Below, one piece after another: positions 1 to 64,000 of a stretch of 64,000 nucleotides of DNA. A model generated the notes under the pieces. It did not search any database and was not told where the DNA came from. It was given only the letters and a program-made list of their open reading frames with translations. The DNA is taken from sequence record OV876907, one strand, 5' to 3'. Numbering within the stretch: the first letter of the stretch is position 1; each line of letters starts with the position of its first letter. This DNA comes from Escherichia phage UGJNEcP3. The position numbers and the translations under genes are program-made.

Positions 1-1
1 T

Positions 2-976
2 ATTGTTACTTCAAAATTTAGAACGGAAAAAATGTACAACTTTTACAGAACAATAGGTGATGGCGAAGACCAGAACACTATGTATGTATCTTTCGGAAGG
101 GCCCGACCATGGGCCGATAACGAAAACGACCCCGGTTTTGCTCCGCCTTATCCTGTAGATGATTCTGAGGGCGTAGAAGACGTCTGGTCAAACATGATGG
201 GATGCGTTAAGGTTTATAAGAGCATGTTGGATTGTGTTGTTCCTCGCAAAGACTGGGGCGATACCTCTTATCCTAATCCGTTTACTTTCCAGATTGGTGA
301 AATTGTAGTGGCGAACAGCCAGCCGCAAAACCGTACTGATGTCGGTGCCGGGTGGATGGTTTATCGTTGTGTAGATATTCCGGAATCAGGTACATGTTCT
401 ATTTTGTCCCTTGACAATAAAACCGAGTGTATTAAACTTGGTGGTAAATGGACTTCAAACGTACAATCGGTTAAAGCCCCAGCAGGACAAGGCGATACGG
501 AAGGTATGGTTGATACAGGTGATGGATATCTCTGGGAATATTTGTATGAGATTCCACCTGATGTAAGTATTAACCGTTGCACTAATGAATATATCGTGGT
601 TCCATGGCCAGAAGAAATTGCCGAAGACCCAGAACGTTGGGGATACGAGAATAACCTTACTTGGCAGCAAGACGATTATGGATTGATTTATCGTATTAAA
701 GGCAATACCATTCGTTTTAAAGCATTCTTAGATTCAGTTTACTTCCCTGAATTTAGTCTTCCTGGTAACAAAGGATTTAGACAGCTTTCGATAATTTCTA
801 ACCCGTTAGAAGCTAAAGCCCACCCATCCGACCCGATCATTAAAGCCGAAAAAGAGTACTATGATGTTATAGACCTCTCCCGCCATTCAGGTGAAATGAT
901 TTATATGGAAAACCGCCCTCCGGTTATTCGTTCCATGGACCAAACAGAAGAAATTAACATTATCTTCGAATTCTAA
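2..976 (+). CDS. 8: baseplate wedge subunit gp8 (5' end lies upstream of window)
   Basis: Frame open from window start, TAA at 974-976; translation collinear with T4 gp8 (FAPPYP, NRCTNEYIVVPWPEE, GEMIYMENRPP); heads the 8-9-10-11-12 block. Confidence 0.9.
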   Translation: MVTSKFRTEKMYNFYRTIGDGEDQNTMYVSFGRARPWADNENDPGFAPPYPVDDSEGVEDVWSNMMGCVKVYKSMLDCVVPRKDWGDTSYPNPFTFQIGEIVVANSQPQNRTDVGAGWMVYRCVDIPESGTCSILSLDNKTECIKLGGKWTSNVQSVKAPAGQGDTEGMVDTGDGYLWEYLYEIPPDVSINRCTNEYIVVPWPEEIAEDPERWGYENNLTWQQDDYGLIYRIKGNTIRFKAFLDSVYFPEFSLPGNKGFRQLSIISNPLEAKAHPSDPIIKAEKEYYDVIDLSRHSGEMIYMENRPPVIRSMDQTEEINIIFEF

Positions 977-979
977 TAA

Positions 980-993
980 GGGCCGCAAGGCCC
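980..993 (+). terminator. GC-rich GNRA-loop hairpin after gene 8
   Basis: GGGCC-GCAA-GGCCC then TTTCGGGTTT; weak U-tract. Confidence 0.45.
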
Positions 994-1037
994 TTTCGGG
1001 TTTAATAAATACAGTATATCAATAATGAGGCATACCT

Positions 1038-1898
1038 ATGATTAAGCAAACTGGTAAAGAACTAATTGACGTCGGTGAAATTGGTAATGCCAGCACCGGC
1101 GACATTCTTTATGATGGTGGTGTTAAACTGAACACTGACTTAAACAACATCTATAATACTTTCGGCGACCAACGCAAAACTGCTTTAACTGGTGAATTAA
1201 CCGGTCAGAAATTACACGCTACAGGTTATTATCAAAAATTTGGTGATATGGACCAAGCAAGCTCGGTCGATTTAGGCTCTTTGGTGGATATCGATGCTTC
1301 TAGCGGTTCTATCGTGTTAACCACTGTAAAGGGTGCAGTTGGTGAAGGAATTGAGATTATCAACTCTAACGGAAGTATTTCATCTACCAACTATCTTGAA
1401 ATACGTATATTAGATACTTTTGCAAGTCATCCTACTTCAACCCTGCGTATTGTAACACCTTATACCAGAGTTCTTTTATGGTGTGTATCAGATACAAACG
1501 GTGTTGCGGTATGGGATTATTCAATTGAAAGCATGTTTGGTGATAAACGAGTTCCATTAAATAAGACATATAATATATCTTCTGTCGCTCGTGATATTCC
1601 GGTGGTTTATTCAGGTCAGTATTCATTGGTCAAACTTTTAGTTACTGCAGTGAATGCCAACGAAACCATTTACAAAGCTTCAGAATATCTTGTGTTTATC
1701 GATAACCAAGCTAAAAAGATTTATTCCACTGAATACGCAGTTATTAAACGTGGACAAACTTCAGATGATGACGAAATTTATTCTCTAGATTTTAAATTCG
1801 ATACATCAAACTATATTATCGCGACCGCTTCTTCTGTCAATCCTATGAGGCTTGCAATTAAGGTCGTAGAAACCCAAACTATTGGAGTTCCAGTATAA
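1038..1898 (+). CDS. 9: baseplate wedge / long tail fiber connector gp9
   Basis: ORF track; ATG 1038 after GAGG; position and size match T4 gene 9 between 8 and 10. Confidence 0.85.
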   Translation: MIKQTGKELIDVGEIGNASTGDILYDGGVKLNTDLNNIYNTFGDQRKTALTGELTGQKLHATGYYQKFGDMDQASSVDLGSLVDIDASSGSIVLTTVKGAVGEGIEIINSNGSISSTNYLEIRILDTFASHPTSTLRIVTPYTRVLLWCVSDTNGVAVWDYSIESMFGDKRVPLNKTYNISSVARDIPVVYSGQYSLVKLLVTAVNANETIYKASEYLVFIDNQAKKIYSTEYAVIKRGQTSDDDEIYSLDFKFDTSNYIIATASSVNPMRLAIKVVETQTIGVPV

Positions 1899-3709
1899 TG
1901 AAACAAGACTTAAAAGTAGGTTCCGCTGTTGATGACGGGTCCGGTGATTACCTGCGTGCAGGTGGTCTTAAAATTAATAACAACTTCAATGAGCTTTATT
2001 ACCAATTAGGCGACGGCAATAACCCACATGCCGCAGGCGCTTGGAAACAACATTCTACTGAAGACGGTGCTTTGTTGAATGCCGTAATGGGCCATAGCTA
2101 TACCCTTAATACCCAGGGTGGGCGTATTAACGTCCAGCTTCCTAAAGGCTCTCCTGAAGAATATAACTTTGTTATCCGTGTACGTGATGTGTATTCTTCA
2201 TGGCAAGCTAACCCAGTAACCTTAATCCCTGCCACAGGTGATACCATTAAGGGTTCAGCTACTCAAGTTGAAATTGCTCGCAACTTCTCTGACCTTGAAT
2301 TGGTTTATTGTGCGCCTGGTCGTTGGGAATATGTTGAAAATAAGCAAGTAAACCGTATTCCAAATAACGACCTTGCTACCGTAGCAACCAAGCAGTTTAT
2401 TGCTACTGAAGGTCAAACAGATTTTCTAGATGTTTTCCCTGGCCTTTCTTACAACGTAGCAAGTTTAAGCGTTTCGCAACGTGGTAACAATTTGTTCTAC
2501 GGTGTTGATGATATTTTTGATGCTGCTACCGCAGAGTTTGGTTCTCCGGGTGCTCAACCAGGTGAATTGGTTGCCTTGAATGGTAAGGACATCCGTTTAA
2601 AATATCCATGCGAAGCAGGTGATACCGTTATTATCAAATCGTATAATGACGGACTTGCTCAATGGCGCAGTTCTTATAACCGCCGTGATATAACAATCAA
2701 AAGTTCAGAATTGACTAAAGACGTTTCTGTTCCTGGTTCTTCTTTCGTAGGTGATTTGAGTACTTCACATGTTATATCAGCGGCTGATTTGAATATTTCC
2801 GTTAACAGTCCTATCAACCCAAATGCTTGCCAAGTCATGCTTAATAGCACATTACTTCATCAAGCTGGTACTGCTGGCCTTCCTTCGTTTTATTGTGAAG
2901 GTGCCGACGGACGTACTGCTACCGAGTGTTTTAATGCAGGCGGGCAATGGACTCAATCTAAATCAGACTATATTTTTAATTTGACCCCTGAAGATAAGAT
3001 TGAATCCATCGAATTTGGACGTGACTTTGAACATGGTGATATTCTTACGGTAATTTGGTACAATAACGATATCGGCACTACCATGGAAATTGATGAGATT
3101 TTGGATTATACCAATAACATCTATATTTCTAAAGGCCCTTCTATTGATATATCAGGCCAGGTTCGTATCACTGATGTAGATAATCCTTTTGCACCTAACG
3201 TTGAACCTGTCGCCCCATCTAATATTACAATAGATACGGCATCGACATTTTTTGATTTAATTTACCCTATAGGAACCATCTATGAGAACACGGTGAATCC
3301 TAATAACCCTAAAACTTATATGGGCTTTGGTTCATGGAAGCGTTTATCTGATGTGTTCTTGGTAGGTTGGTCTCCTGACGCTAGTTCTTTGTTTAATGCA
3401 AATAATAACGACCTGGATTCAGCGGGTGTTCCACAATCAACTGCAGGTGGGACTGGTGGTGCTCATGTGGCTAATTTGAAATATGAGAATATCCCAGAAC
3501 TTAATACAGATGATAAAGTCCTTATTGCTGATAATGATGGCCCTATTTTTGTAGGTGGATGTTTAGTTGACCCTGATTCGCAAGGACCGGCTTATACAAA
3601 ATATCGTGAAGATAAAGCCAGTATTAATAAGGCTCAAGGGACCACTCCCATCCCGGTTAATACTCTACCACCATACTTAACTGTTCATCGCTGGATGAGG
3701 ATTGCATAA
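1898..3709 (+). CDS. 10: baseplate wedge subunit and tail pin gp10
   Basis: ORF track; ATG overlaps gp9 stop (TAATG); size and position as T4 gene 10. Confidence 0.85.
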   Translation: MKQDLKVGSAVDDGSGDYLRAGGLKINNNFNELYYQLGDGNNPHAAGAWKQHSTEDGALLNAVMGHSYTLNTQGGRINVQLPKGSPEEYNFVIRVRDVYSSWQANPVTLIPATGDTIKGSATQVEIARNFSDLELVYCAPGRWEYVENKQVNRIPNNDLATVATKQFIATEGQTDFLDVFPGLSYNVASLSVSQRGNNLFYGVDDIFDAATAEFGSPGAQPGELVALNGKDIRLKYPCEAGDTVIIKSYNDGLAQWRSSYNRRDITIKSSELTKDVSVPGSSFVGDLSTSHVISAADLNISVNSPINPNACQVMLNSTLLHQAGTAGLPSFYCEGADGRTATECFNAGGQWTQSKSDYIFNLTPEDKIESIEFGRDFEHGDILTVIWYNNDIGTTMEIDEILDYTNNIYISKGPSIDISGQVRITDVDNPFAPNVEPVAPSNITIDTASTFFDLIYPIGTIYENTVNPNNPKTYMGFGSWKRLSDVFLVGWSPDASSLFNANNNDLDSAGVPQSTAGGTGGAHVANLKYENIPELNTDDKVLIADNDGPIFVGGCLVDPDSQGPAYTKYREDKASINKAQGTTPIPVNTLPPYLTVHRWMRIA

Positions 3710-4374
3710 TGACTTTAACTGAAATGAAAAGCGGGTTAAAATCCCGCTTAGCTGACTATTTGGAATTATCTTACACCAGTGACAAGCCCACTGCTGTTGC
3801 TGACCAACGACCTATCGGTGGCCCTTCTGCAAACCAAACCCAGAAGGGTGTTTATTTTCCTACAGTCCAAAGTGCAATAGATGATATTGCATTTAGAACA
3901 GAGCTTCCTGTGAACTCTGTTATTATTACCACAGAAAACAGAGCACCTGGATTTATCCAACAATCTGATAAAATTACATTTACCGGTTCTATTTCTTCAG
4001 GCGGCGAACTTGGCGACCCGGTTATTATTAAAGTGTTTGGACTTCCTGTAGAGGTCTTAGTTGGTGATTCATCTGTATTGGTTGCATCTAAAGTAAATGA
4101 TGTATTTTTAGACGCCATTGCTAATAGCTATATTTTAGCCGAAACGGCTATTGACGCCTTAGACCAATCTACCTTGAATATTAAATACAATGACTATCAG
4201 AATCATATTTTTTCACCATATAAACAATCGGGTTGTACAATTTCCCATACTATAGTCCAGCAGCCAAGGGCCGGATATGGTAAGTGGGAATACTTAGGTA
4301 ACTCTACCCAATCGTTAGCAGGTGGTACAGTTAACGGCACGATTCCTTTATATTACTATAAGAGATTATATTAA
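3709..4374 (+). CDS. 11: baseplate wedge subunit and tail pin gp11
   Basis: ORF track; start overlaps gp10 stop; size and position as T4 gene 11. Confidence 0.85.
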   Translation: MTLTEMKSGLKSRLADYLELSYTSDKPTAVADQRPIGGPSANQTQKGVYFPTVQSAIDDIAFRTELPVNSVIITTENRAPGFIQQSDKITFTGSISSGGELGDPVIIKVFGLPVEVLVGDSSVLVASKVNDVFLDAIANSYILAETAIDALDQSTLNIKYNDYQNHIFSPYKQSGCTISHTIVQQPRAGYGKWEYLGNSTQSLAGGTVNGTIPLYYYKRLY

Positions 4375-5900
4375 TGTCAACAAACACACTAAAACACATT
4401 AGTGATAAATCGGAATTCAAATCATTCGACCCTACTGGGTCGAATTTCCCGCCTGATATTACTAATGTTCAAGAAGCATTGGCAACTATTTCATTAATCG
4501 GCGTCACAGGTAATGTTCCCTCAGCCACAGAAACGTCCCAAGGCATTATTCGTCTTGCCACTACACAAGAAGTAATGGATGGATTGGATGCTTATAGTGC
4601 AGTGACACCGGCAACTTTAAAAGCTCGTTTAGATATTCCTACTCAGGCAACAGAAACTTATGTAGGTATTACCCGTTATGCTACTAACGCTGAAGCCATA
4701 GCAGGCACAGAGCCCCAGGCTGCAATCGTAGCAACTTCTTTGAAAGCGGTAATGGATTATACATTTGAGAACCGTTTATCAACAGAGAACGCCACAGGCG
4801 TTATCAAGATTTCAACTACACCTGCCGCATTAGCTGGTACCGATGATACCACAGCAATGACCCCACTTAAAGTATCTCAGGCAATTGGTGCAGCGACGGC
4901 AGCGTTACCGGTTTATTCTACGGCAACGACTACAAATGAAGGTTTAGTTCGTTTAGCGACCAATGCCGAGGTTGGTAATGGAAGTCTTTCGGTAGGTATT
5001 GCTATTTCTCCAGCCGGATTAGCCACATTAACTTCCACCGAAGCCAGAAGTGGTATTATTAAACTCGCTGGTTGGGATATGGTATCTAATGGTACCGACC
5101 ATACCGCCGCAGTTACACCGGCTTCTTTGTTAGCTCGTACAGGTAATACTGGACGTATTGGGTTGGTTCGTTTATCTACTACGGTAGGTCAAGGTGATGG
5201 TAATACAGCACTGGCTTATAATGCTAACGTTATTTCTACTTCAGGTGGTGAAATATGGGGTACTTTAAACGTTAATGGAGCATTACGTCGTAATGGTGTT
5301 GATGTTGTTACCCATGACCAATTATCAGATAGCGTTCCTGTAGGTACTATTTGCATGTGGGGCGGCAATGAAGGTAATATACCTGGTAAATGGCGTGCTT
5401 GTGTAGGTGGGACTTACACTGGTGGTGCATATTTAAATGCTGTTGGTGGGCGTTGGGGATGGTGGGGTGCTATTCCAGATTTCCGTGGATTATATCCTCG
5501 TGGCGCTAACATGGTTGGTGGATATTCTGAAGGTGAAGTTAACCCACATATTGCTGGTAACCGAGGACAAGACGGTAAAGGTAAGGCCCGTTTAGGCAAT
5601 GGTGTTGGTTCGTTCCCACAATCTTCCGTTCAAGCCCAAGCATTACGTTATCATAAACATGCTGGTGGTTTTGGTGAACATGATAACTATGGCGCTTTTG
5701 GTAACACCGCTAACTCCGGATATGTTGGTACTCGTAAAGGCCTTGACTGGGATAACCGTAGTTATTATACCAACGAAGGTTTTGAGACCACCGATCCTTG
5801 GAACCGTGATGGACATACCACATTGAATAGTGAAGGTCTTATTGCCAACGAAACACGTCCATGGACAATGTCCGTTCTTTTTATTATTAAAGTAGAATAA
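4374..5900 (+). CDS. 12: short tail fiber gp12
   Basis: ORF track; Thr/Ala/Gly-rich repetitive fibre-like N-terminal half and Gly/Trp-rich C-terminal head; position after gene 11. Confidence 0.85.
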   Translation: MSTNTLKHISDKSEFKSFDPTGSNFPPDITNVQEALATISLIGVTGNVPSATETSQGIIRLATTQEVMDGLDAYSAVTPATLKARLDIPTQATETYVGITRYATNAEAIAGTEPQAAIVATSLKAVMDYTFENRLSTENATGVIKISTTPAALAGTDDTTAMTPLKVSQAIGAATAALPVYSTATTTNEGLVRLATNAEVGNGSLSVGIAISPAGLATLTSTEARSGIIKLAGWDMVSNGTDHTAAVTPASLLARTGNTGRIGLVRLSTTVGQGDGNTALAYNANVISTSGGEIWGTLNVNGALRRNGVDVVTHDQLSDSVPVGTICMWGGNEGNIPGKWRACVGGTYTGGAYLNAVGGRWGWWGAIPDFRGLYPRGANMVGGYSEGEVNPHIAGNRGQDGKGKARLGNGVGSFPQSSVQAQALRYHKHAGGFGEHDNYGAFGNTANSGYVGTRKGLDWDNRSYYTNEGFETTDPWNRDGHTTLNSEGLIANETRPWTMSVLFIIKVE

Positions 5901-5909
5901 GGGTAAAAA

Positions 5910-7499
5910 ATGATTAACAAATTGGAACTTAGTGAGTTACCATTTGTTGACGGCGTACCTGATGCTCCTCAAAAGCGTATCCAATGGATACGCGAGGGTG
6001 ATTGTATGTCTGCAGCAAAAACAAAATACGGCAATGAAGGTAATTTGAACGCTGCTGCTTTAGGAGTTCAGAAAAACGTTGAAGCTCTTGATGCGAATGA
6101 TTTGAAAACCGCAGATAAAGTTAACGAACTGGTAGAAAACGTTAATAATATCAATGATGCCTTAGAAATGGCTACGGATATTTCCGCCATCCAACAAATT
6201 GAGAAAAACCGTGTTGATATCGTAGAGCTTAAGAGAGTAGAAGGCGAAACCACTGTCGGGCTAAACAATTTAACCATAAATTTAGACCACCTAAAAGAAG
6301 ACGTTGGTTACCATGACCCTTTACAAGACGGCCCGTATTTAACTGTACGTGAAAATATTGTTCTTCTTAAAACCGAAATAGGTCATTATGAAAACCAGGA
6401 TATAAATGGTAATCCGTTGCCTCCTGGTGAAACCAGTGAAGCCACCGGTATGAAACGACGCATCATTGATAATACCACTCAATTGGTCGACCATCGTCTT
6501 CGCATTGATACCCTTGAAAGGAATTATGAAGATTCTGACGTCGGGCAACTAGGTATTAAATTAAATGAAATTCGTGCTGAATTAGGTCCTCATTCCGATA
6601 CGGTAGGTAAACAACAGGCTTATACCCGAATTTCTGTATTAGAAACGGCTGCAATTAATTTCAATACATCTATCGACGAAATTAAGGCTGATATTGATTT
6701 CTCCGGTATGCCTATAAAGGACCGAGTAACTACTTTAGAAAGCAAAACTCTTACCCTAGAAAATTCGGTCACCGTTGATTTAAAACCTCGTGTAACATCA
6801 ATTGAAACCCAAATAGGTTCTGAATCAACTCCTACTTCTATTAATGGACGTTTAAGCGGTCTTCGTACTGATGTAAATGACCTTAAAACCATAGTGGGTG
6901 TTAGTTCAAGTGATGGCTTACGTTTCCAAGTTACTGATATCAACCGCCGTTTAGGTAGTGAAGTATCTCCGGCAGCTGGGACCATTAATAAGCGTTTAAA
7001 TGACGTTATTATCCAAGCAAACCAATCTACTTCATCTATCCAGGATATTCAAGTAGAAATTGGAAATAACCAATCCGGTATTAAGGGTACTTTACTTAAA
7101 CTCACCAATAAGGTTGACGGGACAAACCCTAACGGTACTACTGTAGAAGAACGTGGTCTTATTAACGCGGTTACTTCTTTAGAAACCCAGATGTTAGGTA
7201 AGTTGAATGATGCCCCTTCCGATGGTAAGCTTTATGCTCGTCGTAATGCTACGTGGACCGAAGTTCCTAACGTTTCTACTGAAATAGGGACCGTTAAAGC
7301 TGATTTAGTTGTTACCGATGGTAATGTAGCAGCTTTAACTTCTAGAGTTACTACAGCAGAAGATAAAATCACTGCATTAGAAACTGAACTTGCTAAACGT
7401 CCGCCGGTGGCTCCAGTTGCTGATGGACTTCCGTATGTTCTGGTTGATAATGCGTGGGTGCTATTGTCAGATTTTGTGACTTTAAACCCGGGACCATAA
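5910..7499 (+). CDS. wac: fibritin (whisker/neck fibre) Wac
   Basis: ORF track; long coiled-coil-like repetitive sequence; position between 12 and 13; followed by terminator hairpin. Confidence 0.85.
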   Translation: MINKLELSELPFVDGVPDAPQKRIQWIREGDCMSAAKTKYGNEGNLNAAALGVQKNVEALDANDLKTADKVNELVENVNNINDALEMATDISAIQQIEKNRVDIVELKRVEGETTVGLNNLTINLDHLKEDVGYHDPLQDGPYLTVRENIVLLKTEIGHYENQDINGNPLPPGETSEATGMKRRIIDNTTQLVDHRLRIDTLERNYEDSDVGQLGIKLNEIRAELGPHSDTVGKQQAYTRISVLETAAINFNTSIDEIKADIDFSGMPIKDRVTTLESKTLTLENSVTVDLKPRVTSIETQIGSESTPTSINGRLSGLRTDVNDLKTIVGVSSSDGLRFQVTDINRRLGSEVSPAAGTINKRLNDVIIQANQSTSSIQDIQVEIGNNQSGIKGTLLKLTNKVDGTNPNGTTVEERGLINAVTSLETQMLGKLNDAPSDGKLYARRNATWTEVPNVSTEIGTVKADLVVTDGNVAALTSRVTTAEDKITALETELAKRPPVAPVADGLPYVLVDNAWVLLSDFVTLNPGP

Positions 7500-7500
7500 T

Positions 7501-7522
7501 AAAAGGGCTTCGGCCCTTTTTT
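7501..7522 (+). terminator. intrinsic terminator after wac (UUCG tetraloop)
   Basis: AAAA-GGGC-TTCG-GCCC-TTTTTT. Confidence 0.7.
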
Positions 7523-7524
7523 GC

Positions 7525-7532
7525 TATAAATA
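7525..7532 (+). promoter_or_regulatory. T4-type late promoter TATAAATA (gene 13)
   Basis: Exact TATAAATA about 20 nt upstream of gp13 ATG, just after the wac terminator. Confidence 0.6.
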
Positions 7533-7553
7533 CGGTTATTAGAGGAATAAACC

Positions 7554-8489
7554 ATGGCAAGTGAATCATATAACCCTAAGCAACTCAAGGACGCAATCCT
7601 GCGCCGCCTGGGTGCACCGATTACGAATATTGAAGTAACTACAGACCAAGTATACGATTGCATCCAGCGCGCCCTGGAGCTCTACGGTGAGTATCATTAT
7701 AACGGCTATAACAAAGGTTATCAGGCTTTTTATATAGGCCATGATGACGAAGAAAAATTCCGTAACGGCGTATTTGACCTTAAAGGCCGTAATATATTTG
7801 CGGTAACACAAATTTTGAGAACTAATGTAGGTTCTTTAACATCTATGGATGGGCAAGCGACTTATCCGTGGTTTACTGATTTTGTATTAGGCTTGGCCGG
7901 TATTAATGGTGGTCTTGGAACTTCTTGTAACAGCTTTGGACCTAATGCCTTTGGTGCTGACCTTGGTTATTTTACACAATTAATGCAATATCGTTCTATG
8001 ATGCAGGACCTTTTGGTTCCATTGCCTGATTATTGGTATAACGATGCCACCGAACAATTGAAAGTAATGGGTAACTTTGTTAAAGGCGATTTTATTGTAA
8101 TTGAAGTTTATACTCGCTCTTTTAATGGGGTTGATTCTATGGTAGGAAATACAGCAGGGTATGGTTATGCTTCAGGCGGTTGTGATGAAAATGAATGGAG
8201 CCCTGGAGCTATTTGGGATAACCCTGCACGTCGTATTTCGGGTATGAGAGCAGGTGAAGACCTTGGTTTGCAAGATGGTTCGTATAATAACCGTTGGGTC
8301 AAAGATTACGCCACGGCATTGGTTAAAGAAGTCAATGGTAATATTTTGGCCAAACACCAAGGCATGCAACTTGCAGGTGGAACCACTGTAGATGGTATTC
8401 GATTGATTGAAGAAGCTCGTTTAGAAAAAGAACGTCTTCGCGAAGAATTAGATTTACTCGACCCACCAACACCTATTTTAATTGGATAA
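7554..8489 (+). CDS. 13: neck protein gp13
   Basis: ORF track; TATAAATA late promoter about 20 nt upstream, GAGG RBS; position as T4 gene 13. Confidence 0.85.
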
Positions 8490-8491
8490 TT

Positions 8492-9265
8492 ATGGCCACT
8501 TTCGATTCGAGTTTATTTGCCAAGCTGGAAAATAACACCGGCTATGCTAACACGAACGAAACTGAAATAATGAACCCGTTCGTCAACTTCTACAAGCATG
8601 AGAATACCCAAACATTGGCTGATGCTTTAGTTGCTGAGTCTATTCAAATGCGTGGTATTGAGCTTTATTATATACCACGTGAATATGTTAAACCTGACCA
8701 GCTATTTGGCGAAGACCTTCAGAACAAATTTACTAAAGCCTGGAAATTTGCAGGTTATTTGGATTCCTTTGAAGGTTATTCCGGCGACAATACTTATTTC
8801 AGTAAGTTCGGTATGATGGTTAATGATGAAGTAACAATCACAATTAACCCTAACCTTTTTAAACATCAATGCAATGGCACTGAACCTGTTTCAGGTGATT
8901 TGATTTATTTCCCAATGGACAACAGCCTATTCGAAATTAACTGGGTACAACCTTACGACCCATTCTATCAAGTAGGAGCTAACGTCCAGCGGCGCATCAC
9001 CGCTACCAAGTTCATTTACAATGGTGAAGAACTTCGCCCTGAATTACAGAGAAATGAAGGTATTAATATCCCTGAGTTTAGTGAGCTTGATTTAATGCCT
9101 GTTAAGAATATCGACGGATTGGCTGATATCTCTGACATTCAATACGAAGAGGTCAATGAGATTAATGCTGAAGCGGCTGAATTCGTACATCCTTATGTTG
9201 TAATTAATGGACGAGGAGAGGATGCTCCTCCTACAGCATTTGATGATGCTTTTTTAGATGATTAA
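8492..9265 (+). CDS. 14: neck protein gp14
   Basis: ORF track; immediately follows gene 13; size as T4 gene 14. Confidence 0.85.
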
Positions 9266-9272
9266 ATAATAC

Positions 9273-9291
9273 ATGGCGCATGGTGCGCCAT
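9273..9291 (+). promoter_or_regulatory. stem-loop spanning the first ATG upstream of gene 15
   Basis: 8-bp stem (ATGGCGCA / TGCGCCAT) with 3-nt loop immediately 5' of the AGGAGG RBS. Confidence 0.4.
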
Positions 9292-9303
9292 TTAGGAGGT
9301 TTG

Positions 9304-10166
9304 ATGTTTGGACATTGGTATAATAGTTCGCTACGTCGCTATATTGTTTTGATGGGTGATTTATTTTCCCATGTTCAAGTAGCACGTCAAAGAGAAGATA
9401 CGGGGCTTAAATTTATTAAAGTTCCTATTACGTATGCTTCTAAAGAAAGATTTATGGCAAATTTGGGTAAATGGACGGCAGTACAGAATATTCCAAACCC
9501 TAATATGTCTCCTAAAGAACGAGCTGAACAAAAAGCTAAAGTGGAAACAGTTCTTCCACGTATGAACCTTCAAATGGTTGATATGCTTTATAACTCACAA
9601 TACAAAACGGCTCTTCAGAACAGAACACAAATTCAATTTGAGAATGGTGACCCGAGAAAACGAGTTAGCCAATATTCTCCTACTCCAGTAAAAATGATTT
9701 TCGAACTGGGTATTTACACTAGAACCCAAGATGATATGTTCCAAATTGTGGAACAGATTATGCCTTATTTCCAACCTCATTTTAATACTACAATTACCGA
9801 ACTCTATACAAACGAGATTAAATTTGACCGTGATATTCGTATTGTGTTCCAGTCTATTGCAATGGACGAACAATTAGAAGGTGATACCACTTCTCGTCGT
9901 CGTTTAGAATGGTCCATGATGTTTGAGGTTAACGGGTGGTTATATCCTCCAGTTAAAGAAATGGAAGGCGAAATTAAAACCATTTATCTTGATTTCTTTG
10001 CTAACTCAAAGGAACTCGCTCCTGAAGGTAATTTCGAATCGGTTGATAGCGAAGTGGTTCCTAGAGGCGTAGAACAAGCAGAATGGGATGGAAGTTCCGT
10101 TCAAACATATTCACAAGATATTCCAGTGCCTGTCGAGCCAGCGCCTCCAGCACCAAGGAGAAACCC

Positions 10167-10170
<4 letters not shown>
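9304..10170 (+). CDS. 15: tail sheath stabilizer / tail completion gp15
   Basis: Second in-frame ATG (9304) chosen: preceded by AGGAGG and matches T4 gp15 N-terminus (MFG..YNSS); track start 9280 sits inside a hairpin without RBS. Confidence 0.85.
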
Positions 10171-12480
<2,310 letters not shown>

Positions 12481-12509
12481 ACAATAAAGCATAACCAAGA
12501 GGATTCAAA

Positions 12510-14492
12510 ATGGCTTTATTATCACCGGGCATTGAGCTCAAAGAAACGTCCGTACAGAGTACTGTCGTTCGTAACGCAACGGGTCGTGCAGCGCTGGTTG
12601 GTAAATTCCAGTGGGGCCCTGCTTTCCAGGTAACTCAGATTACTAATGAAGTTGAACTGGTCGACTTATTTGGAGGTCCTAATAACGAAGTTGCTGATTA
12701 CTTCATGTCGGGTATGAACTTCCTCCAGTATGGTAACGACCTTCGTACTGTTCGTGTTGTTAACCGTGAATTCGCTAAAAACGCGTCTCCGGTAGCAGGT
12801 AACGTCCAAACCACTATTACTACTGCAGGTTCTAACTATGCGGTAGGCGATAAAATTAATATCAAATATAACCAGACTGTTGTTGAATCTGAAGGTCGTG
12901 TAACTTCGGTTGATACCGACGGTAAAATTATGTCGGTGTTTATTCCTACCGGTAAGATTATTTCTTATGCTCGTTCTGTCAACCAATATCCAGACCTTGG
13001 CCCTGCGTGGACGGCCGAAGTAACTTCTGCCTCTTCAGGTGTTTCTGGTACTATTACTGTCGGTAAAATCGTAACCGATTCTGGTATTCTGTTGACTGAA
13101 GCAGAGAACAGTGAAGAAGCTATTACTTCCCTGGAATTCCAAGCATCTCTTAAACAGTTTGCTATGCCGGGCGTAGTTGCTCTTTATCCTGGTGAAATTG
13201 GCAGCACCTTAGAAGTTGAAATTGTTTCTAAAGCAGCTTATGATGCCGGTTCTACTAAAATGTTGGATATTTATCCAAATGGTGGTTCCCGTGCTTCTAT
13301 TGCCAAGGCAGTATTTAACTACGGCCCACAAACAGATGACCAATATGCAATTATTGTTCGTCGTGACGGTGCTATCGTAGAATCCGTCGTACTTTCTACC
13401 AAAGAAGGTGAAAAAGACGTTTATGGTAATAACATTTATCTCGATGACTATTTCGCTAAAGGCACTTCCAACTATATTTTTGCTACCTCTTTGAATTGGC
13501 CTAAAGGCTTCAGTGGTATCATTAATCTGATGGGCGGTGTTTCTGCTAACGATAAAGTTACTGCAGGTGATTTGATGCAGGGTTGGGATTTGTTTGCCGA
13601 TCGTGAAGCACTCCATATTAACCTTTTGATTGCCGGTGCTGTTGCCGGTGAAGGTGATGAAGTTGCTTCTACCGTCCAGAAACACGTGGTGAGCATCGCT
13701 GATGAACGTCAGGATTGCTTGGCATTTATTTCTCCTCCTAAAGGACTGTTGGTTAACGTTCCGTTGACTCGTGCAGTAGATAATCTTATCGACTGGCGTA
13801 CCGGTGCAGGTACTTTCGATGCCAACAACATGAACATTAGCACCACTTATGCTGCTATTGATGGTAACTATAAATATCAGTATGACAAATATAATGACGT
13901 AAACCGTTGGGTGCCTCTGGCCGCTGATATGGCTGGTTTGTGTGCACGTACTGATGATGTTTCTCAGCCTTGGATGTCTCCGGCGGGTTATAACCGTGGC
14001 CAGATTCTTAACGTTCTGAAATTGGCAATTGAACCACGTCAAGCTCAACGTGACCGCATGTACCAAGAAGCTATTAACCCAGTTGTTGGTTTTGCTGGTG
14101 GCGATGGTTTCGTATTGTTTGGTGATAAGACTGCAACTAAAGTTCCATCTCCGATGGACCACATTAACGTTCGCCGTCTGTTCAACATGCTTAAGAAAAA
14201 TATCGGTGATGCCTCTAAATATAAACTGTTTGAATTGAACGACAGCTTCACTCGTTCAAGCTTCCGTATGGAAGTTTCTCAGTACTTAGATGGTATTAAG
14301 GCACTTGGTGGGATTTATGAAGGACGTGTGGTTTGTGATACTACGGTGAACACCCCTGCGGTTATCGACCGTAACGAGTTTATTGCTAATATATACATCA
14401 AACCGGCGAGATCGATAAATTATATCACTCTTAATTTCGTGGCTACTTCTACCGGTGCAGATTTTGACGAGTTGATTGGACCACTAGTTTAA
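12510..14492 (+). CDS. 18: tail sheath protein gp18
   Basis: ORF track; TATAAATA at 12473-12480 upstream; size and position as T4 gene 18. Confidence 0.92.
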   Translation: MALLSPGIELKETSVQSTVVRNATGRAALVGKFQWGPAFQVTQITNEVELVDLFGGPNNEVADYFMSGMNFLQYGNDLRTVRVVNREFAKNASPVAGNVQTTITTAGSNYAVGDKINIKYNQTVVESEGRVTSVDTDGKIMSVFIPTGKIISYARSVNQYPDLGPAWTAEVTSASSGVSGTITVGKIVTDSGILLTEAENSEEAITSLEFQASLKQFAMPGVVALYPGEIGSTLEVEIVSKAAYDAGSTKMLDIYPNGGSRASIAKAVFNYGPQTDDQYAIIVRRDGAIVESVVLSTKEGEKDVYGNNIYLDDYFAKGTSNYIFATSLNWPKGFSGIINLMGGVSANDKVTAGDLMQGWDLFADREALHINLLIAGAVAGEGDEVASTVQKHVVSIADERQDCLAFISPPKGLLVNVPLTRAVDNLIDWRTGAGTFDANNMNISTTYAAIDGNYKYQYDKYNDVNRWVPLAADMAGLCARTDDVSQPWMSPAGYNRGQILNVLKLAIEPRQAQRDRMYQEAINPVVGFAGGDGFVLFGDKTATKVPSPMDHINVRRLFNMLKKNIGDASKYKLFELNDSFTRSSFRMEVSQYLDGIKALGGIYEGRVVCDTTVNTPAVIDRNEFIANIYIKPARSINYITLNFVATSTGADFDELIGPLV

Positions 14493-14522
14493 GTTTACTT
14501 GCTCTAAGCTTTATGGTATAAT
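14493..14522 (+). promoter_or_regulatory. early-type promoter GTTTACT-N17-TATAAT driving the HNH gene
   Basis: GTTTAC right after gp18 stop, 17-nt spacer, perfect TATAAT; hairpin and AAGGA RBS follow. Confidence 0.55.
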
Positions 14523-14544
14523 GCGCGTATACACAATACGCGCA
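14522..14544 (+). promoter_or_regulatory. stem-loop in the HNH gene leader
   Basis: Perfect 9-bp stem TGCGCGTAT / ATACGCGCA with ACACA loop, between promoter -10 and RBS. Confidence 0.45.
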
Positions 14545-14556
14545 AGGATTTCTAAA

Positions 14557-15177
14557 GTGATTATTACTAAATTTGTTGATGTAAAAATAAATACTAACAA
14601 TTACAGTTATTTCTTAGACTTAGGGTATGAGTTGGAACCTCTAGGAGCACCGAAGCATGGGCATAAGTGCCAAACTATTCGAGCAAAAGTTTCTGATTTA
14701 AAGGATGGTTCTAATAAAGAAGTTCAATGTATCTGCGATAAATGTGGCACAGAATTCAAACAAAGGATTGCTAGAAATACCGATGTATGTTATCCTTGTA
14801 GGCGTCATGAAGCTCTTATAGGTAACACCCACGGTAAAGCTAATAAAGGTAAAACTCTACCTCATATGCAAGGTGAAAACCATCCAAGATGGAACCCTAA
14901 TAAATCTGAATACTTTGCTTATGCAGCAAAGGTCAGAGCTGTTACTTATGCTTGTAAAGACGAGTGGATGGCTTGGGAAAATGCCGATAAAATAGGGCTA
15001 TGTGGAGTTGAAGGTGCTTACCAATTAGACCATAAGGTTTCAGTAGCTTATGGGTTCTATAACCATATCCCGGCAGAGATAATTGGACAATTATCAAATT
15101 TAGAAATAATCACTTGGGAATCCAATAGAGCTAAAAGTAAGTCTAGTTCAATAGACTTATGGGACTTACTATCCTAA
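14557..15177 (+). CDS. free-standing HNH endonuclease (putative homing endonuclease)
   Basis: Zn-ribbon CxxC...CxxC then HNH-like LDHKVS...NL...NRAK; no T4 gene at this position; GTG 14557 follows AAGGA; ATG 14521 lies inside a hairpin so start is uncertain. Confidence 0.65.
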   Translation: MIITKFVDVKINTNNYSYFLDLGYELEPLGAPKHGHKCQTIRAKVSDLKDGSNKEVQCICDKCGTEFKQRIARNTDVCYPCRRHEALIGNTHGKANKGKTLPHMQGENHPRWNPNKSEYFAYAAKVRAVTYACKDEWMAWENADKIGLCGVEGAYQLDHKVSVAYGFYNHIPAEIIGQLSNLEIITWESNRAKSKSSSIDLWDLLS

Positions 15178-15324
15178 ATAAATTATATTATTAGTATAAT
15201 CTATTATCCCAGGCTGTAATATAAAGAACCTAAAACCATTATACCATGTGTTTGGTTACAGCGTACATCACGTAGAATTGCGCCTGGGATTGATTATTCT
15301 CTTGGAATATGATTTATCAACTGT

Positions 15325-15332
15325 TATAAATA
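15325..15332 (+). promoter_or_regulatory. T4-type late promoter TATAAATA (gene 19)
   Basis: Exact TATAAATA upstream of gp19; an 8-bp hairpin (15346-15366) lies between it and the RBS. Confidence 0.55.
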
Positions 15333-15384
15333 AATTAATCAGAACGTTCCTGGTGTGTCCAGGAACTGACTTAAGAGGCATCCC

Positions 15385-15876
15385 ATGGAGTTGACAGATA
15401 TCACTCGTGCGTTTGAGTCAGGTGACTTTGCACGCCCTAACCTTTTCGAAGTGGAAATTCCATTTCTCGGTAAAAACTTTAGCTTTAAATGTAAAGCAGC
15501 ACCTATGCCAGCAGGCATTGTAGAAAAAGTACCGGTTGGCTACATGAACCGTAAAATTAACGTAGCTGGTGACCGTACGTTTGATGATTGGACCATTACC
15601 ATTTATAACGATGATGCTCATGACACCCGTCAGGCAATTGTTGATTGGCAGAATCTCTGTCATGGTATGACCAATGAAATCACCGGTGCAGCACCTGCAG
15701 AATATAAGAAACAAGCAGTAGTTCGCCAGTTCCATCGTGACGGCAAGACTGTGACCAAAGAAGTTACAATTTACGGCTTATGGCCTACTAACGTTGGTGA
15801 AGTCCAGATGGATTGGGACAGCAACAACGAGGTAGAAACTTTCGAATCTACGTTCGCTATCGATTGGTGGGAATGA
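15385..15876 (+). CDS. 19: tail tube protein gp19
   Basis: ORF track; AAGAGG RBS; TATAAATA at 15325-15332; size and position as T4 gene 19. Confidence 0.9.
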   Translation: MELTDITRAFESGDFARPNLFEVEIPFLGKNFSFKCKAAPMPAGIVEKVPVGYMNRKINVAGDRTFDDWTITIYNDDAHDTRQAIVDWQNLCHGMTNEITGAAPAEYKKQAVVRQFHRDGKTVTKEVTIYGLWPTNVGEVQMDWDSNNEVETFESTFAIDWWE

Positions 15877-15877
15877 G

Positions 15878-15885
15878 TATAAATA
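15878..15885 (+). promoter_or_regulatory. T4-type late promoter TATAAATA (gene 20)
   Basis: Exact TATAAATA directly after gp19 stop. Confidence 0.55.
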
Positions 15886-15894
15886 GAATTATCA

Positions 15895-15910
15895 AGGAGC
15901 TTCGGCTCCT
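15895..15910 (+). terminator. UUCG hairpin between gene 19 and gene 20 (no clear U-tract)
   Basis: AGGAGC-TTCG-GCTCCT; lies downstream of the gene 20 late promoter box, so may be a leader structure. Confidence 0.35.
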
Positions 15911-15933
15911 TATCCCATTCATCGGAGACTCTA

Positions 15934-17508
15934 ATGGCAAACTTTAATACAATATTAAGTTTTCTTAAGCCATGGGCTAATGAAGACGAAAAAGAATATA
16001 AACAACAAATTAATAACAATTTAGAGTCTGTCACCGCACCTAAGCTTGATGATGGCGCTCGCGAAATTGAGACACAAGAGCAAAATATTCCTTATAATGC
16101 TCTTATGCAACAGATGTTTGGTAGTAATGAGCCTGAAGTTAAAAATACCAGGGAACTTATTGATACCTACCGTAATTTAATGAACAACTATGAAGTCGAC
16201 AACGCCGTACAGGAAATTGTGTCTGACGCTATTGTCTATGAGGATGATAAAGAAGTAGTTGCATTGAATTTAGACGGGACAGAATTTAGTCAAGCAATTA
16301 AAGATAAAATCTTGGCCGAATTCAGTGAAGTTTTAAACCTTTTAAATTTCCAACGTAAAGGCACTGACCATTTCCAACGATGGTATGTTGACTCAAGAAT
16401 TTTCTTTCATAAAATTATAAACCCTAAAAAAATGAAAGACGGCGTACAAGAGCTTCGTCGCTTAGACCCACGCCAAGTCCAATATATTCGTGAAATCGTT
16501 ACACGTATGGAAGATGGCGTTAAAGTTGTAGACGGATATCGCGAGTTTTTCGTTTATGATACAGGCCATGAAAGTTATTGCGCTGATGGACGCATTTATT
16601 CAGCCGGGACTAAAGTTAAAATTCCTCGTGCTGCAGTGGTTTATGCACATTCTGGATTATTGGATTGTTGTGGTAAAAACATCATTGGCTATTTGCAACG
16701 TGCTATTAAGCCTGCAAACCAGCTTAAATTGATGGAAGACGCAATGGTCATTTACCGTATTACCCGTGCTCCCGACCGTCGTGTGTTTTATATCGATACC
16801 GGTAATATGCCTTCACGTAAGGCCGCAGCACAAATGCAACATATCATGAACACGATGAAAAACCGTGTGGTGTATGATGCTTCGACAGGTAAAATTAAAA
16901 ACCAACAACACAATATGTCCATGACTGAAGACTATTGGTTGCAACGTCGTGACGGTAAAGCGGTAACAGAAGTTGATACAATGCCAGGTGCTACTGGTAT
17001 GAGTGATATGGATGACGTTCTTTATTTCCGCACAGCACTTTATCGTGCGCTGCGTGTTCCTGAATCACGTATCCCTAGCGAGTCTAATTCCGGTGTTATG
17101 TTTGATGCCGGTACAGCTATAACTCGTGACGAATTAAAATTCTCTAAATGGATTCGTCAACTACAAAACAAATTTGAAGAAATTTTCCTAGACCCGTTAA
17201 AAACAAACCTCATTCTTAAAAAGATTATTACAGAAGATGAGTGGGAAAAGGAAATAAATAATATTAAAGTTACGTTTAACCGTGATAGCTATTTCAGTGA
17301 AATGAAAGATGCTGAAATCATGGAACGCAGAATCAATATGCTAACGATGGCTGAACCATTTATTGGTAAGTACATTTCACATCAAACGGCTATGAAAGAT
17401 TTCCTCCAAATGACTGACGAAGAAATTAATCAAGAAGCTAAGCAAATTGAAGAAGAGTCTAAAGAGGCTCGTTTCCAAAACCCAGATGAAGAAGAAGAGG
17501 ATTTCTAA
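15934..17508 (+). CDS. 20: portal vertex protein gp20
   Basis: ORF track; TATAAATA at 15878-15885; size and position as T4 gene 20. Confidence 0.92.
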
Positions 17509-17762
17509 TGGAAGATTTAATCGAAGCTATTAAATCAAACGACCTCGTAGCAGTTCGTAAAGCAGCAGGCCCGCTTATCGAATCTCGAGTAGCCGCTTTG
17601 ATTGAAGCCCGTAAAGCAGAAATTGCTCGCTCCGTTATGATTGAAGGCGAAGAAGCTGACGAAGATGACGAAGACGAAGATGACAAAAAATCCGATAAAG
17701 CAGATAAGAAAGACAAAAAAGAATCTGACGATGCGGATGATGACGACGAGGACGACGAATAA
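17508..17762 (+). CDS. 67: prohead core protein gp67
   Basis: ORF track; small protein with strongly acidic Asp/Glu C-terminal tail; overlapping start/stop in the 20-67-68-21 cluster. Confidence 0.8.
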
Positions 17763-18190
17763 TGTTCCTTATCCCTGATGATTACGAATTAACTCTAGAA
17801 AGCGTAGAGGCCAAAATTCCAGAAGCACAGGGACGTTTTGCTGCTCTTTCTGAAGCGCTCGAGAAAAGCGATATAAATAATCTTGTAGAGAACATGATTG
17901 CTGAAGGCGATATCGAATGTGCTATCGCTCTTGGTTCTTTAAATGAATCAATGGCTCTTAACGAATTTATCGTTAAACACGTTTCCTCTAAAGGTGTGCT
18001 TACTCGTACTAAAGATATTAAAACCCGTCAGCGTAACGCATTCCAAACGACGGGTTTATCTAAAGCAAAGCGCCGTCAGATTGCTCGCAAAGCATCTAAA
18101 ACCAAACGTGCTAATCCATCTACTCAAGTACGTGCCGAACGTAAGCGTAAGAAAGCCCGTTCTAAACGTAAAGCTTTTGGACTTAACTAA
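17762..18190 (+). CDS. 68: prohead core protein gp68
   Basis: ORF track; basic C-terminus; position between 67 and 21. Confidence 0.8.
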
Positions 18191-18825
18191 TGAAACCTGA
18201 ATTGCTCATCGAACATTGGGGACAACCAGGTGAAATTATCAATGGGGTTCCTATGTTGGAATCTCATGATGGAAAAGATTCTGGACTTGCCCCAGGCCTT
18301 TATATAGAAGGCATTTTCATGCAAGCAGAGGTAGTTAACCGTAATAAACGCCTTTACCCAAAACCTATTTTGGAAAAAGCCGTTGCCAACTACATGGCGG
18401 AACAAGTTGCTACTAAACAAGCTTTAGGAGAATTAAACCATCCACCTCGTGCTAACGTTGACCCTATGCAAGCTGCTATCATTATTGAAGATATGTGGTG
18501 GAAAGGTAATGATGTTTATGGACGTGCACGTATCATCGAAGGTGACCATGGCCCTGGTGATAAACTAGCCGCAAATATCCGAGCTGGCTGGGTTCCTGGT
18601 GTTAGTTCTCGTGGTCTAGGTTCTTTAACCGAAACCAACAAAGGATATAAGCGTGTAAACGAAGGTTATAAATTAACCGTCGGTGTTGATGCAGTATGGG
18701 GTCCATCTGCTCCTGATGCTTATGTAACTCCTAAACAAATTACAGAATCACAAACGGTAGATACCGATACCAGTGCCGATGACGCCTTTATGGCTCTCGC
18801 AGAGGCCATGAAAAAAGCGTTATAA
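18190..18825 (+). CDS. 21: prohead core scaffold protein and protease gp21
   Basis: ORF track; size and position as T4 gene 21. Confidence 0.88.
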   Translation: MKPELLIEHWGQPGEIINGVPMLESHDGKDSGLAPGLYIEGIFMQAEVVNRNKRLYPKPILEKAVANYMAEQVATKQALGELNHPPRANVDPMQAAIIIEDMWWKGNDVYGRARIIEGDHGPGDKLAANIRAGWVPGVSSRGLGSLTETNKGYKRVNEGYKLTVGVDAVWGPSAPDAYVTPKQITESQTVDTDTSADDAFMALAEAMKKAL

Positions 18826-18828
18826 ATA
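18821..18828 (+). promoter_or_regulatory. T4-type late promoter TATAAATA (gene 22)
   Basis: Exact TATAAATA overlapping gp21 stop, 27 nt upstream of gp22 ATG. Confidence 0.55.
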
Positions 18829-18855
18829 TTATTATCTAAACAACAGGACTACAAA

Positions 18856-19671
18856 ATGCTTAAAGAACAACTGATCGCCGAAGCACAGAATATTGATGCT
18901 TCCGTTGCTCTTGACAGTATTTTCGAATCAGTTAATATTTCTCCGGAAGCAAAAGAAACTTTCGGCACTGTATTCGAAGCTACCGTCAAGCAACACGCCG
19001 TGAAACTGGCTGAATCTCACATCGCTAAAATCGCTGAAAAAGCGGAAGAAGAAGTCGAGAAAAATAAAGAAGAAGCTGAAGAAAAAGCTGATAAGAAAAT
19101 CCAAGAAGCTGCCGGTCGTTTCCTTGACCACGTTGCTAAAGAATGGATGGCTGAAAACCAGCTGGCTGTTGATAAAGGTATTAAAGCCGAACTGTTCGAA
19201 TCCATGTTGATGGGTATGAAAGAACTGTTTGTTGAACACAATGTGGTTGTTCCAGAAGAAGCAGTAGATGTTGTTGCTGAAATGGAAGAAGAACTCCAAG
19301 AGCAGAAAGATGAAACCGCCCGTCTGTTCGAAGAAGTTGGTAAGCGCGATGCGTATATTAATTACGTACAGCGTGAAGTTGCTGTTACGGAAGCAACTAA
19401 AGACCTGACCGAATCTCAAAAAGAAAAAGTCAGTTCTCTGGTAGAAGGCATGGATTATTCCGATGCATTCGGTAAAAAAATTGGCGCTATTGTTGAAATG
19501 GTTAAAGGTCAGTCTGACGTTGAAAACCCAATCACCGAAGCCGCTATAAATAAAAATGTAGACGATGCTGCGGCACTGAATTACATTTCAGAAGCAGTTG
19601 AAGAAAAAGGCGCTAAGCCTACCCTGTCCTTCGCGGACCTGTCTGCAATCGCAGCATCACGAATTTCTTAA
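18856..19671 (+). CDS. 22: prohead core scaffold protein gp22
   Basis: ORF track; Glu/Lys/Ala-rich coiled-coil-like sequence; TATAAATA at 18821-18828. Confidence 0.88.
   Translation: MLKEQLIAEAQNIDASVALDSIFESVNISPEAKETFGTVFEATVKQHAVKLAESHIAKIAEKAEEEVEKNKEEAEEKADKKIQEAAGRFLDHVAKEWMAENQLAVDKGIKAELFESMLMGMKELFVEHNVVVPEEAVDVVAEMEEELQEQKDETARLFEEVGKRDAYINYVQREVAVTEATKDLTESQKEKVSSLVEGMDYSDAFGKKIGAIVEMVKGQSDVENPITEAAINKNVDDAAALNYISEAVEEKGAKPTLSFADLSAIAASRIS
19545..19552 (+). promoter_or_regulatory. candidate late promoter TATAAATA inside gene 22 (possible gene 23 promoter)
   Basis: Exact TATAAATA about 140 nt upstream of gp23 ATG; no consensus box in the short 22-23 spacer. Confidence 0.3.
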
Positions 19672-19692
19672 TTTAATAAGGTTATACAACAC

Positions 19693-21252
19693 ATGAAAAA
19701 GAATGCATTAGTTCAAAAATGGTCCGCTCTGCTGGAAAACGAAGCCCTTCCTGAAATCGTGGGTGCTTCTAAACAAGCTATCATCGCTAAAATTTTCGAA
19801 AACCAGGAACAAGACATCCTGACTGCCCCGGAATACCGTGATGAAAAAATCTCTGAAGCATTTGGTTCTTTCCTGACCGAAGCTGAAATTGGTGGTGACC
19901 ACGGTTATGATGCTACCAATATCGCAGCTGGCCAGACTTCTGGTGCTGTAACTCAGATTGGGCCGGCAGTAATGGGTATGGTTCGTCGTGCTATTCCTCA
20001 TCTGATTGCTTTTGATATTTGTGGTGTTCAGCCTCTGAATAACCCTACCGGCCAGGTATTTGCCCTTCGTGCAGTTTATGGTAAAGACCCTATCGCTGCT
20101 GGCGCTAAAGAAGCTTTCCATCCGATGTATTCTCCGGACTCTATGTTCTCTGGTCAGGGTGCTGCTGAATCTTTCGAAGCACTGGCTGCAAGCAAAGTTC
20201 TGGAAGTTGGTAAAATTTATTCTCACTTCTTCGAAGCTACCGGTGCTGCACACTTCCAGGCTGTTGAAGTTGTAACCGTTGATGCTGCTGCTACCGATGC
20301 CGCTAAACTGGATGCTGCTGTTACCGCTTTGATTGAAGCAGGTAAGTTGGCTGAATTGGCTGAAGGTATGGCTACTTCTATCGCTGAACTCCAGGAAGGC
20401 TTTAACGGTTCTACCGATAACCCGTGGAACGAAATGGGCTTCCGCATCGACAAACAAGTTATCGAAGCTAAATCCCGTCAGCTGAAAGCAAGCTACTCTA
20501 TCGAACTGGCACAGGACCTTCGTGCAGTACACGGTATGGATGCAGATGCTGAACTGTCTGGTATCCTTGCTACTGAAATTATGCTCGAAATCAACCGTGA
20601 AGTTATCGATTGGATTAACTACTCTGCACAGGTTGGTAAATCTGGTATGACCAACACCGTTGGCGCTAAAGCTGGTGTGTTTGACTTCCAGGACCCGATT
20701 GATATCCGTGGTGCTCGTTGGGCCGGTGAGAGCTTTAAAGCCCTTCTGTTCCAGATTGATAAAGAAGCAGCCGAAATCGCTCGTCAGACCGGTCGTGGTG
20801 CTGGTAACTTCATCATCGCTTCCCGTAACGTAGTTAACGTACTGGCTGCAGTTGATACTTCTGTAAGTTATGCAGCTCAAGGTCTGGGTCAAGGTTTCAA
20901 CGTTGACACAACCAAAGCAGTATTTGCTGGTGTTCTTGGTGGTAAATATCGCGTTTACATCGACCAGTATGCACGTTCCGATTACTTCACCATCGGTTAT
21001 AAAGGCGCTAACGAAATGGACGCAGGTATCTACTACGCTCCGTACGTTGCACTGACCCCGCTGCGTGGTTCCGATCCGAAGAACTTCCAACCGGTAATGG
21101 GCTTCAAAACTCGTTACGGTATCGGTATCAACCCGTTCGCTGACCCGTCTGCACAGGCTCCTACCAAACGTATTCAGAGCGGTATGCCTGACATCGTTAA
21201 CAGCCTTGGTCTGAATGGTTACTTCCGTCGCGTATATGTTAAAGGTATCTAA
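19693..21252 (+). CDS. 23: major capsid protein gp23
   Basis: ORF track; strongly biased codon usage; size and position as T4 gene 23; terminator hairpin downstream. Confidence 0.95.
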   Translation: MKKNALVQKWSALLENEALPEIVGASKQAIIAKIFENQEQDILTAPEYRDEKISEAFGSFLTEAEIGGDHGYDATNIAAGQTSGAVTQIGPAVMGMVRRAIPHLIAFDICGVQPLNNPTGQVFALRAVYGKDPIAAGAKEAFHPMYSPDSMFSGQGAAESFEALAASKVLEVGKIYSHFFEATGAAHFQAVEVVTVDAAATDAAKLDAAVTALIEAGKLAELAEGMATSIAELQEGFNGSTDNPWNEMGFRIDKQVIEAKSRQLKASYSIELAQDLRAVHGMDADAELSGILATEIMLEINREVIDWINYSAQVGKSGMTNTVGAKAGVFDFQDPIDIRGARWAGESFKALLFQIDKEAAEIARQTGRGAGNFIIASRNVVNVLAAVDTSVSYAAQGLGQGFNVDTTKAVFAGVLGGKYRVYIDQYARSDYFTIGYKGANEMDAGIYYAPYVALTPLRGSDPKNFQPVMGFKTRYGIGINPFADPSAQAPTKRIQSGMPDIVNSLGLNGYFRRVYVKGI

Positions 21253-21268
21253 GATATAACCTTATTAT

Positions 21269-21286
21269 GGGAGACCGAAGTCTCCC
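21269..21286. terminator. terminator between gene 23 and the convergent minus-strand gene
   Basis: GGGAGAC-CGAA-GTCTCCC followed by T-rich ATTCTTGTTTCT. Confidence 0.6.
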
Positions 21287-21301
21287 ATTCTTGTTTCTGT
21301 A

Positions 21302-21568
21302 CTATGCAATCTTAACTCGGCGGTTGATGATATCACGGAAGTCGATACGATTTTCTTGGATTTTCAGCCAGTTACCAGATTTGTCTTTGGTATGGGCAGA
21401 GTATTCACCGTTCCACCAGAAGTCAGTTTCATAAGCCAGAGCTTCGTATTTCTTAACCAATGCATTAACTGCATTACCGTTAGGATTGGTACCGAATTTT
21501 TCTACCAGAGCTTTGATGTCTTTGTCAAGGTTAGAAAGCGTGGTACGGATAAAGTTTAATTTGTTCAT
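21302..21568 (-). CDS. hypothetical protein, minus-strand early-type gene between 23 and 24
   Basis: ATG 21568 preceded by GAGGAG and a GTTTACA-N17-TACTATAG promoter; track start 21583 lacks an RBS; not recognised. Confidence 0.6.
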   Translation of the reverse strand: MNKLNFIRTTLSNLDKDIKALVEKFGTNPNGNAVNALVKKYEALAYETDFWWNGEYSAHTKDKSGNWLKIQENRIDFRDIINRRVKIA

Positions 21569-21597
21569 TTTTAATCTCCTCATGTTTTGATAGGTCT

Positions 21598-21627
21598 ATA
21601 GTAACACGACGCTTTTTGTGTGTAAAC
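21598..21627 (-). promoter_or_regulatory. early-type promoter GTTTACA-N17-TACTATAG
   Basis: Upstream of minus-strand gene 21302-21568. Confidence 0.5.
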
Positions 21628-21633
21628 CACTTT

Positions 21634-21641
21634 TATAAATA
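21634..21641 (+). promoter_or_regulatory. T4-type late promoter TATAAATA (gene 24)
   Basis: Exact TATAAATA 29 nt upstream of gp24 ATG. Confidence 0.6.
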
Positions 21642-21670
21642 AAATTATATTCTCAATAAGGAAAATAGCA

Positions 21671-22951
21671 ATGGCTAAAATTAACGACCTTTTAAAAGAG
21701 TCGACCATTACTTCGAGTTCTTCGATTGGTCGTCCAAATTTAGTAGCTTTAACCAGAGCTACGACCAAACTGGTTTATACCGACCTTGTAGCTCAGCAGC
21801 GTACTAACCAACCTTTGGCTGCTCTATATGGTATCAAATATCTTACAGAAAAAGACGAATTATCTTTCCAGACGGGTGCTACTTATTCCGGCGCAGTATC
21901 CGCTAAAGACCGTGCCACTATCCCAGTTTTCACTGCAGGTGCTGTTTATGCTAAAGATGATTTGTTCCAATTTGAAAACGTAGTTTATAAAGCTTTGGTA
22001 GCAACCCCATTTGCCGGTGCTACTGGTGATGAATACGAACAACTTCAAGAAGCTATTGTTAAGTTGACTATCCGTATTATGTCCGAAGCCGCACTGACTG
22101 AGCGTTTTGAAGGCCCTCAGGATGTAGATATTTCTGAAGCTAAATTCATCGTTAATAAATGGAACGCTCCGGTTAAATCCCGTAAGTTGAAGAGTACTGT
22201 TACCGTAGAACTGGCTCAAGACCTCGAAGCAAATGGTTTCGATGCCCCTAATTTCTTAGAAGACCTCCTGGCTACTGAAATGGCTGATGAAATCAACAAA
22301 GATATTCTTCAGTCCCTGGTTACGGTTTCTAAGCGTTATAAAGTTGAAGGTTTGTGTGATGATGGCTTAATTGACCTGAGTTATGCTAACTCACCGGAAG
22401 CTTCTCGCAAGCTTTATGAATTGGTGTGTGAAATGGTTTCTCATATCCAGCGCGCAACCTCTTATACGGCAACTTATGTAGTAGCGAGTACTCGTGTAGC
22501 TGCTGTTCTGGCTGGTTCCGGATGGTTAAGACATACCCCACAGAACGACAAATATCTTTCTGCAAGTGCATACGGATTCCTGGAAAATGGTTTGCCTCTG
22601 TATTGTGATACTAACACGCCGATTGATTATGTTACTGTAGGGGTTAAAGAGGAATTTGGTGGGAAGGAAGCGGTAGGTTCTCTGTTCTATGCACCTTATA
22701 CCGAAGGCCTTGATTTGGCTGACCCTGAACATGTGGGTACGTTTAAAGTGGTCGTTGACCCGGAAAGTTTACAACCTTCCATTGCATTAATGGTTCGTTA
22801 TGCATTGGCTGCCAACCCGTATACAGTTACTGCCGATGATAAACAAGCCCGTATTATTGATGCAACTAATATGGATTTGATGGCGGGACGTTCTGATATG
22901 TCTGTATTGCTTGGTGTGAAACTTCCTAAAGTTTTGACTGAATTAAATTAA
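21671..22951 (+). CDS. 24: capsid vertex protein gp24
   Basis: ORF track; TATAAATA at 21634-21641; size and position as T4 gene 24. Confidence 0.9.
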   Translation: MAKINDLLKESTITSSSSIGRPNLVALTRATTKLVYTDLVAQQRTNQPLAALYGIKYLTEKDELSFQTGATYSGAVSAKDRATIPVFTAGAVYAKDDLFQFENVVYKALVATPFAGATGDEYEQLQEAIVKLTIRIMSEAALTERFEGPQDVDISEAKFIVNKWNAPVKSRKLKSTVTVELAQDLEANGFDAPNFLEDLLATEMADEINKDILQSLVTVSKRYKVEGLCDDGLIDLSYANSPEASRKLYELVCEMVSHIQRATSYTATYVVASTRVAAVLAGSGWLRHTPQNDKYLSASAYGFLENGLPLYCDTNTPIDYVTVGVKEEFGGKEAVGSLFYAPYTEGLDLADPEHVGTFKVVVDPESLQPSIALMVRYALAANPYTVTADDKQARIIDATNMDLMAGRSDMSVLLGVKLPKVLTELN

Positions 22952-22952
22952 C

Positions 22953-22979
22953 AAAAAGGGACCTCACGGTCCCTTTTTT
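22953..22979. terminator. bidirectional intrinsic terminator between gene 24 and rnlB
   Basis: AAAAA-GGGACC-TCAC-GGTCCC-TTTTTT; A-run and T-run on either side. Confidence 0.75.
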
Positions 22980-22982
22980 CAT

Positions 22983-23990
22983 TTATTTGGATACTAGTTC
23001 AATCCATACTGCTCGTAAGGTATCTTTTACGCACTCAACGAGCTGCTTTTTAACTTCAACAGGATTTTCCGCATCAGTTAATTCTAATTCTTCACGGGCA
23101 GCTTCTTCTAAGATATCTTGGACGGTCAAGCCCATTACCTTTCCAAAATCCTTCGGCGTTACTTCACCAATCTTACTGATAACATTGTTAATACGGTTAA
23201 CAGTCACATAATCAGTGAATTGCCACATCAAGTCCATATCATCTTGGGATAAAACCACTGCAACTTTAATAGGCTTATCAGACTTTTTCTTCTCGCTGAA
23301 TTTAGAGTTCTTACATTTAATTGCTACACGATTTCCATTAGGAAGCCAGATCGGAACATCAGGTTTAAGTACAAAGCCTTCAGCCGTAAATACTTTACCT
23401 TCTACCTTAGGAATAAAGTCTGTAGAGTTTGCAATAGTTAAGCCAGCGTTATCTACTGCAAAATTATAATCAGGAACAACAGAATCAAAATCATTAGGAA
23501 GTTTAATAAGGTCTTCAAAGCTACCAGTAGCCAAACATGGCGCAACCTTAAACTTATGGATAATGCAAAAAGCTTCCATCAACGTATCAGTCAGAACAGA
23601 TTCAGTGCCATCTTCCTTAGTAACTCGGATATCGAACACATAAAAGTCTTTATCACCGTAGTCCACATTCTTCTGGATACCTGTCCCAGCGAATTCGCCA
23701 TAAATCTGGTATGACCGGTAATTAATCGATTCAATTAGATGTTGAACGGATTTAATAGAATCAGCATAGTTCTTAAGTACAATTTCATAACCATAGAAAT
23801 CTTCAGCAGGGAGGATAGGGCCAGTGCGCTTGGCGCATGTGACGCAGTCACGTTCTATGATTAAACTAAAGTTGGTTCCATGAATCTTCTCACGTGCTAC
23901 CCATTCACCGCCAGTCAAACCATTAGTACGGAGTTTTTCGATAAACTTACTGTTGTAGTGGTTTTCGAGACTGCTATATTTCTTGAACAT
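22983..23990 (-). CDS. rnlB: RNA ligase 2 (RnlB)
   Basis: ORF track; [21 protein letters not shown]-terminus and nucleotidyltransferase motif EKIHG as in T4 Rnl2; convergent terminator shared with gene 24. Confidence 0.9.
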
Positions 23991-24104
23991 AAATCACCAT
24001 AATAAATATAATTAAATAGAAGAGCTAGTAGTCTTCTGTCACCAAGCCAAATGGTTTAACGGAAGGACCTAGACCCATTATAACACATCTAAATTTAAAG
24101 CATA

Positions 24105-24314
24105 TTACTTTGAACCAGAATGCTCTTTGCGCCGAACCTTGTTGTTCAATCTTTTACGATAAACAACCTTTTCTTTCGCTTTAAATTTGACCTTGGCTTG
24201 TTCTACATCAACCCATGCTTTGGCCATGTCCTTAGCGGTCCCGCCCATTTTTTTAGCAATTTCTATAAAATTCAACCCAGATTCGTGTAAAAAATGTACT
24301 TTAACCTTATCCAT
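24105..24314 (-). CDS. small helix-turn-helix protein, hypothetical
   Basis: ORF track; HTH-like segment GLNFIEIAKKMGGTAKDMAKAW then basic tail, resembling IS-family HTH proteins by eye. Confidence 0.5.
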   Translation of the reverse strand: MDKVKVHFLHESGLNFIEIAKKMGGTAKDMAKAWVDVEQAKVKFKAKEKVVYRKRLNNKVRRKEHSGSK

Positions 24315-24401
24315 AACAATTCTCTCGTTGAGTTGGTAAAACCCATCTTAACATAGAATTTTTAACTTGTAAACAGGAATTTTTGTACTTTAATGCAAAA
24401 T

Positions 24402-24415
24402 GGGCCTTGCGGCCC
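24402..24415 (-). terminator. hairpin terminator downstream of hoc
   Basis: Minus strand GGGCC-GCAA-GGCCC then ATTTTG; same 14-mer as the hairpin after gene 8. Confidence 0.45.
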
Positions 24416-24419
24416 GTAA

Positions 24420-25268
24420 TTAATAAACGTAATCGTATATAATACCAGCTTCTAAAGCGGTGCGATGAATAATTCGACCATTACGAGATTCTTGTACATC
24501 AACCTCTGGATAGTCGGTAATCATTTTTTGAAGTGTGTATCGGTGCAAATAATACGGGCTATCTGGGTCATCGGTTTTCCAGTCTTGCCCTGCAAGAGTC
24601 ATTTTCTGAATTTCATCCATAACCCACCAACCACACCAGATATAAGCTGAATTACGTACTGGCAATGGGTGTACATAAGGCAGTTCACCATCAGGGGTAG
24701 GTGCTACTTTAGCCGTGACTGTTACATTACCGGGTTTTGTGACAGTCGTGGGGTTATAATCAGTCGCTGAAACCACAACAGAAACTTCAATTACCTGGGA
24801 ACCTTCGGTGCTTGTATCGATTGCTAAAGTATCCGTGGTGCCAACTACAGGAGAACCGTCTTTCTTCCAAGAATAGGCAAAAGTAGCTCCACTCGGTGCG
24901 CCGACTACATCCGCTTTAAAAGAAGCTGGAGTGCCTTCCGGAACATTAATTGATTCTGGGGTTAATGTAACAGAAACACCAGACATTGTTTTATTCTGGA
25001 TAGTTAAAGTCGTCTCAGCTTCAGCAGTTTCCGGTTCGCCGTCCGCTGGTGTAGTTGTTGCAACAACTTTAATGGTCTTGCTGCCTGCTGGACCAACAGC
25101 AACATAATCCATTGCAGCAGTCACAGAAGATTGAGGAACACCATCAACGGTCCAGACAAATGATTCGGTACCTTCAGCTGCAGAACCGGAACCGGTCGCA
25201 GTGAAATTGGTTGTTGCTCCAATAACGGCCGTAGCCGCCAAAGGAGAAATATCTACGGTATAAGCCAT
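24420..25268 (-). CDS. hoc: outer capsid decoration protein Hoc
   Basis: ORF track; Thr/Val-rich Ig-like repeats plus C-terminal capsid-binding-like segment (YVHPLPVRNSAYIWCGWW); position next to inh; shorter than T4 Hoc as I recall it. Confidence 0.8.
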   Translation of the reverse strand: MAYTVDISPLAATAVIGATTNFTATGSGSAAEGTESFVWTVDGVPQSSVTAAMDYVAVGPAGSKTIKVVATTTPADGEPETAEAETTLTIQNKTMSGVSVTLTPESINVPEGTPASFKADVVGAPSGATFAYSWKKDGSPVVGTTDTLAIDTSTEGSQVIEVSVVVSATDYNPTTVTKPGNVTVTAKVAPTPDGELPYVHPLPVRNSAYIWCGWWVMDEIQKMTLAGQDWKTDDPDSPYYLHRYTLQKMITDYPEVDVQESRNGRIIHRTALEAGIIYDYVY

Positions 25269-25277
25269 AATAAACCC

Positions 25278-25949
25278 TTATTTTAAAGTGACAAAAGATG
25301 AGTTACGAGTTTCTCGTACTAGAACAGACCCATTACGATTGATGTAATAAATCAAACTGAATAGAGTTTGGTGCGCAGTGGGATGTGGGAAAGCAGTTGG
25401 ACGTTCTTTCCAATCTGGAGTCTCGGCAATCCACTGATAAATCCACCAAGGAACGGTGCAATAACCTGGGTTCTTACCGATAAGCAAAAGATTAGGACTG
25501 AAGTTTTCAGATAAAGAGAATACAGGTTTTTCAGATTCGATAACCTTGGTTACAGCCTCTTTGAATTTCTCTTCGTCAAATGGAACATCCTCTTCAATAA
25601 TCTCTACCTTAGGAAGTTCGGCTACCTCTATTACTTCAACAACTGCCTCAGGGGCATCGAACAACAGGGTTGCTTCTTCTTTAGCTGGTTCTACACCTTC
25701 GATAAAATCGTTATCACCGGTGAGTTCGTCAGCAGCATCAATCAAATCAGAAATAGACAAACCTTCAGTTTCTGGGAGTGGTTCGTCAGCCAAGGCTTTA
25801 AGGCCCTCAGAGATATCGATAATCAAATTATCAAACGAACGGGTTTTCTTAAGTTTTAAACCGAACTGTTCGCCGTATTCGATTAACTTAGCTTTAGCTT
25901 CTTTTTTATCTTCGAGTGCACGAAGCTCTTCAATATATTGAGTATCCAT
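25278..25949 (-). CDS. inh: prohead protease inhibitor Inh
   Basis: ORF track; acidic protein at the T4 inh position between hoc and uvsW; minus-strand TATAAATA upstream. Confidence 0.7.
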   Translation of the reverse strand: MDTQYIEELRALEDKKEAKAKLIEYGEQFGLKLKKTRSFDNLIIDISEGLKALADEPLPETEGLSISDLIDAADELTGDNDFIEGVEPAKEEATLLFDAPEAVVEVIEVAELPKVEIIEEDVPFDEEKFKEAVTKVIESEKPVFSLSENFSPNLLLIGKNPGYCTVPWWIYQWIAETPDWKERPTAFPHPTAHQTLFSLIYYINRNGSVLVRETRNSSFVTLK

Positions 25950-25968
25950 AATTAGTCTCTTGTTGGTG

Positions 25969-25990
25969 TATAAATATAACTATATTTATA
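25969..25990. promoter_or_regulatory. divergent late promoters: TATAAATA for uvsW (plus) and for inh (minus)
   Basis: TATAAATA at 25969-25976 (plus) and its reverse complement at 25983-25990, each about 30 nt from its ATG. Confidence 0.55.
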
Positions 25991-26004
25991 ACTGAGAATT
26001 ACTT

Positions 26005-27501
26005 ATGCAAATTCAAGTACATTTTGATAATTTTAGTCATGTCCGTATTGAATGCGATGAATCCACATTCTACGAACTCAGAGACTATTTTAGCTTTGAA
26101 GCTGATGGATATAAATTCAACCCTAAATTTCGTTATGGGCAATGGGATGGACGTATTCGTCTTCTAGATTATAATCGTAAACTTCCTTATGGATTGGTTC
26201 CTCAAATTAAAAAGTTCGCTGAACAATTTGAATACTCTCTGTGGATTGACCCACGTATTCTTGAACAGGAAGATATTTCTCGTGAGGATTTTGACTCATG
26301 GGTGGCTTCTCAAGAAATTTATTCAGGGTCTACCAAGATTGAGCCTCATTGGTATCAGAATGAAGCCGTATACAACGGCCTGACAAAACGTCGTGCAATT
26401 CTGAATTTGCCTACATCCGCAGGTAAATCATTGATTCAGGCACTCCTAAGTCGATATTACGTTGAGAACTACGAAGGTAAAATCCTTATATTAGTTCCTA
26501 CTACTGCACTTGTCGACCAGATGATTAATGACTTCATCGATTATCGATTGTTCCCTAAAGCAGCAATGCTTGGTATTCGTTCAGGTACTGCTCGTGATTC
26601 GGATGCAATGATTTATGTTTCAACCTACCAAACGGCAATTAAACAACCTAAAGAATGGTTTGCTCAGTTCGGTATGTTTATGAACGACGAATGCCATTTG
26701 GCTACAGGTAAATCTATTTCTACTATCATCGAAGGCCTAACCAACTGTATGTTTAAATTCGGTTTGTCTGGTTCTTTAAAAGATGGTAAAGCTAATTTAA
26801 TGCAATATATGGGTTTGTTTGGTGATGTGTTTAAGCCAGTATCCACCTCCCAGTTAATGGAAGAAGGACAGGTTACTGACCTTAAAATCAACAGTATCTT
26901 CCTTCGATACCCAGACGAATTCACGGTTAAGATGAAAGGTAAAGATTACCAATCAGAAATAAAGGTCATTACTAAGGCTACTCGCCGTAATAAATGGGTT
27001 GCTAATTTAGCTGTTAAACTCGCTAAGAAAGAAGAGAACGTATTCCTGATGTTTAAAAACATCGAGCACGGTAAAACTCTTTTTGAAATGGTTAAAGAGC
27101 AACATAAAGAAGTTTATTACGTATCAGGTGAAGTTAATACCGAAACGCGTAATGCTCTGAAAGTAATGGCGGAAAATGGTAAGGGTATTATTGTTGTGGC
27201 AAGTTATGGTGTGTTCTCTACTGGTATTTCCGTTAAGAACCTTCACCACGTTGTATTTGCTCACGGCGTAAAATCTAAAATCATTGTTCTGCAAACAATT
27301 GGGCGTGTACTCCGTAAGCATGACAGCAAACAGGTGGCCCAAGTCTGGGACCTCGTGGATGATATGGGAGTCCGCCCTAAATCTAAAGATTCTAAAAAGA
27401 AATATGTTCATTTAAATTATTGTCTGAAACACGGATTGGAACGTATTCAACGGTACGCAGACGAGAAATTTAATTATGTCATGAAAGAGGTACAGCTTTG
27501 A
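26005..27501 (+). CDS. uvsW: UvsW DNA/RNA helicase
   Basis: ORF track; helicase motifs PTSAGKS and DECH; TATAAATA at 25969-25976. Confidence 0.9.
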   Translation: MQIQVHFDNFSHVRIECDESTFYELRDYFSFEADGYKFNPKFRYGQWDGRIRLLDYNRKLPYGLVPQIKKFAEQFEYSLWIDPRILEQEDISREDFDSWVASQEIYSGSTKIEPHWYQNEAVYNGLTKRRAILNLPTSAGKSLIQALLSRYYVENYEGKILILVPTTALVDQMINDFIDYRLFPKAAMLGIRSGTARDSDAMIYVSTYQTAIKQPKEWFAQFGMFMNDECHLATGKSISTIIEGLTNCMFKFGLSGSLKDGKANLMQYMGLFGDVFKPVSTSQLMEEGQVTDLKINSIFLRYPDEFTVKMKGKDYQSEIKVITKATRRNKWVANLAVKLAKKEENVFLMFKNIEHGKTLFEMVKEQHKEVYYVSGEVNTETRNALKVMAENGKGIIVVASYGVFSTGISVKNLHHVVFAHGVKSKIIVLQTIGRVLRKHDSKQVAQVWDLVDDMGVRPKSKDSKKKYVHLNYCLKHGLERIQRYADEKFNYVMKEVQL

Positions 27502-28280
27502 ATTATCAGAAAATTTACGATGATTTAATAGAGAATGCTAGGTCCAGAGGATGGACCAAAGCTACTGCACCCTGTAAAATCGAAATTCATCATATTATTC
27601 CTAAGTCGATAGGTGGTTCCGATGACCCTAACAATTTAGTTGCATTGACTATTAGGGAACATATTTTGGGTCATATAATCTTGGCTAAAGCTCAAGGTGG
27701 AAAATTATGGCGTGCTGCATTTGGTATGACATGCGGTAAAAGATTAAATGAGATAAGCTCTAGGTCTATTTCCATTTTAAAAGAAAATGCTTCTAGATTA
27801 ATAAGCGAAGCCATGATTGGTAATACAAACGGCTCTTATGAATGGACCGATGAACGGAGAGAAATACACCGAAAAGCTATGGCTAAAGTTGGATTAACAG
27901 AAGCCAAATTAAAAGCTTTAGAAAAGGCTTGGACCAAAAATAAAGGTTCCAAGCAATCCAAAGAGACCATAGCCAAAAGGTCCAAAGCAATGAAAGGATT
28001 TACCCCTGTTAAAGCCGGAGATTATGAAACGTGTTCAAAAGCTGGCAAAGCCAATAAAGGTGTAAAGAAATCATTTAGGACTGAGGACCATTCTAAAAAT
28101 TGGCAAGCTACTTTGGCTAAGAAATATCCACACTGGTTAATGTACGATGAGCTTAAAGAGCTTTGGATAAATACAGGAAAGCTTAAAGTTGGTAAATTTA
28201 CAAAAGAAGCCATTAAAGCTGGTTATCCTAATGTGCATTACGGTAAAATGGTTACCAAATTTTTCGAGGAAATATTATGA
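27498..28280 (+). CDS. free-standing HNH endonuclease (putative homing endonuclease) inserted between uvsW and uvsW.1
   Basis: Classic HNH motif EIHHIIPKSIGGSDDPNNLVALTIREH; no in-frame ATG near 5' end, so TTG 27498 after GAGG is the likely start, overlapping uvsW stop. Confidence 0.7.
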   Translation: MNYQKIYDDLIENARSRGWTKATAPCKIEIHHIIPKSIGGSDDPNNLVALTIREHILGHIILAKAQGGKLWRAAFGMTCGKRLNEISSRSISILKENASRLISEAMIGNTNGSYEWTDERREIHRKAMAKVGLTEAKLKALEKAWTKNKGSKQSKETIAKRSKAMKGFTPVKAGDYETCSKAGKANKGVKKSFRTEDHSKNWQATLAKKYPHWLMYDELKELWINTGKLKVGKFTKEAIKAGYPNVHYGKMVTKFFEEIL

Positions 28281-28504
28281 AAACCTTTAAAGAAGTTATT
28301 CAAGAAGCATCTATTGAAAGCTTCATGGCTAAAATTGGTTCTTGTCAGACTATGGATGGTCTGAAGGAATTGGAAAAGTATTACAAAACTCGTAGTAAGG
28401 AAGCTGAACTTCGTGATTCGGACGATATTAGCGTGCGTGATGCATTGGCTGGTAAGAGAGCTGAATTGGAGTCGATGGACGACGAGGAAGAGGAAGATTT
28501 CTAA
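28277..28504 (+). CDS. uvsW.1: UvsW.1 small acidic protein
   Basis: ORF track; 75 aa with acidic DDEEEEDF tail; ATGA overlap with upstream stop. Confidence 0.75.
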   Translation: MKTFKEVIQEASIESFMAKIGSCQTMDGLKELEKYYKTRSKEAELRDSDDISVRDALAGKRAELESMDDEEEEDF

Positions 28505-28505
28505 A

Positions 28506-28534
28506 CAAAAAAGGCCCAACCTTTCGGAAGGGCC
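28506..28534 (-). terminator. terminator at the end of the uvsY-side minus-strand unit
   Basis: Minus-strand GC stem with internal loop followed by TTTTTTG; lies between uvsW.1 stop and the small minus-strand ORF. Confidence 0.5.
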
Positions 28535-28563
28535 AATAACCATAAATGGCTATACACACTAGA

Positions 28564-28731
28564 CTAAAGTAGTAATTGGGTTTCGTTCAGCTGTTCTTCA
28601 GTGTTTTCCGTAACCGGCAAGCTTTGAACGTAATTATAACATGAGCCCGGATGAACCGGACCTTTTTCTGTTTCAACAACCAATGCAGCATCGATTGGAG
28701 TTTTACAGACAACACAAATCTTATCTGACAT
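28564..28731 (-). CDS. small CxxC protein (about 55 aa), hypothetical
   Basis: Below ORF-track cutoff; hand translation MSDKICVVCKTPIDAALVVETEKGPVHPGSCYNY...; AAGGAG RBS 6 nt upstream; terminator follows; coordinates approximate. Confidence 0.45.
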   Translation of the reverse strand: MSDKICVVCKTPIDAALVVETEKGPVHPGSCYNYVQSLPVTENTEEQLNETQLLL

Positions 28732-28759
28732 GATTGTCTCCTTAGTTTAACTTACATAT

Positions 28760-28864
28760 CTATTTATTACTTGCTAAAGCGGCATTAATGAATTCTTGGA
28801 GTTTGTCCATCCGATCTTTAGATGGTTTAGGGCATTTATTGATGACTGGTTTACGATAACTCAT
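28760..28864 (-). CDS. very small ORF (about 34 aa), hypothetical
   Basis: Hand translation MSYRKPVINKCPKPSKDRMDKLQEFINAALASNK; ATG overlaps uvsY stop (ATGA), AGGTGA RBS; coordinates approximate. Confidence 0.3.
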   Translation of the reverse strand: MSYRKPVINKCPKPSKDRMDKLQEFINAALASNK

Positions 28865-29298
28865 TTTTCACCTGCTTCAAATTTCCTGAGCTCCAACATA
28901 TTCTTTAGCGAGAACCCTCTAGCTTTTACTGCATCAAGTGCTGAACTACAAAAGTCTTGTAATAAAGCCCAATACTGAATTGATGTGTCGATTTTAATTA
29001 CACTAGAATCCGCAGCCATAACAGTCTTTAATTCAGACTTCTCGTACTGGTCCATACAAACCTCATCACCAGGCTCTCCACGTCCCGTGTAGAAATCTAA
29101 TCGCTTCTTAAGAGAGGTCTTTTTCTGGATTTCTAATCGCATTATCTCTTTCTTACAATTCGTATACAGCCTTAGCCATTTGCTGTGCAGCAAAACGTTG
29201 TTCTGTACTTCATACTGTAAACGAGTCCCATCAATCTTTAAATCCTCGTCTAATGCATCTTGGAATGATTCCAATTTATATTCAATCTCTTTACTCAT
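28861..29298 (-). CDS. uvsY: recombination mediator UvsY
   Basis: Internal ATG 29298 (MSKEIEYKL...) preceded by AGGAAA; collinear with T4 UvsY (TKLQYE, KSE.KTV); track start 29331 rejected. Confidence 0.85.
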   Translation of the reverse strand: MSKEIEYKLESFQDALDEDLKIDGTRLQYEVQNNVLLHSKWLRLYTNCKKEIMRLEIQKKTSLKKRLDFYTGRGEPGDEVCMDQYEKSELKTVMAADSSVIKIDTSIQYWALLQDFCSSALDAVKARGFSLKNMLELRKFEAGEK

Positions 29299-29316
29299 AG
29301 CACGTTTCCTGTTGAA

Positions 29317-29345
29317 TAACCATAGGACCATTATACACTATTAAT
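29317..29345 (-). promoter_or_regulatory. candidate promoter for uvsY (TATAAT -10 with TGCTG upstream)
   Basis: On minus strand: TTGCTG, about 15 nt, then TATAAT, about 20 nt upstream of uvsY ATG; reminiscent of T4 middle promoters; approximate. Confidence 0.3.
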
Positions 29346-29356
29346 TTGAACAGCAA

Positions 29357-29746
29357 TTAACCACTCTGTGAGAGCTGGATTCTAATTTGCTCTAATGTAT
29401 CTGGGTCATCAACTATACTAAACTGAACCGTTACTATAATCGAGTTATCATCGTACACAGGAGTGACACCTACAGCCAAGGCAGAGATTCGAGGCTCGAA
29501 GTTCCGCACTGCGGAAACTATATTACGCTTAATAGTATCCGTGATTAATGGAGTAATATTCTCAAACAATTGGTTACTGATGTCACAACCAAATTCAGGC
29601 ATAAAAGGGCGTGAACCTTTGCGAGTAGTAATAATGCCTAACAAACTATTTTTAACTGCACGAGCACCTGTAGCTTTAGCGACGTCTCTATTCCAAGACG
29701 TCCTCATTTCAGGGTCTAAATCTGAATACATTTTATTGATATTCAT
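29357..29746 (-). CDS. 25: baseplate wedge subunit gp25
   Basis: ORF track; TAATG overlap with gp26; size and position as T4 gene 25. Confidence 0.85.
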   Translation of the reverse strand: MNINKMYSDLDPEMRTSWNRDVAKATGARAVKNSLLGIITTRKGSRPFMPEFGCDISNQLFENITPLITDTIKRNIVSAVRNFEPRISALAVGVTPVYDDNSIIVTVQFSIVDDPDTLEQIRIQLSQSG

Positions 29747-30369
29747 TACATCACCTTAAAGAACTCTTTAAGTCCCTCAATAACGTGGACGGTATGTTCA
29801 CCACATTCACAAGAAATAGGTATAGCCAAAATAGGCTTAGGGGCAACTAGTGCATCATAAACTTCTTTTATGTCTTTTTCTGTTATCACAGAATAAAGGT
29901 CATCAAGTTCCGCATCGCTTAAATCGGAAAGAAAAAGCTTTTCGCCTGCAGAAGTTAAAATATAATCGATACACCCTGCGACCGTCATAGCTCTATTTTT
30001 ATCTTCAAAGAGTTTAGGATATCTGAAAATAATTTTAAAGTTGCCAAAGTCTTTAATAACATCCGGCTCTTTACCTAATGTTGCGCGAGTTAGTGTCATA
30101 GGAACAACCTGTGAGCGACCACAACTACAACTCCACTCACGTTCTATATTCACTTCAGCTAATGAATGGGCCCACAGGTTTATCACCAGGAGCTCAGATT
30201 CTTGCTTGTTTAAATCACGAGCATCTGTGCAATTCGAAATGAGTTCATTGATAAAGGACTCTATTCTGCCTTCTAATTTAGCTTGGAGCAAGTCCTTATA
30301 CTCTCTGAGGGTAAATGCTCTGCATTTTATGGTTTTGTTTTTAATTTTTACGTCAAAAGTATAATTCAT
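29746..30369 (-). CDS. 26: baseplate hub subunit gp26
   Basis: ORF track; AAGGAG RBS; divergent from gene 51 as in T4. Confidence 0.85.
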   Translation of the reverse strand: MNYTFDVKIKNKTIKCRAFTLREYKDLLQAKLEGRIESFINELISNCTDARDLNKQESELLVINLWAHSLAEVNIEREWSCSCGRSQVVPMTLTRATLGKEPDVIKDFGNFKIIFRYPKLFEDKNRAMTVAGCIDYILTSAGEKLFLSDLSDAELDDLYSVITEKDIKEVYDALVAPKPILAIPISCECGEHTVHVIEGLKEFFKVM

Positions 30370-30387
30370 TGTCTTCTCCTTTAAGCT

Positions 30388-30399
30388 TATTTATAAATA
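30388..30399. promoter_or_regulatory. palindromic divergent late promoter TATTTATAAATA (gene 26 minus, gene 51 plus)
   Basis: 12-bp palindrome holding overlapping TATAAATA boxes on both strands between divergent genes 26 and 51. Confidence 0.5.
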
Positions 30400-30419
30400 C
30401 ATCAATAAGAGGACACCCT

Positions 30420-31172
30420 ATGGCTAATATAGTACGTTGTGAAATGCCTGATGGAGTCCACCGATTTAAACCTTTTACAGTAGCTGATTATCGTGATTTT
30501 ATTTTGATTCGAAATGACATGAATAATAAATCACCTGAAGAGCAAAAACAAATTTTAGATGAGTTACTGGAAGAATACTTCGGTGAATATCCTATGTCAT
30601 GGCGTCCGTACATGTTCATTGAACTTTACACGTCATCACTCGGCAAGACTAAAATTCCTATCCGATATACATGTAGCAAGTGTGAAAAGGATAGACAAGT
30701 TTTATTTAATTTGAAACAGACCAAGTTAGATAACCCTACAATCGAAGTGGCAGGCTTGAAGCTAACATTCAAATTTCCGGAAATAGAATATCACGACAAA
30801 TCTGAATTGATTTTGAACACCCTCCAAACCGTAGAAGATGAAAACGGAAAATATAATTGGTCAGACCTTTCTGAAGAGGACCAATTAGCCGTAATAGATG
30901 CTATAGACTTATCCACTTTAGAGGATATAGTTAAACAAACTAGCCCTATTCATTTCGAACTCAAATATGGATGCTGTAATCGTAGAACAATTACGTATAC
31001 CGATATTTTAGAGGTGTTTAAGCTTATAGTCAATCCGGATGAGATATTTTTATTCTACCAAATAAACCATTTACTGGTAAAGAACAATTATTCATTAGAA
31101 AGCATTATGCAGATGATTCCAATCGAACGCGGTATTGCTTTGTCTTTGGTTGAAAAGGACCTTAAGAAATGA
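30420..31172 (+). CDS. 51: baseplate hub assembly catalyst gp51
   Basis: Internal ATG 30420 ([12 protein letters not shown]..., as T4 gp51 MANIIRCELPNG) after AAGAGGA and TATAAATA at 30392-30399. Confidence 0.85.
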
Positions 31173-32338
31173 GTTCAAAAACTATGCAACGTGAAGGCTT
31201 TCCTAATATTAGTATACGCCTTTACGAAGATTATGACGCCTGGTTAGAGCATCGTTTTGTTGAACTAGGCGCGACATTTACTACTCTAACAATGCGAGAT
31301 GGGCTTTACGGTAGTAATGAAGGGTTGCTTCAGTTTTATGATGCAAAGAACCTTCATACTAAAATGGACGGTGAGCAGATTATTCAAATTTCTGTTAAGA
31401 ATGCTAACTCTGAACGTACCCAATCAAGAATTTATGGAAGTAAACACTTTGCTGTAGGAGTGGATTCGAAGGGCGACAATATCATAACAATACAACTCGC
31501 CCCAATCCACTTTTTAGAGAATCTTAAATTTAGTCGTATGTTCTTCCCGAGTGTTCAAGAAACATTAACTGAAATGATTGGTGTTATTTATCAAGACCGC
31601 CCATTACTTGCTCCTCCTTTGAACGGGATAAACGTTTACGTTCCTAATGTTCCTTGGTGCGATTCAATGGACCGTTATATGGAATTTGTACGAGAAGTAG
31701 GTATGGCCGTTGAATCTGATAAATTTGTATTTGTCTGGGAAGATATAGATGGTATTTCTATTATGGACTACGAATTTATGGTTAATCAAGAGCCAATTAA
31801 TTTTGTGGTAGGCGAGCCTCGTTTAATAGGCCAATACGTCCAAGATATGGACACTCCTATCGCATTTGATTTTGAATGGTTAACTAAAGCCAACCAACAT
31901 TCTCGTAAGCCATACGAAAACGCTACTGTATATGCCCACTCTTTCTTAGACAAAAACGCTACCCGAATTACTTTTGGCGACGGGCAAAACAGTATATTGG
32001 TTTCTCGCTCCGGTGGATATTCTGATTATACCTACCGAAACGGATTTGAAGAAGCTGATAGATTAGTTACTATGGCCCAATACGATGGCTATGCCCATTG
32101 TAAGGTATATGGTAACTTTGAACTAACTCCAGGTGATAAGATTAATTTCTATGACCCTAAAAACCAATTCCAATACGATTTTTATGTAGACGAAGTTATT
32201 CATGAAGTGAGTAACAATACATCAATTACAAACCTTTATATGTTTACTAATGGTAAGCCTATTAAGATTGAAGAACCACCGAAGGTTAAAAATGAACTTA
32301 AAACTGATACTCCCGATCAAGAAAATAACGCTGGGTGA
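31169..32338 (+). CDS. 27: baseplate hub subunit gp27
   Basis: ORF track; ATGA overlap with gp51; size and position as T4 gene 27. Confidence 0.88.
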
Positions 32339-32819
32339 CAAAGAGATTTCCATTCCTAAATTGGGTCTTAAACACCAGAAATTGGTTAAAGATGAAAAGG
32401 ACCCTTACAAGGCTCTTCATATATTAATGAATTCCATTTATAAAGGTTTATCCGCGGCAGAGACTGATTTTGCCGCTCTCCACCTTTTAGAATTCAATGG
32501 AAGATTAAAAAGTAAAGTAACCAAAGACGGGTTTACTTATAACTTAAATGACCTTTATATCTGCCAGCGACTTGAATTCCAATTCCAAGGTAAAACATTT
32601 AAATTTAAATCACACGAACCATTTCAAACATTTGGGCCTGTTGATAGTGTATTACAATCCCTTTACCTTGGCGATAATGTACCAGATTTTCTGGATATGC
32701 CTGCCTTTGTTGCTACATGGGCCGACGATATAACTTCTACTATAGCTATCCCTGGTCCTAATGGTCCTATCAAAGGATTGCTTAAAATCATGGATATCTT
32801 AAATGAAGAACGAATCTAA
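32292..32819 (+). CDS. 28: baseplate hub distal subunit gp28
   Basis: Internal ATG 32292 after GAAGG, overlapping the gp27 3' end; position as T4 gene 28. Confidence 0.75.
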
Positions 32820-34539
32820 TCAGAATAGTTTTCGTCGCAATAAACTGATTGAAGAAATGGCTCCTCAGCGTCGTGCTGAGGCGCTAGCCCAAACTCAGAA
32901 CGACGAATTAGGAAATATATCAGATGTTTTATCCGATTCCCAGGCGGCGTCTGAATTGCTCTCTGAAGTTGTTGAGACAAAGTCTAACCAGATTATTAAT
33001 TCTGTAAACCGAGTAGACAAAAGCGTCCAAGATGTTGTCGCTGGAACAGAATTAACGGCCGAAGCTATATCAGAACAAACCCAACAGTCTAAAGCTCTTT
33101 CGGATGCATTAAACGAAAAGATTAATAAGCTTTCTAATATGTTGGAGGCTAAATTTTCTGGTATTTCTATTCCACCGGAAGGGGGTTCATTAAAGGTTAT
33201 TGAAGACTCTATTCCGGAAGAACCTAAGGCCGAAACCCCTAAAGTTCCTGCTGTTGTTGAAGATATTCTTCCACCTGAAGATAATAAACCTGACGCTGAA
33301 TTTATGCCTGAGTCTCCTAAAAATTCAGATGAAGGTAAAGAAGGTGATAAGACTTCTCTTTCCGAGAAAATCGAAGCCCTTACTAAAATAACTGAAAAGG
33401 GATTTAAAGCTTCTATAGGCGTCGCTGATAGAATTTCAGGCATGCTTTTTAAGTATACCATTACCGCTGCCGCTGAAGCTGCTAAACTCGCAGCAGGTTT
33501 AGTCCTTTTAATATTTGGTATAGATGCCATTCGCGTATACTTCCAATATTTCATGGACCAATTTGAGTCAGGGTGGAAAGAATTTAACGATAAGTTTAAA
33601 GAGTGGGGACCATTACTTGAAGGGCTAATGACATGGGCCAAGAATGCTGAAGCCATGTTTAGTGAAGGAAACTGGTTAGGTCTGGCTGAAGCTATTATTC
33701 GTGGTATGGTTAATCTTACCAAAAATATGGCACAACTTTTAATGCTTGGTATTTCTAAGTTGATTTCTGCTATTTTAAGCAAAATACCTGGTATGGGTGA
33801 GTTGGCCGAAAACGTAGAGGCTTCCGCCTTAATGTCGTATCAACAAAATACCGGAGCCACTTTGGACGATGAAGACCAAACTAAAGTGGCCAAGTACCAT
33901 GATAGACGTTCAGCCGAGGCTTTAGAAACAGCCGAGAAAATGAATAAGAAGTATAAGGATAAACCTGAGCTTATAAACCAGGCAGAGAAATACGGTAATC
34001 TTACTAAAGAACAAGCCGACCAATTACGCGCCGGTGGAATTGACACAAGCTTCCGTGACCTCCCTGAAGAAGAACGTTTAGAGTATTTCAAGAAACGTGA
34101 TAAAGCTCAGGCTGATATTATTCGTTTGACACAAACCGCTGATAATATAATGAAGCCTGATTCTAAAGATATCGAAAATGCTAAAGCATTTAAAGCTGAT
34201 ATCGAGAAACAATTGGCTGACCCTATTATGGCTAAAGGTGGAGCACCGAAGGACCTTAATATCCAGCAATTACTCGATAAGATGAATAAATCTTTAGAGA
34301 AATTTAATGAAGCTGAAAAGCCTAAACCTGCTTCTGTAGCGGAATCTCCTGAAAATACCCAGGTTAAAAAGGTTGATGAGCAAATGAGAGCAAAGGAAAA
34401 TGCTAAATATAGTCAGCAAGCTCCAACTCAAATAAATCAGCAAACGAATATCAAGAAAACGAGTAAGACAAGCTATAATATGCCTCCACAGTCCTCTACT
34501 CCTGCTCCTGGTATGCGTCAAGCTACTAAAGTTAATTAG
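32803..34539 (+). CDS. 29: baseplate hub subunit / tail length determinator gp29
   Basis: ORF track; long low-complexity helical protein typical of tape-measure-like gp29. Confidence 0.85.
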   Translation: MKNESNQNSFRRNKLIEEMAPQRRAEALAQTQNDELGNISDVLSDSQAASELLSEVVETKSNQIINSVNRVDKSVQDVVAGTELTAEAISEQTQQSKALSDALNEKINKLSNMLEAKFSGISIPPEGGSLKVIEDSIPEEPKAETPKVPAVVEDILPPEDNKPDAEFMPESPKNSDEGKEGDKTSLSEKIEALTKITEKGFKASIGVADRISGMLFKYTITAAAEAAKLAAGLVLLIFGIDAIRVYFQYFMDQFESGWKEFNDKFKEWGPLLEGLMTWAKNAEAMFSEGNWLGLAEAIIRGMVNLTKNMAQLLMLGISKLISAILSKIPGMGELAENVEASALMSYQQNTGATLDDEDQTKVAKYHDRRSAEALETAEKMNKKYKDKPELINQAEKYGNLTKEQADQLRAGGIDTSFRDLPEEERLEYFKKRDKAQADIIRLTQTADNIMKPDSKDIENAKAFKADIEKQLADPIMAKGGAPKDLNIQQLLDKMNKSLEKFNEAEKPKPASVAESPENTQVKKVDEQMRAKENAKYSQQAPTQINQQTNIKKTSKTSYNMPPQSSTPAPGMRQATKVN

Positions 34540-34547
34540 GATTAATA

Positions 34548-35636
34548 ATGAAAGTAAAAGAACTTGACTTTGATGTAGCCTCCTTGTTTAAAGGAGGTTC
34601 AAAGACCTCCGCAGGTCAATCTAAAACACCACCAATAAAAACCACGGTAACCGCTCAGTACCCAGCTGAGCGTGCTTCAGGTAATGATACCTCAACCGAT
34701 ATGGTATTAAACGACCTCTATAAAAATGGATTGCTTTTTACTGCATATAATTTTAGTTCTCGTGTATCTCCGGATTTGCGTAACGACCGTTCGAGTCAAA
34801 TGACTAAAAAGTTCTCAAAAGCTGCTAGTAAACTTACCGGCAATACCGGAGGATTCAGCGCGGTTAAAAACTTGTTTAGTAATAACTCTAAGGGAGTTAA
34901 ATTTGACAACCAAGCTTTGGCAAATATTTTACTCCCACGTTCTAAATCTGACGTAGATTCAGTGTCGCATAAATTTAATGATGTCGGTGAATCATTAATT
35001 ACTAAAGGTGGCGGTACTGCTACAGGTATTTTAAGTAACGTTGCAAGTACTGCGGTATTTGGTGCATTGGAATCTGTAACTAATGGCGTAATGGCTGATT
35101 CAGGTGAACAGATATACACCACCGCCCGTAGTATGTACGCCGGCCCGGATAACCGTACTAAGGTATTCACTTGGGAAATGACCCCACGAAACGCCCAAGA
35201 CCTTATCCAGATTATTAAAATATACGAAATCTTTAATTACTATTCTTATGGTGAAACCGGCAACTCAGCTTTCGCTGGTGAATTAAAAGAGAAGATTGAT
35301 ACCTGGTATCGTTCTACGTTTAAAAAAGAAGCTATTGACAAGTTTGACGGTAAGCTATTAGGGGAAAGTATTACAAGCTTCCTTTCTAATGTTATTGTGG
35401 TAAGTAACCCGACCATTTGGTATATCCGAAACTTTGGCGATAGTAGTTCATATGATGGTCGTGAAGATATTTTTGGTCCATGCCAAATCCAGAGTATCCG
35501 TTTTGATAAAACCCCTGATGGCCAATTTAATGGATTGGCTATTGCTCCTAACTTACCATCTACGTTTAGTTTAGAAGTTACTTTCCGTGAAATTATTACT
35601 CTGAACCGTGGCTCACTTTATACGGAAGGATTCTAA
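34548..35636 (+). CDS. 48: baseplate tail tube cap gp48
   Basis: ORF track; size and position as T4 gene 48. Confidence 0.85.
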   Translation: MKVKELDFDVASLFKGGSKTSAGQSKTPPIKTTVTAQYPAERASGNDTSTDMVLNDLYKNGLLFTAYNFSSRVSPDLRNDRSSQMTKKFSKAASKLTGNTGGFSAVKNLFSNNSKGVKFDNQALANILLPRSKSDVDSVSHKFNDVGESLITKGGGTATGILSNVASTAVFGALESVTNGVMADSGEQIYTTARSMYAGPDNRTKVFTWEMTPRNAQDLIQIIKIYEIFNYYSYGETGNSAFAGELKEKIDTWYRSTFKKEAIDKFDGKLLGESITSFLSNVIVVSNPTIWYIRNFGDSSSYDGREDIFGPCQIQSIRFDKTPDGQFNGLAIAPNLPSTFSLEVTFREIITLNRGSLYTEGF

Positions 35637-36589
35637 TGTATACTTTACAAGAATTTCAGAACCAGGCAATTAATATTGACCTACAGAGGAATAACCTGTT
35701 TAGTGTAGTATTTGCTACAGTTCCTTCTTCTAAATCCCAGGCGCTCCTCGACCAGTTCGGTGGAGCTTTATTTAACAATATCCCATTGAATACCGATTTG
35801 TTTGGTATTACACAAGGAGAGTTGACCCAAGGTGTTACGACATTAGTGACAGCGGGCACTCAGAAGTTGATTCGTAAGTCAGGCATAAGTAAATATCTGA
35901 TTGGAGCTATGTCATCCAGGGTTGTGCAGAGCTTACTAGGAGAGTTTGAAGTAGGTACATATCTGATGGATTTTTTCAATATGGCCTATCCTACGGCAGG
36001 TCTTTTAGTCCACGCCGTTAAAATCCCGGATAATACTTTGAACTACGAAATGGATTTGAACCATAACTCACCTAACATCAAAATTACTGGAAGGGAATAT
36101 TCCCCATTGGTATTAAGCTTCCGTATGGATTCTGAAGCTGCTAACTACCGTGCTTTTAATGATTGGGTCAATAGTGTCCAAGACCCTATTACACAATTAA
36201 GAGCATTGCCTGAAGATGTTGAAGCTGACATCCAAGTCAACCTTCATTCTCGTAATGGATTGCCACATACAGTAGTAATGCTTAATGGATGTGTTCCTGT
36301 AGGTGTTTCATCGCCGGAATTATCTTATGATGGCGATAACCAGATTGCTTCGTTTGATGTTACATTTGCTTATAGAAGTGTACAGACGGGTGCAGTTGGT
36401 AAACAAGCTGCTTATGAATGGCTGGAAGATAAAGTCCTTAAAGGCGTAGCAGGCATAAGTGAGAGTAACTCATTAAGTTCTTCTGTAGCTAAATTAAGTA
36501 GACTTTCAGGAGCTTCTAGTGGATTGACCGGATTGGTTAATACGTTTGGTGGGCGTGCTATTAATAATGGAATATCGAGGTTGCTATAA
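35636..36589 (+). CDS. 54: baseplate tail tube initiator gp54
   Basis: ORF track; ATG overlaps gp48 stop; size and position as T4 gene 54; strong terminator downstream. Confidence 0.85.
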   Translation: MYTLQEFQNQAINIDLQRNNLFSVVFATVPSSKSQALLDQFGGALFNNIPLNTDLFGITQGELTQGVTTLVTAGTQKLIRKSGISKYLIGAMSSRVVQSLLGEFEVGTYLMDFFNMAYPTAGLLVHAVKIPDNTLNYEMDLNHNSPNIKITGREYSPLVLSFRMDSEAANYRAFNDWVNSVQDPITQLRALPEDVEADIQVNLHSRNGLPHTVVMLNGCVPVGVSSPELSYDGDNQIASFDVTFAYRSVQTGAVGKQAAYEWLEDKVLKGVAGISESNSLSSSVAKLSRLSGASSGLTGLVNTFGGRAINNGISRLL

Positions 36590-36590
36590 C

Positions 36591-36618
36591 AAAAAAAGGA
36601 GAGCGTACGCTCTCCTTT
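36591..36618. terminator. bidirectional terminator between gene 54 and the end of the alt-side minus-strand unit
   Basis: AAAAAAA-GGAGAGCG-TA-CGCTCTCC-TTT; 9-bp stem. Confidence 0.7.
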
Positions 36619-36624
36619 AGGGGT

Positions 36625-36915
36625 TTATTTACGGAACGAAATGAAACCTGCTGTGGTCATTAGTGGTTGCTTTTTAACAAACACCGTGACCGAAATAGGA
36701 GCTTCAGATTCGAGTTGTCCTGTCACTACACCGTTAAAAATGTTTTCGGTTTGTTCTGGATAAGAAAAATTCTCAACAGGTCGGATATCAAACTGTTTGT
36801 CTTCACCAAAAACTCGACGTAATTCATTACCTACGGCACTGTCAAACTCTTCGGAAGCAGGGATAACGTTTTCAACTACCAGTTCTTGACCATTAAAACG
36901 GAATGCAGATTTCAT
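36625..36915 (-). CDS. hypothetical protein downstream of the alt array
   Basis: ORF track; GAGGAG RBS; own GTTTACA-N17-TACTAT promoter whose -35 overlaps the Alt-A stop codon. Confidence 0.6.
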   Translation of the reverse strand: MKSAFRFNGQELVVENVIPASEEFDSAVGNELRRVFGEDKQFDIRPVENFSYPEQTENIFNGVVTGQLESEAPISVTVFVKKQPLMTTAGFISFRK

Positions 36916-36943
36916 AATGTTCTCCTCATGTTTGTGTAAGGTA

Positions 36944-36973
36944 ATAGTACCACATCCTTGTGGTGTTGTAAAC
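36944..36973 (-). promoter_or_regulatory. early-type promoter GTTTACA-N17-TACTAT
   Basis: Upstream of the 36625-36915 gene; -35 overlaps the Alt-A stop codon. Confidence 0.5.
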
Positions 36974-39096
36974 TACATTTTGAATTTATTTGATAAAGAA
37001 GAGATATCCAAAGACGCGGCAAGGATTTCCATAGCTTCATTGCTTTCAGAAATGGATTCACTAATCAAGAACTGACTGAATCCATCCATCAGGCGAACTT
37101 CGCCAGTTTCCATCAAATGGTCACCATCGTAAACAGATTCGCTGAGCTCTGAAGGAGGTGTTACGGTAGCTTCCATAAGGTATTTGTGAGATACTCTATC
37201 ATTCATGGCAAAAGACGCTACTTTATCAACCTTCAACAATAATCCACGCGGAAGGATAATTTCTGCTTCTTCAGCATATTCTGTAAGGTCGCCAGGAGCG
37301 ATAACTTTAACTGCTTCAGCACCTCGAATAACCATACCAATTTCAGCAATTCTATCCGCAGGGCCTTCAGGTGCAATTGGATTACCAAACTCGTCTTCTT
37401 CCCATTCCACCTCTTCGTCATCGACTTCACCCACATCAGATGAACTACCACTAGCCAATTTAAACAACTCATCGGCTGAGGATAAAGAACCTTCATCACC
37501 AACAAAAACTGCTTGGTTGTCGAGGGCCATATAATTTTTACCAAATTCGCCAAAGATGTTAGGCTTTAATGAGGCCGACACAAAGTTCTTAAAGTAAAAT
37601 GTTTTGTTATCGATATTATGACGCAGAATTTTGTATGGTAAATCCTGACCACGATACAAAATAGTACCCTTAGGAAGTTTAATACCCTTAGTAAATGCTG
37701 AGTCTAAATCCTTAATCAATTTAATAGCCGTTGTATTGTTTTCGGATTCAGGTTTACCTAAAAGGAATAAGTTCATAGGAGCATATTCAGCTGCGCAATA
37801 TTCAATAATAGCATTGCTTTCGTCTTTGGTTAAGTCCTTAGGTTTAATGAGCTCACCTGAATAAGCATATGCATCACTAATAGAATCGTTAATTAGTTTA
37901 TAAACGGCTTCCATAGCGAAAGCAATTCGAGAGGCCTTTTCTGAAGGGGAGCCTTTAAAACGAGCGCTCAAGTTATTAACAATTTTCTTAATAATATCCA
38001 GACTATTGGTGGTATTGATTTGCGAAAGGCCACTTAAAAGTCTATCGACTTCTGTATTAAAAAATGCCATATTATTAGAGTAAATTTCAAACCCTTGTTT
38101 ATCTCTATTAGCATAATTTAGTTTAAATTTACTATCAGTCATTAAAGCGTGTGTGAGAGCAATAGTGTATCTAAAGTTGGCAAGGTCCTCGCTCTTAGAT
38201 TTAAACTGAGAAGCCTGGCGCATTTTGGTAATAGCACCTTTTTTAAAGTTCTGACTAATCTGTTCAATACCTTCATTCTCAGGGCCTTCAGCCGTGTGAA
38301 CCGGTACAGAAGCTTCAAACTCGTTATAAACCTGCAATTCTTTAGGGGACAAAGTTTCAGGCTCAGCAGTAGAATACTGCGCGGCCGCTGCCATACGACG
38401 CGAAATCTTAGTACGAGTAATGACAGCCTTATCAGTACGTTTCTCTTCAACTTGTGCAATAGATGCCGCTACGGCTTCTACTTTACTTACGGCCTGGCCG
38501 GTTTTCTTAGAAACATACACTTCGCCAACTTTAGACTCGACTTTAGTATAAAGATTGGCATCAATTTCAGGCATACCCTTGATATCTTCAATATTAGCAC
38601 CACGACGTACTAAAAGAACGTAGGTATGTTTTCCGCTGAATTGGAACATGTGGTCAACAACTTTAAACTTACCACCGGTACGGGCCATAGCCAAACGAGC
38701 TAATACGCGCTGAACGGTAGGGCCTTTACCTTTCATTTTCTTAGTAGGGAAACGGAATAAAACCGCGTCCATTTTAAGTTTGTTTATTTGTTCATATATG
38801 GTATCGAAAATGGTGTTCAGTGTACCGAGTGGATCGGTACCCAAACCACCCTTGAGTTCTGCCGGAGCGCCTTTAGCAGATAAACTCATTAAGATAACAT
38901 GGACGTACTTATCGCCATTTTTAACCATCTTAATAGCGTCGCCTTCAGACGCATAAGATACCATACGCGCTACTAAATTGTCATTACCAGGAGCATGTAC
39001 CGCAAAAATCTGCGGTACGCCTGAGCCAGGTTTAAGATTTGTTACCGGATAGTTTTTAGCGGAATCGCTATCAAAAACTTCGTTTAAATTTTCCAT
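36973..39096 (-). CDS. alt: Alt-like ADP-ribosyltransferase, paralogue A (third in transcription order)
   Basis: N-terminus MENLNEVFDSD...; ART motifs YRGQ / VSASL / EIILPRG in the C-terminal third; central segment unlike the other two copies. Confidence 0.8.
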   Translation of the reverse strand: MENLNEVFDSDSAKNYPVTNLKPGSGVPQIFAVHAPGNDNLVARMVSYASEGDAIKMVKNGDKYVHVILMSLSAKGAPAELKGGLGTDPLGTLNTIFDTIYEQINKLKMDAVLFRFPTKKMKGKGPTVQRVLARLAMARTGGKFKVVDHMFQFSGKHTYVLLVRRGANIEDIKGMPEIDANLYTKVESKVGEVYVSKKTGQAVSKVEAVAASIAQVEEKRTDKAVITRTKISRRMAAAAQYSTAEPETLSPKELQVYNEFEASVPVHTAEGPENEGIEQISQNFKKGAITKMRQASQFKSKSEDLANFRYTIALTHALMTDSKFKLNYANRDKQGFEIYSNNMAFFNTEVDRLLSGLSQINTTNSLDIIKKIVNNLSARFKGSPSEKASRIAFAMEAVYKLINDSISDAYAYSGELIKPKDLTKDESNAIIEYCAAEYAPMNLFLLGKPESENNTTAIKLIKDLDSAFTKGIKLPKGTILYRGQDLPYKILRHNIDNKTFYFKNFVSASLKPNIFGEFGKNYMALDNQAVFVGDEGSLSSADELFKLASGSSSDVGEVDDEEVEWEEDEFGNPIAPEGPADRIAEIGMVIRGAEAVKVIAPGDLTEYAEEAEIILPRGLLLKVDKVASFAMNDRVSHKYLMEATVTPPSELSESVYDGDHLMETGEVRLMDGFSQFLISESISESNEAMEILAASLDISSLSNKFKM

Positions 39097-39099
39097 TAT

Positions 39100-41148
39100 T
39101 TACCCTTGGGTGAATTTTTCTGGGGTTTCGTCAAAATTAATACATGAAGCTAAAATAGGCATTATATCCACCTTGGTCGATTTGACGAATGAATCAAAAG
39201 ACACACGGTTGTCGGTCTCTGTTTCTACGCCTTGGTAAACAACCAATTCGCCGGTTTCCATCAATGCATCACCATCATAGATAACCGCATTTTCTGCTAG
39301 TTGGTCTGTGGTCTGGATATCAGCTTCCAATAATTTGGTGTTGTAGTTTCCTTTATATGAGGCATCTGTAATTTTAGTAATCTTAACAGTAGTTCCACGT
39401 GGAAGAATAACCTCTTGTTCTGTTGGAGAACCTGACAATTCACCGGGCACAATTACGTTAATAGAGTCTGCACCGGAAATTTTCCAACCGATGTTCATCA
39501 TTGTATTTTCGGAACTCGTCAGCATACTTGGAAGAACAATTTCATTATTGCCTTGGAAAGATGTCCCAGCGCGATAGTCCTGATGAACTGCGGCCATTGC
39601 GACGTTTGATACCCAGCCGCCAAAGATAATCGGCTTAAGGGACGTTGATACATAGTTCCTGAAATAAAACAATTTTGAGTGTTTGATTTTATCAAAAGTG
39701 TTAACATTTAAATATTGACCACGCCAAAGTGTAATATCAGGTGGCAATTTATGGCCAATTTCAAATGCCGCATCCATATCATTAATTACTTCAATTACAC
39801 GATAACTATCAATAAATTCTGCATCCTCTTCATAATAATTACCCAACAAATAATTATTAACATCGGTATAATATTGGCCACAATAAGAAGAAATAGCCTC
39901 ACGCTGCCCATACTCAAATCGATTATCGCTATAACTGGCTGTAAAATGCATAACACTTTCTGACGCTTCATTAGCAAAGTCGGTAACAGCAGCACTTATA
40001 CGTTGAGCATACTCTTGTTCCCAAAGCTCTGCTGCATATTCTGCCGCATCCATATTAGGAGGAGCCTCATTCATTTTTCTTTCGATAAATGCAGCTTTGC
40101 GAAGGTTAAGAACCTCTGCACATGATTCGGCAAAAATCTGCATCTGCTTCATACTGCCGACAGGAGCACGTTTAAGTTCACGATGCATACGGTTAAAAAT
40201 TGGGTCAGAGTCTTCGACTCGAATTTCTTCTTTCCAAACACCGTTTGCTCGCATAGCCATATCTGCCGCGCGCATACGCTCCATAGTATTCGTTTCAGAA
40301 GGCTGAATAAAAATTTCCAGTTCTTCATAATCATCGATAAGTTCTGCTGTTGCTGGGGCACTAAATTTTGATGCCTCTGCATCAATCTCATTCCAACCTT
40401 CCGGAACTTCATCTCGAGGAGAATACTGGGCTGCGGCTACAGCACGCCTAGAAATCTTGGTAGTAGTAATAACGGCCTTATCCGTACGTTTTTCTTCGAC
40501 TGCCGCTATACTAGCAGATAGTGCTTCTATTTTGGTTACCGATTGGCCTGTTTTCTTGGATACATAAACCTCACCAACTTTAGACTCAACCTTAGTGTAA
40601 AGGTCTGCATCAATTTCAGGCATACCTTTTATGTCCTCAATATTAGCTTGTTTACGGACCAGTAAAACGTATGTATGTTTGCCTGTAAATTGATACATAT
40701 CATCGACAACTTTAAACTTGCCGCCAGTACGAGCCATCGCCAAACGTGCCAATACACGTTGAACAGTAGGACCCTTACCTTTCATTTTCTTGGTAGGGAA
40801 CCGGAAAAGAACTGCATCCATTTTAAGTTTGTTTACTTGTTCGTATACAGTATCAAAAATGGTATTCAGCGTACCAAGTGGGTCAGAACCTAACCCACCT
40901 TTCAACTCGGCTGGGCTACCCTTAGCAGACAAACTCATCAAAATAACATGAACATATTTGTCACCCGGCTTAACCATTTTAATAGCGTCTCCTTGAGACG
41001 CATAAGATACCATACGAGCAACCAGATTATCATTACCTGGTGCTTGGATAGAGAAAATCTGTGGAATACCGGGACCCGGTTTAAGATTTGTTACTGGATA
41101 GTTTTTAGCGGAATCACTATCAAAAACCTCATTTAAATTTTCCATCAT
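39100..41148 (-). CDS. alt: Alt-like ADP-ribosyltransferase, paralogue B
   Basis: N-terminal about 230 aa near-identical to paralogue A; motifs WRGQ / VSTSL / EVILPRG; start may be the second ATG (41145). Confidence 0.8.
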   Translation of the reverse strand: MMENLNEVFDSDSAKNYPVTNLKPGPGIPQIFSIQAPGNDNLVARMVSYASQGDAIKMVKPGDKYVHVILMSLSAKGSPAELKGGLGSDPLGTLNTIFDTVYEQVNKLKMDAVLFRFPTKKMKGKGPTVQRVLARLAMARTGGKFKVVDDMYQFTGKHTYVLLVRKQANIEDIKGMPEIDADLYTKVESKVGEVYVSKKTGQSVTKIEALSASIAAVEEKRTDKAVITTTKISRRAVAAAQYSPRDEVPEGWNEIDAEASKFSAPATAELIDDYEELEIFIQPSETNTMERMRAADMAMRANGVWKEEIRVEDSDPIFNRMHRELKRAPVGSMKQMQIFAESCAEVLNLRKAAFIERKMNEAPPNMDAAEYAAELWEQEYAQRISAAVTDFANEASESVMHFTASYSDNRFEYGQREAISSYCGQYYTDVNNYLLGNYYEEDAEFIDSYRVIEVINDMDAAFEIGHKLPPDITLWRGQYLNVNTFDKIKHSKLFYFRNYVSTSLKPIIFGGWVSNVAMAAVHQDYRAGTSFQGNNEIVLPSMLTSSENTMMNIGWKISGADSINVIVPGELSGSPTEQEVILPRGTTVKITKITDASYKGNYNTKLLEADIQTTDQLAENAVIYDGDALMETGELVVYQGVETETDNRVSFDSFVKSTKVDIMPILASCINFDETPEKFTQG

Positions 41149-43236
41149 TTACCCTTGGATGAATTTTTCTGGGATGCCATAGAGGTCTATGCATGAAGCC
41201 AAAAGAGACAGTACATCAACCCGTGTAGATTTAACAAATGAATCAAAAGATACAGGGCTTTCGGAAGTATCGAAATCATCTTGATATACGACCAACTCAC
41301 CGGTTTCCATTAGTACGTCACCATCATATACCACAGATTCTTGAAGCTCATCTGATGTCATAACTTCAGCTTGAATAAATTTATTGTTAGACACCGTCCC
41401 GGAACCAGTATTGGCTGATGCATCCACGATTTTATCTATTTTTACAAGTAGCCCGCGTGGTAAAATTATTTCCTTTTCGTTGGCATGCATGCTTAATTGG
41501 CCAGGATAAATCACGTTAACCTTATGAGCGCCACTAATAGCCCAGCCAACATCAACACGGATTTGATCCGGCGCATACATATGTGTACGCACTTGACTAT
41601 CAGAGATGGTAACGCCTTCGTCATTATTATCAATGTTTAATTCTTTTCGAACATCATCGGAAGCAAGACCAATAGCCGCATTCTCTTTAAAGCCACCAAA
41701 AATGATTGGAGCTAATGAGGTTGAAACATAGTTTCTAAAATAGAATACCTTATTTTTAACTAATGCTTCGTAGATAGGCGCGCGCAAAGATTGTGCTCTA
41801 TAAACCATTATTCCTTCAGGTAAACGGTCTCCATTTTTAAAGGCAGAATCCATTCCATCAATAGCACGTTTAACTTCGCTTTCGTCCAAAACTTCATAAA
41901 AGCCTGGTTTATAACGACCAAGAAGGACATTGTTAATATCAATATAAGCTGAAGAGGCGTATTCTCTGATAGCTCGTTTTTCTGCAAGTGTATATTGTTT
42001 AGGGTCTCGAGATGTTGTTATATTAAGAATTTCTCTAGTTGATTCTATAGCGTATGTATACATTATCTTAGACAAGAATGAAGACTTACGTTGTTTCCAT
42101 ACTATTTCACTGTTTTCATTCAATATCTCTTTTTCCAAATGGAAATTGTCTTTTCTATAATCTTCAAACCAATCACTTTTAATAGATTCTGCGATTTCAT
42201 TAGCAACTTCAACAAAGGCAGCTAAAGCTTTAACTGACGTGGTTTTTTCATTTTTAATTTTTTTGACAAATGTTTCTAAAGAAGAGTTAATTTTATCACC
42301 GTAAGAAACTTCATCCGCAAATTTAAATGAATCATCCATAGTATTATAAATTTTAAAATCAATAGCCGTAGCCAACTTATCCTTAGCTGTTTCAGATGAT
42401 AACGATAGTTCAACTTCGGCCGCTTGTGGAATTAATTCTGCCGTAGCAGGCGCACTGAACTCACTAGCAGTTTGCTCGTATTTCTGAAACAATTCACCTT
42501 CATTACGATCTGATTCTAATGACTGGCTTGCTGCAATAGCACGTCGCGAAATCTTAGTCTTGGTTATAACCATTTTATCGGTGCGACGTTCTTCAACCTT
42601 AGCAATACTGCCGGCAATAGCAGTTTCTTTAGTAACCTGCAGGCCTTCTTTTTTAGAAATATAAACTTCACCAACATCAGAATCTACCTTAGTGTATAAT
42701 TCGGAATTAATTCCTGGCATACCCTTAATATCTTCAATGTTAGCTTGTTTACGAACTACTAGGATGTAAGTATGTTTACCGGTAAATTGGTACATAGCCG
42801 GAACTACTTTAAAACGTCCACCTGTTTTCTGTGCTACCAAACGTTGGATAATCCGTTGAACAATAGGCCCTTGACCTTTCATTTTCTTAGTAGGGAAACG
42901 GAACATCACTGCATCCATACGAAGCTTTTTAACTTGGTCATAAACCACATCAAAAATAGTATTAATCGCATCTACGGGAGTAGGGCCAAGGCCACCCTTA
43001 AGTTCGGCTGGAGTACCTTTAGCTGAAAGGCTCATAAGGATAACGTGGGCATATTTATCGCCTAATTTAACTTGTTTAATAGCATCACCTTCAGAAGCGT
43101 AGGATACCATACGCGCTACTAATTGGGATTCTGCATCGCCAATCTTCCAAATCTGAGGTACTTTAAGTTTTGGGTTCAAGTTTACTGTAGGCAGAGTGCC
43201 TTCGGACTCAAACACTTCATTTAATTGTTCGGTCAT
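41149..43236 (-). CDS. alt: Alt-like ADP-ribosyltransferase, paralogue C (first in transcription order)
   Basis: N-terminus MTEQLNEVFESE...; motifs YRAQ / VSTSL / EIILPRG; C-terminal tail shared with paralogue B; AAGAGGAA RBS. Confidence 0.8.
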   Translation of the reverse strand: MTEQLNEVFESEGTLPTVNLNPKLKVPQIWKIGDAESQLVARMVSYASEGDAIKQVKLGDKYAHVILMSLSAKGTPAELKGGLGPTPVDAINTIFDVVYDQVKKLRMDAVMFRFPTKKMKGQGPIVQRIIQRLVAQKTGGRFKVVPAMYQFTGKHTYILVVRKQANIEDIKGMPGINSELYTKVDSDVGEVYISKKEGLQVTKETAIAGSIAKVEERRTDKMVITKTKISRRAIAASQSLESDRNEGELFQKYEQTASEFSAPATAELIPQAAEVELSLSSETAKDKLATAIDFKIYNTMDDSFKFADEVSYGDKINSSLETFVKKIKNEKTTSVKALAAFVEVANEIAESIKSDWFEDYRKDNFHLEKEILNENSEIVWKQRKSSFLSKIMYTYAIESTREILNITTSRDPKQYTLAEKRAIREYASSAYIDINNVLLGRYKPGFYEVLDESEVKRAIDGMDSAFKNGDRLPEGIMVYRAQSLRAPIYEALVKNKVFYFRNYVSTSLAPIIFGGFKENAAIGLASDDVRKELNIDNNDEGVTISDSQVRTHMYAPDQIRVDVGWAISGAHKVNVIYPGQLSMHANEKEIILPRGLLVKIDKIVDASANTGSGTVSNNKFIQAEVMTSDELQESVVYDGDVLMETGELVVYQDDFDTSESPVSFDSFVKSTRVDVLSLLASCIDLYGIPEKFIQG

Positions 43237-43258
43237 AATAATTCCTCTTTAATAACCT

Positions 43259-43266
43259 TATTTATG
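43259..43266 (-). promoter_or_regulatory. near-consensus late promoter (CATAAATA) upstream of the first alt paralogue
   Basis: 7 of 8 match to TATAAATA, about 23 nt upstream of the Alt-C ATG, just after a terminator hairpin. Confidence 0.35.
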
Positions 43267-43272
43267 CCAGAA

Positions 43273-43288
43273 AAGGCCCGAAGGCCTT
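43273..43288 (-). terminator. UUCG hairpin between the small post-ligase ORF and the first alt gene
   Basis: Minus strand AAGGCC-TTCG-GGCCTT then TTTTCT. Confidence 0.45.
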
Positions 43289-43290
43289 TA

Positions 43291-43473
43291 TTAAAGTACT
43301 AACAACGTACGGTACACTTCAAATTTAGGACCCTTTTCATAGCGGTCGAAATTATCTTTGAAATCGGCGAACGCGATTTCATTTTCAAATTCAAGGACAA
43401 TTTGGGACACTGCGGTGGAGACATCGCCACCTTCTTTATATCCAATAACCACGGTTTCTAAATAAACTTTCAT
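43291..43473 (-). CDS. small hypothetical protein between gene 30 and the alt array
   Basis: ATG 1 nt after gene 30 stop (TAAtATG); 60 aa; track start 43572 would overlap gene 30; terminator hairpin follows. Confidence 0.45.
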   Translation of the reverse strand: MKVYLETVVIGYKEGGDVSTAVSQIVLEFENEIAFADFKDNFDRYEKGPKFEVYRTLLVL

Positions 43474-43474
43474 A

Positions 43475-44995
43475 TTATAACCCAGTTTGAGACCAATCAC
43501 CGAATACATCTTCAAATGTATCAGCTTCTGTTTTATCGAAACGCCAACCTTTAATGATAAGTAAGAAAACACCTACAGTATCGGTACGCCCTTTAGAATG
43601 AACCCAACCATTACATTCACAATCAGCGATACGTCCAATCAATTTACCTTCACGTGCTTCCTTCATCAGTCGTTCACGGTCCATATCAGGACGGTCTTCT
43701 AAAGGAATCAATATTTTCTTTTTAGTCTTAAAGTCTTTAGTGTGAGTTGTGTCTTTAAAGCCTGAACCACAGTCACTTGTAATTCGACGACACCGCGATA
43801 CTAACTCAACACCACCAATCTTGTTAGGGTCTTTAGAGTGTTCATAATAACCTACTACTTCTAAAGCGATATCGATTACTTCTTTGAACTTGATAAGATT
43901 CTTAGAACGGCGGTTTTCCCAATAGGAGTCCATGTTCTTAAGGATAATGCCTTCCAGACCTTGGTCGACATATTTCTTATAAACTTCACGAGCTTCTTTA
44001 AGATTATAGACCCATTGGTTTTCAATTGCTTCAACACGAGTTTTACCATGCAATACGACATTATGCCCTACCATATGTTCTAAGGCGGCAAAACGTACGT
44101 CGTATTTCTCGCCTTTAATTTTACCTTCAGAGTACACCACTTCAAGAGGAACATAGTCCCATGCCTGAAGAACCATACCAGCGGCTTCAGTAGCTGAAAT
44201 AGTACCATTCAGGGATTTGTTAGCTAATCCGTTTGAAGTGCTACGGTCTACAGCGAATTCTTTAGCCTTGCTTAGTTCAGGCATGTCTTCTTCAAACATA
44301 CTAAACAAGTCATTAGCTTCAGGTTGCTTAACCACCGGTTCATGGTAAACTAATTCACCATCAATTAATACGCCACCGGGATGTTTCTGACGTGCATCTT
44401 CAGTCATAACCATGAGCTCTTCAGCCAATAGATTAAGCCCTTGATATTCGTTACCGCCACGTGTAAGGAATGTTACGCCGTCGTTACGAACTTCAGCAAA
44501 ACATCGAGCCCCATCAGCTTTTAATTGAGCGAACGCTGGCCATTTAATATTTTTCTTAATCAGAGCTTCGTCATAAGAACTAGCCAACATTTGAGGTTGT
44601 TCAGGGATTAAACCTTTCCAAACCTTGTTAGCAATAGAAATTGATGCGCCACATTCAAGGTCACGCATCATTACGCGACGTAATACCTCAGCGTCCGGAC
44701 CTTTAGCATCAGCAATGATTTGGGCTAGTTCTTCAATAGCCGCATTACCTGTAATCTTACGGGTGGCTAGTGTGAACTCAGCGAAATCAAGAAGGTCTTC
44801 AAGTGTAATCATACCAAAGGATTGAGACGTAAATCCAGGTTCTGGCCACTTTTTAATGCCGTAATTCAGACGACGGGTATAGGCCATACGATAAACACGT
44901 TTCAGAAGCTCATTGTCCTTTTCACGAGCAATAATAGCTTCTTTAGCTTTAGTAGAATCAATAGCAGCAATTTCGTTTAAAATATCTAAAATCAT
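43475..44995 (-). CDS. 30: ATP-dependent DNA ligase gp30
   Basis: ORF track; MILDILNEIA N-terminus and adenylation motif KADGARC collinear with T4 DNA ligase. Confidence 0.93.
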   Translation of the reverse strand: MILDILNEIAAIDSTKAKEAIIAREKDNELLKRVYRMAYTRRLNYGIKKWPEPGFTSQSFGMITLEDLLDFAEFTLATRKITGNAAIEELAQIIADAKGPDAEVLRRVMMRDLECGASISIANKVWKGLIPEQPQMLASSYDEALIKKNIKWPAFAQLKADGARCFAEVRNDGVTFLTRGGNEYQGLNLLAEELMVMTEDARQKHPGGVLIDGELVYHEPVVKQPEANDLFSMFEEDMPELSKAKEFAVDRSTSNGLANKSLNGTISATEAAGMVLQAWDYVPLEVVYSEGKIKGEKYDVRFAALEHMVGHNVVLHGKTRVEAIENQWVYNLKEAREVYKKYVDQGLEGIILKNMDSYWENRRSKNLIKFKEVIDIALEVVGYYEHSKDPNKIGGVELVSRCRRITSDCGSGFKDTTHTKDFKTKKKILIPLEDRPDMDRERLMKEAREGKLIGRIADCECNGWVHSKGRTDTVGVFLLIIKGWRFDKTEADTFEDVFGDWSQTGL

Positions 44996-45255
44996 TTTAC
45001 CGTCCTTACAGTTTGTGTACTTCTATTATAAGCTACTTCATCTAAAAGCTCATTTAAAGTTTTGTGATACGATATAATACGCTTATCTTTAATATCGTAT
45101 TCAGTAACATACATAAATCCACGCCGAACACATTGGATAAAGATATCTTCATCTTTGGCTTGGAAATATACAGGGTTCAATCGAAGGAATTGTCTAACGT
45201 TTCCATAATCATGGGATTTAGGGGTCCCATCAGTAATTGTATGAACAACAAACAT
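44992..45255 (-). CDS. hypothetical protein (30.x cluster)
   Basis: ATG 45255 in TAAtATG arrangement with upstream stop; track start at 45279 is TTG; 3' end overlaps gene 30 start. Confidence 0.55.
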   Translation of the reverse strand: MFVVHTITDGTPKSHDYGNVRQFLRLNPVYFQAKDEDIFIQCVRRGFMYVTEYDIKDKRIISYHKTLNELLDEVAYNRSTQTVRTVK

Positions 45256-45256
45256 A

Positions 45257-45895
45257 TTAACCTCGTGCAACCCATTCAACAGCCGTATTATTACGAAGGG
45301 ATTCTATAGCTGCAATATCGTCCCATGAATTAACCTTTACTGCCAAATTGGGTTTAAAGTCGCGTTCACCACGGGCTAACCAATAAACTTGGATATCCAT
45401 GAGAACATTAGATGCAGCATCACAGTGGTGGGCCAAATCATCAACATAAAACTTAATATGTTTGCCATACGTATTTTTAGCTCTTATGAACAGGTCTTCT
45501 TTTGATTCTGAATGACCACACATCAGAATCTCTTTGAATGCGCCAGGGAACAAAGCATTCAAATTGAATTGTCTATTCAGCAGAGCATCAATTGAGTCGC
45601 CTAGCGCAGTCACGGCTACAAAATCGAAGTCTTTTTTGAGCTTGTTGATGTGTTTTAATGCGTCCATGTAAGGAGACAGATAACGAATGAAATCTGACTG
45701 GTTATATTTCTCAATTAAACGAGCGCCTAATTCATTATCACAATTAAACAGCTCGCCAGGAGATAAGAAACGTTCGTCCTGAATCATATTCAAAATATGT
45801 TCTAAAGGCAAATTATATTTCTGTGCGAAATAAGGCAAGCCGGACTGCCAACTTAAACATACTCCATCGATATCTGTTAAGATAACTGGTTTCAT
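45257..45895 (-). CDS. HAD-superfamily hydrolase (nucleotidase/phosphatase-like)
   Basis: N-terminal HAD motif I ILTDIDGV; further acidic motif YVDD; ATGA overlap with upstream gene. Confidence 0.6.
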   Translation of the reverse strand: MKPVILTDIDGVCLSWQSGLPYFAQKYNLPLEHILNMIQDERFLSPGELFNCDNELGARLIEKYNQSDFIRYLSPYMDALKHINKLKKDFDFVAVTALGDSIDALLNRQFNLNALFPGAFKEILMCGHSESKEDLFIRAKNTYGKHIKFYVDDLAHHCDAASNVLMDIQVYWLARGERDFKPNLAVKVNSWDDIAAIESLRNNTAVEWVARG

Positions 45896-46350
45896 AATAA
45901 ATCTCTCAATTTGTTTAGGATGTCGATAAACTCTTTTTCAGTTAGTATTGTATCACATTCTGTAAGGTGGCTCGCCGTTGAATGCTTTAAAACCTTACCT
46001 TTAGTGGCTTGTAAAGCTTCTCGGAATCCTTTGTTCTGGAGCGCTGCTTCAAAATATGCACTTGTATACAACTCTTTCCATGATTCAGAGTATCTTGAAA
46101 AGGGAACTCCCATCCAAAAGAGGGTCCCACGGTCTTGAGCTCTTGCATAAGTTCGTCCAGCTTGCATTGCGGCCAATCCGGAGAGGCTAAATATACGTTT
46201 TTGTTGTTCATGATTTCTCACCTTACATCCTTGGAGGAATCCTTCGAGTCCACCAAATTGGATACTATCCATAACGAAAGGCCATTTAGCAAAGTTACTT
46301 AATGCACATGATGGCCATGGGAAATTACTTCTTATCTCTAACTCAGACAT
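45892..46350 (-). CDS. NADAR / YbiA-like (DUF1768) domain protein
   Basis: Segments LSNFAKWPF and LSGLAAMQAGR resemble E. coli YbiA FSNFAAWPI and SSPMVAARMGR as recalled from memory; start taken at ATG 46350 (track start is GTG 46359). Confidence 0.55.
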   Translation of the reverse strand: MSELEIRSNFPWPSCALSNFAKWPFVMDSIQFGGLEGFLQGCKVRNHEQQKRIFSLSGLAAMQAGRTYARAQDRGTLFWMGVPFSRYSESWKELYTSAYFEAALQNKGFREALQATKGKVLKHSTASHLTECDTILTEKEFIDILNKLRDLL

Positions 46351-46555
46351 CTTTAACACTTATAATGTCAACATCAGCCCAATGGCCATAAGCAGGTAGA
46401 CGGTCTGCAATGGATAAACCGCCATCATATTTCAACATTTTAATTGTTTTAGTATACGGTTCAACATTTCGGGCCCATGGACTTACATCAGTCACACGAT
46501 ACGTAACTTCAACCATTTCTGTACCCAACAATTTCTGAATTAATTTCTTAAACAT
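46343..46555 (-). CDS. hypothetical protein (30.x cluster)
   Basis: ORF track; TAAcATG coupling with upstream gene. Confidence 0.5.
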   Translation of the reverse strand: MFKKLIQKLLGTEMVEVTYRVTDVSPWARNVEPYTKTIKMLKYDGGLSIADRLPAYGHWADVDIISVKDV

Positions 46556-46556
46556 G

Positions 46557-46751
46557 TTATCCTCGACGGAGCATTTTAATTAATGAAAGCTCTTCAGCCA
46601 TACGTACATCTTCAGTACCATCTACCCATAAAACTGCATAGGCTTCTTTAATTACTTTACCGTTAATTTTAAAAGCAGGTAACACCTTAGAAATCATTCC
46701 TGGGATACCTATACCTTTTAGCTGAACGGTTTGAGATAAGAATAAATGCAT
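46557..46751 (-). CDS. hypothetical protein (30.x cluster)
   Basis: ORF track; TAATG overlap with upstream gene. Confidence 0.5.
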   Translation of the reverse strand: MHLFLSQTVQLKGIGIPGMISKVLPAFKINGKVIKEAYAVLWVDGTEDVRMAEELSLIKMLRRG

Positions 46752-47038
46752 TAGAACCTCATCTGAAATCCATGTGATTTAACATTACCACCGTAGATGT
46801 CAGAAGTATTGACTTCGCGGGCAGCGCTAGGGTCGATATTAATATCATGGTTGAGCTTAGTGATTGCTAGGGTGTCACGACCATTAACTGTACGGAATTC
46901 TACCGGACAAACCACATCAGCATAAGCCTTAATGGATTCGCGAGTAGGCTGTTTGTCAGCAGGAACATCTTTACCTGCCTTAGAGAAAACAACTTCACAG
47001 AAATTTTTACGAGTATCGAAATAAGTGGTCATAAACAT
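46751..47038 (-). CDS. hypothetical protein (30.x cluster)
   Basis: Start moved to ATG 47038 (MFMTTYFD) after GAGGAAAA; track ATG 47071 is inside a GC hairpin. Confidence 0.5.
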   Translation of the reverse strand: MFMTTYFDTRKNFCEVVFSKAGKDVPADKQPTRESIKAYADVVCPVEFRTVNGRDTLAITKLNHDINIDPSAAREVNTSDIYGGNVKSHGFQMRF

Positions 47039-47079
47039 AATATTTTCCTCAATGGAGGCCGAAGCCTCCATTTTTAAGA

Positions 47080-47445
47080 TTAGATATCAAATTCGTTAAG
47101 AACTACATCAAAGATTGCTTCCAGGTGTTCAGGTTTAGCACGGTTGCTCAGGATGTGACGAATCCAAGTTTTAACCAGAAGCTTACGATTATCGCCGTTC
47201 CAGCAAGGATGGGTACCTAAATCACGTTGACGGAAATCGTCATCTAAAGCGATTTTAAAAGTAGAACCTTCCATAGTGATTGAAACCGTAATACCATTTT
47301 CAAAGCGCATGTAAACGTAGTTAGGAGTCATGCACTGTTCGATTTCACACACTGTACCGTTTTCGTGTTTCCACAGGCAAATAACTTCGGAAGAACCAGC
47401 GATACCGTTAGAAACATATTTACGTTCGAAGTTGATGTAGTTCAT
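47080..47445 (-). CDS. hypothetical protein with duplicated promoter-leader (copy 1)
   Basis: ORF track; GGAGAA RBS; leader about 45 nt near-identical to that of the 47519-47851 gene. Confidence 0.6.
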   Translation of the reverse strand: MNYINFERKYVSNGIAGSSEVICLWKHENGTVCEIEQCMTPNYVYMRFENGITVSITMEGSTFKIALDDDFRQRDLGTHPCWNGDNRKLLVKTWIRHILSNRAKPEHLEAIFDVVLNEFDI

Positions 47446-47485
47446 TTTATTCTCCAGTTTGTTTTCGTATTATTTGGTACAGGTC

Positions 47486-47514
47486 TATAATAACACAACC
47501 TGTACCAAAGTAAA
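47486..47514 (-). promoter_or_regulatory. early-type promoter TTTACT-N17-TATTAT within duplicated leader (copy 1)
   Basis: Upstream of 47080-47445; 10-bp inverted repeat TTGGTACAGG / CCTGTACCAA flanks the -10. Confidence 0.45.
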
Positions 47515-47518
47515 ACAT

Positions 47519-47851
47519 TTATTTCACAACATTCCAATTTTTCATATCAAGTTTACCAACTTTTTTCATCTGAGCAATCAGACGTTCAGCACGTTTGCGG
47601 GCATTAACATAATAGAATTCACCAATTTCGTTTTCTTCAATACGGCCGGTAATTACAGTTTTCAGTTCATAAATCCAACCTGTAAAGAAGTTATGAAGCT
47701 CGATGGTAAAGGTGAAATCGGTACCCATACCTTCTGTTGTTTCAACTTCGATGATATCACCTTCAACTGCAGTCAGGACCCACATGGTTTCTTGATATTC
47801 ACCGTTGAAACATTTAGCTTTAACAGATGCATTCAGGTTTACAGTTTTCAT
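47519..47851 (-). CDS. hypothetical protein with duplicated promoter-leader (copy 2)
   Basis: ORF track; GGAGAA RBS; TGTACA-N16-TACTATAG promoter; shares an EG..T.F..I.L motif region with the neighbouring gene. Confidence 0.6.
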   Translation of the reverse strand: MKTVNLNASVKAKCFNGEYQETMWVLTAVEGDIIEVETTEGMGTDFTFTIELHNFFTGWIYELKTVITGRIEENEIGEFYYVNARKRAERLIAQMKKVGKLDMKNWNVVK

Positions 47852-47892
47852 TTTATTCTCCGGTTTGTTTTCGTATTATTTGGTACATGTCT

Positions 47893-47920
47893 ATAGTATC
47901 ATGCCTACCGGAGATGTACA
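47893..47920 (-). promoter_or_regulatory. early-type promoter TGTACA-N16-TACTATAG within duplicated leader (copy 2)
   Basis: Upstream of 47519-47851; downstream 45 nt near-identical to copy 1. Confidence 0.45.
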
Positions 47921-47949
47921 CCCTTTTTTTAAGATTTAGAAACAAAAAT

Positions 47950-47967
47950 GGGACTCCGAAGAGTCCC
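47950..47967 (-). terminator. intrinsic terminator after the small basic ORF (UUCG tetraloop)
   Basis: Minus strand GGGACTC-TTCG-GAGTCCC then ATTTTTGTT. Confidence 0.6.
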
Positions 47968-47972
47968 ATAAC

Positions 47973-48134
47973 TTATACAATCACTTTACCGAAGCAAGCA
48001 GCATCTGCACGCAATACTGCACGAGCACGAGCTTGAAGCTTATCAACTACCTGATTGATACGCTTGTTAGACGCACGCTTGTAACCAGCGCGTTTAGAGG
48101 TACCGTCAACTACTTTAACTTCTTTCTTAGCCAT
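47973..48134 (-). CDS. small basic protein (about 53 aa), hypothetical
   Basis: Below track cutoff; hand translation MAKKEVKVVDGTSKRAGYKRASNKRINQVVDKLQARARAVLRADAACFGKVIV; highly-expressed-style codons; UUCG terminator follows; coordinates approximate. Confidence 0.4.
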   Translation of the reverse strand: MAKKEVKVVDGTSKRAGYKRASNKRINQVVDKLQARARAVLRADAACFGKVIV

Positions 48135-48392
48135 TTTTAAATCTCTTAAATTAGGATGCAGGACTTATTGGCGTTGCCTGCGCAAGCCCTCAAGGGAACA
48201 TAGGTTTTGGATATTTAACGACAGGATAACCATAAACCTCGTCATCATACCAACCACGACTTAGACAGATAACCTTTTTCTGACGCGTGATAGTACAAAA
48301 TACATTCAAGAGGTACACCGTAAAACTGCCGGGGTCTTAAAACTATAATGATTCGCAAATCATTAATCAGACAGTTCGACGGCTCCTCGATT

Positions 48393-48641
48393 TTACTTCA
48401 GGGTAATAATAAAATGACGTACTGCTTTACGAGCTGCTGAAGCCAAAGGCTTAGCATATTTCAGTTCATCTTTTGCTTCCAGTTCAGCCGCCAGTGTGGC
48501 CTGTGCTGGGTTCAGATGTTTGAAATAACGCAGGATTTCCAGTGCTTCGGCTTCAACATCAATAGATGCGCCGTAGTTTTCATGACCGTTGTTCCAAGCG
48601 TTGCGTTGCAGTTCAAGAGCGTGATTCAGTTGTTTGTTCAT
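48393..48641 (-). CDS. rIII: lysis inhibition accessory protein RIII
   Basis: ORF track; 82 aa, matching T4 rIII in size and position between 31 and the 30.x cluster. Confidence 0.7.
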   Translation of the reverse strand: MNKQLNHALELQRNAWNNGHENYGASIDVEAEALEILRYFKHLNPAQATLAAELEAKDELKYAKPLASAARKAVRHFIITLK

Positions 48642-48779
48642 TTTAGTTTCTCAATTCGAGATAAAGATTGGTGGACACGTTCTTCTGAATTTCACTTCCT
48701 TTCGGCAAGTCTCTCAGTTGTAGTCCACCGCTTAGGATTCTCCGGTTAACTAACTAGTCCGGCAGCCAATCCATATTAT

Positions 48780-48787
48780 TATTTATA
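48780..48787 (-). promoter_or_regulatory. candidate late promoter TATAAATA (rIII, long leader)
   Basis: Reverse complement of TATAAATA abutting gp31 stop; about 139 nt upstream of rIII ATG. Confidence 0.3.
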
Positions 48788-49111
48788 TCACTTATAAAGA
48801 CACGGAATTGCCTTGTAGTGACAAGTAACGAATTTTTGTTTAATTTCTTTAGGTTGTTTAATACCCAATGCAACCAACGGATGAGGCACGTTAGCAATCT
48901 TACCAACAGGAAGTGGAGTCAAATCGCCTACTTCACAAAAATCTTCAGGGACATCAGGTCCTACAGAATAAATTTCACAAAGTTCAGGGATTTCACCTTG
49001 ATGAAGTTTGCCAATAACGATACCAGATGCAGTAGTTTCTTCATCACCAGCTTGTTTTGGTTCGGAAACGAGAATAACATATTCTCCGACCGCTTTAATA
49101 GGAAGTTCCAT
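48788..49111 (-). CDS. 31: co-chaperonin gp31 (GroES analogue)
   Basis: ORF track; collinear with T4 gp31 ([25 protein letters not shown]). Confidence 0.92.
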
Positions 49112-49169
49112 ATTTAATCCATATTGTTTTGTTGATAGATTAATAATAACACGCTATTCTTAAAGCATA

Positions 49170-49469
49170 TTACAGGACAAGCAGAGTTTCAGTCTGGAGC
49201 CCGTTAATAGAAATCAGTTTATCGAAACGGAACGAGCGCCAGTCATTAACCTTGGTATCAAATACACGAATATAATTAACCGGTTCTTTATTAGCTTCTG
49301 GGCCAGGTGCTTGAATTTCTTTATACGGGAGGAGGTCCAGGTCGCGAGTACAAGTCATACGACGAACGCTACCATCCGTCTTTTCAAACAGAACTTCGTG
49401 AAAGCCTACAGACAAGATAGTCTTGACTTTTTCACGGAGCCGAATAGTTTCTTGTTCAGTTAAAATCAT
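49170..49469 (-). CDS. hypothetical protein (31.x position)
   Basis: ORF track; ATG confirmed. Confidence 0.5.
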   Translation of the reverse strand: MILTEQETIRLREKVKTILSVGFHEVLFEKTDGSVRRMTCTRDLDLLPYKEIQAPGPEANKEPVNYIRVFDTKVNDWRSFRFDKLISINGLQTETLLVL

Positions 49470-49471
49470 AA

Positions 49472-49705
49472 TTATTCCAGGATAGTTTTAATAGTGGTTG
49501 CATTACGCTCTTTTAGAGCTCTTAATAGGCTATGGCAATTATCAAGAATAGGTACTGTTTTGTAATTCATGTTGGCATAAACCCACTCGGATTTATAGTA
49601 CGATTTCCATCGAGAGAAAAAGTACTTTTTGTATTCTACTGAATAGGCTACTAAGCTTTCACCTTTTGAGTTCAGACCTGAAAACTTAACTAGTCGAAAT
49701 TTCAT
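49472..49705 (-). CDS. hypothetical protein (31.x position)
   Basis: ORF track. Confidence 0.5.
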   Translation of the reverse strand: MKFRLVKFSGLNSKGESLVAYSVEYKKYFFSRWKSYYKSEWVYANMNYKTVPILDNCHSLLRALKERNATTIKTILE

Positions 49706-50250
49706 TATTCACCACAATAGTTTTGAATTGATTCCCAGTTCAGAGAACGGAGGCCAGTACGGTTATACTGGATAACTTCAATGCCTGATTCGCGGAGGAT
49801 ATCATCCCATCCTTCAGGATTTCGGTCATAGAGTTCAGCATAAACCAGCGTTTTAATTCCGGACTGCGCAATAGACTTAGCACAATCTGCACACGGGGAC
49901 AGTGTCACATACATCGTAGCGCCGTCAATAGAACTTCCTGTACGAGCTGCGAACAGGATAGCATTCAGTTCGGCATGGATTTCATTTTTGGATGACCATG
50001 CGGCATGAGCCATACGATGTTCTTTAAGAAGAATCGATTTATGGGTCATTCGTGCTGGGTCATACACAACACGAGTCCAGTCCTGTTCCACAGCGTGGTC
50101 ACAACAGTTAACACCGCCGGATGGTGAACCGTTATACCCTGTAGAAATAATGCGGCCATTCTTTTCAATAACCGCGCCTACTTTCCATGAACAACATTTT
50201 GATTCCTGAGAAATCAGATAGGCAATCTGAAGATATGTGCTTGCTTTCAT
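49705..50250 (-). CDS. cd: dCMP deaminase
   Basis: ORF track; cytidine/dCMP deaminase zinc motifs HAE and PCADC. Confidence 0.9.
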   Translation of the reverse strand: MKASTYLQIAYLISQESKCCSWKVGAVIEKNGRIISTGYNGSPSGGVNCCDHAVEQDWTRVVYDPARMTHKSILLKEHRMAHAAWSSKNEIHAELNAILFAARTGSSIDGATMYVTLSPCADCAKSIAQSGIKTLVYAELYDRNPEGWDDILRESGIEVIQYNRTGLRSLNWESIQNYCGE

Positions 50251-50480
50251 TCTACGTACACTCGCTGCGCTTCGACCAGACCATCAGAACCAAGTTTTAA
50301 CTGGGTAATCTGGTCCCCATCTTTAGGGTTGACAATCACCAGCACTGCCCGTGGTGTTTCCTGGATTACTCGCAGAGTTGCATCAGGAAAACGTACAGAA
50401 ACCTTATTAATCAGGGCCTGAGCAAATTCTTTAACTTTAACTTGGAACTGCTCTACAGTAATAGGTTGTTCGCTCAGCAT
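50247..50480 (-). CDS. hypothetical protein (cd.x cluster)
   Basis: ORF track; ATGA overlap with cd. Confidence 0.5.
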   Translation of the reverse strand: MLSEQPITVEQFQVKVKEFAQALINKVSVRFPDATLRVIQETPRAVLVIVNPKDGDQITQLKLGSDGLVEAQRVYVE

Positions 50481-51034
50481 TAGATGGTCTCCAACTTAAG
50501 TTGTTTGGTAGTGGTAGCTTGGGTAACGTCGCCTTTAACAATATAACACACTTGTTGGAACGAACTGGTCAAAAGCTCTTCGGCTTGTCGATCGGCTTGT
50601 TCCTTTGTGTTATGGCGAGAATGAACTTCAATCTTACCATTTTTAACAATAAGCACTTTCCAATCGGCTGTAGCTTTTACTGGCTTAGGTTCGTCATTTT
50701 CAGGAATACTTACCGATACCAGTGGACGTACTACTTCAATAAAGTATTCGAATTCATGGCCAAAAAAGCCTGATGAATTAAAAAGAACACTATTTGCATC
50801 ATCAGGATTGCCTGTGAGTTTGCTCGGGTCCACAAACATCATCTCGTCATATACACGAATTCGGCTTACGCGTTCGCGCCCATTATGGTAATCAATTTCA
50901 ACTTCAAATGGGTTCATACCTACATACTTGGCAAAAGCTGTATTGAGGCCATAAGAGCCGTTATTAGTGAATTTGTTTTTAGTGTATTCACTAATGAACT
51001 TGTAAAACTTACGCTCTTCAAAGAACTTACTCAT
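50480..51034 (-). CDS. hypothetical protein (cd.x cluster)
   Basis: ORF track; GAGGAA RBS; GTTTACT-N17-TATGAT promoter upstream. Confidence 0.55.
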   Translation of the reverse strand: MSKFFEERKFYKFISEYTKNKFTNNGSYGLNTAFAKYVGMNPFEVEIDYHNGRERVSRIRVYDEMMFVDPSKLTGNPDDANSVLFNSSGFFGHEFEYFIEVVRPLVSVSIPENDEPKPVKATADWKVLIVKNGKIEVHSRHNTKEQADRQAEELLTSSFQQVCYIVKGDVTQATTTKQLKLETI

Positions 51035-51064
51035 TTCGATTTCCTCATTTGTTTCGGTAAGGTC

Positions 51065-51093
51065 ATCATATCACCGTCCTTGGTGAAAGTAAA
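51065..51093 (-). promoter_or_regulatory. early-type promoter GTTTACT-N17-TATGAT
   Basis: Upstream of 50480-51034. Confidence 0.45.
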
Positions 51094-51102
51094 CACCTTT
51101 TT

Positions 51103-51381
51103 TTAAATTGCTTCGACAACCACCGTTTGTTTCTGGAAGTCCATTTTGCATGAAATAGCCAAAATGTGGTTATCAATTTTAAATGGAACGATTGCAAATG
51201 CTGCACCTGGCGTGAGTTGAACAGTGATTGCATCAACTGCATCAGGGAACATGATTTCCAGAATAGCAGACAAACGACCATGCACCTTTAGTTCAGTCGA
51301 CACGTCGACGGGTTCGTATAGGTAATCAGATACAATCTGACTAAAAATGGTTTTAACAATTTCAGAATAAGTAGGGAACAT
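51103..51381 (-). CDS. hypothetical protein (cd.x cluster)
   Basis: ORF track; GAGGT RBS. Confidence 0.5.
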   Translation of the reverse strand: MFPTYSEIVKTIFSQIVSDYLYEPVDVSTELKVHGRLSAILEIMFPDAVDAITVQLTPGAAFAIVPFKIDNHILAISCKMDFQKQTVVVEAI

Positions 51382-51388
51382 AATTACC

Positions 51389-51604
51389 TCAGTGTACTGT
51401 ATGGACCTTCACGTTAACAATAAACCGGTCAACGACTTCAGTCAGAGGAACGAACTCAACATAGTACTCGCCTTTGTAACGTTCATTGAGGTCATTACGA
51501 AGGGCCGCTAGTGAGTTAATGAGGGTAGGAGACATATTCTGACCTACCAGTTTCTGAAGCTCTTTATAAGCTTCTTCTTCAACTTCATGGTGTTTGTTAT
51601 ACAT
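51389..51604 (-). CDS. hypothetical protein (cd.x cluster)
   Basis: Start placed at internal ATG (MYNKHH...) overlapping the stop of the 51597-51794 ORF; track start 51709 would be nested in that ORF. Confidence 0.4.
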   Translation of the reverse strand: MYNKHHEVEEEAYKELQKLVGQNMSPTLINSLAALRNDLNERYKGEYYVEFVPLTEVVDRFIVNVKVHTVH

Positions 51605-51793
51605 AGTGTTCTTCCAAGAAGGCAAGGAGTTCAGGAGCGGATTTAAAAATACCACCATCGACCTTGTCTTCATCTTTATAGTCCATAACATCCAGGCCAA
51701 TACGTCCATCAGTTAAAGGCCATACGCCGAAGAAAAAGCATTTACGTTTTTCAATTTCTTCGATTGTACGAAAAATCTTTTCGATATTATTCA

Positions 51794-51794
<1 letters not shown>
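51597..51794 (-). CDS. hypothetical protein (cd.x cluster)
   Basis: ORF track; start overlaps pseT stop. Confidence 0.45.
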
Positions 51795-53012
<1,218 letters not shown>

Positions 53013-53016
<4 letters not shown>

Positions 53017-53495
53017 ACACCAAGCTCCTTATAAAGTTCTTCGCGACAGGTTTTCAGAAGTTTACCACTTTCATATGCTGATTTTTCATCAACATCACCT
53101 AAAGCCACAGCTTGCTGCATCTGGCCGTGGCGTTTAGCTGCGTATTCAAAACTTTTTACTAGCTCACGAATACGTTCTTTTTCATTGTACTCTTCAATGA
53201 ATTCAGGGTATTCCCAAACAGGTCGCATCATACGATACCACTGTTGGATGGTAATATAATTACTTCCGTTCAAATTAATAATCTGTGAAGGCTCAATAGA
53301 CCCTGGAGCATAAAAAGTTACCTGTCTTACTACATCAATACCGTCCACAATAGCCCAAGCAAAATCGAAAGTTGCCTTCTTTTCAATAGGAGTGCTTGCA
53401 CAGGACCCTAGTTTAAGGAGCTTTTGTAATACAGGAGATTTAATACTTGAAATGTATTCTGGCTTAGCCACAAAACTGTTATCACGTAATGTCAT
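53013..53495 (-). CDS. hypothetical protein (pseT.x cluster)
   Basis: Start at internal ATG 53495 (MTLRDNSF) after GAGGAAA; track start 53531 falls inside the promoter -10. Confidence 0.5.
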
Positions 53496-53529
53496 AATAA
53501 TTTCCTCAATTTTTATAATCCGTAGGAGC

Positions 53530-53559
53530 ATTATACTCTGCTCCCAAGAGTTTGTAAAC
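53530..53559 (-). promoter_or_regulatory. early-type promoter GTTTACA-N17-TATAAT
   Basis: Upstream of 53013-53495; perfect -10. Confidence 0.5.
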
Positions 53560-53659
53560 TACTTTCCGAAAAGACCTTGGACACATAAAGTGGCCGCAAT
53601 TCCAAAACAAAAACAGAATGCACCAAATCTAACAATACCCCAACCAAGACTACACTCAA

Positions 53660-53950
53660 TCATTTGCACTTCTCCTCTTTCAGCCCGGAACGATAATAAC
53701 ATACCATAGATTTCTGGTCTTGTACATATCTTTTTACGTCATTCAACCAAATACGATGTTCTTGGGAATCTTCAAATGGCATTCCAACCCAGGCCTTACC
53801 ATCGATAACCTTAACCTGCCATTTAACCGAATGTTCGGCAATAGGTTGCGGCCATGAAGGGTGGAGTTGTTGTTTAGGCACTACAGGAACATCCTGGGCA
53901 CACCCAACTAACAAGCCAATAGATAACATTACTGCAGACAATTTAATCAT
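53660..53950 (-). CDS. pseT.2: o-spanin-like outer-membrane lipoprotein
   Basis: Signal peptide with lipobox LLVGC; small; directly downstream of the i-spanin-like gene. Confidence 0.65.
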   Translation of the reverse strand: MIKLSAVMLSIGLLVGCAQDVPVVPKQQLHPSWPQPIAEHSVKWQVKVIDGKAWVGMPFEDSQEHRIWLNDVKRYVQDQKSMVCYYRSGLKEEKCK

Positions 53951-54300
53951 TCTGTGATGCTCCTGAAGTCTTTGGCAAAGGAATCGAAGGACTTGTTGAT
54001 TTGTTTTTCGACCAATCCTGGCTTACTTGCCACCACGTGCGCCTTCTTCGAATCTTTACGGAGCTTTTCATTTTCTACCTTAATTTTATCCATTCGGGCA
54101 TTCATTTCAGTAGTACGGAATTCAATATCTGAGTATTGGCCACGAAGGTCATCAACAGCTTCAGCGTTCTGTTTAGCCGTTTGCTGGGTTGTTTTAAGTT
54201 CTTCAGTTAATGTATCAATACGGCTTGATTGATATGAAATCAGACCATAAGCACCTACTGCAAGAGCTCCGGCTAAAAGGTAAATACTTAATTTAGACAT
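53947..54300 (-). CDS. pseT.3: i-spanin-like membrane protein
   Basis: N-terminal transmembrane helix IYLLAGALAVGAYGLI then charged coiled-coil-like region. Confidence 0.65.
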   Translation of the reverse strand: MSKLSIYLLAGALAVGAYGLISYQSSRIDTLTEELKTTQQTAKQNAEAVDDLRGQYSDIEFRTTEMNARMDKIKVENEKLRKDSKKAHVVASKPGLVEKQINKSFDSFAKDFRSITE

Positions 54301-54788
54301 TTGGTAATAATCTCGATGATATCATCACGTGACAGGGAATTAATAAGAACCGTTTTAGGGTTTTCACACTGAATTTTATACGTTTCAAACATAAAACATA
54401 ATTCTTCAGCGGTATGGTAAGGACTTGAAATGCCGAGGCGATTAAACTTGTCGCTTAATGGGTCGCAAATCAAATAGAAAGTGATTCCTGAGATTTTAAC
54501 ATTAGGCTGACTGATATTAATGAACACCTCGGCATCATACTTAGAAAGGTTGTTTTGGAGAAACTCTACCATAGAGTTAACAGCTTCAGGCATGGCTTCA
54601 CGCTTTTCTTCTGCATAACGGGTAGAGTATTCTTTTTGCTTGATTTTCTTTTTAGCATTTTTAGCTAAAGTAACACGAAGATCGGTCAGGTAACCTACTG
54701 CACGGGAACCTTTAAAAACTTGGATACCGTCAGTAGAATCACCAAAAGCTTTAACAACCATTTCGTTAGTAATCATTTGCATATTCAT
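54288..54788 (-). CDS. alc: Alc-like protein (host transcription shutoff on cytosine DNA)
   Basis: ORF track; call rests on size and conserved position between pseT.3 and rnlA. Confidence 0.6.
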   Translation of the reverse strand: MNMQMITNEMVVKAFGDSTDGIQVFKGSRAVGYLTDLRVTLAKNAKKKIKQKEYSTRYAEEKREAMPEAVNSMVEFLQNNLSKYDAEVFINISQPNVKISGITFYLICDPLSDKFNRLGISSPYHTAEELCFMFETYKIQCENPKTVLINSLSRDDIIEIITKCLN

Positions 54789-54817
54789 TTTGTTTTCTCC
54801 TCATTAGTTGGTAGGTC

Positions 54818-54847
54818 TATACTAACACATCATGAGGAGATGTAAAC
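54818..54847 (-). promoter_or_regulatory. early-type promoter GTTTACA with weaker -10 (upstream of alc)
   Basis: GTTTACA with AGTATA or TAGTAT at the 16-17 nt position. Confidence 0.4.
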
Positions 54848-55995
54848 TACTCTATCACAATTTCTTTCAAATATTTTTCAGGGATTTGGGCCTTATGATT
54901 TTTCAAGAACACAGAGTTAATCTGGTCTACGACCGTATCATAATTAATGCCGCCCACGTACGCCTGCATAAGAATAGAGAACAACCCTGGGAAGTCCTTA
55001 AGGATTAATTGACCTGTAACGGCGTAGTCCTTACGGTCCCGGCCCTTGAGCTGAGAATATGCTGCTTCTAACAAAGCCAGTGATTGTTCTAAGTAATCTA
55101 AATGGATACGTTCAAAGGCATCGATTTTCTCGATAGCAAACGAATCCGTACTGAACAGACCACGAAGGTCATCAGTTCCGCCAGCCACTACAACTTCAAA
55201 CAAACGTTCGTTATTGTTAATGGAATCTTTGGTATGATGTAGTGCACTGTACCATGCAGTTTTGAGTTTAAAGAACGTACCATCTTTCAGTACAAAGATA
55301 AAACCTTCAATAGCCTCTTGTTTACGAATGTTTTCTACGAAATCACCCTCGGTGAGGTCATAGCTTTCAACCAAATGCTTACGCAGGGCGCCGTCCTTAA
55401 ACAATTCCGCATACGGAATATATTCACCCGTTTCATTATTACGAACGTTCAACAGGATAAGGTTTGTTTCTTGGTAAGCCAGCACTATACGGTTGGTAGG
55501 TGCAACATATTCAAGGTTACAGGTGTACCCGGCTTTGGTGATTTCTTCCAGTCGAGCAGCAAAAGCCTCGTTCTCAGGGAGACGAAGGAAACGTAAAGAA
55601 TCATGCACCATTGACGAATGGATAGAGCCTTTAGATTTAACAGAAAGATACTGTCGGTCCATGAATGTAGAAATCAGAGAACCGTCTTCCTTAGCCATAA
55701 CCAAGTCAATATTTTCTGGTGACAAATCTAGACCGATGGTCAACGGGTTTTCATCGAGATTAAAGAACTTTTGCATAGGACGAGCCGCGATACGTACAGG
55801 ACCGTTCTCGTCCATTTCAAACATAATGCCTCGGCACTCTAGGGCGCCGTCTTCCAACCAATCACTGTACGATGCATAGTTATAACTAAAGATGCGATAG
55901 TTGACTCCTAGCGCACTCTGGAAGTCTTTAAAGAAGAACTTAGATTTAGTTGAGTTTTTAACCAAAGTCATCAAGTTATCATATAATTCAATCAT
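54847..55995 (-). CDS. rnlA: RNA ligase 1 (RnlA)
   Basis: ORF track; collinear with T4 Rnl1 (YRIFSYNYASYSDW, adenylation lysine motif KEDGS). Confidence 0.9.
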   Translation of the reverse strand: MIELYDNLMTLVKNSTKSKFFFKDFQSALGVNYRIFSYNYASYSDWLEDGALECRGIMFEMDENGPVRIAARPMQKFFNLDENPLTIGLDLSPENIDLVMAKEDGSLISTFMDRQYLSVKSKGSIHSSMVHDSLRFLRLPENEAFAARLEEITKAGYTCNLEYVAPTNRIVLAYQETNLILLNVRNNETGEYIPYAELFKDGALRKHLVESYDLTEGDFVENIRKQEAIEGFIFVLKDGTFFKLKTAWYSALHHTKDSINNNERLFEVVVAGGTDDLRGLFSTDSFAIEKIDAFERIHLDYLEQSLALLEAAYSQLKGRDRKDYAVTGQLILKDFPGLFSILMQAYVGGINYDTVVDQINSVFLKNHKAQIPEKYLKEIVIE

Positions 55996-55999
55996 TGCT

Positions 56000-56413
56000 T
56001 TATCCTTTTAATCGGTGTTGGGTATTCCAAGGTGGATTAAATTTCTTTATGAACATTGGCTCTTCAAGAGACATGGTCTCAACTGACATAGTTCCAAGTT
56101 CGTTAGTCATCGACAGATTAAAGCACTGCCGTGCATAGAACTCCACCTTTTTACCTGCCATTAATGCTTCATGAATCAGAATGGACTTAGTCGAATCTGA
56201 CGTTTGGTCCTTACGATTAATAGCGGTTCGGTAGTAGTTGATGCGCTTACGAAGATTTTTAGTCTTCCCGATGTAGACTAGTATATCATCGACCGCTATA
56301 GCATATATGACATTTTGTTTATTTGGTACTGTGAGCGGAGCTATGGTGGCGTCATCTTGGAGTTCTAGGGTGACGTACTTGATAAAGCTAAATTCGTCTG
56401 CGATTTCTTTCAT
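56000..56413 (-). CDS. denA: endonuclease II (GIY-YIG family)
   Basis: Start at internal ATG 56413 (MKEIADEFSFIKY...); GIY-YIG-like VIYAIA...LVYIGKTKNLRKRINYYR collinear with T4 EndoII. Confidence 0.85.
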   Translation of the reverse strand: MKEIADEFSFIKYVTLELQDDATIAPLTVPNKQNVIYAIAVDDILVYIGKTKNLRKRINYYRTAINRKDQTSDSTKSILIHEALMAGKKVEFYARQCFNLSMTNELGTMSVETMSLEEPMFIKKFNPPWNTQHRLKG

Positions 56414-56440
56414 AGCAATAAGGGCCCGAAGCCCCATTCC

Positions 56441-57649
56441 TTAAAAATATTTCTTGTACGATGCCATTACTTTTTCATCAACATCGTTATCAATTTGTGC
56501 TACAAGGTAAGAACTGATTTCCACTTCCTGAGGAGCAGCCTGTACAGAATCAGAGTTCAGGTATTCGCGAATCCAAGGATATGGGTGGCGAGTAGGGGCA
56601 TCAGTAATAGGACACGGTAAGCCACATTGCTTCATACGAGAAACTGTCAGGTAATCGACAAAAGCACCCATGTTCTGAGTATTTAATCCAGGGCAAGTAC
56701 CATCTTTGAACAGGTGAGCAGCCCATTCTTTTTCTTGACGGTTAACTTCCATGAAAATATCAACTGCTTCTTGTTCACACTCTTGAGCAATTTTAACCCA
56801 TTCGTCACCGTCAGTACCAAGTTGGAGTTGACGAATAATGTACTGAGTACCTTTAAGGTGAAGCTGTTCATCACGTGCAATGAACTTCATAATCTTAGCA
56901 TTACCTTCCATGATTTCCATGTTTTTATGGAAGTTAAAGGTGCATGCGAAAGATACATAAAAACGAATAGCTTCCAATGCGTTGATTACATGAAGGCAAA
57001 GGTAAAGGGATTTCATTAGCTCACGCTTCCAATACATCTCATGCTCAATAGCATCTTCAATATCGTCTTCGTCTGCATTAATTTCTTTTTGGTATTCGAT
57101 ATCAGCTTTAGCATTCTGCCAATAGCGAGTTTTCTCAATAACGTCGTCGTAATAACGACCAATAGATTCAGCACGTTTCATAATAGCGTCATCTAACAGA
57201 ATTTCATCAAATACCTTTGATGGGTCTGTATAGAGGTTACGCATGATATGGGTATATGAACGAGAGTGAATAGTCTCACTAAAGGTCCATGTAGCCACCC
57301 ATGTATCAAGGCTAGGGTCTGAAATCAAGGCTTGAAGTGCAGCAGAAGGAGCACGTCCTTGGATACTATCCAGAAGTGATTGATACTTCAGGTTATTGGT
57401 AAAAATATTTTGTTGGAATTGTGGAAGCTTATTAAATTGAGCAGCATCCATCATCAAGTTGACTTCTTCTGGACGCCAGAAAAAACTCAACTGCTTTTCA
57501 CAAAGCTCTTCGAATACTTTATGACGTTGGATATCATAACGAGCAATACCCAATCCTGAACCAAAGAACATCGGTTCGGCTAAAACATCAACTGGGGTGG
57601 TATTAAAAACTGTAGACATGTTATTCTCATTTGTTAGTGACTCATCCAT
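56441..57649 (-). CDS. nrdB: ribonucleotide reductase small subunit
   Basis: ORF track; single uninterrupted ORF (no intron); di-iron radical protein-like motifs. Confidence 0.9.
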   Translation of the reverse strand: MDESLTNENNMSTVFNTTPVDVLAEPMFFGSGLGIARYDIQRHKVFEELCEKQLSFFWRPEEVNLMMDAAQFNKLPQFQQNIFTNNLKYQSLLDSIQGRAPSAALQALISDPSLDTWVATWTFSETIHSRSYTHIMRNLYTDPSKVFDEILLDDAIMKRAESIGRYYDDVIEKTRYWQNAKADIEYQKEINADEDDIEDAIEHEMYWKRELMKSLYLCLHVINALEAIRFYVSFACTFNFHKNMEIMEGNAKIMKFIARDEQLHLKGTQYIIRQLQLGTDGDEWVKIAQECEQEAVDIFMEVNRQEKEWAAHLFKDGTCPGLNTQNMGAFVDYLTVSRMKQCGLPCPITDAPTRHPYPWIREYLNSDSVQAAPQEVEISSYLVAQIDNDVDEKVMASYKKYF

Positions 57650-57672
57650 GAGTCAATTATAATCAGATTTTA

Positions 57673-59928
57673 TTAAAGCTTACAAGCTGCACAATCGTCG
57701 GCTTTAGGAGTTTCGATTTCATAGTCATCAGTACCAGAGCCATCACGGGTATTATGATAGTAAAGGTTCTTACCACCGTAGTACCAGAAATACAGCAGGT
57801 CATCAAGCATTACCGACATCGGAACTTTTCCTTTTGGAAAAATCTGTGGGTCATAATATGTATTAGCTGATGCCGATTGACACACCCATTTCAACGCTAT
57901 TGCCACTTGGGTAAGATAAGGTTTATTACCTTTCTTAGCGAGGCTCCAAGCGTAATCGTAGAGTCCTTGGTTATGTTCTACATTAGGAACTACCTGACGG
58001 AAGTTACCTTCTTTAGATTCTTTAATACTTACCGGACCGCGCGGAGGTTCGATACCGTTTGTAGAGTTGGAAACCTGGCTGCTTGACTCGCATGGCATAA
58101 GTGCTGATAATGTGCTATTACGGATGCCATGTTTAGCCAGGTCTTCCCGCAACGACGACCAGTCACAAACGTAGTTCGGAGCTGCGATTTGGTCAATTTT
58201 TTTATTGTACCAGTCGATAGGAAGCTCGCCTCGAGACCAACGAGTGTCTGAATAATACTCGCAAGGTCCTTTTTCTTCGGCCAACTTGATTGATGCTCGG
58301 ATAAGTCCATACTGTAATCTCTCAAACAGTTCGTGAGTTAAATCGTTTGCGTCTTCATAAGAAGCAAAGTTGCTTGCCAACCAAGCGGCGTAGTTCGTAA
58401 CACCAACACCCAGGTTACGACGTTTCTTAGCCTTCAGAGCTTCAGGAACAGGATAATCTTGGTAGTCTAACAAGTTATCAAGTGCACGGACTTGTACTTC
58501 AGCGAGCTCGTTAATTTTGTCTTGGTCTTGCCAATCAAAGTTATCTAACACAAATGCAGACAGCGTACACAATCCAATTTCAGCGTCCGGACTATTCACA
58601 TCAGTAGTCGGGATAGCAATTTCACAACACAAGTTGCTCTGGCGAATAGGAGCTTTCTCACGAATAAATGGTGTGAAGTTATTAGTGTTATCAACGAATT
58701 GAGGATAAATTCGTGCAGTGCCTGAACGTTCGGTCATGAACAATTCAAAGAGGTCACGTGCTTTAATACGTTTCTTACGAATACTAGGGTCTTTTTCTGC
58801 GGCTTCATACAATTCACGGAAACGGTCTTGGTCTTCGAAATAAGAATAGTAAAGCTCACCACCCATTTCATGAGGACTAAACAACGTGATGTAATCATTT
58901 TTACCGAAACGTTCCATCATAAGGTCGTTCATCTGGATTCCGTAGTCCATATGGCGAATACGGTTCTCATCGACACCTTTGTTGTTTTTCAGAACGAGCA
59001 GATTTTCAACTTCCAAATGCCAAATAGGATAATAAGCAGTAGCAGCGCCGCCACGGATTCCACCTTGTGAACATGATTTAACAGCAGTCTGGAAATGTTT
59101 CCAGAATGGAATAACGCCGGTATGTTTGACTTCACCCATGCCAATACGAGAACCTTCAGCACGAATCATACCAACGTTGATACCAATACCTGCTCGTTTA
59201 GAAATGTATTCAATTATTGAGTTAGCAGTTTTGTTAATAGATTTCAGCGAGTCGCCTGCTTCAATAACCACACAAGAACTAAATTGACGGGTTGGGGTAC
59301 GTGCTCCAGCCATAATAGGAGTAGGCAACGAAACCTGACGAGTACTTACGGCATCATAAAAACGAATAATATGTGCTAAACGATTACCTGGCTCGTCTTG
59401 GTGTAAGGCCATACCAATACACATGATAGCGAACTGAGGAGTTTCGTAGATTTTACCGGTTGTTTTATCTTTAACCAGATATTTCTCTTTCAGCTGCATT
59501 GCACCGGCATAAGTCAATTCGAAATCGCGTTCATGCTTGATATGAGATTCTAAGAAAGTAATTTCTTCTGCAGAATATCGAGATAACAATTCAGGGTCAT
59601 ATTTACCTTCGTTAACACAATAGGAAATATGGTCGATAAAACTGCGTGGTTCAAACTGCCCATAAACTTCTTTACGCAGTGCAAACATCAATTCTTTTGC
59701 CGCTACGTACTGGTAATCAGGTTCTTCAACTGAAATAAGGTTAGCCGCAACTTTAACAGTTAGATTCTGGATATCTTTGGTAGTCATACCATCACGAAGG
59801 TGGGGTTTAATTTCTTCGTATAATTCATAGGGGTCGATTTGGGTTCCTTCACATCCCCAAGTCAGAACTTTAATAATTTTTTGTGCGTCAAAATCTTGGG
59901 ATACACCACTACTCTTTTGTACTTGCAT
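57673..59928 (-). CDS. nrdA: ribonucleotide reductase large subunit
   Basis: ORF track; 751 aa with N-terminal ATP-cone-like region and C-terminal CxxC tail. Confidence 0.92.
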   Translation of the reverse strand: MQVQKSSGVSQDFDAQKIIKVLTWGCEGTQIDPYELYEEIKPHLRDGMTTKDIQNLTVKVAANLISVEEPDYQYVAAKELMFALRKEVYGQFEPRSFIDHISYCVNEGKYDPELLSRYSAEEITFLESHIKHERDFELTYAGAMQLKEKYLVKDKTTGKIYETPQFAIMCIGMALHQDEPGNRLAHIIRFYDAVSTRQVSLPTPIMAGARTPTRQFSSCVVIEAGDSLKSINKTANSIIEYISKRAGIGINVGMIRAEGSRIGMGEVKHTGVIPFWKHFQTAVKSCSQGGIRGGAATAYYPIWHLEVENLLVLKNNKGVDENRIRHMDYGIQMNDLMMERFGKNDYITLFSPHEMGGELYYSYFEDQDRFRELYEAAEKDPSIRKKRIKARDLFELFMTERSGTARIYPQFVDNTNNFTPFIREKAPIRQSNLCCEIAIPTTDVNSPDAEIGLCTLSAFVLDNFDWQDQDKINELAEVQVRALDNLLDYQDYPVPEALKAKKRRNLGVGVTNYAAWLASNFASYEDANDLTHELFERLQYGLIRASIKLAEEKGPCEYYSDTRWSRGELPIDWYNKKIDQIAAPNYVCDWSSLREDLAKHGIRNSTLSALMPCESSSQVSNSTNGIEPPRGPVSIKESKEGNFRQVVPNVEHNQGLYDYAWSLAKKGNKPYLTQVAIALKWVCQSASANTYYDPQIFPKGKVPMSVMLDDLLYFWYYGGKNLYYHNTRDGSGTDDYEIETPKADDCAACKL

Positions 59929-60056
59929 AATTTCCTCAATATGTTAGGTTCTACAATTATTCTATCATAGAACCTGTTAAGCATGGACTGATATTTATAG
60001 AATGAAATTCAGTCCGACCATAATAACCAAAAACAGAGTACAGATTATTTGAATTT

Positions 60057-61507
<1,451 letters not shown>

Positions 61508-61840
61508 TTAACTGCATTTTTTAATTGCGGTAAAATCTTTGCGAATATCAAGAACCAATTTGTAAAGATGTTTAATGGTATCAGTATCAAAATAAGCGAC
61601 GGCACAACGTGATTGGCGAATATCTTCTAATGAATATTTGCTTTCGCTAGACCCATATCCAATGATACCACTAATGCACTTGTCATTAAGCGTATATTTC
61701 TGTGGGCCATCAATATTATTTTTAGGATAGATGTAAAGGCTCCAATCAAATTTTTGTTCAAGCGTATTAACCTTAACTTCAAGAATCAGTTCAGGATGTG
61801 GATCATCTTTGGCAAAGCAAGTGTATTCAGTAAGCATTAT
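61508..61840 (-). CDS. hypothetical protein (frd.x cluster)
   Basis: Start at internal ATG 61840 (MLTEYTCFAKDD) after GAGGAAAA; track start 61978 overlaps the upstream ORF. Confidence 0.5.
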   Translation of the reverse strand: MMLTEYTCFAKDDPHPELILEVKVNTLEQKFDWSLYIYPKNNIDGPQKYTLNDKCISGIIGYGSSESKYSLEDIRQSRCAVAYFDTDTIKHLYKLVLDIRKDFTAIKKCS

Positions 61841-61847
61841 ATTTTCC

Positions 61848-62087
61848 TCACGCTTTCTTAGCGACTTTCCAGTCAGCTTTAAATTGGCCGACATCAGAGT
61901 GGTGAATCCAGAAACCAGATGAGCTACCATCTTCATAAAGAGGACACCCGTCGCACTCATCTTTCCAACCCATTTCACACAAAGCTTGTTCGGCTTTTTC
62001 TAAAGCTTCCGGATTGTTACCCTGGATTGTGAAGTACCATTTGCCTTTAACTTCAGAATCGTTGATTGATTCTCGTTGTAATTTCAT
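61848..62087 (-). CDS. hypothetical protein (frd.x cluster)
   Basis: Start at ATG 62087 (MKLQRESIND) after AAGGAG; GTTTACA-N17-TACTATAG promoter upstream. Confidence 0.55.
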   Translation of the reverse strand: MKLQRESINDSEVKGKWYFTIQGNNPEALEKAEQALCEMGWKDECDGCPLYEDGSSSGFWIHHSDVGQFKADWKVAKKA

Positions 62088-62112
62088 TTTATTCTCCTTA
62101 GTTGGTAAGGCT

Positions 62113-62142
62113 ATAGTATCACTACCATAGCCTGGTGTAAAC
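62113..62142 (-). promoter_or_regulatory. early-type promoter GTTTACA-N17-TACTATAG
   Basis: Upstream of 61848-62087. Confidence 0.5.
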
Positions 62143-62144
62143 AC

Positions 62145-62372
62145 TTATTTTTGAATTAAGCCCATATAAAATTTAGTGTCTTCCGGGTGCATACCGTCAC
62201 AATACTCGACAGCCATAAAGCGGGTAAGGTCTTCAAGAGGACCCTGGACTTCAATTTGCATACTACAGAATTGAGTATCTTTAATATGGGTCATAACTAA
62301 AGAAGGATAACGATTACGGATAACTTCGTAAGTGTATTCAAAATCAACGATATCAATATTAACCTTAGCCAT
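62145..62372 (-). CDS. hypothetical protein (frd.x cluster)
   Basis: Start at ATG 62372 (MAKVNIDIV) after GAGGAAAA; promoter TTTACA-N16-TACTATAG upstream. Confidence 0.55.
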
Positions 62373-62404
62373 TTTATTTTCCTCACTCATTAGTTGATAG
62401 GTCT

Positions 62405-62433
62405 ATAGTATCATGTCTACAGACCTTGTAAAC
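62405..62433 (-). promoter_or_regulatory. early-type promoter GTTTACA-N16-TACTATAG
   Basis: Upstream of 62145-62372. Confidence 0.5.
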
Positions 62434-62434
62434 A

Positions 62435-62695
62435 CTATTTTTGAATTTTATCGAGCCATTTACCAAGTTTAATCATTTCTTTGGTAGCTTTTTCCATACT
62501 TCTGAATTTAACCAGTAAAGGTTGTGCATCAACACCCATAACCAAAGTGGTTACAAGACTATGCTCGCCTACAAGCCATAACGAATACGTTTGAATATCG
62601 AGCCCGTAATTTCTGTCTTTATGGACTCGTACACCCATCACTTCAAATTTCTCACTGGCTTTTTCTACTGCATCCAGGAAATCGTCTTTAGTCAT
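62435..62695 (-). CDS. hypothetical protein (frd.x cluster)
   Basis: Start at ATG 62695 in TAAtATG arrangement with upstream stop. Confidence 0.5.
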   Translation of the reverse strand: MTKDDFLDAVEKASEKFEVMGVRVHKDRNYGLDIQTYSLWLVGEHSLVTTLVMGVDAQPLLVKFRSMEKATKEMIKLGKWLDKIQK

Positions 62696-62696
62696 A

Positions 62697-63086
62697 TTAG
62701 GCCTTAAAAGTTTTTTGCAAAAGTTCAATGATTTGGTCAACGTTCTGTTCGGTGACAATGCAATGGATTTGGGTCACGCCGGCCTTAGCAATAGGCTCAT
62801 CGATTTCTTTATCTTCCACAACATATTCACGGAAGCAATAGAACTCGTCTTCATGCAACTCAAAATAATTTGGCACCAACCCAACTGCATTATAAATCTC
62901 GCCGTTAGCGCATTCGATTTCAGTCACAAATTTGTCGCCATCCATAGTCAACATATCCTTTACTTCAAACCAACCACCGTTGTCTTGGATAAGGTCGACC
63001 ATGCTTTTATTATTTTCATATTCGTCCATTTCAATAAAGTCTTTAATGCATTCAGGACGAAGTTCATAAGTTTTACCGATTTCCAT
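62697..63086 (-). CDS. hypothetical acidic protein (first gene downstream of 32)
   Basis: ORF track; GAGGAAA RBS; promoter TTTACA-N16-TACTATAG and the gene 32 terminator upstream. Confidence 0.6.
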   Translation of the reverse strand: MEIGKTYELRPECIKDFIEMDEYENNKSMVDLIQDNGGWFEVKDMLTMDGDKFVTEIECANGEIYNAVGLVPNYFELHEDEFYCFREYVVEDKEIDEPIAKAGVTQIHCIVTEQNVDQIIELLQKTFKA

Positions 63087-63115
63087 TTTTATTTCCTCAT
63101 GTAGTGGATAGGCCT

Positions 63116-63144
63116 ATAGTATCACGTTTAAAGGCTTTGTAAAC
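63116..63144 (-). promoter_or_regulatory. early-type promoter GTTTACA-N16-TACTATAG
   Basis: Upstream of 62697-63086, just downstream of the gene 32 terminator. Confidence 0.5.
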
Positions 63145-63155
63145 CATTAAATACC

Positions 63156-63180
63156 AAAAAGGGAAGACCGAAGTCTTCCC
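63156..63180 (-). terminator. intrinsic terminator downstream of gene 32 (UUCG tetraloop)
   Basis: Minus strand GGGAAGAC-TTCG-GTCTTCCC then TTTTTGG. Confidence 0.7.
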
Positions 63181-63196
63181 ATTATAAATCAATAAC

Positions 63197-64000
63197 TTAT
63201 AGACCAGCTAACAGGTCGTCCAGACCATCGTCATCAGAAGGACTTACTGATGGTTCAGGAGTGGTGGAACGAGCTGGCGTAGATGGTTTAGAGTCGTATG
63301 CATCGAGGTCTGCACTGAATGCGTCCAGGTCATCACCAATCTTATCAGCAGCTGCAGAAGCTTTAGCGGCAGCACCACCAAGAGCAGCAGTACCAACAAC
63401 TTTCTTAAACTTGGCTTCGTTAGTTTCAAACGATTTGAATTCGAGCAGTTTAGAAAGGTCGTGCATTTCTTCCATCAATTTAGCTTGGTAAGCTTCATCA
63501 TTGATGTTAGGAATTTCAGACTGACCCATGAATTTGGAATCGTCGTAGTTTTTGAAGTCGCCAACTTTCTTAGATTTCAGTACGAAGTTAGCACCATCAA
63601 ACGGACATGTTACATCAACCGGCACTTCACCAATATCGGTATCAACTTCAACCATTTGGTTGATTTTATCCATAATTTTCTGACCGAAACGGAATTTAAA
63701 CACTTTACCTTCGTTAGCAGGCACTGCACTATCCTTAATAACAAGGATGTTAGCCCAGAAGGAAGTTTTACGTTTCATCAGTTTGTATTCAGCGTTGTTT
63801 GTATTAAACGTATCGTTCTGGTTCATGTATTTACATACAGGACATGAATCGAAATCGCCGTGAGTAGACGTACAGTTTTCAATGTACCATTGACCATTTT
63901 TCTTAAAGCCGTGGTTAACGAGCTTAATGAATGGAGATGGATTTTCTTCGTTTTTCGAAGGTAGGAAACGAATTACCGCAGTACCAACACCATTGTCGTC
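63197..64000 (-). CDS. 32: single-stranded DNA-binding protein gp32 (5' end outside window)
   Basis: Frame stays open to window end on minus strand; collinear with T4 gp32 ([19 protein letters not shown], zinc-site DSCPVC, acidic C-terminus). Confidence 0.92.

Follow-up and report, generated by a model that had tools for sequence, protein, structure and literature searches.

Two pairs of genes in the DNA of Escherichia phage UGJNEcP3 (record OV876907; the stretch of 64,000 nucleotides analysed here is called the window) diverge from short gaps in which each strand carries a late-promoter box. These junctions, inh/uvsW and gene 26/gene 51, raise the question of whether each holds two working late promoters, one per strand, or whether one of the two boxes is present for some other reason. 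As judged from sequence and comparison, the two junctions very probably contain four functional gp55-dependent late promoters, arranged as two compact pairs with one promoter per strand at each. This arrangement, proposed in an earlier note on the same DNA, is well supported by the sequence and position of the boxes, by statistics and conservation, by the presence of gp55 and gp45 and by the late expression of the T4 orthologues. The exact start sites and the use of both strands in this phage are what we infer from these data.

Organisation of the two junctions

The source phage is a Dhakavirus, a JS10-like relative of T4. Gene names were taken from OV877765.1, a GenBank record of identical sequence, and the identities of the four genes are those given previously, as judged from profile matches and from the annotation of OV877765.1 and JS10. 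The same genome encodes a homologue of gp55 (OV877765.1 41343-41900; phrog_234, E 2.7e-68) and one of gp45 (phrog_223, E 6.2e-78), and clamp loader genes are annotated as well. The late-promoter box was defined as the 8-bp sequence TATAAATA, taken as positions -13 to -6, and start positions were predicted from the box (PMC1524935). This follows the published definition, which puts the box roughly one helical turn ahead of the start and tolerates A at -13 (PMC2988020, PMC1524935); A/T at -13 is common in late boxes (PMC1524935, PMC2988020). The features of both junctions are listed in Table 1.

Table 1. Genes, late-promoter boxes and associated elements at the two divergent junctions (positions refer to the window).
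Feature	Position	Strand	Remarks
inh (inhibitor of prohead protease)	25278-25949	-	phrog_1051, E 1.5e-90
22-bp near-palindrome TATAAATA-TAACTA-TATTTATA	25969-25990		two boxes facing across a 6-bp spacer
Box for uvsW (and HNH endonuclease gene, uvsW.1)	25969-25976	+	predicted start A 25982
Spacer TAACTA	25977-25982		positions -5 to +1 of both promoters, read oppositely
Box for inh (and hoc, possibly downstream genes to rnlB)	25983-25990	-	predicted start A 25977
uvsW helicase	26005-27501	+	UvsW_N, E 6.7e-44
GC-rich hairpin	28507-28534		between converging uvsW.1 and uvsY.-2
Gene 26, baseplate hub protein	29746-30369	-	Pfam T4_baseplate; OV877765.1/JS10 annotation
12-bp perfect palindrome TATTTATAAATA	30388-30399		two opposite-strand boxes, central TATA common to both
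Box for gene 26 (then 25, uvsY downstream)	30388-30395	-	predicted start A 30382
Box for gene 51 (and 27-28-29-48-54)	30392-30399	+	predicted start A 30405
Gene 51, baseplate hub assembly protein	30420-31172	+	Pfam T4_baseplate; OV877765.1/JS10 annotation

Between genes 26 and 51, whose products are paralogues, the palindrome holds one box per strand with an overlap of 4 nt, exactly as had been noted; this is the tightest overlap possible for two consensus boxes. The boxes are back-to-back, their upstream ends overlapping. The predicted starts are separated by 23 bp and directed outwards, and the predicted transcripts do not cross. The predicted leader of gene 26 is 13 nt long (AAAGGAGAAGACA), close to the earlier estimate of about 12 nt, and contains GGAG at 30379-30376 (+4 to +7), while that of gene 51 is 15 nt long, with AAGAGGA at 30407-30413. 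Such leaders are not exceptional: the distance from the palindrome to the start codon of gene 26, 18 nt here, is 16-22 nt in 25 of 28 distinct relatives, and 26/51 leaders of 11-19 nt are the norm in the family.

The element between inh and uvsW consists of two 10-nt arms with 100% complementarity around a 2-nt centre. The coordinates and strands of its boxes had been given correctly, but their separation of '7 nt' is the difference between two coordinates, and six bases lie between them. The boxes are face-to-face, and it is here that transcripts are predicted to cross, their 5' ends overlapping by 6 nt over the TAACTA spacer. The predicted leaders, 23 nt for uvsW and 28 nt for inh, would each open by copying the box of the other promoter. 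The earlier note had described both loci as back-to-back with crossing transcripts; the first term holds for 26/51 only and the second for inh/uvsW only.

Frequency and placement of late boxes in the window

Exact TATAAATA boxes occur 16 times in the window against 6.1 expected. Twelve of them lie outside coding sequence, in a window of which only 4.6% is non-coding, and all 16 are oriented like the local genes, 18-63 nt ahead of start codons. At the two junctions the distances from box end to start codon are 18 nt (gene 26), 20 nt (gene 51), 28 nt (uvsW) and 33 nt (inh). Opposite-strand boxes no more than 30 nt apart formed two pairs, against an expectation of 0.036, and two or more such pairs did not arise in any of 1000 first-order Markov simulations; for the exact 12-mer the expectation is 0.03 occurrences per window. 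Both paired-box elements are far beyond chance. No sigma-70-like promoter match was found in either intergenic gap, a missing match being weak evidence on a -35 element, and in alignments of relatives the sequence upstream of the boxes is poorly conserved at both junctions.

Conservation of the paired boxes

It could be argued that a single promoter works at each site, the opposite box being a passive by-product of an A/T-rich and partly self-complementary consensus, with gene 26 or inh transcribed from elsewhere. Since TATA is self-complementary, a second box needs just four further matching bases; in bacteria, divergent promoters are known to arise incidentally from symmetric sequence (PMC12825309), and not every listed T4 late box has been proven active in vivo (review PMC2988020). 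We regard this explanation as very unlikely in view of what is conserved. The 26/51 junction was surveyed in public viral contigs (IMG/VR), which supplied 33 distinct regions upstream of gp51, with gp51 identity down to 47%. The exact palindrome, whose conservation in relatives had been suggested as a check, was present in 29 of these 33 contexts. In an alignment of 28 distinct contexts all 12 columns, including the four bases that belong to the minus-strand box alone, were 100% invariant, as against 28-60% identity in the flanking columns. The identical 12-mer is found in T4, RB69, JS10, pKp20, EcS1, Cronus, Moon and Acj61 and spans eight genera, Acinetobacter phages among them. An A at offset 6 from the 12-mer is present on both arms in 81% of relatives. 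In RB49-like phages the 12-mer is broken by a 1-nt insertion and gene 26 is still present, hence the exact palindrome is not indispensable.

At inh/uvsW the boxes do not overlap, yet both are kept. The unit of box, six bases and box was found in 27 distinct contexts and is nearly universal in Tevenvirinae, its boxes varying among relatives only by the known, functional T/A exchange at -13. The spacer follows the pattern T-R-N-N-T-R, in which T is invariant (100%) at positions 1 and 5 and a purine stands at positions 2 and 6, placing a pyrimidine at -1 and a purine at +1 on both strands. Nor is there another source for the minus-strand transcripts among late-type boxes: no other one was found on that strand upstream of gene 26 or inh, and one has to go 18 kb to reach the next exact box. 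In T4, furthermore, the two members of either pair are late genes, and inh, segE, uvsW, 25, 26, 51, 27 and 28 are all classed as 'late-RNA_late-Protein' (PMC9697503 supplement).

The same data bear on the idea that the palindromes are kept mainly as sites for a dimeric regulator, such as a DsbA-like phage protein, which would control or coordinate the flanking late genes, the promoter role being secondary or additional. Both elements are palindromic, and binding of T4 DsbA, at low affinity, has been reported for A/T-rich sites overlapping two late promoters (PMC2988020). The positions conserved are exactly those of the two 8-bp boxes, however, and among relatives the middle of the 22-bp element varies and is frequently not palindromic. 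There is no dimer site common to a 4-bp overlap and a 6-bp gap with reversed box order. Genera moreover switch between back-to-back and face-to-face geometry at the same junction, which a promoter pair tolerates but a fixed operator would not. We consider such a regulator site highly improbable as the main reason for conservation.

That the 12-mer is a neutral relic of an inversion or duplication that placed the paralogues 26 and 51 head-to-head, without present function as a unit, is hardly credible even though the two genes are in tandem (order 51-26) in Slopekvirus and Pseudotevenvirus and head-to-head around the palindrome in Tevenvirinae, because such a relic would decay like its flanks and not remain fully conserved, the arms beyond the 12-mer show no symmetry above composition (34% identity against 29% expected), and an origin by inversion can coexist with a promoter function today rather than displacing it.

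Comparison with T4 and with other divergent promoters

The two pairs of promoters were compared with their counterparts in other phages. In T4 the identical TATTTATAAATA is flanked by genes 26 and 51, oriented as here, likewise with short leaders and with GGAG on both sides. The leader sequences differ, and the palindrome lies 18 and 20 nt from the start codons of genes 26 and 51 here, compared with 21 and 17 nt in T4. On this likeness the 26/51 pair can be regarded as the orthologue of the overlapping promoter pair of T4 genes 26 and 51. Scarlato, Storlazzi, Gargano and Cascino reportedly mapped, in 1989, overlapping divergent late promoters in the T4 baseplate gene cluster. The box rule predicts T4 starts (NC_000866.4) at 116444 (minus) and 116467 (plus) for 26/51 and at 112029 (minus) and 112034 (plus) for the inh/uvsW junction. 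For RB69, which has the same 12-mer, overlapping opposite-strand late promoters have been predicted at 26/51 (Pl:118620(+), Pl:118672(-); Nolan et al. 2006, PMC1524935, Additional file 5).

The T4 inh/segE-uvsW junction contains the same face-to-face unit with an invariant plus-strand box. The inh box of T4 and RB69 is the A(-13) variant AATAAATA, while in the present phage neither box departs from the consensus. T4 has the mobile segE between promoter and uvsW; here uvsW comes immediately after the promoter, and another endonuclease gene, of the HNH type, separates uvsW from uvsW.1. A late promoter drives UvsW expression in T4 (Derr and Kreuzer 1990, cited in PMC3016281), and one upstream of inh has been reported in the literature. 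In the RB69 list only a plus-strand promoter, Pl:114694, is given near the junction in the inh/uvsW gap (Nolan et al. 2006, PMC1524935, Additional file 5).

Bidirectional promoters of bacteria have pseudo-symmetric or overlapping -10 elements at which one polymerase orientation excludes the other (Warman et al. 2021; Warman et al. 2026, PMC12825309), and common spacings of their divergent starts are about 10, 18 and 23 bp (PMC12825309). With its 4-bp opposite-strand overlap and predicted starts at a spacing of 23 bp, the 26/51 pair fits the geometry of Warman and Grainger. It differs from the sigma-70 examples in its gp55 consensus, in the apparent lack of a -35 element and in its presumed activation by a sliding clamp; both directions encode late proteins here. 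The 26/51 pair would work like a Warman-Grainger bidirectional promoter but is not a sigma-70 member of that group. The inh/uvsW pair falls outside the definition, as its boxes do not overlap but stand face-to-face and its predicted starts cross, and 'overlapping face-to-face divergent promoters' is the more fitting description.

Aeh1 and the rearranged T4 relatives (CTAAATA-type late promoters, PMC1524935) have divergent late junctions of their own with palindromic back-to-back boxes: TATTTAGCTAAATA between genes 4 and 48 in Aeh1, and TATTTACTAAATA between genes 27 and 28 in Slopekvirus and Pseudotevenvirus. Consensus, flanking genes and overlap length all differ from those found here.

Discussion

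According to the two-promoter model, the host RNA polymerase, equipped with the phage sigma factor gp55 and with gp33, would recognise the boxes, and the gp45 sliding clamp would activate them. As a late promoter consists of the 8-bp box only, without a -35 element, two of them fit into a gap of 50-55 bp along with two ribosome-binding sites. At 26/51 the 12-bp palindrome would be a complete bidirectional promoter, the self-complementary TATA serving both boxes. Two polymerase complexes would have to occupy the same DNA at each site, so that probably only one direction fires at a time. Clamp orientation decides the polarity of the activated promoter in vitro, and an upstream extension of the footprint has also been described (literature); the orientation of the arriving gp45 clamp may hence pick the direction at each firing. 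Mutual exclusion and this clamp-directed choice are what we infer for both junctions.

A more far-reaching version holds that the 12-mer marks an ancient inversion junction at which the tandem order 51-26 became head-to-head under one bidirectional promoter, with the ratio of clamp orientations fixing the ratio of 26 to 51 transcription. The ratio of clamp orientations would in turn depend on the DNA strand in which nicks or primer ends occur. We think this version unlikely; if true, dosage in the assembly of the baseplate hub would be balanced by a mechanism coupled to replication, with the inh/uvsW pair balanced likewise.

Paired divergent late promoters are already known T4 biology, real but ordinary, and what is found here is the classic T4 regulatory layout, preserved without loss in a Dhakavirus. 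The layout is a reliable guide for annotating late transcription units in T4-like genomes. The comparative figures are a modest addition: the 12-mer in 29/33 contexts, the T-R-N-N-T-R spacer rule and the geometry switching between genera. Taken together, the invariance of the 12-mer, the spacer rule and the switching show that the pairing of boxes is under selection and not only each box by itself, and the figures give precise start-site predictions. Arguably no complete bidirectional promoter smaller than the 12-mer is known, and it would offer a clean substrate for the question of whether sliding-clamp orientation chooses the direction of transcription.

The transcription units starting at the uvsW and gene 26 promoters likely end at the GC-rich hairpin listed in Table 1; at the corresponding position T4-like phages have a conserved bidirectional terminator (PMC1524935). 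The sequence around this hairpin has a run of A before the stem on the plus strand, which reads as a run of T after the stem on the minus strand.

Two pairs of opposed late boxes

The window is 100% identical to the record of Escherichia phage UGJNEcP4 (OV877765.1), its position 1 corresponding to record position 87102. UGJNEcP4 is a Dhakavirus (Tevenvirinae), with JS10 and JS98 as close relatives. Genes were named from the OV877765.1 annotation, the JS10 annotation and family searches, all of which bear out the names inh, uvsW, 26 and 51 used in the earlier note. The phage encodes gp55 (late sigma factor), gp45 (clamp) and the clamp loader; the gp55 homologue gave a match in PHROGs and none in Pfam.

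The inh/uvsW gap carries, on the plus strand, TATAAATA-TAACTA-TATTTATA, i.e. a plus box, six bases and a minus box. In the 26/51 gap the 12-mer TATTTATAAATA holds a minus box and a plus box overlapping in the central TATA. Because TATA is self-complementary, this 4-bp overlap is the closest packing possible for two opposite consensus boxes. The sequences reported earlier for both gaps are exact; the 7 nt said to separate the inh/uvsW boxes is a coordinate difference, and six bases actually lie between them.

Starts were predicted by taking the box as positions −13 to −6 (PMC2988020, PMC1524935). The predicted 26/51 starts, 30382 (−) and 30405 (+), are 23 bp apart and diverge, with leaders of 13 nt (AAAGGAGAAGACA) and 15 nt; these promoters thus overlap without their transcripts crossing. 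The predicted inh/uvsW starts are 25977 (−) and 25982 (+), with 5′ ends overlapping by 6 nt and leaders of 28 and 23 nt, each opening with the complement of the partner's box. By these positions the 26/51 pair is back-to-back and the inh/uvsW pair face-to-face. The earlier note had proposed back-to-back promoters with crossing transcripts at both gaps; the former description applies to 26/51 and fails for inh/uvsW, the latter applies to inh/uvsW and fails for 26/51.

Table. Positions and strands of the paired late boxes, their neighbours and related features
Feature	Position	Strand	Basis or remark
inh	25278-25949	-	annotation and family searches
inh/uvsW box pair	25969-25990		face-to-face
uvsW	26005-27501	+	annotation and family searches
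HNH homing-endonuclease gene	27498-28280	+	Pfam HNH, E 5.9e-6; exactly between uvsW and uvsW.1
GC-rich hairpin GGCCC...GGGCC	28507-28534		between converging uvsW.1 and uvsY.-2
gene 26	29746-30369	-	annotation and family searches
26/51 12-mer	30388-30399		back-to-back
gene 51	30420-31172	+	annotation and family searches
Three consecutive Alt-like genes, ~2.1 kb each	36973-43236	-	annotated RNA polymerase ADP-ribosyltransferase
Exact TATAAATA box, coding	11971-11978	+	gene 17; sense
Exact TATAAATA box, coding	13869-13876	+	gene 18; sense
Exact TATAAATA box, coding	17872-17879	+	gene 68; sense
Exact TATAAATA box, coding	19545-19552	+	gene 22; sense
Exact late box, non-coding	48780-48787	-	138 nt upstream of rIII
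Exact late box, non-coding	59992-59999	-	63 nt upstream of nrdA
Paired-promoter variant, L002 (JS10 locus)	~3216-3237		
Paired-promoter variant, L005 (W115 locus)	~6300-6340		
Paired-promoter variants, L012, L059, L061 (Aeromonas phage loci)			
Paired-promoter variant, L107 (contig)			

Late boxes across the window

Exact boxes number 16 in the window against 6.1 expected, and 12 of them lie outside coding sequences, although the non-coding share is 4.6%. Each of the 16 runs in the sense of the surrounding genes, and the intergenic boxes stop 18-63 nt short of a start codon, with the one before rIII as the single exception. Opposite-strand pairs at most 30 nt apart occur twice, compared with 0.036 expected per window, and two or more were seen in none of 1000 simulations. 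A chance origin of boxes and pairs is excluded by these several measures.

The idea that every divergent junction carries paired boxes was dropped, as a third such junction (21568|21671), between a small hypothetical ORF (21302-21568, −) and gene 24, has a plus box only (21634-21641). Pairing therefore tracks both neighbours being late genes and not divergence itself. The four exact boxes within genes 17, 18, 68 and 22 may be internal late promoters; gene 23 lies 140 nt downstream of the box at 19545, and the box at 11971 is within the large terminase gene. The minus-strand boxes before rIII and nrdA sit in a mostly early/middle minus-strand region.

Conservation of the pairs

T4 has the identical 12-mer, likewise between genes 26 and 51, and it is also found in representatives of Mosigvirus, Jiaodavirus, Kagamiyamavirus, Roskildevirus and Moonvirus and in Acinetobacter phage Acj61. 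The 47 loci that a gp51 profile found in IMG/VR include 33 distinct upstream regions, and relatives indeed keep the palindrome exactly, in 29 of the 33. Two RB49-like regions show TATTTTATAAATA, the 12-mer with a one-base insertion, adjoined by a second candidate minus-strand box ACTAAATA, and in two Aeromonas 44RR-like regions the palindrome is shortened to the 10-mer TATTTAAATA. When 28 distinct contexts were aligned on the palindrome, its 12 columns were 100% invariant compared with 28-60% identity in the flanks, and the start codons lay 16-22 nt (gene 26, in 25 of 28) and 16-24 nt (gene 51) away. Symmetry reaching past the 12-mer, which a recent inverted duplication would leave, was rejected: the arms share 34% identity, and composition alone predicts 29%. 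The sole position common to both arms is offset 6, where the predicted +1 falls; it is A on each side in 81% of cases.

Searching with a UvsW profile recovered 77 loci, among whose upstream regions 54 are distinct. Among Tevenvirinae-like sequences (UvsW at least 65% identical) the face-to-face box-N6-box unit is nearly universal, the exceptions being three lineages with a 10-, 11- or 12-nt gap. T4 is one case in which a seg-type endonuclease gene has entered upstream of uvsW; in such cases the unit remains adjoining inh. In 27 distinct contexts the plus box is invariant and the minus box varies at −13 only (T 78%, A 22%), A being a known tolerated variant there (PMC2988020). The spacer follows the rule T-R-N-N-T-R, putting a pyrimidine at −1 and a purine at +1 of both promoters, as expected if starts on both strands fall exactly 6 nt past the box. 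In JS10 the unit is a perfect 22-bp palindrome with spacer TAATTA.

Outside Tevenvirinae, Acinetobacter phages and the Slopekvirus/Pseudotevenvirus group have the boxes back-to-back at the inh/uvsW junction, and one contig (L107) carries the 12-mer palindrome itself there. Rearranged genera have divergent late junctions of their own, and these carry palindromic pairs of the consensus in use there; an example is TATTTAGCTAAATA in Aeh1 (late consensus CTAAATA; PMC1524935). In Aeromonas phage avDM9-HANS (L012, 10115-10144) the annotated uvsW and inh starts leave a gap of only 28 nt, and 7 nt separate the end of the plus box from the uvsW ATG of the annotation; this uvsW start is probably wrong, as related contigs point to a GTG start lying more downstream.

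Evidence for promoter function

No sigma-70-type promoter was matched in either gap, and no other minus-strand late-type box able to serve gene 26 or inh was found. GenBank records NC_000866 and AF158101 have no promoter features annotated in this region. In T4, a late promoter drives UvsW expression (PMC3016281) and a late promoter has been described upstream of inh; in RB69, overlapping late promoters on both strands were predicted between genes 26 and 51 (PMC1524935). T4 inh, segE, uvsW, 25, 26, 51, 27 and 28 are all late in RNA and protein in a time-resolved transcriptome/proteome (PMC9697503). Both strands are therefore in late use at both orthologous T4 sites.

The paired boxes are real, and their interpretation as promoters is very likely right. 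They are orthologous to the long-known T4 arrangement, were already predicted in RB69, and constitute good annotation and not a discovery. Scarlato et al. (1989, Virology 171:475) reportedly mapped overlapping divergent late promoters in the T4 baseplate cluster.

In the activated late complex, which covers the promoter, gp45 sits at the upstream end and adds 13 bp to the footprint. With this extension two complexes would overlap at either site, so that one direction would fire at a time; polymerase complexes at a pair would be mutually exclusive, with a single direction per firing. In vitro, clamp orientation sets activation polarity and is itself fixed by the nicked strand, and the choice of direction at paired promoters may follow gp45 orientation. 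Bacterial bidirectional promoters that arise from −10 symmetry are the nearest general counterpart; in these, polymerase competition has been demonstrated and 23 bp, the predicted 26/51 spacing, is among the common divergent-start spacings (PMC12825309).

Neighbouring genes and elements

Sequence comparison shows gp26 and gp51 to be paralogues: each matches Pfam PF12322, and they align with each other in BLASTP (21% identity, E 2e-5) and by profile-profile comparison (hhalign, 99.4% probability, E 3.4e-21). The palindrome is thus placed between head-to-head paralogues, here as in T4; in Slopekvirus and Pseudotevenvirus loci they are tandem on one strand (L007 5700-6994; L013 5700-6993). A T4 tail review gives each only as 'hub assembly chaperone' and leaves their relationship unmentioned.

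JS10 lacks the HNH gene found here between uvsW and uvsW.1, whereas in T4 the insertion is the GIY-YIG gene segE, which separates the late promoter pair from uvsW. Mobile endonuclease genes appear to have landed repeatedly in the uvsW neighbourhood. In the hairpin downstream, the A-run before the stem on the plus strand is the T-run after it on the minus strand, and Nolan et al. (2006; PMC1524935) described a conserved bidirectional terminator at the uvsW.1/uvsY.-2 position. The list from a simple terminator scan did not include this hairpin. The three Alt-like genes represent a tandem triplication by comparison with the single alt gene of T4.

Follow-up and report, generated by a model that had tools for sequence, protein, structure and literature searches.

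A predicted Mob-type HNH homing endonuclease gene with a putative TTG start at the uvsW/uvsW.1 junction of Escherichia phage UGJNEcP3

Analysis of a 64,000-nucleotide window of Escherichia phage UGJNEcP3 (OV876907), the window being the whole stretch of DNA studied here, indicates that the 260 amino acid protein specified between uvsW and uvsW.1 is very probably a free-standing homing endonuclease of the T4 'Mob' type, composed of an HNH domain and a NUMOD-type tail, with predicted nuclease activity. The gene has been inserted at a pre-existing coupling junction, which it duplicates, and is co-inherited with approximately 233 nt of the uvsW 3' end as an imported flank with a fixed boundary. 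The gene itself is already annotated in GenBank with a TTG start, and what is added here is one more member of the Mob type. The sequence of Escherichia phage UGJNEcP4 (OV877765.1), a Dhakavirus, is identical to the window, and there the gene, at the same coordinates and with the TTG start, is an annotated CDS ('homing endonuclease'). The features of the region are as follows.

25969..25976 (+), predicted late promoter box of the T4 type (TATAAATA), lying 29 nt 5' of the uvsW ATG
26005..27501 (+), uvsW helicase gene, 498 aa, domains UvsW_N, ResIII and Helicase_C
27265..27497 (+), diverged uvsW 3' tract linked to the HNH gene, ~233 nt, beginning at the Gly codon GGC
27487..27490 (+), Shine-Dalgarno GAGG (context AAAGAGGT), 7 nt 5' of the TTG and within the final uvsW codons
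27498..27501 (+), TTGA junction, at which the HNH-gene TTG (27498-27500) overlaps the uvsW stop TGA (27499-27501)
27498..28280 (+), HNH endonuclease gene, 260 aa, free-standing and Mob-like (GenBank CAH1616791.1)
27582..27662 (+), HNH catalytic motif EIHHIIPKSIGGSDDPNNLVALTIREH, residues 29-55
27945..27998 (+), weak predicted NUMOD3-like DNA-binding motif, residues 150-167 (E=0.22)
28266..28269 (+), GAGG Shine-Dalgarno for uvsW.1, within the last HNH-gene codons, 7 nt 5' of the ATG
28277..28280 (+), ATGA junction, at which the uvsW.1 ATG (28277-28279) overlaps the HNH-gene stop TGA (28278-28280)
28277..28504 (+), uvsW.1, 75 aa (PF11637)
28513..28534 (no strand assigned), GC hairpin with an interruption (GGCCC...GGGCC), situated between uvsW.1 and uvsY.-2, which converge

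The sequence-only reading of this DNA had described a 260-residue ORF between uvsW and uvsW.1, beginning with a TTG that lies 7 nt after GAGG and overlaps the uvsW stop, and ending in a stop that overlaps the uvsW.1 ATG; all of these placements were borne out. The first T of the TTG is the wobble base of the final uvsW codon (CTT, Leu). An open frame of 260 codons is not a product of chance, since its probability is ~5e-8 per position and only ~0.007 would be expected in the whole window.

The identification of the product as an HNH endonuclease, likewise proposed from the letters alone, was upheld by profile searches. Residues 28-50 match the Pfam HNH family (PF01844; score 26.8 bits, cut-off 21.4, E=5.9e-6), as do 23 of 24 homologues, and the protein matches PHROG 655, 'homing endonuclease' (E=2e-47). 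In an alignment of 7 sequences and another of 24, conservation of H31, H32, N46, H55 and H59 is complete or reaches at least 90%, and products of genes annotated as mobE align along 98% of the length at 33-34% identity (E=7e-24). Examined for the beta-beta-alpha fold of the HNH (beta-beta-alpha-metal) superfamily, the AlphaFold model (pLDDT 77.5 overall, >90 for residues 1-70) contains strands at residues 28-32 and 47-51 followed by a helix at 52-66, all with pLDDT >90. A Foldseek search of the PDB yielded no significant structural homolog of the whole protein, the top matches being HNH domains (E ~0.6, probability 0.8-0.9). NUMOD3 is matched in 13 of the 24 family members, and the tails found in the family comprise NUMOD3, I-HmuI NUMOD-like and I-TevI DNA-binding types. 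The best-conserved C-terminal segment is an invariant stretch at residues 167-191 (GF.PVKAGD..CSKAGKANKG.KK), of which 168-191 is disordered in the model. Matches from a scan of IMG/VR were mostly distant N-terminal HNH relatives rather than orthologs at uvsW, and were left out of the later comparisons. An intron-encoded gene of the I-HmuI or I-TevIII type was ruled out, as positions 25900-28700 gave no Rfam match at E<=1, group I models included. The adjoining uvsW ends with its own stop codon and its C-terminus is conserved.

Orthologs (45-82% identity) always adjoin the uvsW 3' end and occur in at least six genera: Dhakavirus, Gaprivervirus, Karamvirus, Hadassahvirus, Schizotequatrovirus and Angelvirus. 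Of the several dozen records listed for Dhakavirus, two phages carry the gene, as do two in Gaprivervirus and four in Karamvirus; empty junctions with an intact ATGA overlap are present in JS98, PSD9, IME281 and IME341, and close relatives that lack the gene and have an intact site also occur in Gaprivervirus, Karamvirus and Hadassahvirus. The gene appears to be dispensable, since it is patchy within every genus examined. The suggestion that it splits uvsW from uvsW.1 holds in that it lies between them, but the two are already separate, ATGA-overlapping ORFs in relatives without it, in agreement with their description as separate ORFs in T4-like phages (PMC1524935). It is this arrangement of the empty sites that argues for insertion at a pre-existing coupling junction. 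The ATGA between the HNH gene and uvsW.1 is a copy of the uvsW/uvsW.1 junction of the gene-less relatives, a purine-rich motif at the position of the uvsW.1 Shine-Dalgarno is kept in all orthologs that have uvsW.1 next downstream, and in some relatives the final codons of uvsW serve again as the 3' end of the insert itself.

From position 27265 to the TTG, uvsW is 26% diverged from gene-less Dhakavirus genomes, compared with 3% further upstream; the tract covers the DNA for helicase motif VI (VLQTIGRVLRKH) and a new uvsW C-terminus (...MKEVQL*), and starts at a codon which is Gly (GGC) in the carrier and Pro (CCA) in the gene-less relatives. With 2 mismatches to those genomes in 228 nt, uvsW.1 lies outside the imported block. 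The same Pro/Gly boundary recurs in four independent genus-level pairs from two subfamilies (Dhakavirus, Gaprivervirus, Karamvirus and Hadassahvirus): uvsW is 0.5-3.2% diverged 5' of this codon and 21-29% diverged from it to the endonuclease start (233-248 nt), and the downstream flank shows 1-2 mismatches in 220 nt in the three of the four pairs measured. In a search for its donor, none of the alleles sampled exceeded 76% identity to the imported tract, with the exception of that of Bp7 (95%). The Pro-to-Gly codon 5' of the motif VI DNA is the best candidate for a cut or immunity site, and the fixed boundary yields a precise and cheap target-site hypothesis. The boundary could instead reflect linkage or selection; T4, which has no gene at the uvsW/uvsW.1 junction, nevertheless has Gly at the marker codon, so that Gly there does not single out carriers. 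Within motif VI, the Gln codon (CAG to CAA) showed a perfect association with carriers in the sample, an association that is not significant considering how many columns there are and how closely the sequences are related. Single synonymous 'immunity' positions of this sort were set aside as a lead only, T4 having the 'carrier' states as well. The pair PhT2 and PhT2-v2 was also considered as a view of the site before and after homing and rejected, the preprint treating v2 as an isolated phage and reporting no Appelmans-type evolution or recombination; it is used here as a natural comparison only.

A nuclease so closely tied to uvsW might have been domesticated, serving the phage in recombination-dependent replication with UvsW and UvsW.1 or in the exclusion of competitors. 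It would be transcribed, and may also be translated, together with recombination genes, it is under strong purifying selection, its lineage is tied to uvsW across two subfamilies, and marker exclusion by the Seg and Mob enzymes of T4 is known (PMC2988022). A domesticated gene would not, however, be expected to be as patchy as this one or to be replaceable by an HNH gene with an unrelated tail (see below), and an imported flank is what homing leaves behind. Domestication is therefore considered unlikely, and a mobile Mob-type endonuclease remains the preferred reading.

The claim that TTG 27498 is the only plausible start also stood up to comparison. No codon able to start translation lies between it and the closest in-frame stop on its 5' side (TAA, 27471), and the canonical in-frame starts that follow (TTG50, TTG57 and ATG77) are all within or past the HNH motif, leaving this TTG as the sole canonical start that preserves the motif. 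It aligns codon-for-codon with the ATG (Met1) of the orthologs in P479, YenM_P8, AbTZA1, PVA23, AsFcp_2 and several metagenomic alleles; every ortholog begins MNY... at this position, with M1, N2, Y3, Y7 and R17 invariant in the alignment. Alleles with a TTG start are, from their substitution patterns, under strong purifying selection. Comparison with Bp7 (16 nt and 2 aa differences) gave a dN/dS of 0.035 and that between EnC07 and P0006, both starting with TTG, a value of 0.10; a metagenomic TTG allele differs at 68 nt and 10 aa, and the range for all TTG alleles compared was 0.035-0.10 at up to 8.7% nucleotide divergence. Together with the GAGG at -7 and the loss of the HNH motif from any later start, the Met1 alignment and this selection make the TTG a well supported start codon. 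Intact ORFs starting with TTG or GTG recur in at least four lineages and in two endonuclease families, and such starts lead to mis-annotation in some public records; in that of SP18 the ORF has been cut back to an internal ATG, which would remove the HNH motif. The junction offers a natural series of ATG, TTG and GTG starts in an otherwise similar context, usable for the study of termination-reinitiation coupling in T4-like phages.

These data bear directly on whether the change from ATG to TTG was inactivating, the ORF being a silent, untranslated relic. Decay of this kind has precedents: homing endonuclease genes are known to degenerate once fixed, in Maestro, Morttis and AB-Navy71, all of them Acinetobacter phages, the ortholog is broken into two ORFs, and the close orthologs of P0002 (82%) and P479 (76%) start with ATG. 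The low dN/dS among TTG alleles that have diverged this far, the intact 260-codon frame, the strong GAGG at an optimal distance from the TTG and the recurrence of TTG and GTG ahead of intact ORFs in both families all speak against it, and a pseudogene is regarded as very improbable. A UvsW-HNH fusion through a programmed -1 frameshift just 5' of the uvsW stop, for which the overlap and -1 relation of the two frames and an SD-like GAGG that could in principle stimulate frameshifting might be cited, is more improbable still and can be dismissed: between the TAA and the TTG the HNH frame offers just 8 sense codons (27474-27497), this interval contains no X XXY YYZ slippery heptamer, the corresponding codon of orthologs is ATG, conservation of the N-terminus sets in precisely at codon 1, and in PVA23 a 4-nt gap lies between uvsW and the gene, while in P0007 the two overlap by a single base.

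Transcription of the region was examined through its signals. Exact matches to TATAAATA number 16 against 6.1 expected. The box at 25969 is the only one 5' of uvsW, the HNH gene and uvsW.1, which suggests that the HNH gene is without a promoter of its own and is transcribed late together with its two neighbors; uvsW is a late gene in T4. A separate late or sigma-70-type promoter for the HNH gene was rejected, there being no further box between 25990 and 30388 and promoter-like matches being at background level. A simple scan for canonical + strand terminators after uvsW.1 found none and did not pick up the hairpin at 28513..28534; this hairpin is nevertheless the likely transcript end, and it lies at the uvsW.1/uvsY.-2 position, where T4-like phages have a conserved bidirectional terminator (PMC1524935). 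Sequestration of the ribosome binding site in a hairpin, as in I-TevI and Aeh1 mobE, was rejected: the predicted hairpin that includes the UUG is a weak one (over 63 nt, -8.6 kcal/mol and z=-0.76), present only in the closest relatives, and RNAalifold gave no consensus structure across 10 junctions. Translational coupling and low expression of the HNH gene, as the sequence-only reading had proposed, are plausible; the same argument has been made for T4 mobE (PMC2988022), on the ground that its start overlaps the upstream stop.

The following course of events is envisaged. The uvsW-HNH-uvsW.1 message would be transcribed late from the box at 25969, and translation of the HNH gene would begin at UUG 27498, either by binding at the GAGG or by re-initiation of ribosomes terminating uvsW at the overlapping UGA. 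The second GAGG and the ATGA overlap at the 3' end would then pass ribosomes on to uvsW.1, so that the host junction would be rebuilt on both sides of the insert. During co-infection the enzyme may nick or cut uvsW of a gene-less relative, repair from the carrier genome then copying the HNH gene into the cut phage; the inherited unit would be the gene plus ~233 nt of the uvsW 3' end, with the Pro-to-Gly codon as its left edge. Nuclease activity, target position and mobility are here deduced from comparative data; searches of the literature brought up no experiments on site-specific cleavage or super-Mendelian inheritance for this lineage. The boundary at one uvsW codon (CCA to GGN, 27265-27267) would put the cut or immunity site at a distance of ~233 bp from the gene. 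At this junction the start codon has changed its first base among A, T and G on at least four occasions across the two endonuclease families, a pattern that would point to selection for attenuated translation coupled to termination, and not to accident. With the coupling junction between uvsW and uvsW.1 restored by the element on each of its sides, expression of uvsW.1 would, if this is true, depend on translation through a selfish gene. That the comparative footprint alone maps the biology of this Mob lineage, with a distant cut site, selected start-base switching and a uvsW.1 dependent on the element, is put forward tentatively, as a real possibility that falls somewhat short of probable.

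Among characterized systems the nearest is T4 MobE, which is of the same family and has an MNYxKIY... N-terminus followed by the HNH motif. T4 mobE, situated between nrdA and nrdB, is promoterless and relies on transcription from upstream; its start and the stop of the gene before it overlap (UAAUGA), and its product nicks, at a distance, the neighboring conserved gene of phages lacking mobE, the gene being inherited with flanking DNA (PMC2790892, PMC2988022). The UGJNEcP3 gene differs in its location at the uvsW 3' end, its TTG rather than ATG start, its 4-nt overlap (TTGA) and its C-terminal DNA-binding region, and no internal + strand terminator like that of mobE was found in it. In T4, SegE is specified between inh and uvsW and has uvsW as its target (PMC2988022). 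It thus shares uvsW as home and, probably, as target with the HNH gene, but is a GIY-YIG enzyme located at the 5' side of uvsW; segE is absent from the window, where inh and uvsW are adjacent. For T4-type homing endonucleases uvsW is a landing pad used repeatedly, its 3' end joining the 5' end already known as the SegE site. SegG of T4, encoded in the 32/59 interval, has gene 32 as its target (PMC2988022), and distant cutting as by it and other enzymes, in which the block between cut site and gene is co-converted, would fit the fixed 233-nt tract; SegG is, however, a GIY-YIG enzyme, and the cut site of the HNH gene is deduced from comparative boundaries. Host coding sequence lies on both sides of Aeh1 mobE in nrdA and of T4 mobA in gene 39/60 (PMC2988022), and the HNH gene is similarly embedded, except that those elements split a single gene and uvsW and uvsW.1 are already separate in all relatives.

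The second endonuclease gene at this junction specifies a 231 amino acid NUMOD3-type HNH protein with an unrelated tail and is found in PSD2002, UP19, SP18, ACG-C40, PM2 and Klebsiella phages. It occupies the same site with an NTGA overlap of the uvsW stop, often starts with TTG or GTG and is likewise preceded by a diverged uvsW 3' tract. Its product shares the N-terminus (MNYQKIYD; 55% identity over 65 aa) with the 260-residue protein, but the C-terminal two-thirds, with NUMOD3 repeats (TIGR01453-like), are unrelated, the tract boundaries vary (about -225 and -168) and the marker codon stays Pro. The catalog of T4-family homing endonucleases thereby gains a Mob-type lineage of wide occurrence together with a second that competes with it for this position, an addition of modest importance. 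The copy of the 231-residue gene in ACG-C40 is annotated 'MobE'.

Between uvsW and uvsW.1 lies one long ORF, as the sequence-only reading had claimed; an open frame of this length has a chance expectation of about 0.007 in the whole window. The features of the region are:

25969-25976, T4-type late-promoter box TATAAATA, exact match, 29 nt upstream of uvsW
26005-27501, uvsW, the left neighbour, with UvsW_N, ResIII/DEAD and Helicase_C domains
27498-28280 (+), endonuclease gene, 260 codons, the sole long ORF in the interval
28277-28504, uvsW.1, the right neighbour (PF11637)
28513-28534, GC hairpin, placed where T4-like phages have a conserved bidirectional terminator downstream of uvsW.1 (PMC1524935)

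The frame is closed upstream by a TAA at 27471, and the first start-capable codon thereafter is TTG 27498, lying 7 nt after GAGG (27487-27490) and overlapping the uvsW stop as TTGA (27498-27501). At the other end the TGA of the ORF overlaps the uvsW.1 ATG as ATGA (28277-28280). The HNH motif quoted in the earlier reading occupies residues 29-55, and there is indeed no ATG near the 5' end: the canonical in-frame starts that follow, TTG50, TTG57 and ATG77, would each remove the motif partly or wholly.

The gene encodes a Mob-type HNH homing endonuclease, a sort well known from T4-like phages. Its product matches Pfam HNH above the gathering score and PHROG 655 "homing endonuclease" (E=2e-47), and shows 33–34% identity over 98% of its length to MobE-annotated genes of T4-like phages. 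Among 24 homologues, HNH was matched in 23 and NUMOD3 in 13, with I-HmuI NUMOD-like or I-TevI DNA-binding domains in a few; in the window's protein the NUMOD3-like stretch (residues 150-167) is weak. The AlphaFold model (mean pLDDT 77.5) is confident at residues 1-100 (helix, two strands, helix) and 200-260 (helical), and not confident in the invariant basic stretch 168-191. Foldseek gave no significant match in the PDB, the best non-significant hits being HNH domains. Since Rfam matched no family over 25900-28700, the gene is free-standing, with no group I intron. No experimental study of this endonuclease lineage was found in the literature searched.

Comparison of the junction with relatives showed that the gene is absent from JS98, PSD9, IME281 and IME341, which read ...GATTTATGA... 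with the uvsW stop overlapping the uvsW.1 start. Two separate ORFs are the conserved state among T4-like phages (PMC1524935). The observation and interpretation of the sequence-only reading stand, except that nothing has been "split": relatives without the gene already possess two overlapping ORFs. The insert, with TTGA preceded by GAGG on its left and ATGA preceded by GAGG (28266-28269) on its right, recreates this overlap on both sides. The endonuclease ORF of several relatives finishes on codons that once formed the end of the recipient's uvsW; 23 of 27 nt at the 3' end of the P479 gene match the end of RZ uvsW, and a 231-aa protein of PSD2002 ends ...MKQVDL*, as does the uvsW protein of phages lacking the gene. 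The new uvsW end (...MKEVQL*) arrives with the element. In T4 and ACG-C40 a spacer of ~25 nt separates the uvsW stop from the uvsW.1 start, with no ATGA overlap.

The Dhakaviruses PSD2002, UP19 and ESCO10 carry a different gene, of 231 aa, at exactly the same position. The two proteins have only their first 65 aa in common (55% identity), the remainder of the shorter one being unrelated and NUMOD3-type. Members of this second lineage are likewise found at the 3' end of uvsW in Gaprivervirus SP18, Tequatrovirus ACG-C40 (where the annotation is "MobE"), Klebsiella phages, Proteus PM2 and others. That two endonuclease lineages compete for one junction is of interest and cheaply testable. Domestication of the endonuclease for a phage function is unlikely, given its patchy distribution and its replaceability by another endonuclease.

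Orthologues from GenBank phages and metagenomic contigs were used to examine the proposed TTG start. Every one reads MNY[QKE].. from the codon that aligns to the TTG, and M1, N2, Y3, Y7 and R17 are invariant.

Start codons in the two endonuclease lineages (UGJNEcP4 represents the window's allele)
Orthologues of the window's gene, ATG: P0002 (82% identical); P479 and YenM_P8 (about 76%); P0005, P0007, P0009, AbTZA1, PVA23, AsFcp_2
Orthologues of the window's gene, TTG: UGJNEcP4; Bp7; Karamvirus group (EnC07, P0006); a metagenomic allele, 96% identical, on 20 contigs
231-aa lineage, TTG: PSD2002, UP19, SP18, ACG-C40
231-aa lineage, GTG: PM2
231-aa lineage, ATG: a Klebsiella phage

Between TTG alleles dN/dS is 0.035 (UGJNEcP4 and Bp7) and 0.10 (EnC07 and P0006), and UGJNEcP4 differs from the metagenomic allele at 68 nt and only 10 aa. 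The TTG alleles have diverged under strong purifying selection, so the ORF is kept as a protein, with TTG as its start. These ratios, and the repeated occurrence of TTG ahead of intact frames, contradict a dead relic. A UvsW-HNH fusion made by frameshifting, the counter-case named in the sequence-only reading, is also contradicted: there is no slippery site, the HNH frame is open for only 8 codons upstream, and orthologue junctions exist with a gap or a single-base overlap.

All overlapping uvsW/endonuclease junctions read NTGA, where N is the wobble base in the final uvsW codon, for Leu or Ile; no CTG occurred among the junctions compared. The identity relationships call for two or more start-codon switches per lineage, and this recurrent change among ATG, TTG and GTG at a wobble-coupled start is likewise of interest and cheaply testable. 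In T4 itself mobA alone is predicted to start with a non-ATG codon (PMC2988022). Among the 58 genes annotated within the window's first 50 kb there are 56 ATG starts, one GTG and one TTG, the endonuclease. The GTG gene (14557-15177 (+)), flanked by the genes for the tail sheath and the tail tube, encodes a 206-aa "hypothetical protein" with no Pfam match, and could conceivably be a further mobile-element gene.

No second exact late-promoter box exists between that upstream of uvsW and 30388, sigma-70-like promoter hits were at background level only, and no plus-strand terminator was found inside the endonuclease gene. Since the late box stands alone and no internal signal intervenes, the gene is most likely transcribed as part of the uvsW late transcript. 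Like T4 mobE, it lacks a promoter of its own and its start overlaps the upstream stop; for mobE, translational coupling and limited expression were argued from this arrangement (PMC2790892, PMC2988022). A search for a hairpin sequestering the start region gave nothing significant or conserved. Elsewhere, 36973-43236 (-) holds three consecutive ~2.1 kb genes, each carrying the annotation Alt-like RNA polymerase ADP-ribosyltransferase and together forming a tandem paralogue array.

Compared with Dhakaviruses without the gene, the window's uvsW is 3.2% diverged up to 27264 and 26% diverged over the 233 nt from 27265 to the TTG; uvsW.1 shows 2 mismatches in 228 nt. Four natural pairs of phages with and without the gene were compared, the downstream 220 nt in the Dhakavirus, Gaprivervirus and Hadassahvirus pairs.

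Divergence in carrier/non-carrier pairs (uvsW upstream of the marker codon; marker to endonuclease start; downstream 220 nt)
UGJNEcP4/PSD9 (Dhakavirus): 3.2%; 26.2%; 2 mismatches
P479/RZ (Gaprivervirus): 1.3%; 21.0%; 1 mismatch
EnC07/Ent31 (Karamvirus): 1.4%; 27.0%
PhT2-v2/PhT2 (Hadassahvirus): 0.5%; 29.0%; 1 mismatch

In 4/4 pairs the switch falls at the same uvsW codon (the marker, 27265-27267), which is Pro (CCA) without the gene and Gly (GGN) in carriers, within AH[P/G]VKSK directly 5' of the DNA coding for helicase motif VI. T4, with no gene at this junction, likewise has Gly. Because tracts of different genera are only ~70–75% identical to one another, separate histories have converged on one boundary. 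In the simplest reading the minimal co-travelling unit would run from this boundary through the endonuclease gene, spanning the interval from a putative cut or recognition site to the gene, with the carrier's version immune. We infer that the boundary may be such a cut/recognition or immunity site; the fixed co-inherited tract, pointing to a target near motif VI, is also cheaply testable and of interest.

Another endonuclease-like ORF (~230 aa) lies between uvsY.-2 and uvsY in the Dhakavirus relatives IME281 (L014, local coordinates 2582-3271 (-)) and L111 (3061-3759 (-)), where the window (28760-28864) has only a 34-aa ORF. T4 carries segE upstream of uvsW (L119, 558-1175), so that the inh-uvsW-uvsY region is a cluster of mobile endonuclease insertion sites. 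The orthologue in Acinetobacter phage Maestro (L008, 1201-1901) is broken into two ORFs, as are those of Morttis and AB-Navy71, judged by split annotation among the matches listed; these exemplify the decay phase of the same lineage.

The gene region is identical to OV877765.1 (Escherichia phage UGJNEcP4, Straboviridae, Dhakavirus), in which 114599..115381, corresponding to window 27498-28280 with the TTG start, is already labelled "homing endonuclease". Only four bases differ over the first 50 kb, all at 21276-21279, directly following the gene for the major head protein, where a GC-rich hairpin has its 4-nt loop reverse-complemented (window GGGAGAC-CGAA-GTCTCCC, OV877765.1 GGGAGAC-TTCG-GTCTCCC). 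The Bp7 protein, annotated "H-N-H family", is 98.8% identical. A non-ATG start does mislead annotators, since for the SP18 gene (L107, NC_014595, 401-1096) the RefSeq CDS begins at an internal ATG (497), deleting the HNH motif, with the TTG at 401 aligned to the family N-terminus. For the gene of Vibrio phage PVA23 (L009, 1501-2298) the annotated CDS, begun at 1729 with the aligned ATG at 1501, is also truncated and loses the motif. In Bp7 (L002, NC_019500, 599-2102) uvsW is annotated in two pieces (599-811 and 1122-2102) and an ungapped comparison of its first 200 nt with the window gives mismatches at 65–75% of positions, so that it has either an indel or a 5' segment that was replaced; the gene may be disrupted. 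The T4 RefSeq (L119, NC_000866, 1178-2941) still carries the old fused 587-aa uvsW annotation.

Follow-up and report, generated by a model that had tools for sequence, protein, structure and literature searches.

Alt of phage T4 is the textbook injected phage enzyme: a head-packaged mono-ADP-ribosyltransferase, held at about 40 copies per capsid, that enters the host with the injected DNA and ADP-ribosylates the alpha subunit of host RNA polymerase and other host proteins. It has lately been linked to counter-defence (MazEF, Mokosh), and published work has mostly treated it as a single gene. What, then, does a phage deliver that carries three alt genes side by side? We asked this of the window, the whole 64,000-nucleotide stretch analysed from Escherichia phage UGJNEcP3 (OV876907), for which a preliminary description had proposed that one catalytic core is delivered three times with different targeting modules. 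Our answer rests on what was computed here: homology and conserved motifs, the boundaries of the modules, recombination events and selective constraint.

Three alt genes occupy the T4 alt locus

The window matches Escherichia phage UGJNEcP4 (Dhakavirus; OV877765.1) at 100% identity; in that phage all three minus-strand open reading frames are already annotated as Alt-like ADP-ribosyltransferases. Their coordinates and lengths were exactly as first described: in transcription order, Alt1 (41149-43236, 695 aa) begins MTEQLNEVF, Alt2 (39100-41148, 682 aa) MMENLNEVF and Alt3 (36973-39096, 707 aa) MENLNEVF, with gaps of 0 nt between Alt1 and Alt2 and 3 nt between Alt2 and Alt3. Synteny is as in T4, with gp48, gp54, alt.-3, alt, alt.1 and ligase (DNA ligase gene 30). 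The last gene of the unit (36625-36915, minus strand) encodes a 96-aa alt.-3 homologue (phrog_1739, E = 2.6e-42) in the position of T4 alt.-3 and JS98 alt.-3; the gene at the alt.-3 position of the T4-like metagenomic contig L012 carries DUF5498.

A GC-rich hairpin read from the sequence, AAAGGCCTTCGGGCCTTTT (43271-43289, minus strand), lies at the end of the upstream alt.1 unit. T4 alt has the same hairpin upstream, and the terminator upstream of alt is kept in five of six T4-like genomes (PMC1524935). A late-promoter-like box, CATAAATA (43259-43266, minus strand), precedes the Alt1 ATG by 22 nt. In T4, that same hairpin is followed at the equivalent place by the canonical TATAAATA, and as the two boxes differ by one mismatch, the window's box is a putative promoter. 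No box with at most one mismatch, and hence no candidate internal late promoter, was found just upstream of the Alt2 or Alt3 starts. A terminator-like hairpin with a 10-bp stem, 5 GC pairs and a T-run (36595-36618, minus strand) closes the alt unit, opposite the end of gp54. The three alt genes seem to share a single late transcript, which would run from the promoter-like box through alt.-3 to the terminator.

All three copies are Alt-family enzymes with intact catalytic residues

Pfam PF03496 matches each of the three proteins (E = 1e-17 to 1e-28), phrog_802 matches each end to end (E = 1e-248 to 1e-256), and full-length pairwise BLASTP among them gives E = 0 to 1e-151; their similarity to one another and to the family is far beyond chance. 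The N-terminal domain of about 240 aa, PF26846 (Tevenvirinae_ADPRT), is recorded together with PF03496 on 120 of 120 homologues, including the identical UGJNEcP4 protein P0059, and the window proteins were assigned to it by way of these records and phrog_802. A PDB sequence search with Alt1 gave no match at E up to 1, and no NCBIfam model matches any of the three copies.

The R-S-E motifs noticed earlier near the C termini were recovered in every copy: R480, S505-T-S507 and E587-K-E589 in Alt1, R476, S501-T-S503 and E577-Q-E579 in Alt2, and R482, S507-A-S509 and E610-A-E612 in Alt3, each E-x-E being followed by (I/V)ILPRG. [quoted passage not shown] No copy has lost its catalytic Arg, Ser or Glu, which together with the PF03496 and phrog_802 matches bears out the initial identification as Alt-like ADP-ribosyltransferases. 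Beyond Alt, T4 ModA and ModB have the R-S-ExE core in common with the window proteins at 16-19% identity, and ModA has S-A-S as in Alt3; unlike the Alts, they are proteins of about 200 aa without the N-domain, helical mid domain or C-propeptide, and they are not packaged. Identity to arginine- or asparagine-specific toxins of the C3, Vis, iota and VIP2 types is only 17-25%, and those toxins are secreted, whereas Alt is delivered by the phage head.

Each copy has the architecture expected of a cleaved head protein

Each protein reads as a putative pro-enzyme in four parts: an N-propeptide of 6-7 aa, an N-domain of about 240 aa, a payload made of a helical mid domain and an R-S-ExE ART domain, and a C-propeptide of 54-63 aa. 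On the minus strand, the Alt1 parts are the propeptide (aa 1-7, 43216-43236), N-domain (aa 8-243, 42508-43215), helical mid (aa 244-411, 42004-42507), ART domain (aa 412-633, 41338-42003) and C-propeptide (aa 634-695, 41149-41337). Those of Alt2 are the propeptide (aa 1-7), N-domain (aa 8-245, 40414-41127), helical mid (aa 246-405, 39934-40413), ART domain (aa 406-619, 39292-39933) and C-propeptide (aa 620-682, 39100-39291), and those of Alt3 the propeptide (aa 1-6), N-domain (aa 7-244, 38365-39078), helical mid (aa 245-420, 37837-38364), ART domain (aa 421-653, 37138-37836) and C-propeptide (aa 654-707, 36973-37137). The AF2 model of Alt1 has a mean pLDDT of 82.5. In the Alt3 ART domain, a predicted-disordered acidic insertion (aa 517-580, 37357-37548, minus strand; 18 D/E versus 2 K/R, pLDDT below 50) lies between S-x-S and E-x-E and varies more than any other stretch of the ART alignment (columns 561-600).

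The cleavage sites of T4 Alt, ITE-6 and LTE-619, have been mapped experimentally (PMC5694885). An N-terminal L-N-E aligns with ITE-6 in all three window proteins (LNE-7 in Alt1 and Alt2, LNE-6 in Alt3), so that the prohead protease motif proposed at this end holds at motif level, and LQE-633 (Alt1), LAE-619 (Alt2) and LSE-653 (Alt3) align with LTE-619. Of 129 sequences from the family, 120 have L and 127 have E at the N-terminal site; at the C-terminal site, 116 have L or I and 125 have E. The window also encodes a gp21-type prohead protease (18190-18825, plus strand; PF03420 Peptidase_S77, E = 8.6e-103), adjoined by scaffold, major capsid protein and portal genes; by analogy, this would be the enzyme that processes the three Alts at their L-x-E sites.

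T4 Alt (gpAlt, NP_049811; PHROG 802; PF26846 and PF03496) is a close known counterpart in length, four-part architecture, R-S-ExE ART domain, L/I-x-E at both mapped positions and placement between alt.-3/gp54 and alt.1/ligase behind a hairpin and late-type box. It differs in that T4 has one copy and a truncated remnant where the window has three intact copies, and in identity: 42-45% in the N-domains, 17-27% in the mids, and 54% (Alt1), 38-39% (Alt2) and 36-40% (Alt3) in the ART domains. Alt3 further departs from T4 Alt in having S-A-S for S-T-S and the 64-aa acidic insert.

Isolated N-domains gave nothing meaningful against Pfam at E up to 10, acetyltransferase families (GNAT considered) included, and of the acetyl-CoA motif Q/R-x-x-G-x-G/A they contain only a partial L-K-G-G-L-G loop before a long helix; this loop is nearly invariant in the family. 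GNAT membership by sequence was rejected on these two grounds. Of 69 representative clusters, nearly all are 600-712 aa long and carry PF03496, and no fusion of the N-domain to a non-ART effector was established, the few outliers (P0171, P0173, P0170, P0174) being without a Pfam match.

The copies share their ends rather than their catalytic core

Between paralogues, identity is 67-89% in the N-domain, 12-26% in the mid, 33-42% in the ART domain and 36-61% in the C-tail. The common parts are the N-terminal domain of about 240 aa and the C-terminal propeptide, not the catalytic core. The pair described earlier as nearly identical at the N terminus had to be corrected to the 682- and 707-aa proteins, second and third in transcription order, and Alt1 is the diverged copy there (67-69%). 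Alt2 and Alt3 are 89% identical in this region at the amino acid level and only 78% at the nucleotide level, and their synonymous sites are well diverged. Recent gene conversion between these N-domains was rejected: besides the 78% nucleotide identity, where the two proteins have the same residue the codon agrees in only about half of the cases. The likeness of N-domains within the genome could instead reflect co-adaptation to the head core.

These values bear directly on the model of the preliminary description, in which the same catalytic core is combined with a non-homologous central targeting module of about 250 aa that alone varies. The central segment does have the lowest identity of all segments, although the low-identity zone covers about 170 aa (residues ~245-415), and the Alt3 mid is without detectable sequence similarity to the other mids. 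However, ART domains that are 33-42% identical are about as diverged as the family allows and can hardly be called the same core, and the N-domain is the best-conserved part. The Alt1 and Alt2 mids, moreover, are homologous along their length, since shared intermediates align with both over about 140 aa (P0097, for one, at E = 2e-15 and 3e-9). The view that the central segments are unrelated thus fell for Alt1 and Alt2, and stood at the sequence level for Alt3 (hhalign probability 2.8%). Comparisons by hhalign of Alt3-type, WG01/SP18-type and main-type mids gave no similarity (probability below 3%). The Alt3 mid is nonetheless predicted to be all-helical, with helices placed much as in the other mids, and the Alt1 and Alt3 models each superpose on one third-party BFVD model with a global TM of 0.76-0.78; the Alt3 mid may be homologous to the others, the indications being predicted helix positions and TM to that common model only. 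Each isolated mid also matches phrog_802 at positions ~245-415 (E = 1e-16 to 1e-19), which we did not count as proof of homology because these very subtypes probably went into the profile.

Payloads are exchanged as whole cassettes

QL01-type phages carry another Alt1 payload allele, with a mid of 28-34% and an ART domain of 61-62% identity. Nucleotide identity between the window's Alt1 gene and that of QL01 is 92-98% at nt 1-720 and 87-100% from nt 1861, and falls to 37-73% in between. This allele swap between near-identical phages indicates that mid and ART domain are exchanged together, rather than the centre alone. The recombining unit includes the ART domain, and on this and the preceding grounds we consider the same-core model unlikely.

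Three alt genes occur in at least eight relatives among the matches listed. The Dhakavirus arrays of KIT01, QL01, MX01, AnYang, C6, fDHCT2 and WG01 have the same genes at the same locus, KIT01 being 96.7% identical across the whole 6.3 kb, and altA/altB of JS98 lie at the locus of the window's array. Duplication of alt was noted in JS98 and Bp7 (PMC4177764), and published mentions of tandem alt copies go back to 2006 (PMC4177764, PMC1524935). As to whether the arrangement is ubiquitous and already characterised, a point raised in the preliminary description, it is annotated in close relatives and present in the literature, but not functionally characterised.

JS98, dhaeg and IME281 are without the Alt2 gene, and their last alt gene has an Alt2-type 5' end. 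In the last alt gene of IME281, WG01, JS98 and dhaeg, informative sites pass from Alt2-type to Alt3-type at differing breakpoints. The two-copy Dhakaviruses, with an Alt2/Alt3 chimera as their last gene, lost Alt2 through unequal crossover. WG01 has a fourth, SP18-like payload type, and the slot-2 gene of Bp7 has a T4-like mid.

Alignments across genera show that the payload types are ancient. The Alt1 payload is RB69-Alt-like (65% identical to RB69 Alt). In L012 the order is ligase, Alt, an intact Alt of the Alt3 type, alt.-3. Both N-domains there are of the T4 type (65-88%), but the second payload is 56% identical to Alt3. T4 alt.-1 and alt.-2 are 91-93% identical to the N terminus of the L012 Alt3-type protein and are the remnant of an Alt3-type copy.

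Payloads are under constraint and probably all functional

Alt orthologues are under strong purifying selection, with dN/dS of 0.02-0.15 in the payloads; for the Alt3 payload it is 0.02-0.04, with 97-100% conservation across all Dhakaviruses examined. The unusual disordered acidic insert of Alt3 might suggest that Alt2 and/or Alt3 go unpackaged and act within the cell that makes them, as ModA and ModB do, or that they are non-enzymatic components of the head core. We regard this as very improbable: the N-domain, the two L-x-E sites and the C-propeptide are present in every copy and all absent from ModA and ModB, and the catalytic residues of the copies are intact and constrained. Least probable of all is that the array only raises the amount of one Alt activity per virion, for although the copies have the same catalytic motifs, architecture and presumed expression unit, and Alt2 is dispensable in nature given that several Dhakaviruses lack it, dosage copies would be expected to remain similar throughout, whereas the payload types are ancient, very divergent, conserved across genera (Alt3-type in L012, Alt1-type in RB69) and each under strong purifying selection.

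We consider it likely that the locus holds three functional paralogues of T4 Alt, in which a lineage-specific delivery frame carries ancient, exchangeable payloads. The frame would consist of the N-domain and C-propeptide, with gp21 cutting after L-x-E at both ends as in T4; it would be kept similar among the copies of one genome and would double as the homology that drives recombination. The payload types, ancient, distinct and each held by purifying selection, would move between phages as whole cassettes or be lost by unequal crossover. By analogy with T4, we infer that the three Alts are packaged, cleaved and injected; the diversified set of injected effectors proposed earlier is plausible, and each payload could conceivably modify a different set of host proteins.

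The alt locus as a possible slot system for effectors

Polymorphic toxin systems have a conserved N-terminal trafficking part and a variable C-terminal toxin (PMC3482391). The alt locus resembles them in joining a conserved delivery part to a variable enzymatic payload swapped by recombination at conserved flanks. Unlike in those systems, the payloads all come from a single ART family and a conserved C-propeptide also frames them; no immunity genes or silent stand-alone cassettes were found downstream of the array, where only the conserved alt.-3 lies. The resemblance is one of logic, not of membership.

Tentatively, the Tevenvirinae alt locus may be a polymorphic-effector slot system in which mid-ART cassettes are swapped, stacked or dropped by homologous recombination, each type acting against its own host target or host defence; though possible, this is well short of our favoured reading. 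Its lineage-locked frame may comprise both propeptides together with an N-domain whose fold is possibly GNAT-like, and, more boldly, the conserved N-domain may itself be a second enzyme, an acyltransferase. Targets particular to each type would fit the finding that Alt variants differ in countering Mokosh type I, which is countered by T4 Alt and not by another phage's Alt (bioRxiv 10.1101/2025.11.20.689424).

The family and the three-gene arrangement are already known, and the locus is a well-annotated member; its copies appear, from their alignments, to combine a common delivery frame with different enzyme payloads. The position of the payload between N-domain and cleavable C-propeptide suggests a place to insert foreign proteins for packaging into the head. 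If the payload types differ in their targets, a small arsenal would enter the host with Dhakavirus DNA, ahead of all phage gene expression, which would matter for host range and for choosing therapeutic phages.

The alt locus is an intact three-gene array

Three ORFs of 695, 682 and 707 aa lie end to end on the minus strand at window positions 36973-43236, 0 and 3 nt apart. In transcription order they are numbered here as Alt1 (41149-43236), Alt2 (39100-41148) and Alt3 (36973-39096). Each matches Pfam family PF03496 in its C-terminal third and the Alt PHROG from end to end (E 1e-248 or better). The alt stretch is 100% identical to that of UGJNEcP4 (OV877765.1) and 96.7% identical to that of phage KIT01, both Dhakaviruses (JS98-like Tevenvirinae) in whose records all three ORFs are annotated as Alt-like RNA polymerase ADP-ribosyltransferases. 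The gene order around the array is T4-like: plus-strand gp48 and gp54 come first, then minus-strand alt.-3, the array itself, alt.1 and DNA ligase. Given the domain and end-to-end matches, the annotated relatives and this neighbourhood, the observation of three Alt-like ORFs in the preliminary description is correct far beyond chance, and it had named the enzyme family rightly. The array is real, its three genes are intact, and both the family and the arrangement were known before; an identical public record already annotates it.

Upstream of Alt1, a mechanically called 93-aa GTG ORF (43291-43572) overlaps the ligase gene. Its similarity to the alt.1 family (phrog_1976) is confined to residues 34-93, so the true alt.1 start is probably the ATG near 43473.

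The delivery frame is shared and the payload varies

Alignment of Alt1, Alt2 and Alt3 with T4 Alt and with one another divides each protein into four parts. The N-terminal domain (residues ~8-243) is 89% identical between Alt2 and Alt3, 67-69% between Alt1 and either of them, and 42-45% relative to T4 Alt. The central segment (residues ~245-415) is only 12-26% identical between paralogues and 17-27% relative to T4 Alt, and the ART domain (~412-633 in Alt1 numbering) reaches 33-42% and 36-54%, respectively. In the C-terminal tail, comprising the last 54-63 aa, identity is 61% between Alt1 and Alt2, 36-44% between Alt3 and either, and 42-58% relative to T4 Alt. AlphaFold models of Alt1 and Alt3 (mean pLDDT 82.5 and 75) share one layout: an alpha/beta N-domain, whose core fold may, as a lead, be GNAT-like, a mid domain built entirely of helices that fall at similar positions in the two models, the ART domain and a poorly ordered tail.

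The preliminary description had proposed that each copy joins the same catalytic core to a different central targeting module of about 250 aa. A constant core is not borne out by the 33-42% identity of the ART domains, and the modular model needs revision: what the copies share is the delivery frame (N-domain plus C-propeptide), and what varies is the payload (mid plus ART). Comparison of UGJNEcP4 Alt1, which is Alt1 of the window, with Alt1 of phage QL01 makes this partition visible, as nucleotide identity is 92-98% over nt 1-720, drops to 37-73% over nt ~740-1860 and returns to 87-100% from nt 1861 onward. These profiles indicate that mid and ART recombine as a unit. One breakpoint lies where the N-domain ends and the other just 5′ of the C-terminal cleavage site, so that N-domain and C-propeptide make up the conserved frame and the entire mature effector part forms the variable cassette.

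The expectation of a different centre in every copy held in sequence for Alt3 and failed for Alt1 and Alt2. In an all-against-all BLAST of mid segments excised from 129 family members, the mids of Alt1, Alt2, QL01 Alt1 and T4 Alt were all part of a single 91-sequence connected component. Alt1 and Alt2 mids both align over ~140 residues to shared intermediates, such as the homologue P0097 (E 2e-15 and 3e-9), and on these alignments the two centres are homologous along their length. The Alt3 centre forms a separate sequence group, and profile-profile comparison of its mid with the main mid group detected no similarity (hhalign probability 2.8%). Structurally, the Alt3 mid is again modelled as an equally sized helical domain, and the Alt1 and Alt3 models both globally match that of SP18 Alt, which bears yet another mid type (TM 0.78 and 0.76). 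On these models, the Alt3 mid and the other mids likely share a common origin.

Catalytic residues and putative processing and transcription signals are retained

The catalytic Arg, S-x-S and E-x-E of all three proteins align with those of T4 Alt, ModA and ModB: R480, S505-T-S507 and E587-K-E589 in Alt1; R476, S501-T-S503 and E577-Q-E579 in Alt2; R482, S507-A-S509 and E610-A-E612 in Alt3, whose S-A-S is also the ModA state. Among 71 family members, none departs from the S or from either E, and the R is nearly invariant. Between its S-x-S and E-x-E, Alt3 carries a predicted-disordered, acidic insertion of 64 residues (18 D/E, 2 K/R; window 37357-37548), which lies in the family's most variable ART loop region and is conserved among Dhakaviruses.

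The earlier argument that the proteins begin with an L-x-E prohead protease site was sound, and can be extended to a C-terminal site. T4 Alt is cleaved by gp21 at ITE-6 and LTE-619, as published mass spectrometry established, the latter cut taking off 63 C-terminal residues (PMC5694885). LNE occupies the column of ITE-6 in Alt1, Alt2 and Alt3, and LQE-633 (Alt1), LAE-619 (Alt2) and LSE-653 (Alt3) align with LTE-619, giving predicted C-propeptides of 62, 63 and 54 aa. In a set of 129 family sequences, L is present at the N-terminal site of 120 and E at that of 127; for the C-terminal site, the counts are 116 (L or I) and 125 (E). A gene for a gp21-type protease (PF03420, E 9e-103) is present at 18190-18825, adjoining the scaffold, capsid and portal genes.

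The GC hairpin 5′ of Alt1 is the same as that preceding T4 alt, and after it CATAAATA takes the place of the T4 late promoter TATAAATA. A comparable late-promoter box was looked for at the Alt2 and Alt3 starts and not found, and a strong predicted terminator lies 3′ of alt.-3. With a box upstream of Alt1 only and a terminator after alt.-3, the simplest reading is that the array would form one late transcription unit. The T4 octamer itself occurs 16 times in the window (6.1 expected), 12 times on the plus strand, with 11 of those 12 among head and neck genes within 7.5-26 kb (7525-26000).

Payload types are old and have been lost and exchanged

A T4-like metagenomic contig (L012) has the gene order ligase, Alt (697 aa), Alt (694 aa), alt.-3, gp54. 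Both of its N-domains are T4-type (88% and 67% identical to T4 Alt), and its second Alt is 56% identical to Alt3 in the payload and 64% in the C-propeptide. RB69 Alt is likewise 65% identical to the Alt1 payload of the window. These comparisons argue that payload types are old and that N-domains follow phage lineage.

The same contig bears on T4 alt.-1/alt.-2 (L001:5066-5451, the T4 alt locus), which the T4 record annotates as an old duplication of the alt start. These fragments match residues 1-56 and 62-116 of the contig's intact, Alt3-type second Alt (L012:4339-6423) at 91-93% identity, against only 56-62% for T4 Alt itself. They are the stump of an Alt3-type gene; about 1.76 kb of the contig gene is absent from T4 DNA and appears to have been deleted there.

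Dhakaviruses without an Alt2 gene carry chimeric last alt genes (L008:3001-5124, L006:3001-5124, L004:3001-5127 and L007:3001-5124). When 200 sites distinguishing Alt2 from Alt3 were scored along the last alt gene of IME281, WG01, JS98 and dhaeg, each began as Alt2-type and switched to Alt3-type, at nt 267-273 in IME281 and nt 357-375 in WG01; in JS98 and dhaeg, the junction is older and blurred. Because the breakpoints differ between phages, unequal crossover within the conserved 5′ module removed Alt2 on several occasions, and the junctions mark the two-copy Dhakaviruses as deletion derivatives. Payload variety extends further: WG01 has a fourth, SP18-like type, and the slot-2 gene of Bp7 joins an Alt2-type N-domain to a T4-like mid.

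N-domains of paralogues are alike within one genome in the Dhakaviruses, the T4 lineage and the Shewanella phage Thanatos, which could reflect concerted evolution or, alternatively, co-adaptation to the head core of the phage itself. For the Alt2/Alt3 pair, a recent conversion event was ruled out, as nucleotide identity is 78% and only about half of the identical residues share a codon. Low dN/dS (0.02-0.04 for the Alt3 payload, 0.13-0.15 for Alt2, 0.09 for Alt1) denotes conservative evolution within each type, and all three are working genes.

Distribution and implications

The N-domain, for which Pfam has the family PF26846 (Tevenvirinae_ADPRT), occurs at 1,822 places in 1,201 phage records and in only 69 representative clusters among 1.84 billion proteins; its position is invariably N-terminal, and PF03496 almost always comes after it. 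Four distant proteins, P0171 (1142 aa), P0173 (541 aa), P0170 and P0174, have an Alt N-domain without a Pfam-detectable ART or with long extra C-terminal regions, and may represent alternative payloads on the same delivery domain.

Tandem alt duplications have been described in RB49, 44RR and T4 (PMC1524935) and in JS98, Bp7, Ac42 and ZZ1 (PMC4177764), and three-gene arrays are annotated in UGJNEcP4, KIT01, QL01, C6, fDHCT2, MX01, AnYang and WG01. Outside coliphages, tandem pairs occur in Shewanella phage Thanatos-2 (L010:3977-7800) and Aeromonas phage Asfd_1 (L011:4074-7257); the Thanatos-2 locus adjoins a long tail fibre gene rather than ligase, and its two N-domains are 80% identical. In the literature searched, we found no biochemical study of the extra alt copies.

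Beyond what was known, our analysis adds a module map, a recombination history that includes the origin of T4 alt.-1/alt.-2, and a lead on a GNAT-like core fold of the N-domain. According to a recent preprint (bioRxiv 10.1101/2025.11.20.689424), evasion of Mokosh type I is aided by T4 Alt, for which the Alt of another phage is no substitute; this makes payload-specific function plausible.

Follow-up and report, generated by a model that had tools for sequence, protein, structure and literature searches.

Repeated joints and shared 5′ segments in a three-gene alt array of a Dhakavirus as probable sites of copy-number change and cassette exchange

Introduction

[quoted passage not shown] About 40 copies of gpAlt form part of the scaffolding core, and gp21 cleaves a small N-terminal peptide from the protein (PMC9958956). 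Duplications of alt in T4-type phages, and the resulting paralogues, were already noted in 2006 by Nolan et al. (PMC1524935). Tandem paralogues are found in T4 (alt with alt.-1/alt.-2), RB32 (alt with alt.-2), JS98 (alta/altb) and 44RR (ORF187c), at the same locus as the array described here, from DNA ligase gp30 to alt.-3/gp54, and they share with it both the protein family and the head-to-tail order. RB32, a Tequatrovirus, has the same joint between its genes (..KFVQG-TAA-ATC-ATG) and the same tail in the last one (..KKFKM). However, those phages carry two copies, whereas three intact copies are present here, and the middle one (B) joins a Dhakavirus N-domain to a Gaprivervirus-type cassette. 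In the searchable literature on T4-type alt we found no description of the joint as a recombination or coupling element, nor of the hybrid genes.

Three other systems resemble the array in part. The PeSLs of T4-type phages are conserved regulatory repeats of ~100 bp that flank a dispensable gene, and recombination between their copies deletes or inserts that gene while the expression signals are kept (Arbiol et al. 2010, PMC2839356). The alt joint is also a ~100-bp repeat flanking a dispensable gene subject to recombination-driven loss or gain; but a PeSL consists of an intergenic early promoter and a stem-loop terminator, whereas the joint has no promoter, terminator or structure, is nearly all coding and carries translation rather than transcription signals. 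T4 also amplifies and deletes DNA via microhomologies of 6-10 bp, with net genome size limited by headful packaging (Srikant, Guegler and Laub 2022, PMC9391042). There too, short direct repeats change tandem copy number, although those microhomologies occurred by chance and were studied experimentally under laboratory selection, while the evidence for the alt array is comparative and its repeats comprise 96 nt at 94% plus ~700 nt at 79% in paralogues. Finally, polymorphic effector and toxin loci (e.g. MuF-fused phage head effectors; PMC9503650, PMC5512222) likewise combine a conserved N-terminal part with a variable, exchanged effector, and resemble the array in their fast-evolving, horizontally swapped domains and in the Alt/VIP2 ART clade. 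Unlike them, the alt array has no MuF domain, immunity genes or orphan toxin modules, and its cassettes are all ARTs of one family; its N-domain would be required for head packaging. Here we describe the joint anatomy of this array, the excess identity of its joints, and the copy-number polymorphism, mapped hybrids and cassette alleles of its relatives.

Results

The window, that is, the whole stretch of 64,000 nucleotides analysed from Escherichia phage UGJNEcP3 (record OV876907), is Dhakavirus DNA with a 100% match to Escherichia phage UGJNEcP4. It contains three alt ORFs placed head-to-tail on the minus strand, as are all features described below: copy C (41149..43236; 695 aa), the first gene of the array, with cassette type C1; copy B (39100..41145; 681 aa counted from the second ATG), in the middle; and copy A (36973..39096; 707 aa), the last. 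An extra in-frame ATG at 41146-41148 would lengthen B by one Met; the start annotated in the deposited record is 41145, which the 6-nt gap between AAGGG and ATG fits. The three proteins matched phrog_802 over their full length as well as PF03496 (E=1.7e-28 for C, 2.6e-20 for B and 1.2e-17 for A), and all retain the R, S-x-S and E-x-E motifs, in the form R/STS/ExE in C (aa 478-482, 503-508 and 587-595) and B and R/SAS/ExE in A, which also has a distinct C-terminal tail (...SNKFKM*). The gene order at the locus is gp48, gp54, alt.-3, the three alt genes, an alt.1 homologue and DNA ligase (gp30). The alt.-3 homologue (36625..36915; 96 aa; phrog_1739, E=2.6e-42; annotated alt.-3 in JS98) is a conserved neighbour, downstream of the array. 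The alt.1 homologue carries no gene name in the UGJNEcP4 record.

The copies are 55-79% identical over most of their length. Their N-terminal domains (aa 1-235) are encoded at 42532..43236 in C, 40441..41145 in B and 38392..39096 in A. The B region, which ends at the conserved RTDKAVITTTKISRR motif, holds the 5′ framework homology in common with A, its putative partner in unequal crossovers. The first 700 nt of A and B had been described as near-identical in a reading made from the sequence only, an overstatement, as identity between the two N-domains is 79% at the DNA level and 89% at the protein level. The C N-domain showed 67-70% aa identity to those of A and B (69% to B). Downstream of the N-domain, the B effector cassette, comprising linker and ART domain (aa ~240-635), occupies 39241..40428.

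Candidate transcription signals were found around the array. The sequence CATAAATA (43259..43266), 22 nt upstream of the C start, has one mismatch to the T4 late promoter TATAAATA, which RB32 carries at the matching place, and is preceded by the hairpin AAAGGCCTTCGGGCCTTT (43272-43289). Within the alt array there was no exact TATAAATA, and sigma-70-like and terminator-like sites were in no excess over shuffled sequence. The junctions had no promoter or terminator, nor any RNA structure (z=0.66 at C|B; z=0.18 at B|A). After alt.-3, a strong terminator-like hairpin with a 10-bp stem and a TTTTTGTT tail forming its T-run (36595..36618) likely ends the alt transcription unit. The three alt genes are presumably co-transcribed from one late promoter.

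According to the sequence-only reading, both internal junctions repeat a plus-strand unit containing a stop, a ribosome-binding site and a start. Indeed, the motif TTTAAATTTTCCAT.ATTTACCCTTGG.TGAATTTTTC occurs on the plus strand exactly twice, at 39083-39120 and 41132-41169 (a 42-nt version matched the window twice, where 100 shuffles predict 0 matches), and TAA, AAGGG and ATG are present at each junction. Both read ...PEKF(I/T)QG-TAA-AT(G/A)-ATG-MENLNE, with the Shine-Dalgarno AAGGG within the last codons of the upstream gene. That of B (41152..41156) is inside the last two sense codons of C, CAA GGG, 6 nt 5′ of the ATG at 41145, and that of A (39103..39107) is inside the last two sense codons of B. 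At an offset of 2049, the best-conserved block pairs 39029..39124 (B|A) with 41078..41173 (C|B), 90/96 identical, the mismatches being at 39046, 39067, 39079, 39082, 39097 and 39110. In the C|B block, the final 25 nt of C (PEKFIQG + TAA) are followed by ATG as spacer and, from the start ATG, by the first 68 nt of B; in the B|A block, the final 25 nt of B (PEKFTQG + TAA) are followed by ATA as spacer and, from the start ATG, by the first 68 nt of A. The repeat had been described as some 45 nt of the upstream gene plus the next start; its near-identity stands, but just 25 nt including the stop are upstream, with 68 nt from the 5′ end of the downstream gene.

No 96-nt window of the A/B homologous stretch scored higher than this block, and the best of those that do not overlap it had 83 matches. 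Outside it, A/B homology fell to 498/649 (76.7%), and the excess was significant (P = 0.0005, permutation preserving codon phase). Third codon positions were identical at 18/22 sites inside the block versus 106/217 elsewhere in the homology. Taken with the window test, these values indicate that the junction identity goes beyond what protein similarity demands, as had been supposed. The longest exact run in the A/B homology was 21 nt. Of the 18 internal junctions in the first 12 Dhakavirus arrays analysed, 17 had the same joint, which is most likely a translational-coupling joint within one operon.

Comparison of copy number among relatives, which the sequence-only reading had suggested, revealed two or three alt genes per Dhakavirus genome. 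Three-copy arrays exceed two-copy arrays by exactly 2049 bp (one unit), and copy B is the one missing in two-copy relatives. Eight distinct phages had the B cassette at >=95% identity, and the A cassette occurred in 43 records. None of the relatives' arrays contained four or more copies, as an expanded array, the reciprocal product, would; the 4 and 5 alt 'places' in LHE83 and 04086 were discarded, being due to the array spanning the record ends and to frameshifts in a poor assembly.

Clean switches from B-type to A-type sequence were mapped at three differing positions (WG01_3, IME281_2 and PSD9_3/04086_3). WG01_3 is B-type at 67 informative sites in a row and A-type at all later ones, a pattern with a chance probability of 1.5e-43. 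Its final B-type site is nt 354 and its initial A-type site nt 372, which delimits the crossover to 38725..38743 of copy A (gene nt 354-372; copy B equivalent 40774-40792), overlapping a 17-nt exact A/B match that begins at 38726. The B-type part of WG01_3 is 99-100% identical to B, and an in-silico B+A hybrid fitted the gene better than intact A (98.8 vs 95.5%). The same was true of IME281_2 (98.0 vs 95.7%), whose interval is 38827..38833 of copy A (gene nt 264-270; copy B equivalent 40876-40882). The PSD9_3 interval, 38946..38971 of copy A (gene nt ~126-151; copy B equivalent 40995-41020), recurs in the independent record 04086. Conversion tracts were seen in MX01_3, AnYang_3 and AnYang_2, and the two junctions of MX01 are identical across 57 nt. 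Most mapped crossovers fall in the 79%-identical N-domain region, outside the junction block. The N-domain of the widespread JS98 type resembles B at the 5′ end and A at the 3′ end and is a patchwork between them; it also occurs on non-A cassettes (Bp7_2, VR5_2) and may be a third allele, not a hybrid.

One candidate interval, 39110..39125 (CCCAGAAAAATTCA; C|B junction equivalent 41159-41174), lies at the junction itself and has single-site support. In LQ5, the C tail is joined directly to a pure A 5′ end. This C2 tail is C-type through ...GACATC and then has ACC (Thr), like the B tail of the phage analysed here, a codon otherwise confined to B tails. By this one nucleotide, the LQ5 junction looks like the outcome of a crossover inside the junction block, and it could equally be explained by an ancestral array in which C and A adjoined, plus a homoplasious change.

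Cassettes vary between conserved flanks. The first gene has two alleles, C1 and C2, which are 43-74% identical from nt ~750 to ~1860 and have flanks of 90-100%, and all 4 combinations of C1 or C2 with two or three copies exist. The C N-domain is 90-97% identical in nt to orthologues bearing another cassette. Altogether, Dhakavirus N-domains bear at least 8 cassette types, some of them common to other genera. The C2 ART domain has 85-95% nt identity to RB32 alt, and the B cassette 75-97% to altb of the Gaprivervirus SP18; outside the cassette, B and SP18 altb are 35-60% identical in the N-domain (nt) and about 50% at the tail end. Despite similar cassettes, the N-domains are only 40-46% identical (aa) to their RB32 and SP18 counterparts. 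Copy-number variation, B/A hybrids and cassette replacement in relatives all support the earlier proposal that these repeats permit unequal recombination and cassette shuffling.

Discussion

The junctions are very probably the joints of a three-gene alt array that recombines through its repeated framework, serving as coupling joints while cassettes are exchanged. Each gene consists of a framework N-domain (~235 codons), an exchangeable linker/ART cassette and a framework C-terminal tail running into the joint. There, the sense codons of the upstream gene end in CAA GGG, which forms the Shine-Dalgarno of the next gene and is followed by TAA, the 3-nt spacer and ATG, and translation would be coupled. 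The first six codons, MENLNE, contain an L-x-E motif, which would fit cleavage by the prohead protease to release a short N-terminal peptide. The framework segments are direct repeats and, given the intense recombination of T4-type phages, neighbouring copies probably undergo misaligned homologous recombination and gene conversion, and likewise the copies of co-infecting phages. Misaligned events would excise one entire 2049-bp unit, with a B/A hybrid gene as the remaining product, and the same events would homogenise the joints and swap catalytic cassettes between conserved flanks, including those common to other genera. All three Alt proteins are presumably packaged, and the selective reason may be to diversify the injected effector set. 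As far as sequence comparison can tell, the junction and the shared 5′ segment clearly appear to be sites of copy deletion and swapping by ordinary tandem-gene recombination. Tandem alt paralogues and homology-driven shuffling are already known for T4-type phages, and this array is a new, well-documented instance that involves no new mechanism.

It is unlikely that the junction identity reflects purifying selection only, acting on the Shine-Dalgarno, the stop/start, the conserved protein ends, the protease site and an initiation region kept free of structure, with repeats that play no role in recombination. Selection of this kind agrees with the core CAAGG(G/A)TAAATNATGGAA, kept even in Tequatrovirus RB32, with a joint that is near-invariant among orthologous Dhakavirus junctions and with unstructured junction RNA, as expected of an initiation region, and translation-initiation constraint alone could yield the excess synonymous identity. 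However, it accounts for an 18-nt core and not for 96 nt at 94% with 18/22 third positions, and B/A hybrids at three breakpoints, one-unit length gaps, conversion tracts and block-bounded cassette replacement all speak against it. Whether B was lost or gained is something we infer, and the reverse history is a possibility to which we give the smaller weight. In it, the two-copy array of RB32 and JS98 is ancestral, the three-copy form arose once, through an unequal crossover or because an altb cassette resembling that of Gaprivervirus was inserted, and the B-like 5′ tracts are later conversion patches from three-copy phages. The outgroup RB32 is two-copy with the same tails and joint, the B cassette is nearest to SP18 altb, and B combines an A-like N-domain with a C-like tail end, as expected of the middle gene of an unequal-crossover triplication; moreover, the close relatives WG01, PSD9 and LQ5 differ in tract length and the JS98-type N-domain is found on other cassettes. 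Deletion, though, explains equally well the sharp single switches and the 99-100% identity of WG01_3 to B, and B and A would still have to pair out of register over the same homology, so that the history is altered while the mechanism remains the same.

Two further readings carry little probability. The alt ORFs share one frame, separated by TAA and one sense codon, and this in-frame TAA-NNN-ATG is kept in Dhakavirus and RB32, as if stop-codon readthrough occasionally gave Alt-Alt fusions. This is very improbable: TAA terminates efficiently, no structure lies downstream, every downstream gene has its own well-spaced Shine-Dalgarno and ATG, and the conserved 3-nt spacer automatically gives the in-frame state. 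An origin of the repeat and its variants in misassembly, with repeats collapsed or made chimeric from short reads, has next to no likelihood. Some related records are poor, such as 04086, in which 177 kb carry 148 annotated features and genes are frameshifted; nevertheless, copies that differ over most of their length to the extent seen here are easily separated by assemblers, the three-copy array recurs in 8 independently sequenced phages, and an independent record repeats the PSD9-type breakpoint.

Three tandem alt genes between the ligase and tail-tube genes

Region 36900-43300 matches Escherichia phage UGJNEcP4, a JS98-like T-even phage of the genus Dhakavirus, with 100% identity. Three long ORFs are arranged head to tail on the minus strand: copy C (41149-43236, 695 aa), copy B (39100-41145, 681 aa, with an additional in-frame ATG at 41146-41148) and copy A (36973-39096, 707 aa). 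In the deposited record, all three are annotated as Alt-like RNA polymerase ADP-ribosyltransferases. The array is flanked on one side by the DNA ligase (gp30) gene and a small alt.1-like ORF, which is named alt.1 in JS98 and unnamed in the UGJNEcP4 record, and on the other side by an alt.-3-like ORF and then the gene for the tail tube (gp54). According to annotation, this position between gp30 ligase/alt.1 and alt.-3/gp54 is kept in UGJNEcP4, JS98, KIT01 and RB32. The three ORFs (36973-43236) share one reading frame, with only TAA and one sense codon between them, as in RB32, probably owing to the conserved 3-nt spacer; readthrough fusions are a less likely possibility.

The ADP-ribosyltransferase exoenzyme domain PF03496 was present in the three copies (E = 1.2e-17, 2.6e-20 and 1.7e-28, all passing the curated cut-off), and phrog_802 matched each of them end to end, including the N-terminal domain of ~235 aa (E down to 2e-256). 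The R (LYRGQ/LWRGQ/VYRAQ), S-x-S (FVSASL/YVSTSL/YVSTSL) and E-x-E (EAEIILPRG/EQEVILPRG/EKEIILPRG) motifs were also kept in every copy. Based on domain, motifs, full-length similarity and genomic position, we assigned the three copies to the T4 Alt-type ADP-ribosyltransferases (Alt/VIP2, R-S-E clade). No phage enzyme acts earlier in a T4-type infection than Alt, which enters with the injected DNA and modifies host RNA polymerase and other proteins by ADP-ribosylation.

The N-terminal domain (N-domain) was found by tblastn in 1201 phage records, T4, RB32 and RB69 included. Only three relatives were retrieved from a large protein collection (query window 40426-41145), all tagged with the precomputed family PF26846. 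It gave no match in Pfam even at E<=10, PF26846 included, none in NCBIfam and none in PDB by sequence or profile. An AlphaFold model built from three sequences was of low confidence (pLDDT 57), and it is possible that this domain has a GNAT-like fold and its own function.

The joints are more similar than protein similarity requires

The sequence-only reading had proposed that the joints between neighbouring alt genes, comprising stop, Shine-Dalgarno (SD) and start, are nearly identical. The comparison of 39029-39124 (B|A) with 41078-41173 (C|B) bore this out, since 90 of the 96 bases were identical (94%) at an offset of 2049 nt. The motif described at these joints occurred exactly twice (39083-39120 and 41132-41169), and a 42-nt version of it gave two matches in the window versus none in 100 shuffles. 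This junction block was the best 96-nt window of the A/B homologous stretch, the remainder of which was 76.7% identical (498/649). A permutation preserving the codon phase yielded P = 0.0005 and identical third codon positions amounted to 18/22 inside the block versus 106/217 outside; therefore, the identity of the joints exceeds what protein similarity requires. The end of the upstream gene does lie inside the block, but it contributes only its last 25 nt (CCA GAA AAA TTC AYC CAA GGG TAA) and not the roughly 45 nt proposed, while 68 nt correspond to the start of the downstream gene. The proposed near-identity of A and B over their 5' 700 nt did not hold: the DNA is only 79% identical and the protein 89%, and no exact run exceeds 21 nt.

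The coding strand of the two joints reads ...P-E-K-F-(I/T)-Q-G-TAA-AT(G/A)-ATG-GAA-AAT-TTA-AA(T/C)-GA(G/A)..., with the expected TAA, AAGGG and ATG. AAGGG is part of the last two sense codons of the upstream gene, 6 nt before the ATG, and stop and start are in frame, one codon apart; the whole block is coding except for 3 nt. In the C|B joint (41143-41148), the spacer is ATG in UGJNEcP4, JS98, EcWhh-1 and IME281, producing tandem in-frame starts (ATG ATG), and it is ATA at the B|A joint and in the C|B joints of most other phages. GenBank annotations conflict on the start of B, the first ATG being used in JS98 and IME08; the SD spacing favours the second.

The candidate regulatory elements of the array were then weighed. 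An RNA element at the junctions was rejected, since the 100 nt around each joint folded no better than expected (z = 0.66 and 0.18). Internal promoters and terminators were also rejected: the exact late promoter TATAAATA was absent inside the array, sigma-70-like promoter sites and terminator-like sites showed no excess over the shuffled expectation, and neither a promoter nor a terminator was found at the joints. Only the region upstream of C folded (z = -2.3), because of a GC-rich hairpin, AAAGGCCTTCGGGCCTTT. The hairpin is followed by CATAAATA, which differs from the T4 late promoter at one position; both lie within 43259-43289. RB32 carries an identical hairpin and then a perfect TATAAATA at the same place, and we consider both elements a putative conserved terminator-plus-late-promoter unit heading the array. 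A strong terminator was located 3' of alt.-3. One late transcript would thus cover the array, from which B and A would be translated by coupling or re-initiation at the joints.

The N-termini (MENLNE and MTEQLNE, and MELITE in RB32) carry an L/I-x-E motif. T4 gpAlt is packaged in the head and injected with the DNA, and the prohead protease (gp21) removes a small N-terminal peptide from it (PMC9958956). By analogy, the motif would fit such a removal.

Conservation of the joint among related phages

The same junction block was found at 17 of the 18 internal junctions of the first 12 Dhakavirus arrays examined, the exception lying 3' of the different first gene in WG01. In RB32 (Tequatrovirus), the alt | alt.-2 joint reads ...K-F-V-Q-G-TAA-ATC-ATG-GAA and the last gene ends ...KKFKM, like copy A. 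These matches indicate that the two-gene architecture and the 18-nt core are ancient and presumably functional. The near-identity over 96 nt is specific to the Dhakavirus array. The two MX01 joints show no difference over 57 nt, suggesting that joints are homogenised within a genome.

The first gene of WG01-type Dhakavirus phages, D, encodes 631 aa and ends ...LANLFK* (WG01 locus L011, 7291-9186; PSD9 and LQ5 loci L020 and L021, 1012-2907). Its closest relative in the sample was alta of the Gaprivervirus SP18 (locus L014, 6408-8282), with 70% aa identity in the ART domain. The junction from D to the next gene differs (TAG GATAGATT ATG), so that the array also appears to grow promoter-proximally without use of the conserved joint.

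Copy-number differences and hybrid genes support unequal recombination

Direct repeats (families D1 and D2) occur three times in the array, spaced 2049 and 2097 nt apart. In the N-domain region, A and B are 79% identical and both are about 70% identical to C. As the sequence-only reading had suggested, alt copy number was compared among relatives, and two- and three-copy arrays differing by 2049 bp in length were found. C-B-A arrays are carried by UGJNEcP4, KIT01, QL01, C6, fDHCT2, MX01, AnYang and LHE83, and a different three-gene array, D-C-A, by WG01, PSD9 and LQ5. E33, PSD2002 and ABTNLS3 have three copies by copy count only, and most of the other phages compared have two alt genes. Array lengths of 6264 versus 4215 bp and 6261 versus 4212 bp both give a difference of exactly 2049 bp.

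Reciprocal expansion products were not found: among the best 60 N-domain matches, none of the records genuinely exceeded three copies. LHE83 (matches at four places) was rejected because its array spans the record ends, and phage 04086 (five places) because it carries a three-gene array of the WG01 type in an assembly full of frameshifts. In the latter, a sparsely annotated 177-kb record (locus L015), the third alt gene is broken by frameshifts, which suggests assembly errors. Headful packaging may select against expansions.

We then typed the last gene of arrays lacking B at the sites consistently different between A-type and B-type N-domains, of which the first alignment gave 160 and the later ones 147; suffixes _2 and _3 denote the second and third alt gene of the named phage. 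WG01_3 showed 67 consecutive B-type sites followed by A-type sites, a pattern with a probability of 1.5e-43 by chance, and the switch (between nt 354 and 372) lay inside a 17-nt exact match. IME281_2 switched from B to A between nt 264 and 270, and PSD9_3 and the independently sequenced 04086_3 at about nt 126-151. In-silico B+A hybrids of QL01 were 98.8% identical to WG01_3 and 98.0% to IME281_2, compared with 95.5% and 95.7%, respectively, for the intact A gene. In addition, short B tracts within the A genes MX01_3 and AnYang_3, and A tracts within the B gene AnYang_2, appear to indicate gene conversion.

Two further cases were more equivocal. In LQ5, a C-type tail is joined directly to a pure A 5' end. 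This junction would fit a crossover inside the 14-nt stretch CCCAGAAAAATTCA that belongs to the junction block, at one site in one genome, and the LQ5 tail has ACC (Thr), found elsewhere in the B tails of UGJNEcP4 and KIT01; the direct joining of C to A could also be the ancestral arrangement. The JS98-type last gene has a common N-domain that is B-like, then patchy and then A-like, as a simple B x A hybrid would be. The same allele is also found on the unrelated Bp7_2 and VR5_2 cassettes and is therefore no proof of a crossover, so we treated it as a third allele. Altogether, the copy-number differences, the B/A hybrid genes and the cassette alleles among relatives support the proposal that the repeats allow unequal recombination and cassette shuffling. 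They are consistent with tandem paralogues that evolve by unequal homologous recombination and gene conversion, for which we infer the direction of events.

Exchangeable cassettes on a conserved framework

Between the N-domain (aa 1-235) and the C-terminal tail, which together with the joint form the framework, lies an exchangeable cassette (linker and ART part). Gene C has two cassette alleles, C1 and C2. Their identity is 43-74% from about aa 245 to 620 and reaches 90-100% in the N-domain and over the last ~76 codons; C1 and C2 each occur in two-copy and in three-copy arrays. On Dhakavirus N-domains, the sampled phages carry at least eight catalytic cassettes, and N-domains that are 90-100% identical sit on cassettes only 33-50% identical. 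The C2 ART domain is 95% identical in aa (85-95% in nt) to that of alt from RB32 (T4-type), versus 46% for the N-domains. Similarly, the B cassette (window ~39241-40428, aa ~240-635) has 75-97% nt identity to altb of the Gaprivervirus SP18, and outside it the N-domains are 40% and the tail ends about 50% identical. By these comparisons, catalytic cassettes are shared between genera. In copy B, the N-domain is A-like, the cassette is of a foreign type and the tail end with the joint is C-like, a composition that would be expected of the middle gene of an unequal-crossover triplication with subsequent cassette replacement.

Bp7 alt' (locus L018, 5001-7052) and VR5 (locus L019, 2943-4997 and 5001-7049) carry further cassettes on standard Dhakavirus N-domains, with 33-49% aa identity to any reference. 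The VR5_2 and Bp7_2 tails differ (...PEKFR* and ...QYKFVQG*). The last alt gene of vB_EcoM_005 (locus L006, 874-2898) encodes 674 aa versus 707, owing to an internal deletion within the A cassette.

Discussion

In the mechanism that we propose, N-domain, tail and joint would constitute a conserved framework of directly oriented repeats. A misaligned exchange would delete a whole unit and leave an in-frame hybrid gene, and co-infecting phages would exchange cassettes with the translation signals and the presumed packaging domain undisturbed. Recombination is very frequent in T4-type phages, for which homologies of only 6-10 bp can suffice (PMC9391042). Accordingly, the 96-nt (94%) and 700-nt (79%) homology blocks, which contain exact runs of 14-21 nt, are ample substrates.

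The closest described parallel in T4-type phages is the modular shuffling mediated by PeSLs (PMC2839356), intergenic elements of about 100 bp with a sigma-70-like early promoter and a stem-loop terminator; by recombination between two such elements, the gene that they flank is removed or inserted. The alt joint, which is almost wholly coding and has no promoter, terminator or stem-loop, does not qualify as a PeSL. The alt locus also resembles polymorphic effector loci, in which a conserved N-terminal region is followed by divergent, horizontally exchanged C-terminal enzymatic domains. The cognate immunity genes and orphan toxin modules of such loci were not found downstream, where only complete alt genes and then alt.-3 are present, and there were no small ORFs between the alt copies.

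Unequal homologous recombination in tandem gene families is a textbook mechanism and the general surprise is therefore modest. Tandem alt paralogues are annotated in many records and have been noted since 2006 (PMC1524935). The present analysis contributes hybrid genes with mapped switch points, a view of the joint as a conserved element for coupling and recombination, and a division of the genes into framework and cassette, with cassettes that occur across genera. The searchable literature yielded no account of the alt junction, the hybrid genes or this organisation.

We give roughly even chances to a broader reading, that the alt locus of Dhakavirus and its neighbours is a genuine effector-cassette system whose framework serves as portable recombination arms to gain, lose or swap injected ADP-ribosyltransferase 'warheads' across genera. 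The framework may consist of a conserved C-terminal tail, the translational-coupling joint and a lineage-specific N-domain, which is perhaps required for loading the protein into the scaffolding core of the same phage; the 'warheads' may include those of T4-type alt and of Gaprivervirus altb, besides at least six more. If so, each phage would bear a different combination of host-targeting enzymes and the locus would be the phage counterpart of polymorphic toxin loci. With two or three Alt variants per locus, a repertoire of at least eight catalytic cassettes on one constant framework, and recombinational loss and exchange at mapped sites, the set of injected effectors seems to be a trait that evolves fast in adaptation to the host.

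These arrays provide material for asking which targets the different Alt paralogues have and for testing which part of Alt directs head packaging, and the conserved framework and joint could be used for loading engineered enzymes into T4-type capsids. Regarding annotation, genes named 'alt' in related phages are mosaics whose N-terminal and catalytic halves differ in history.
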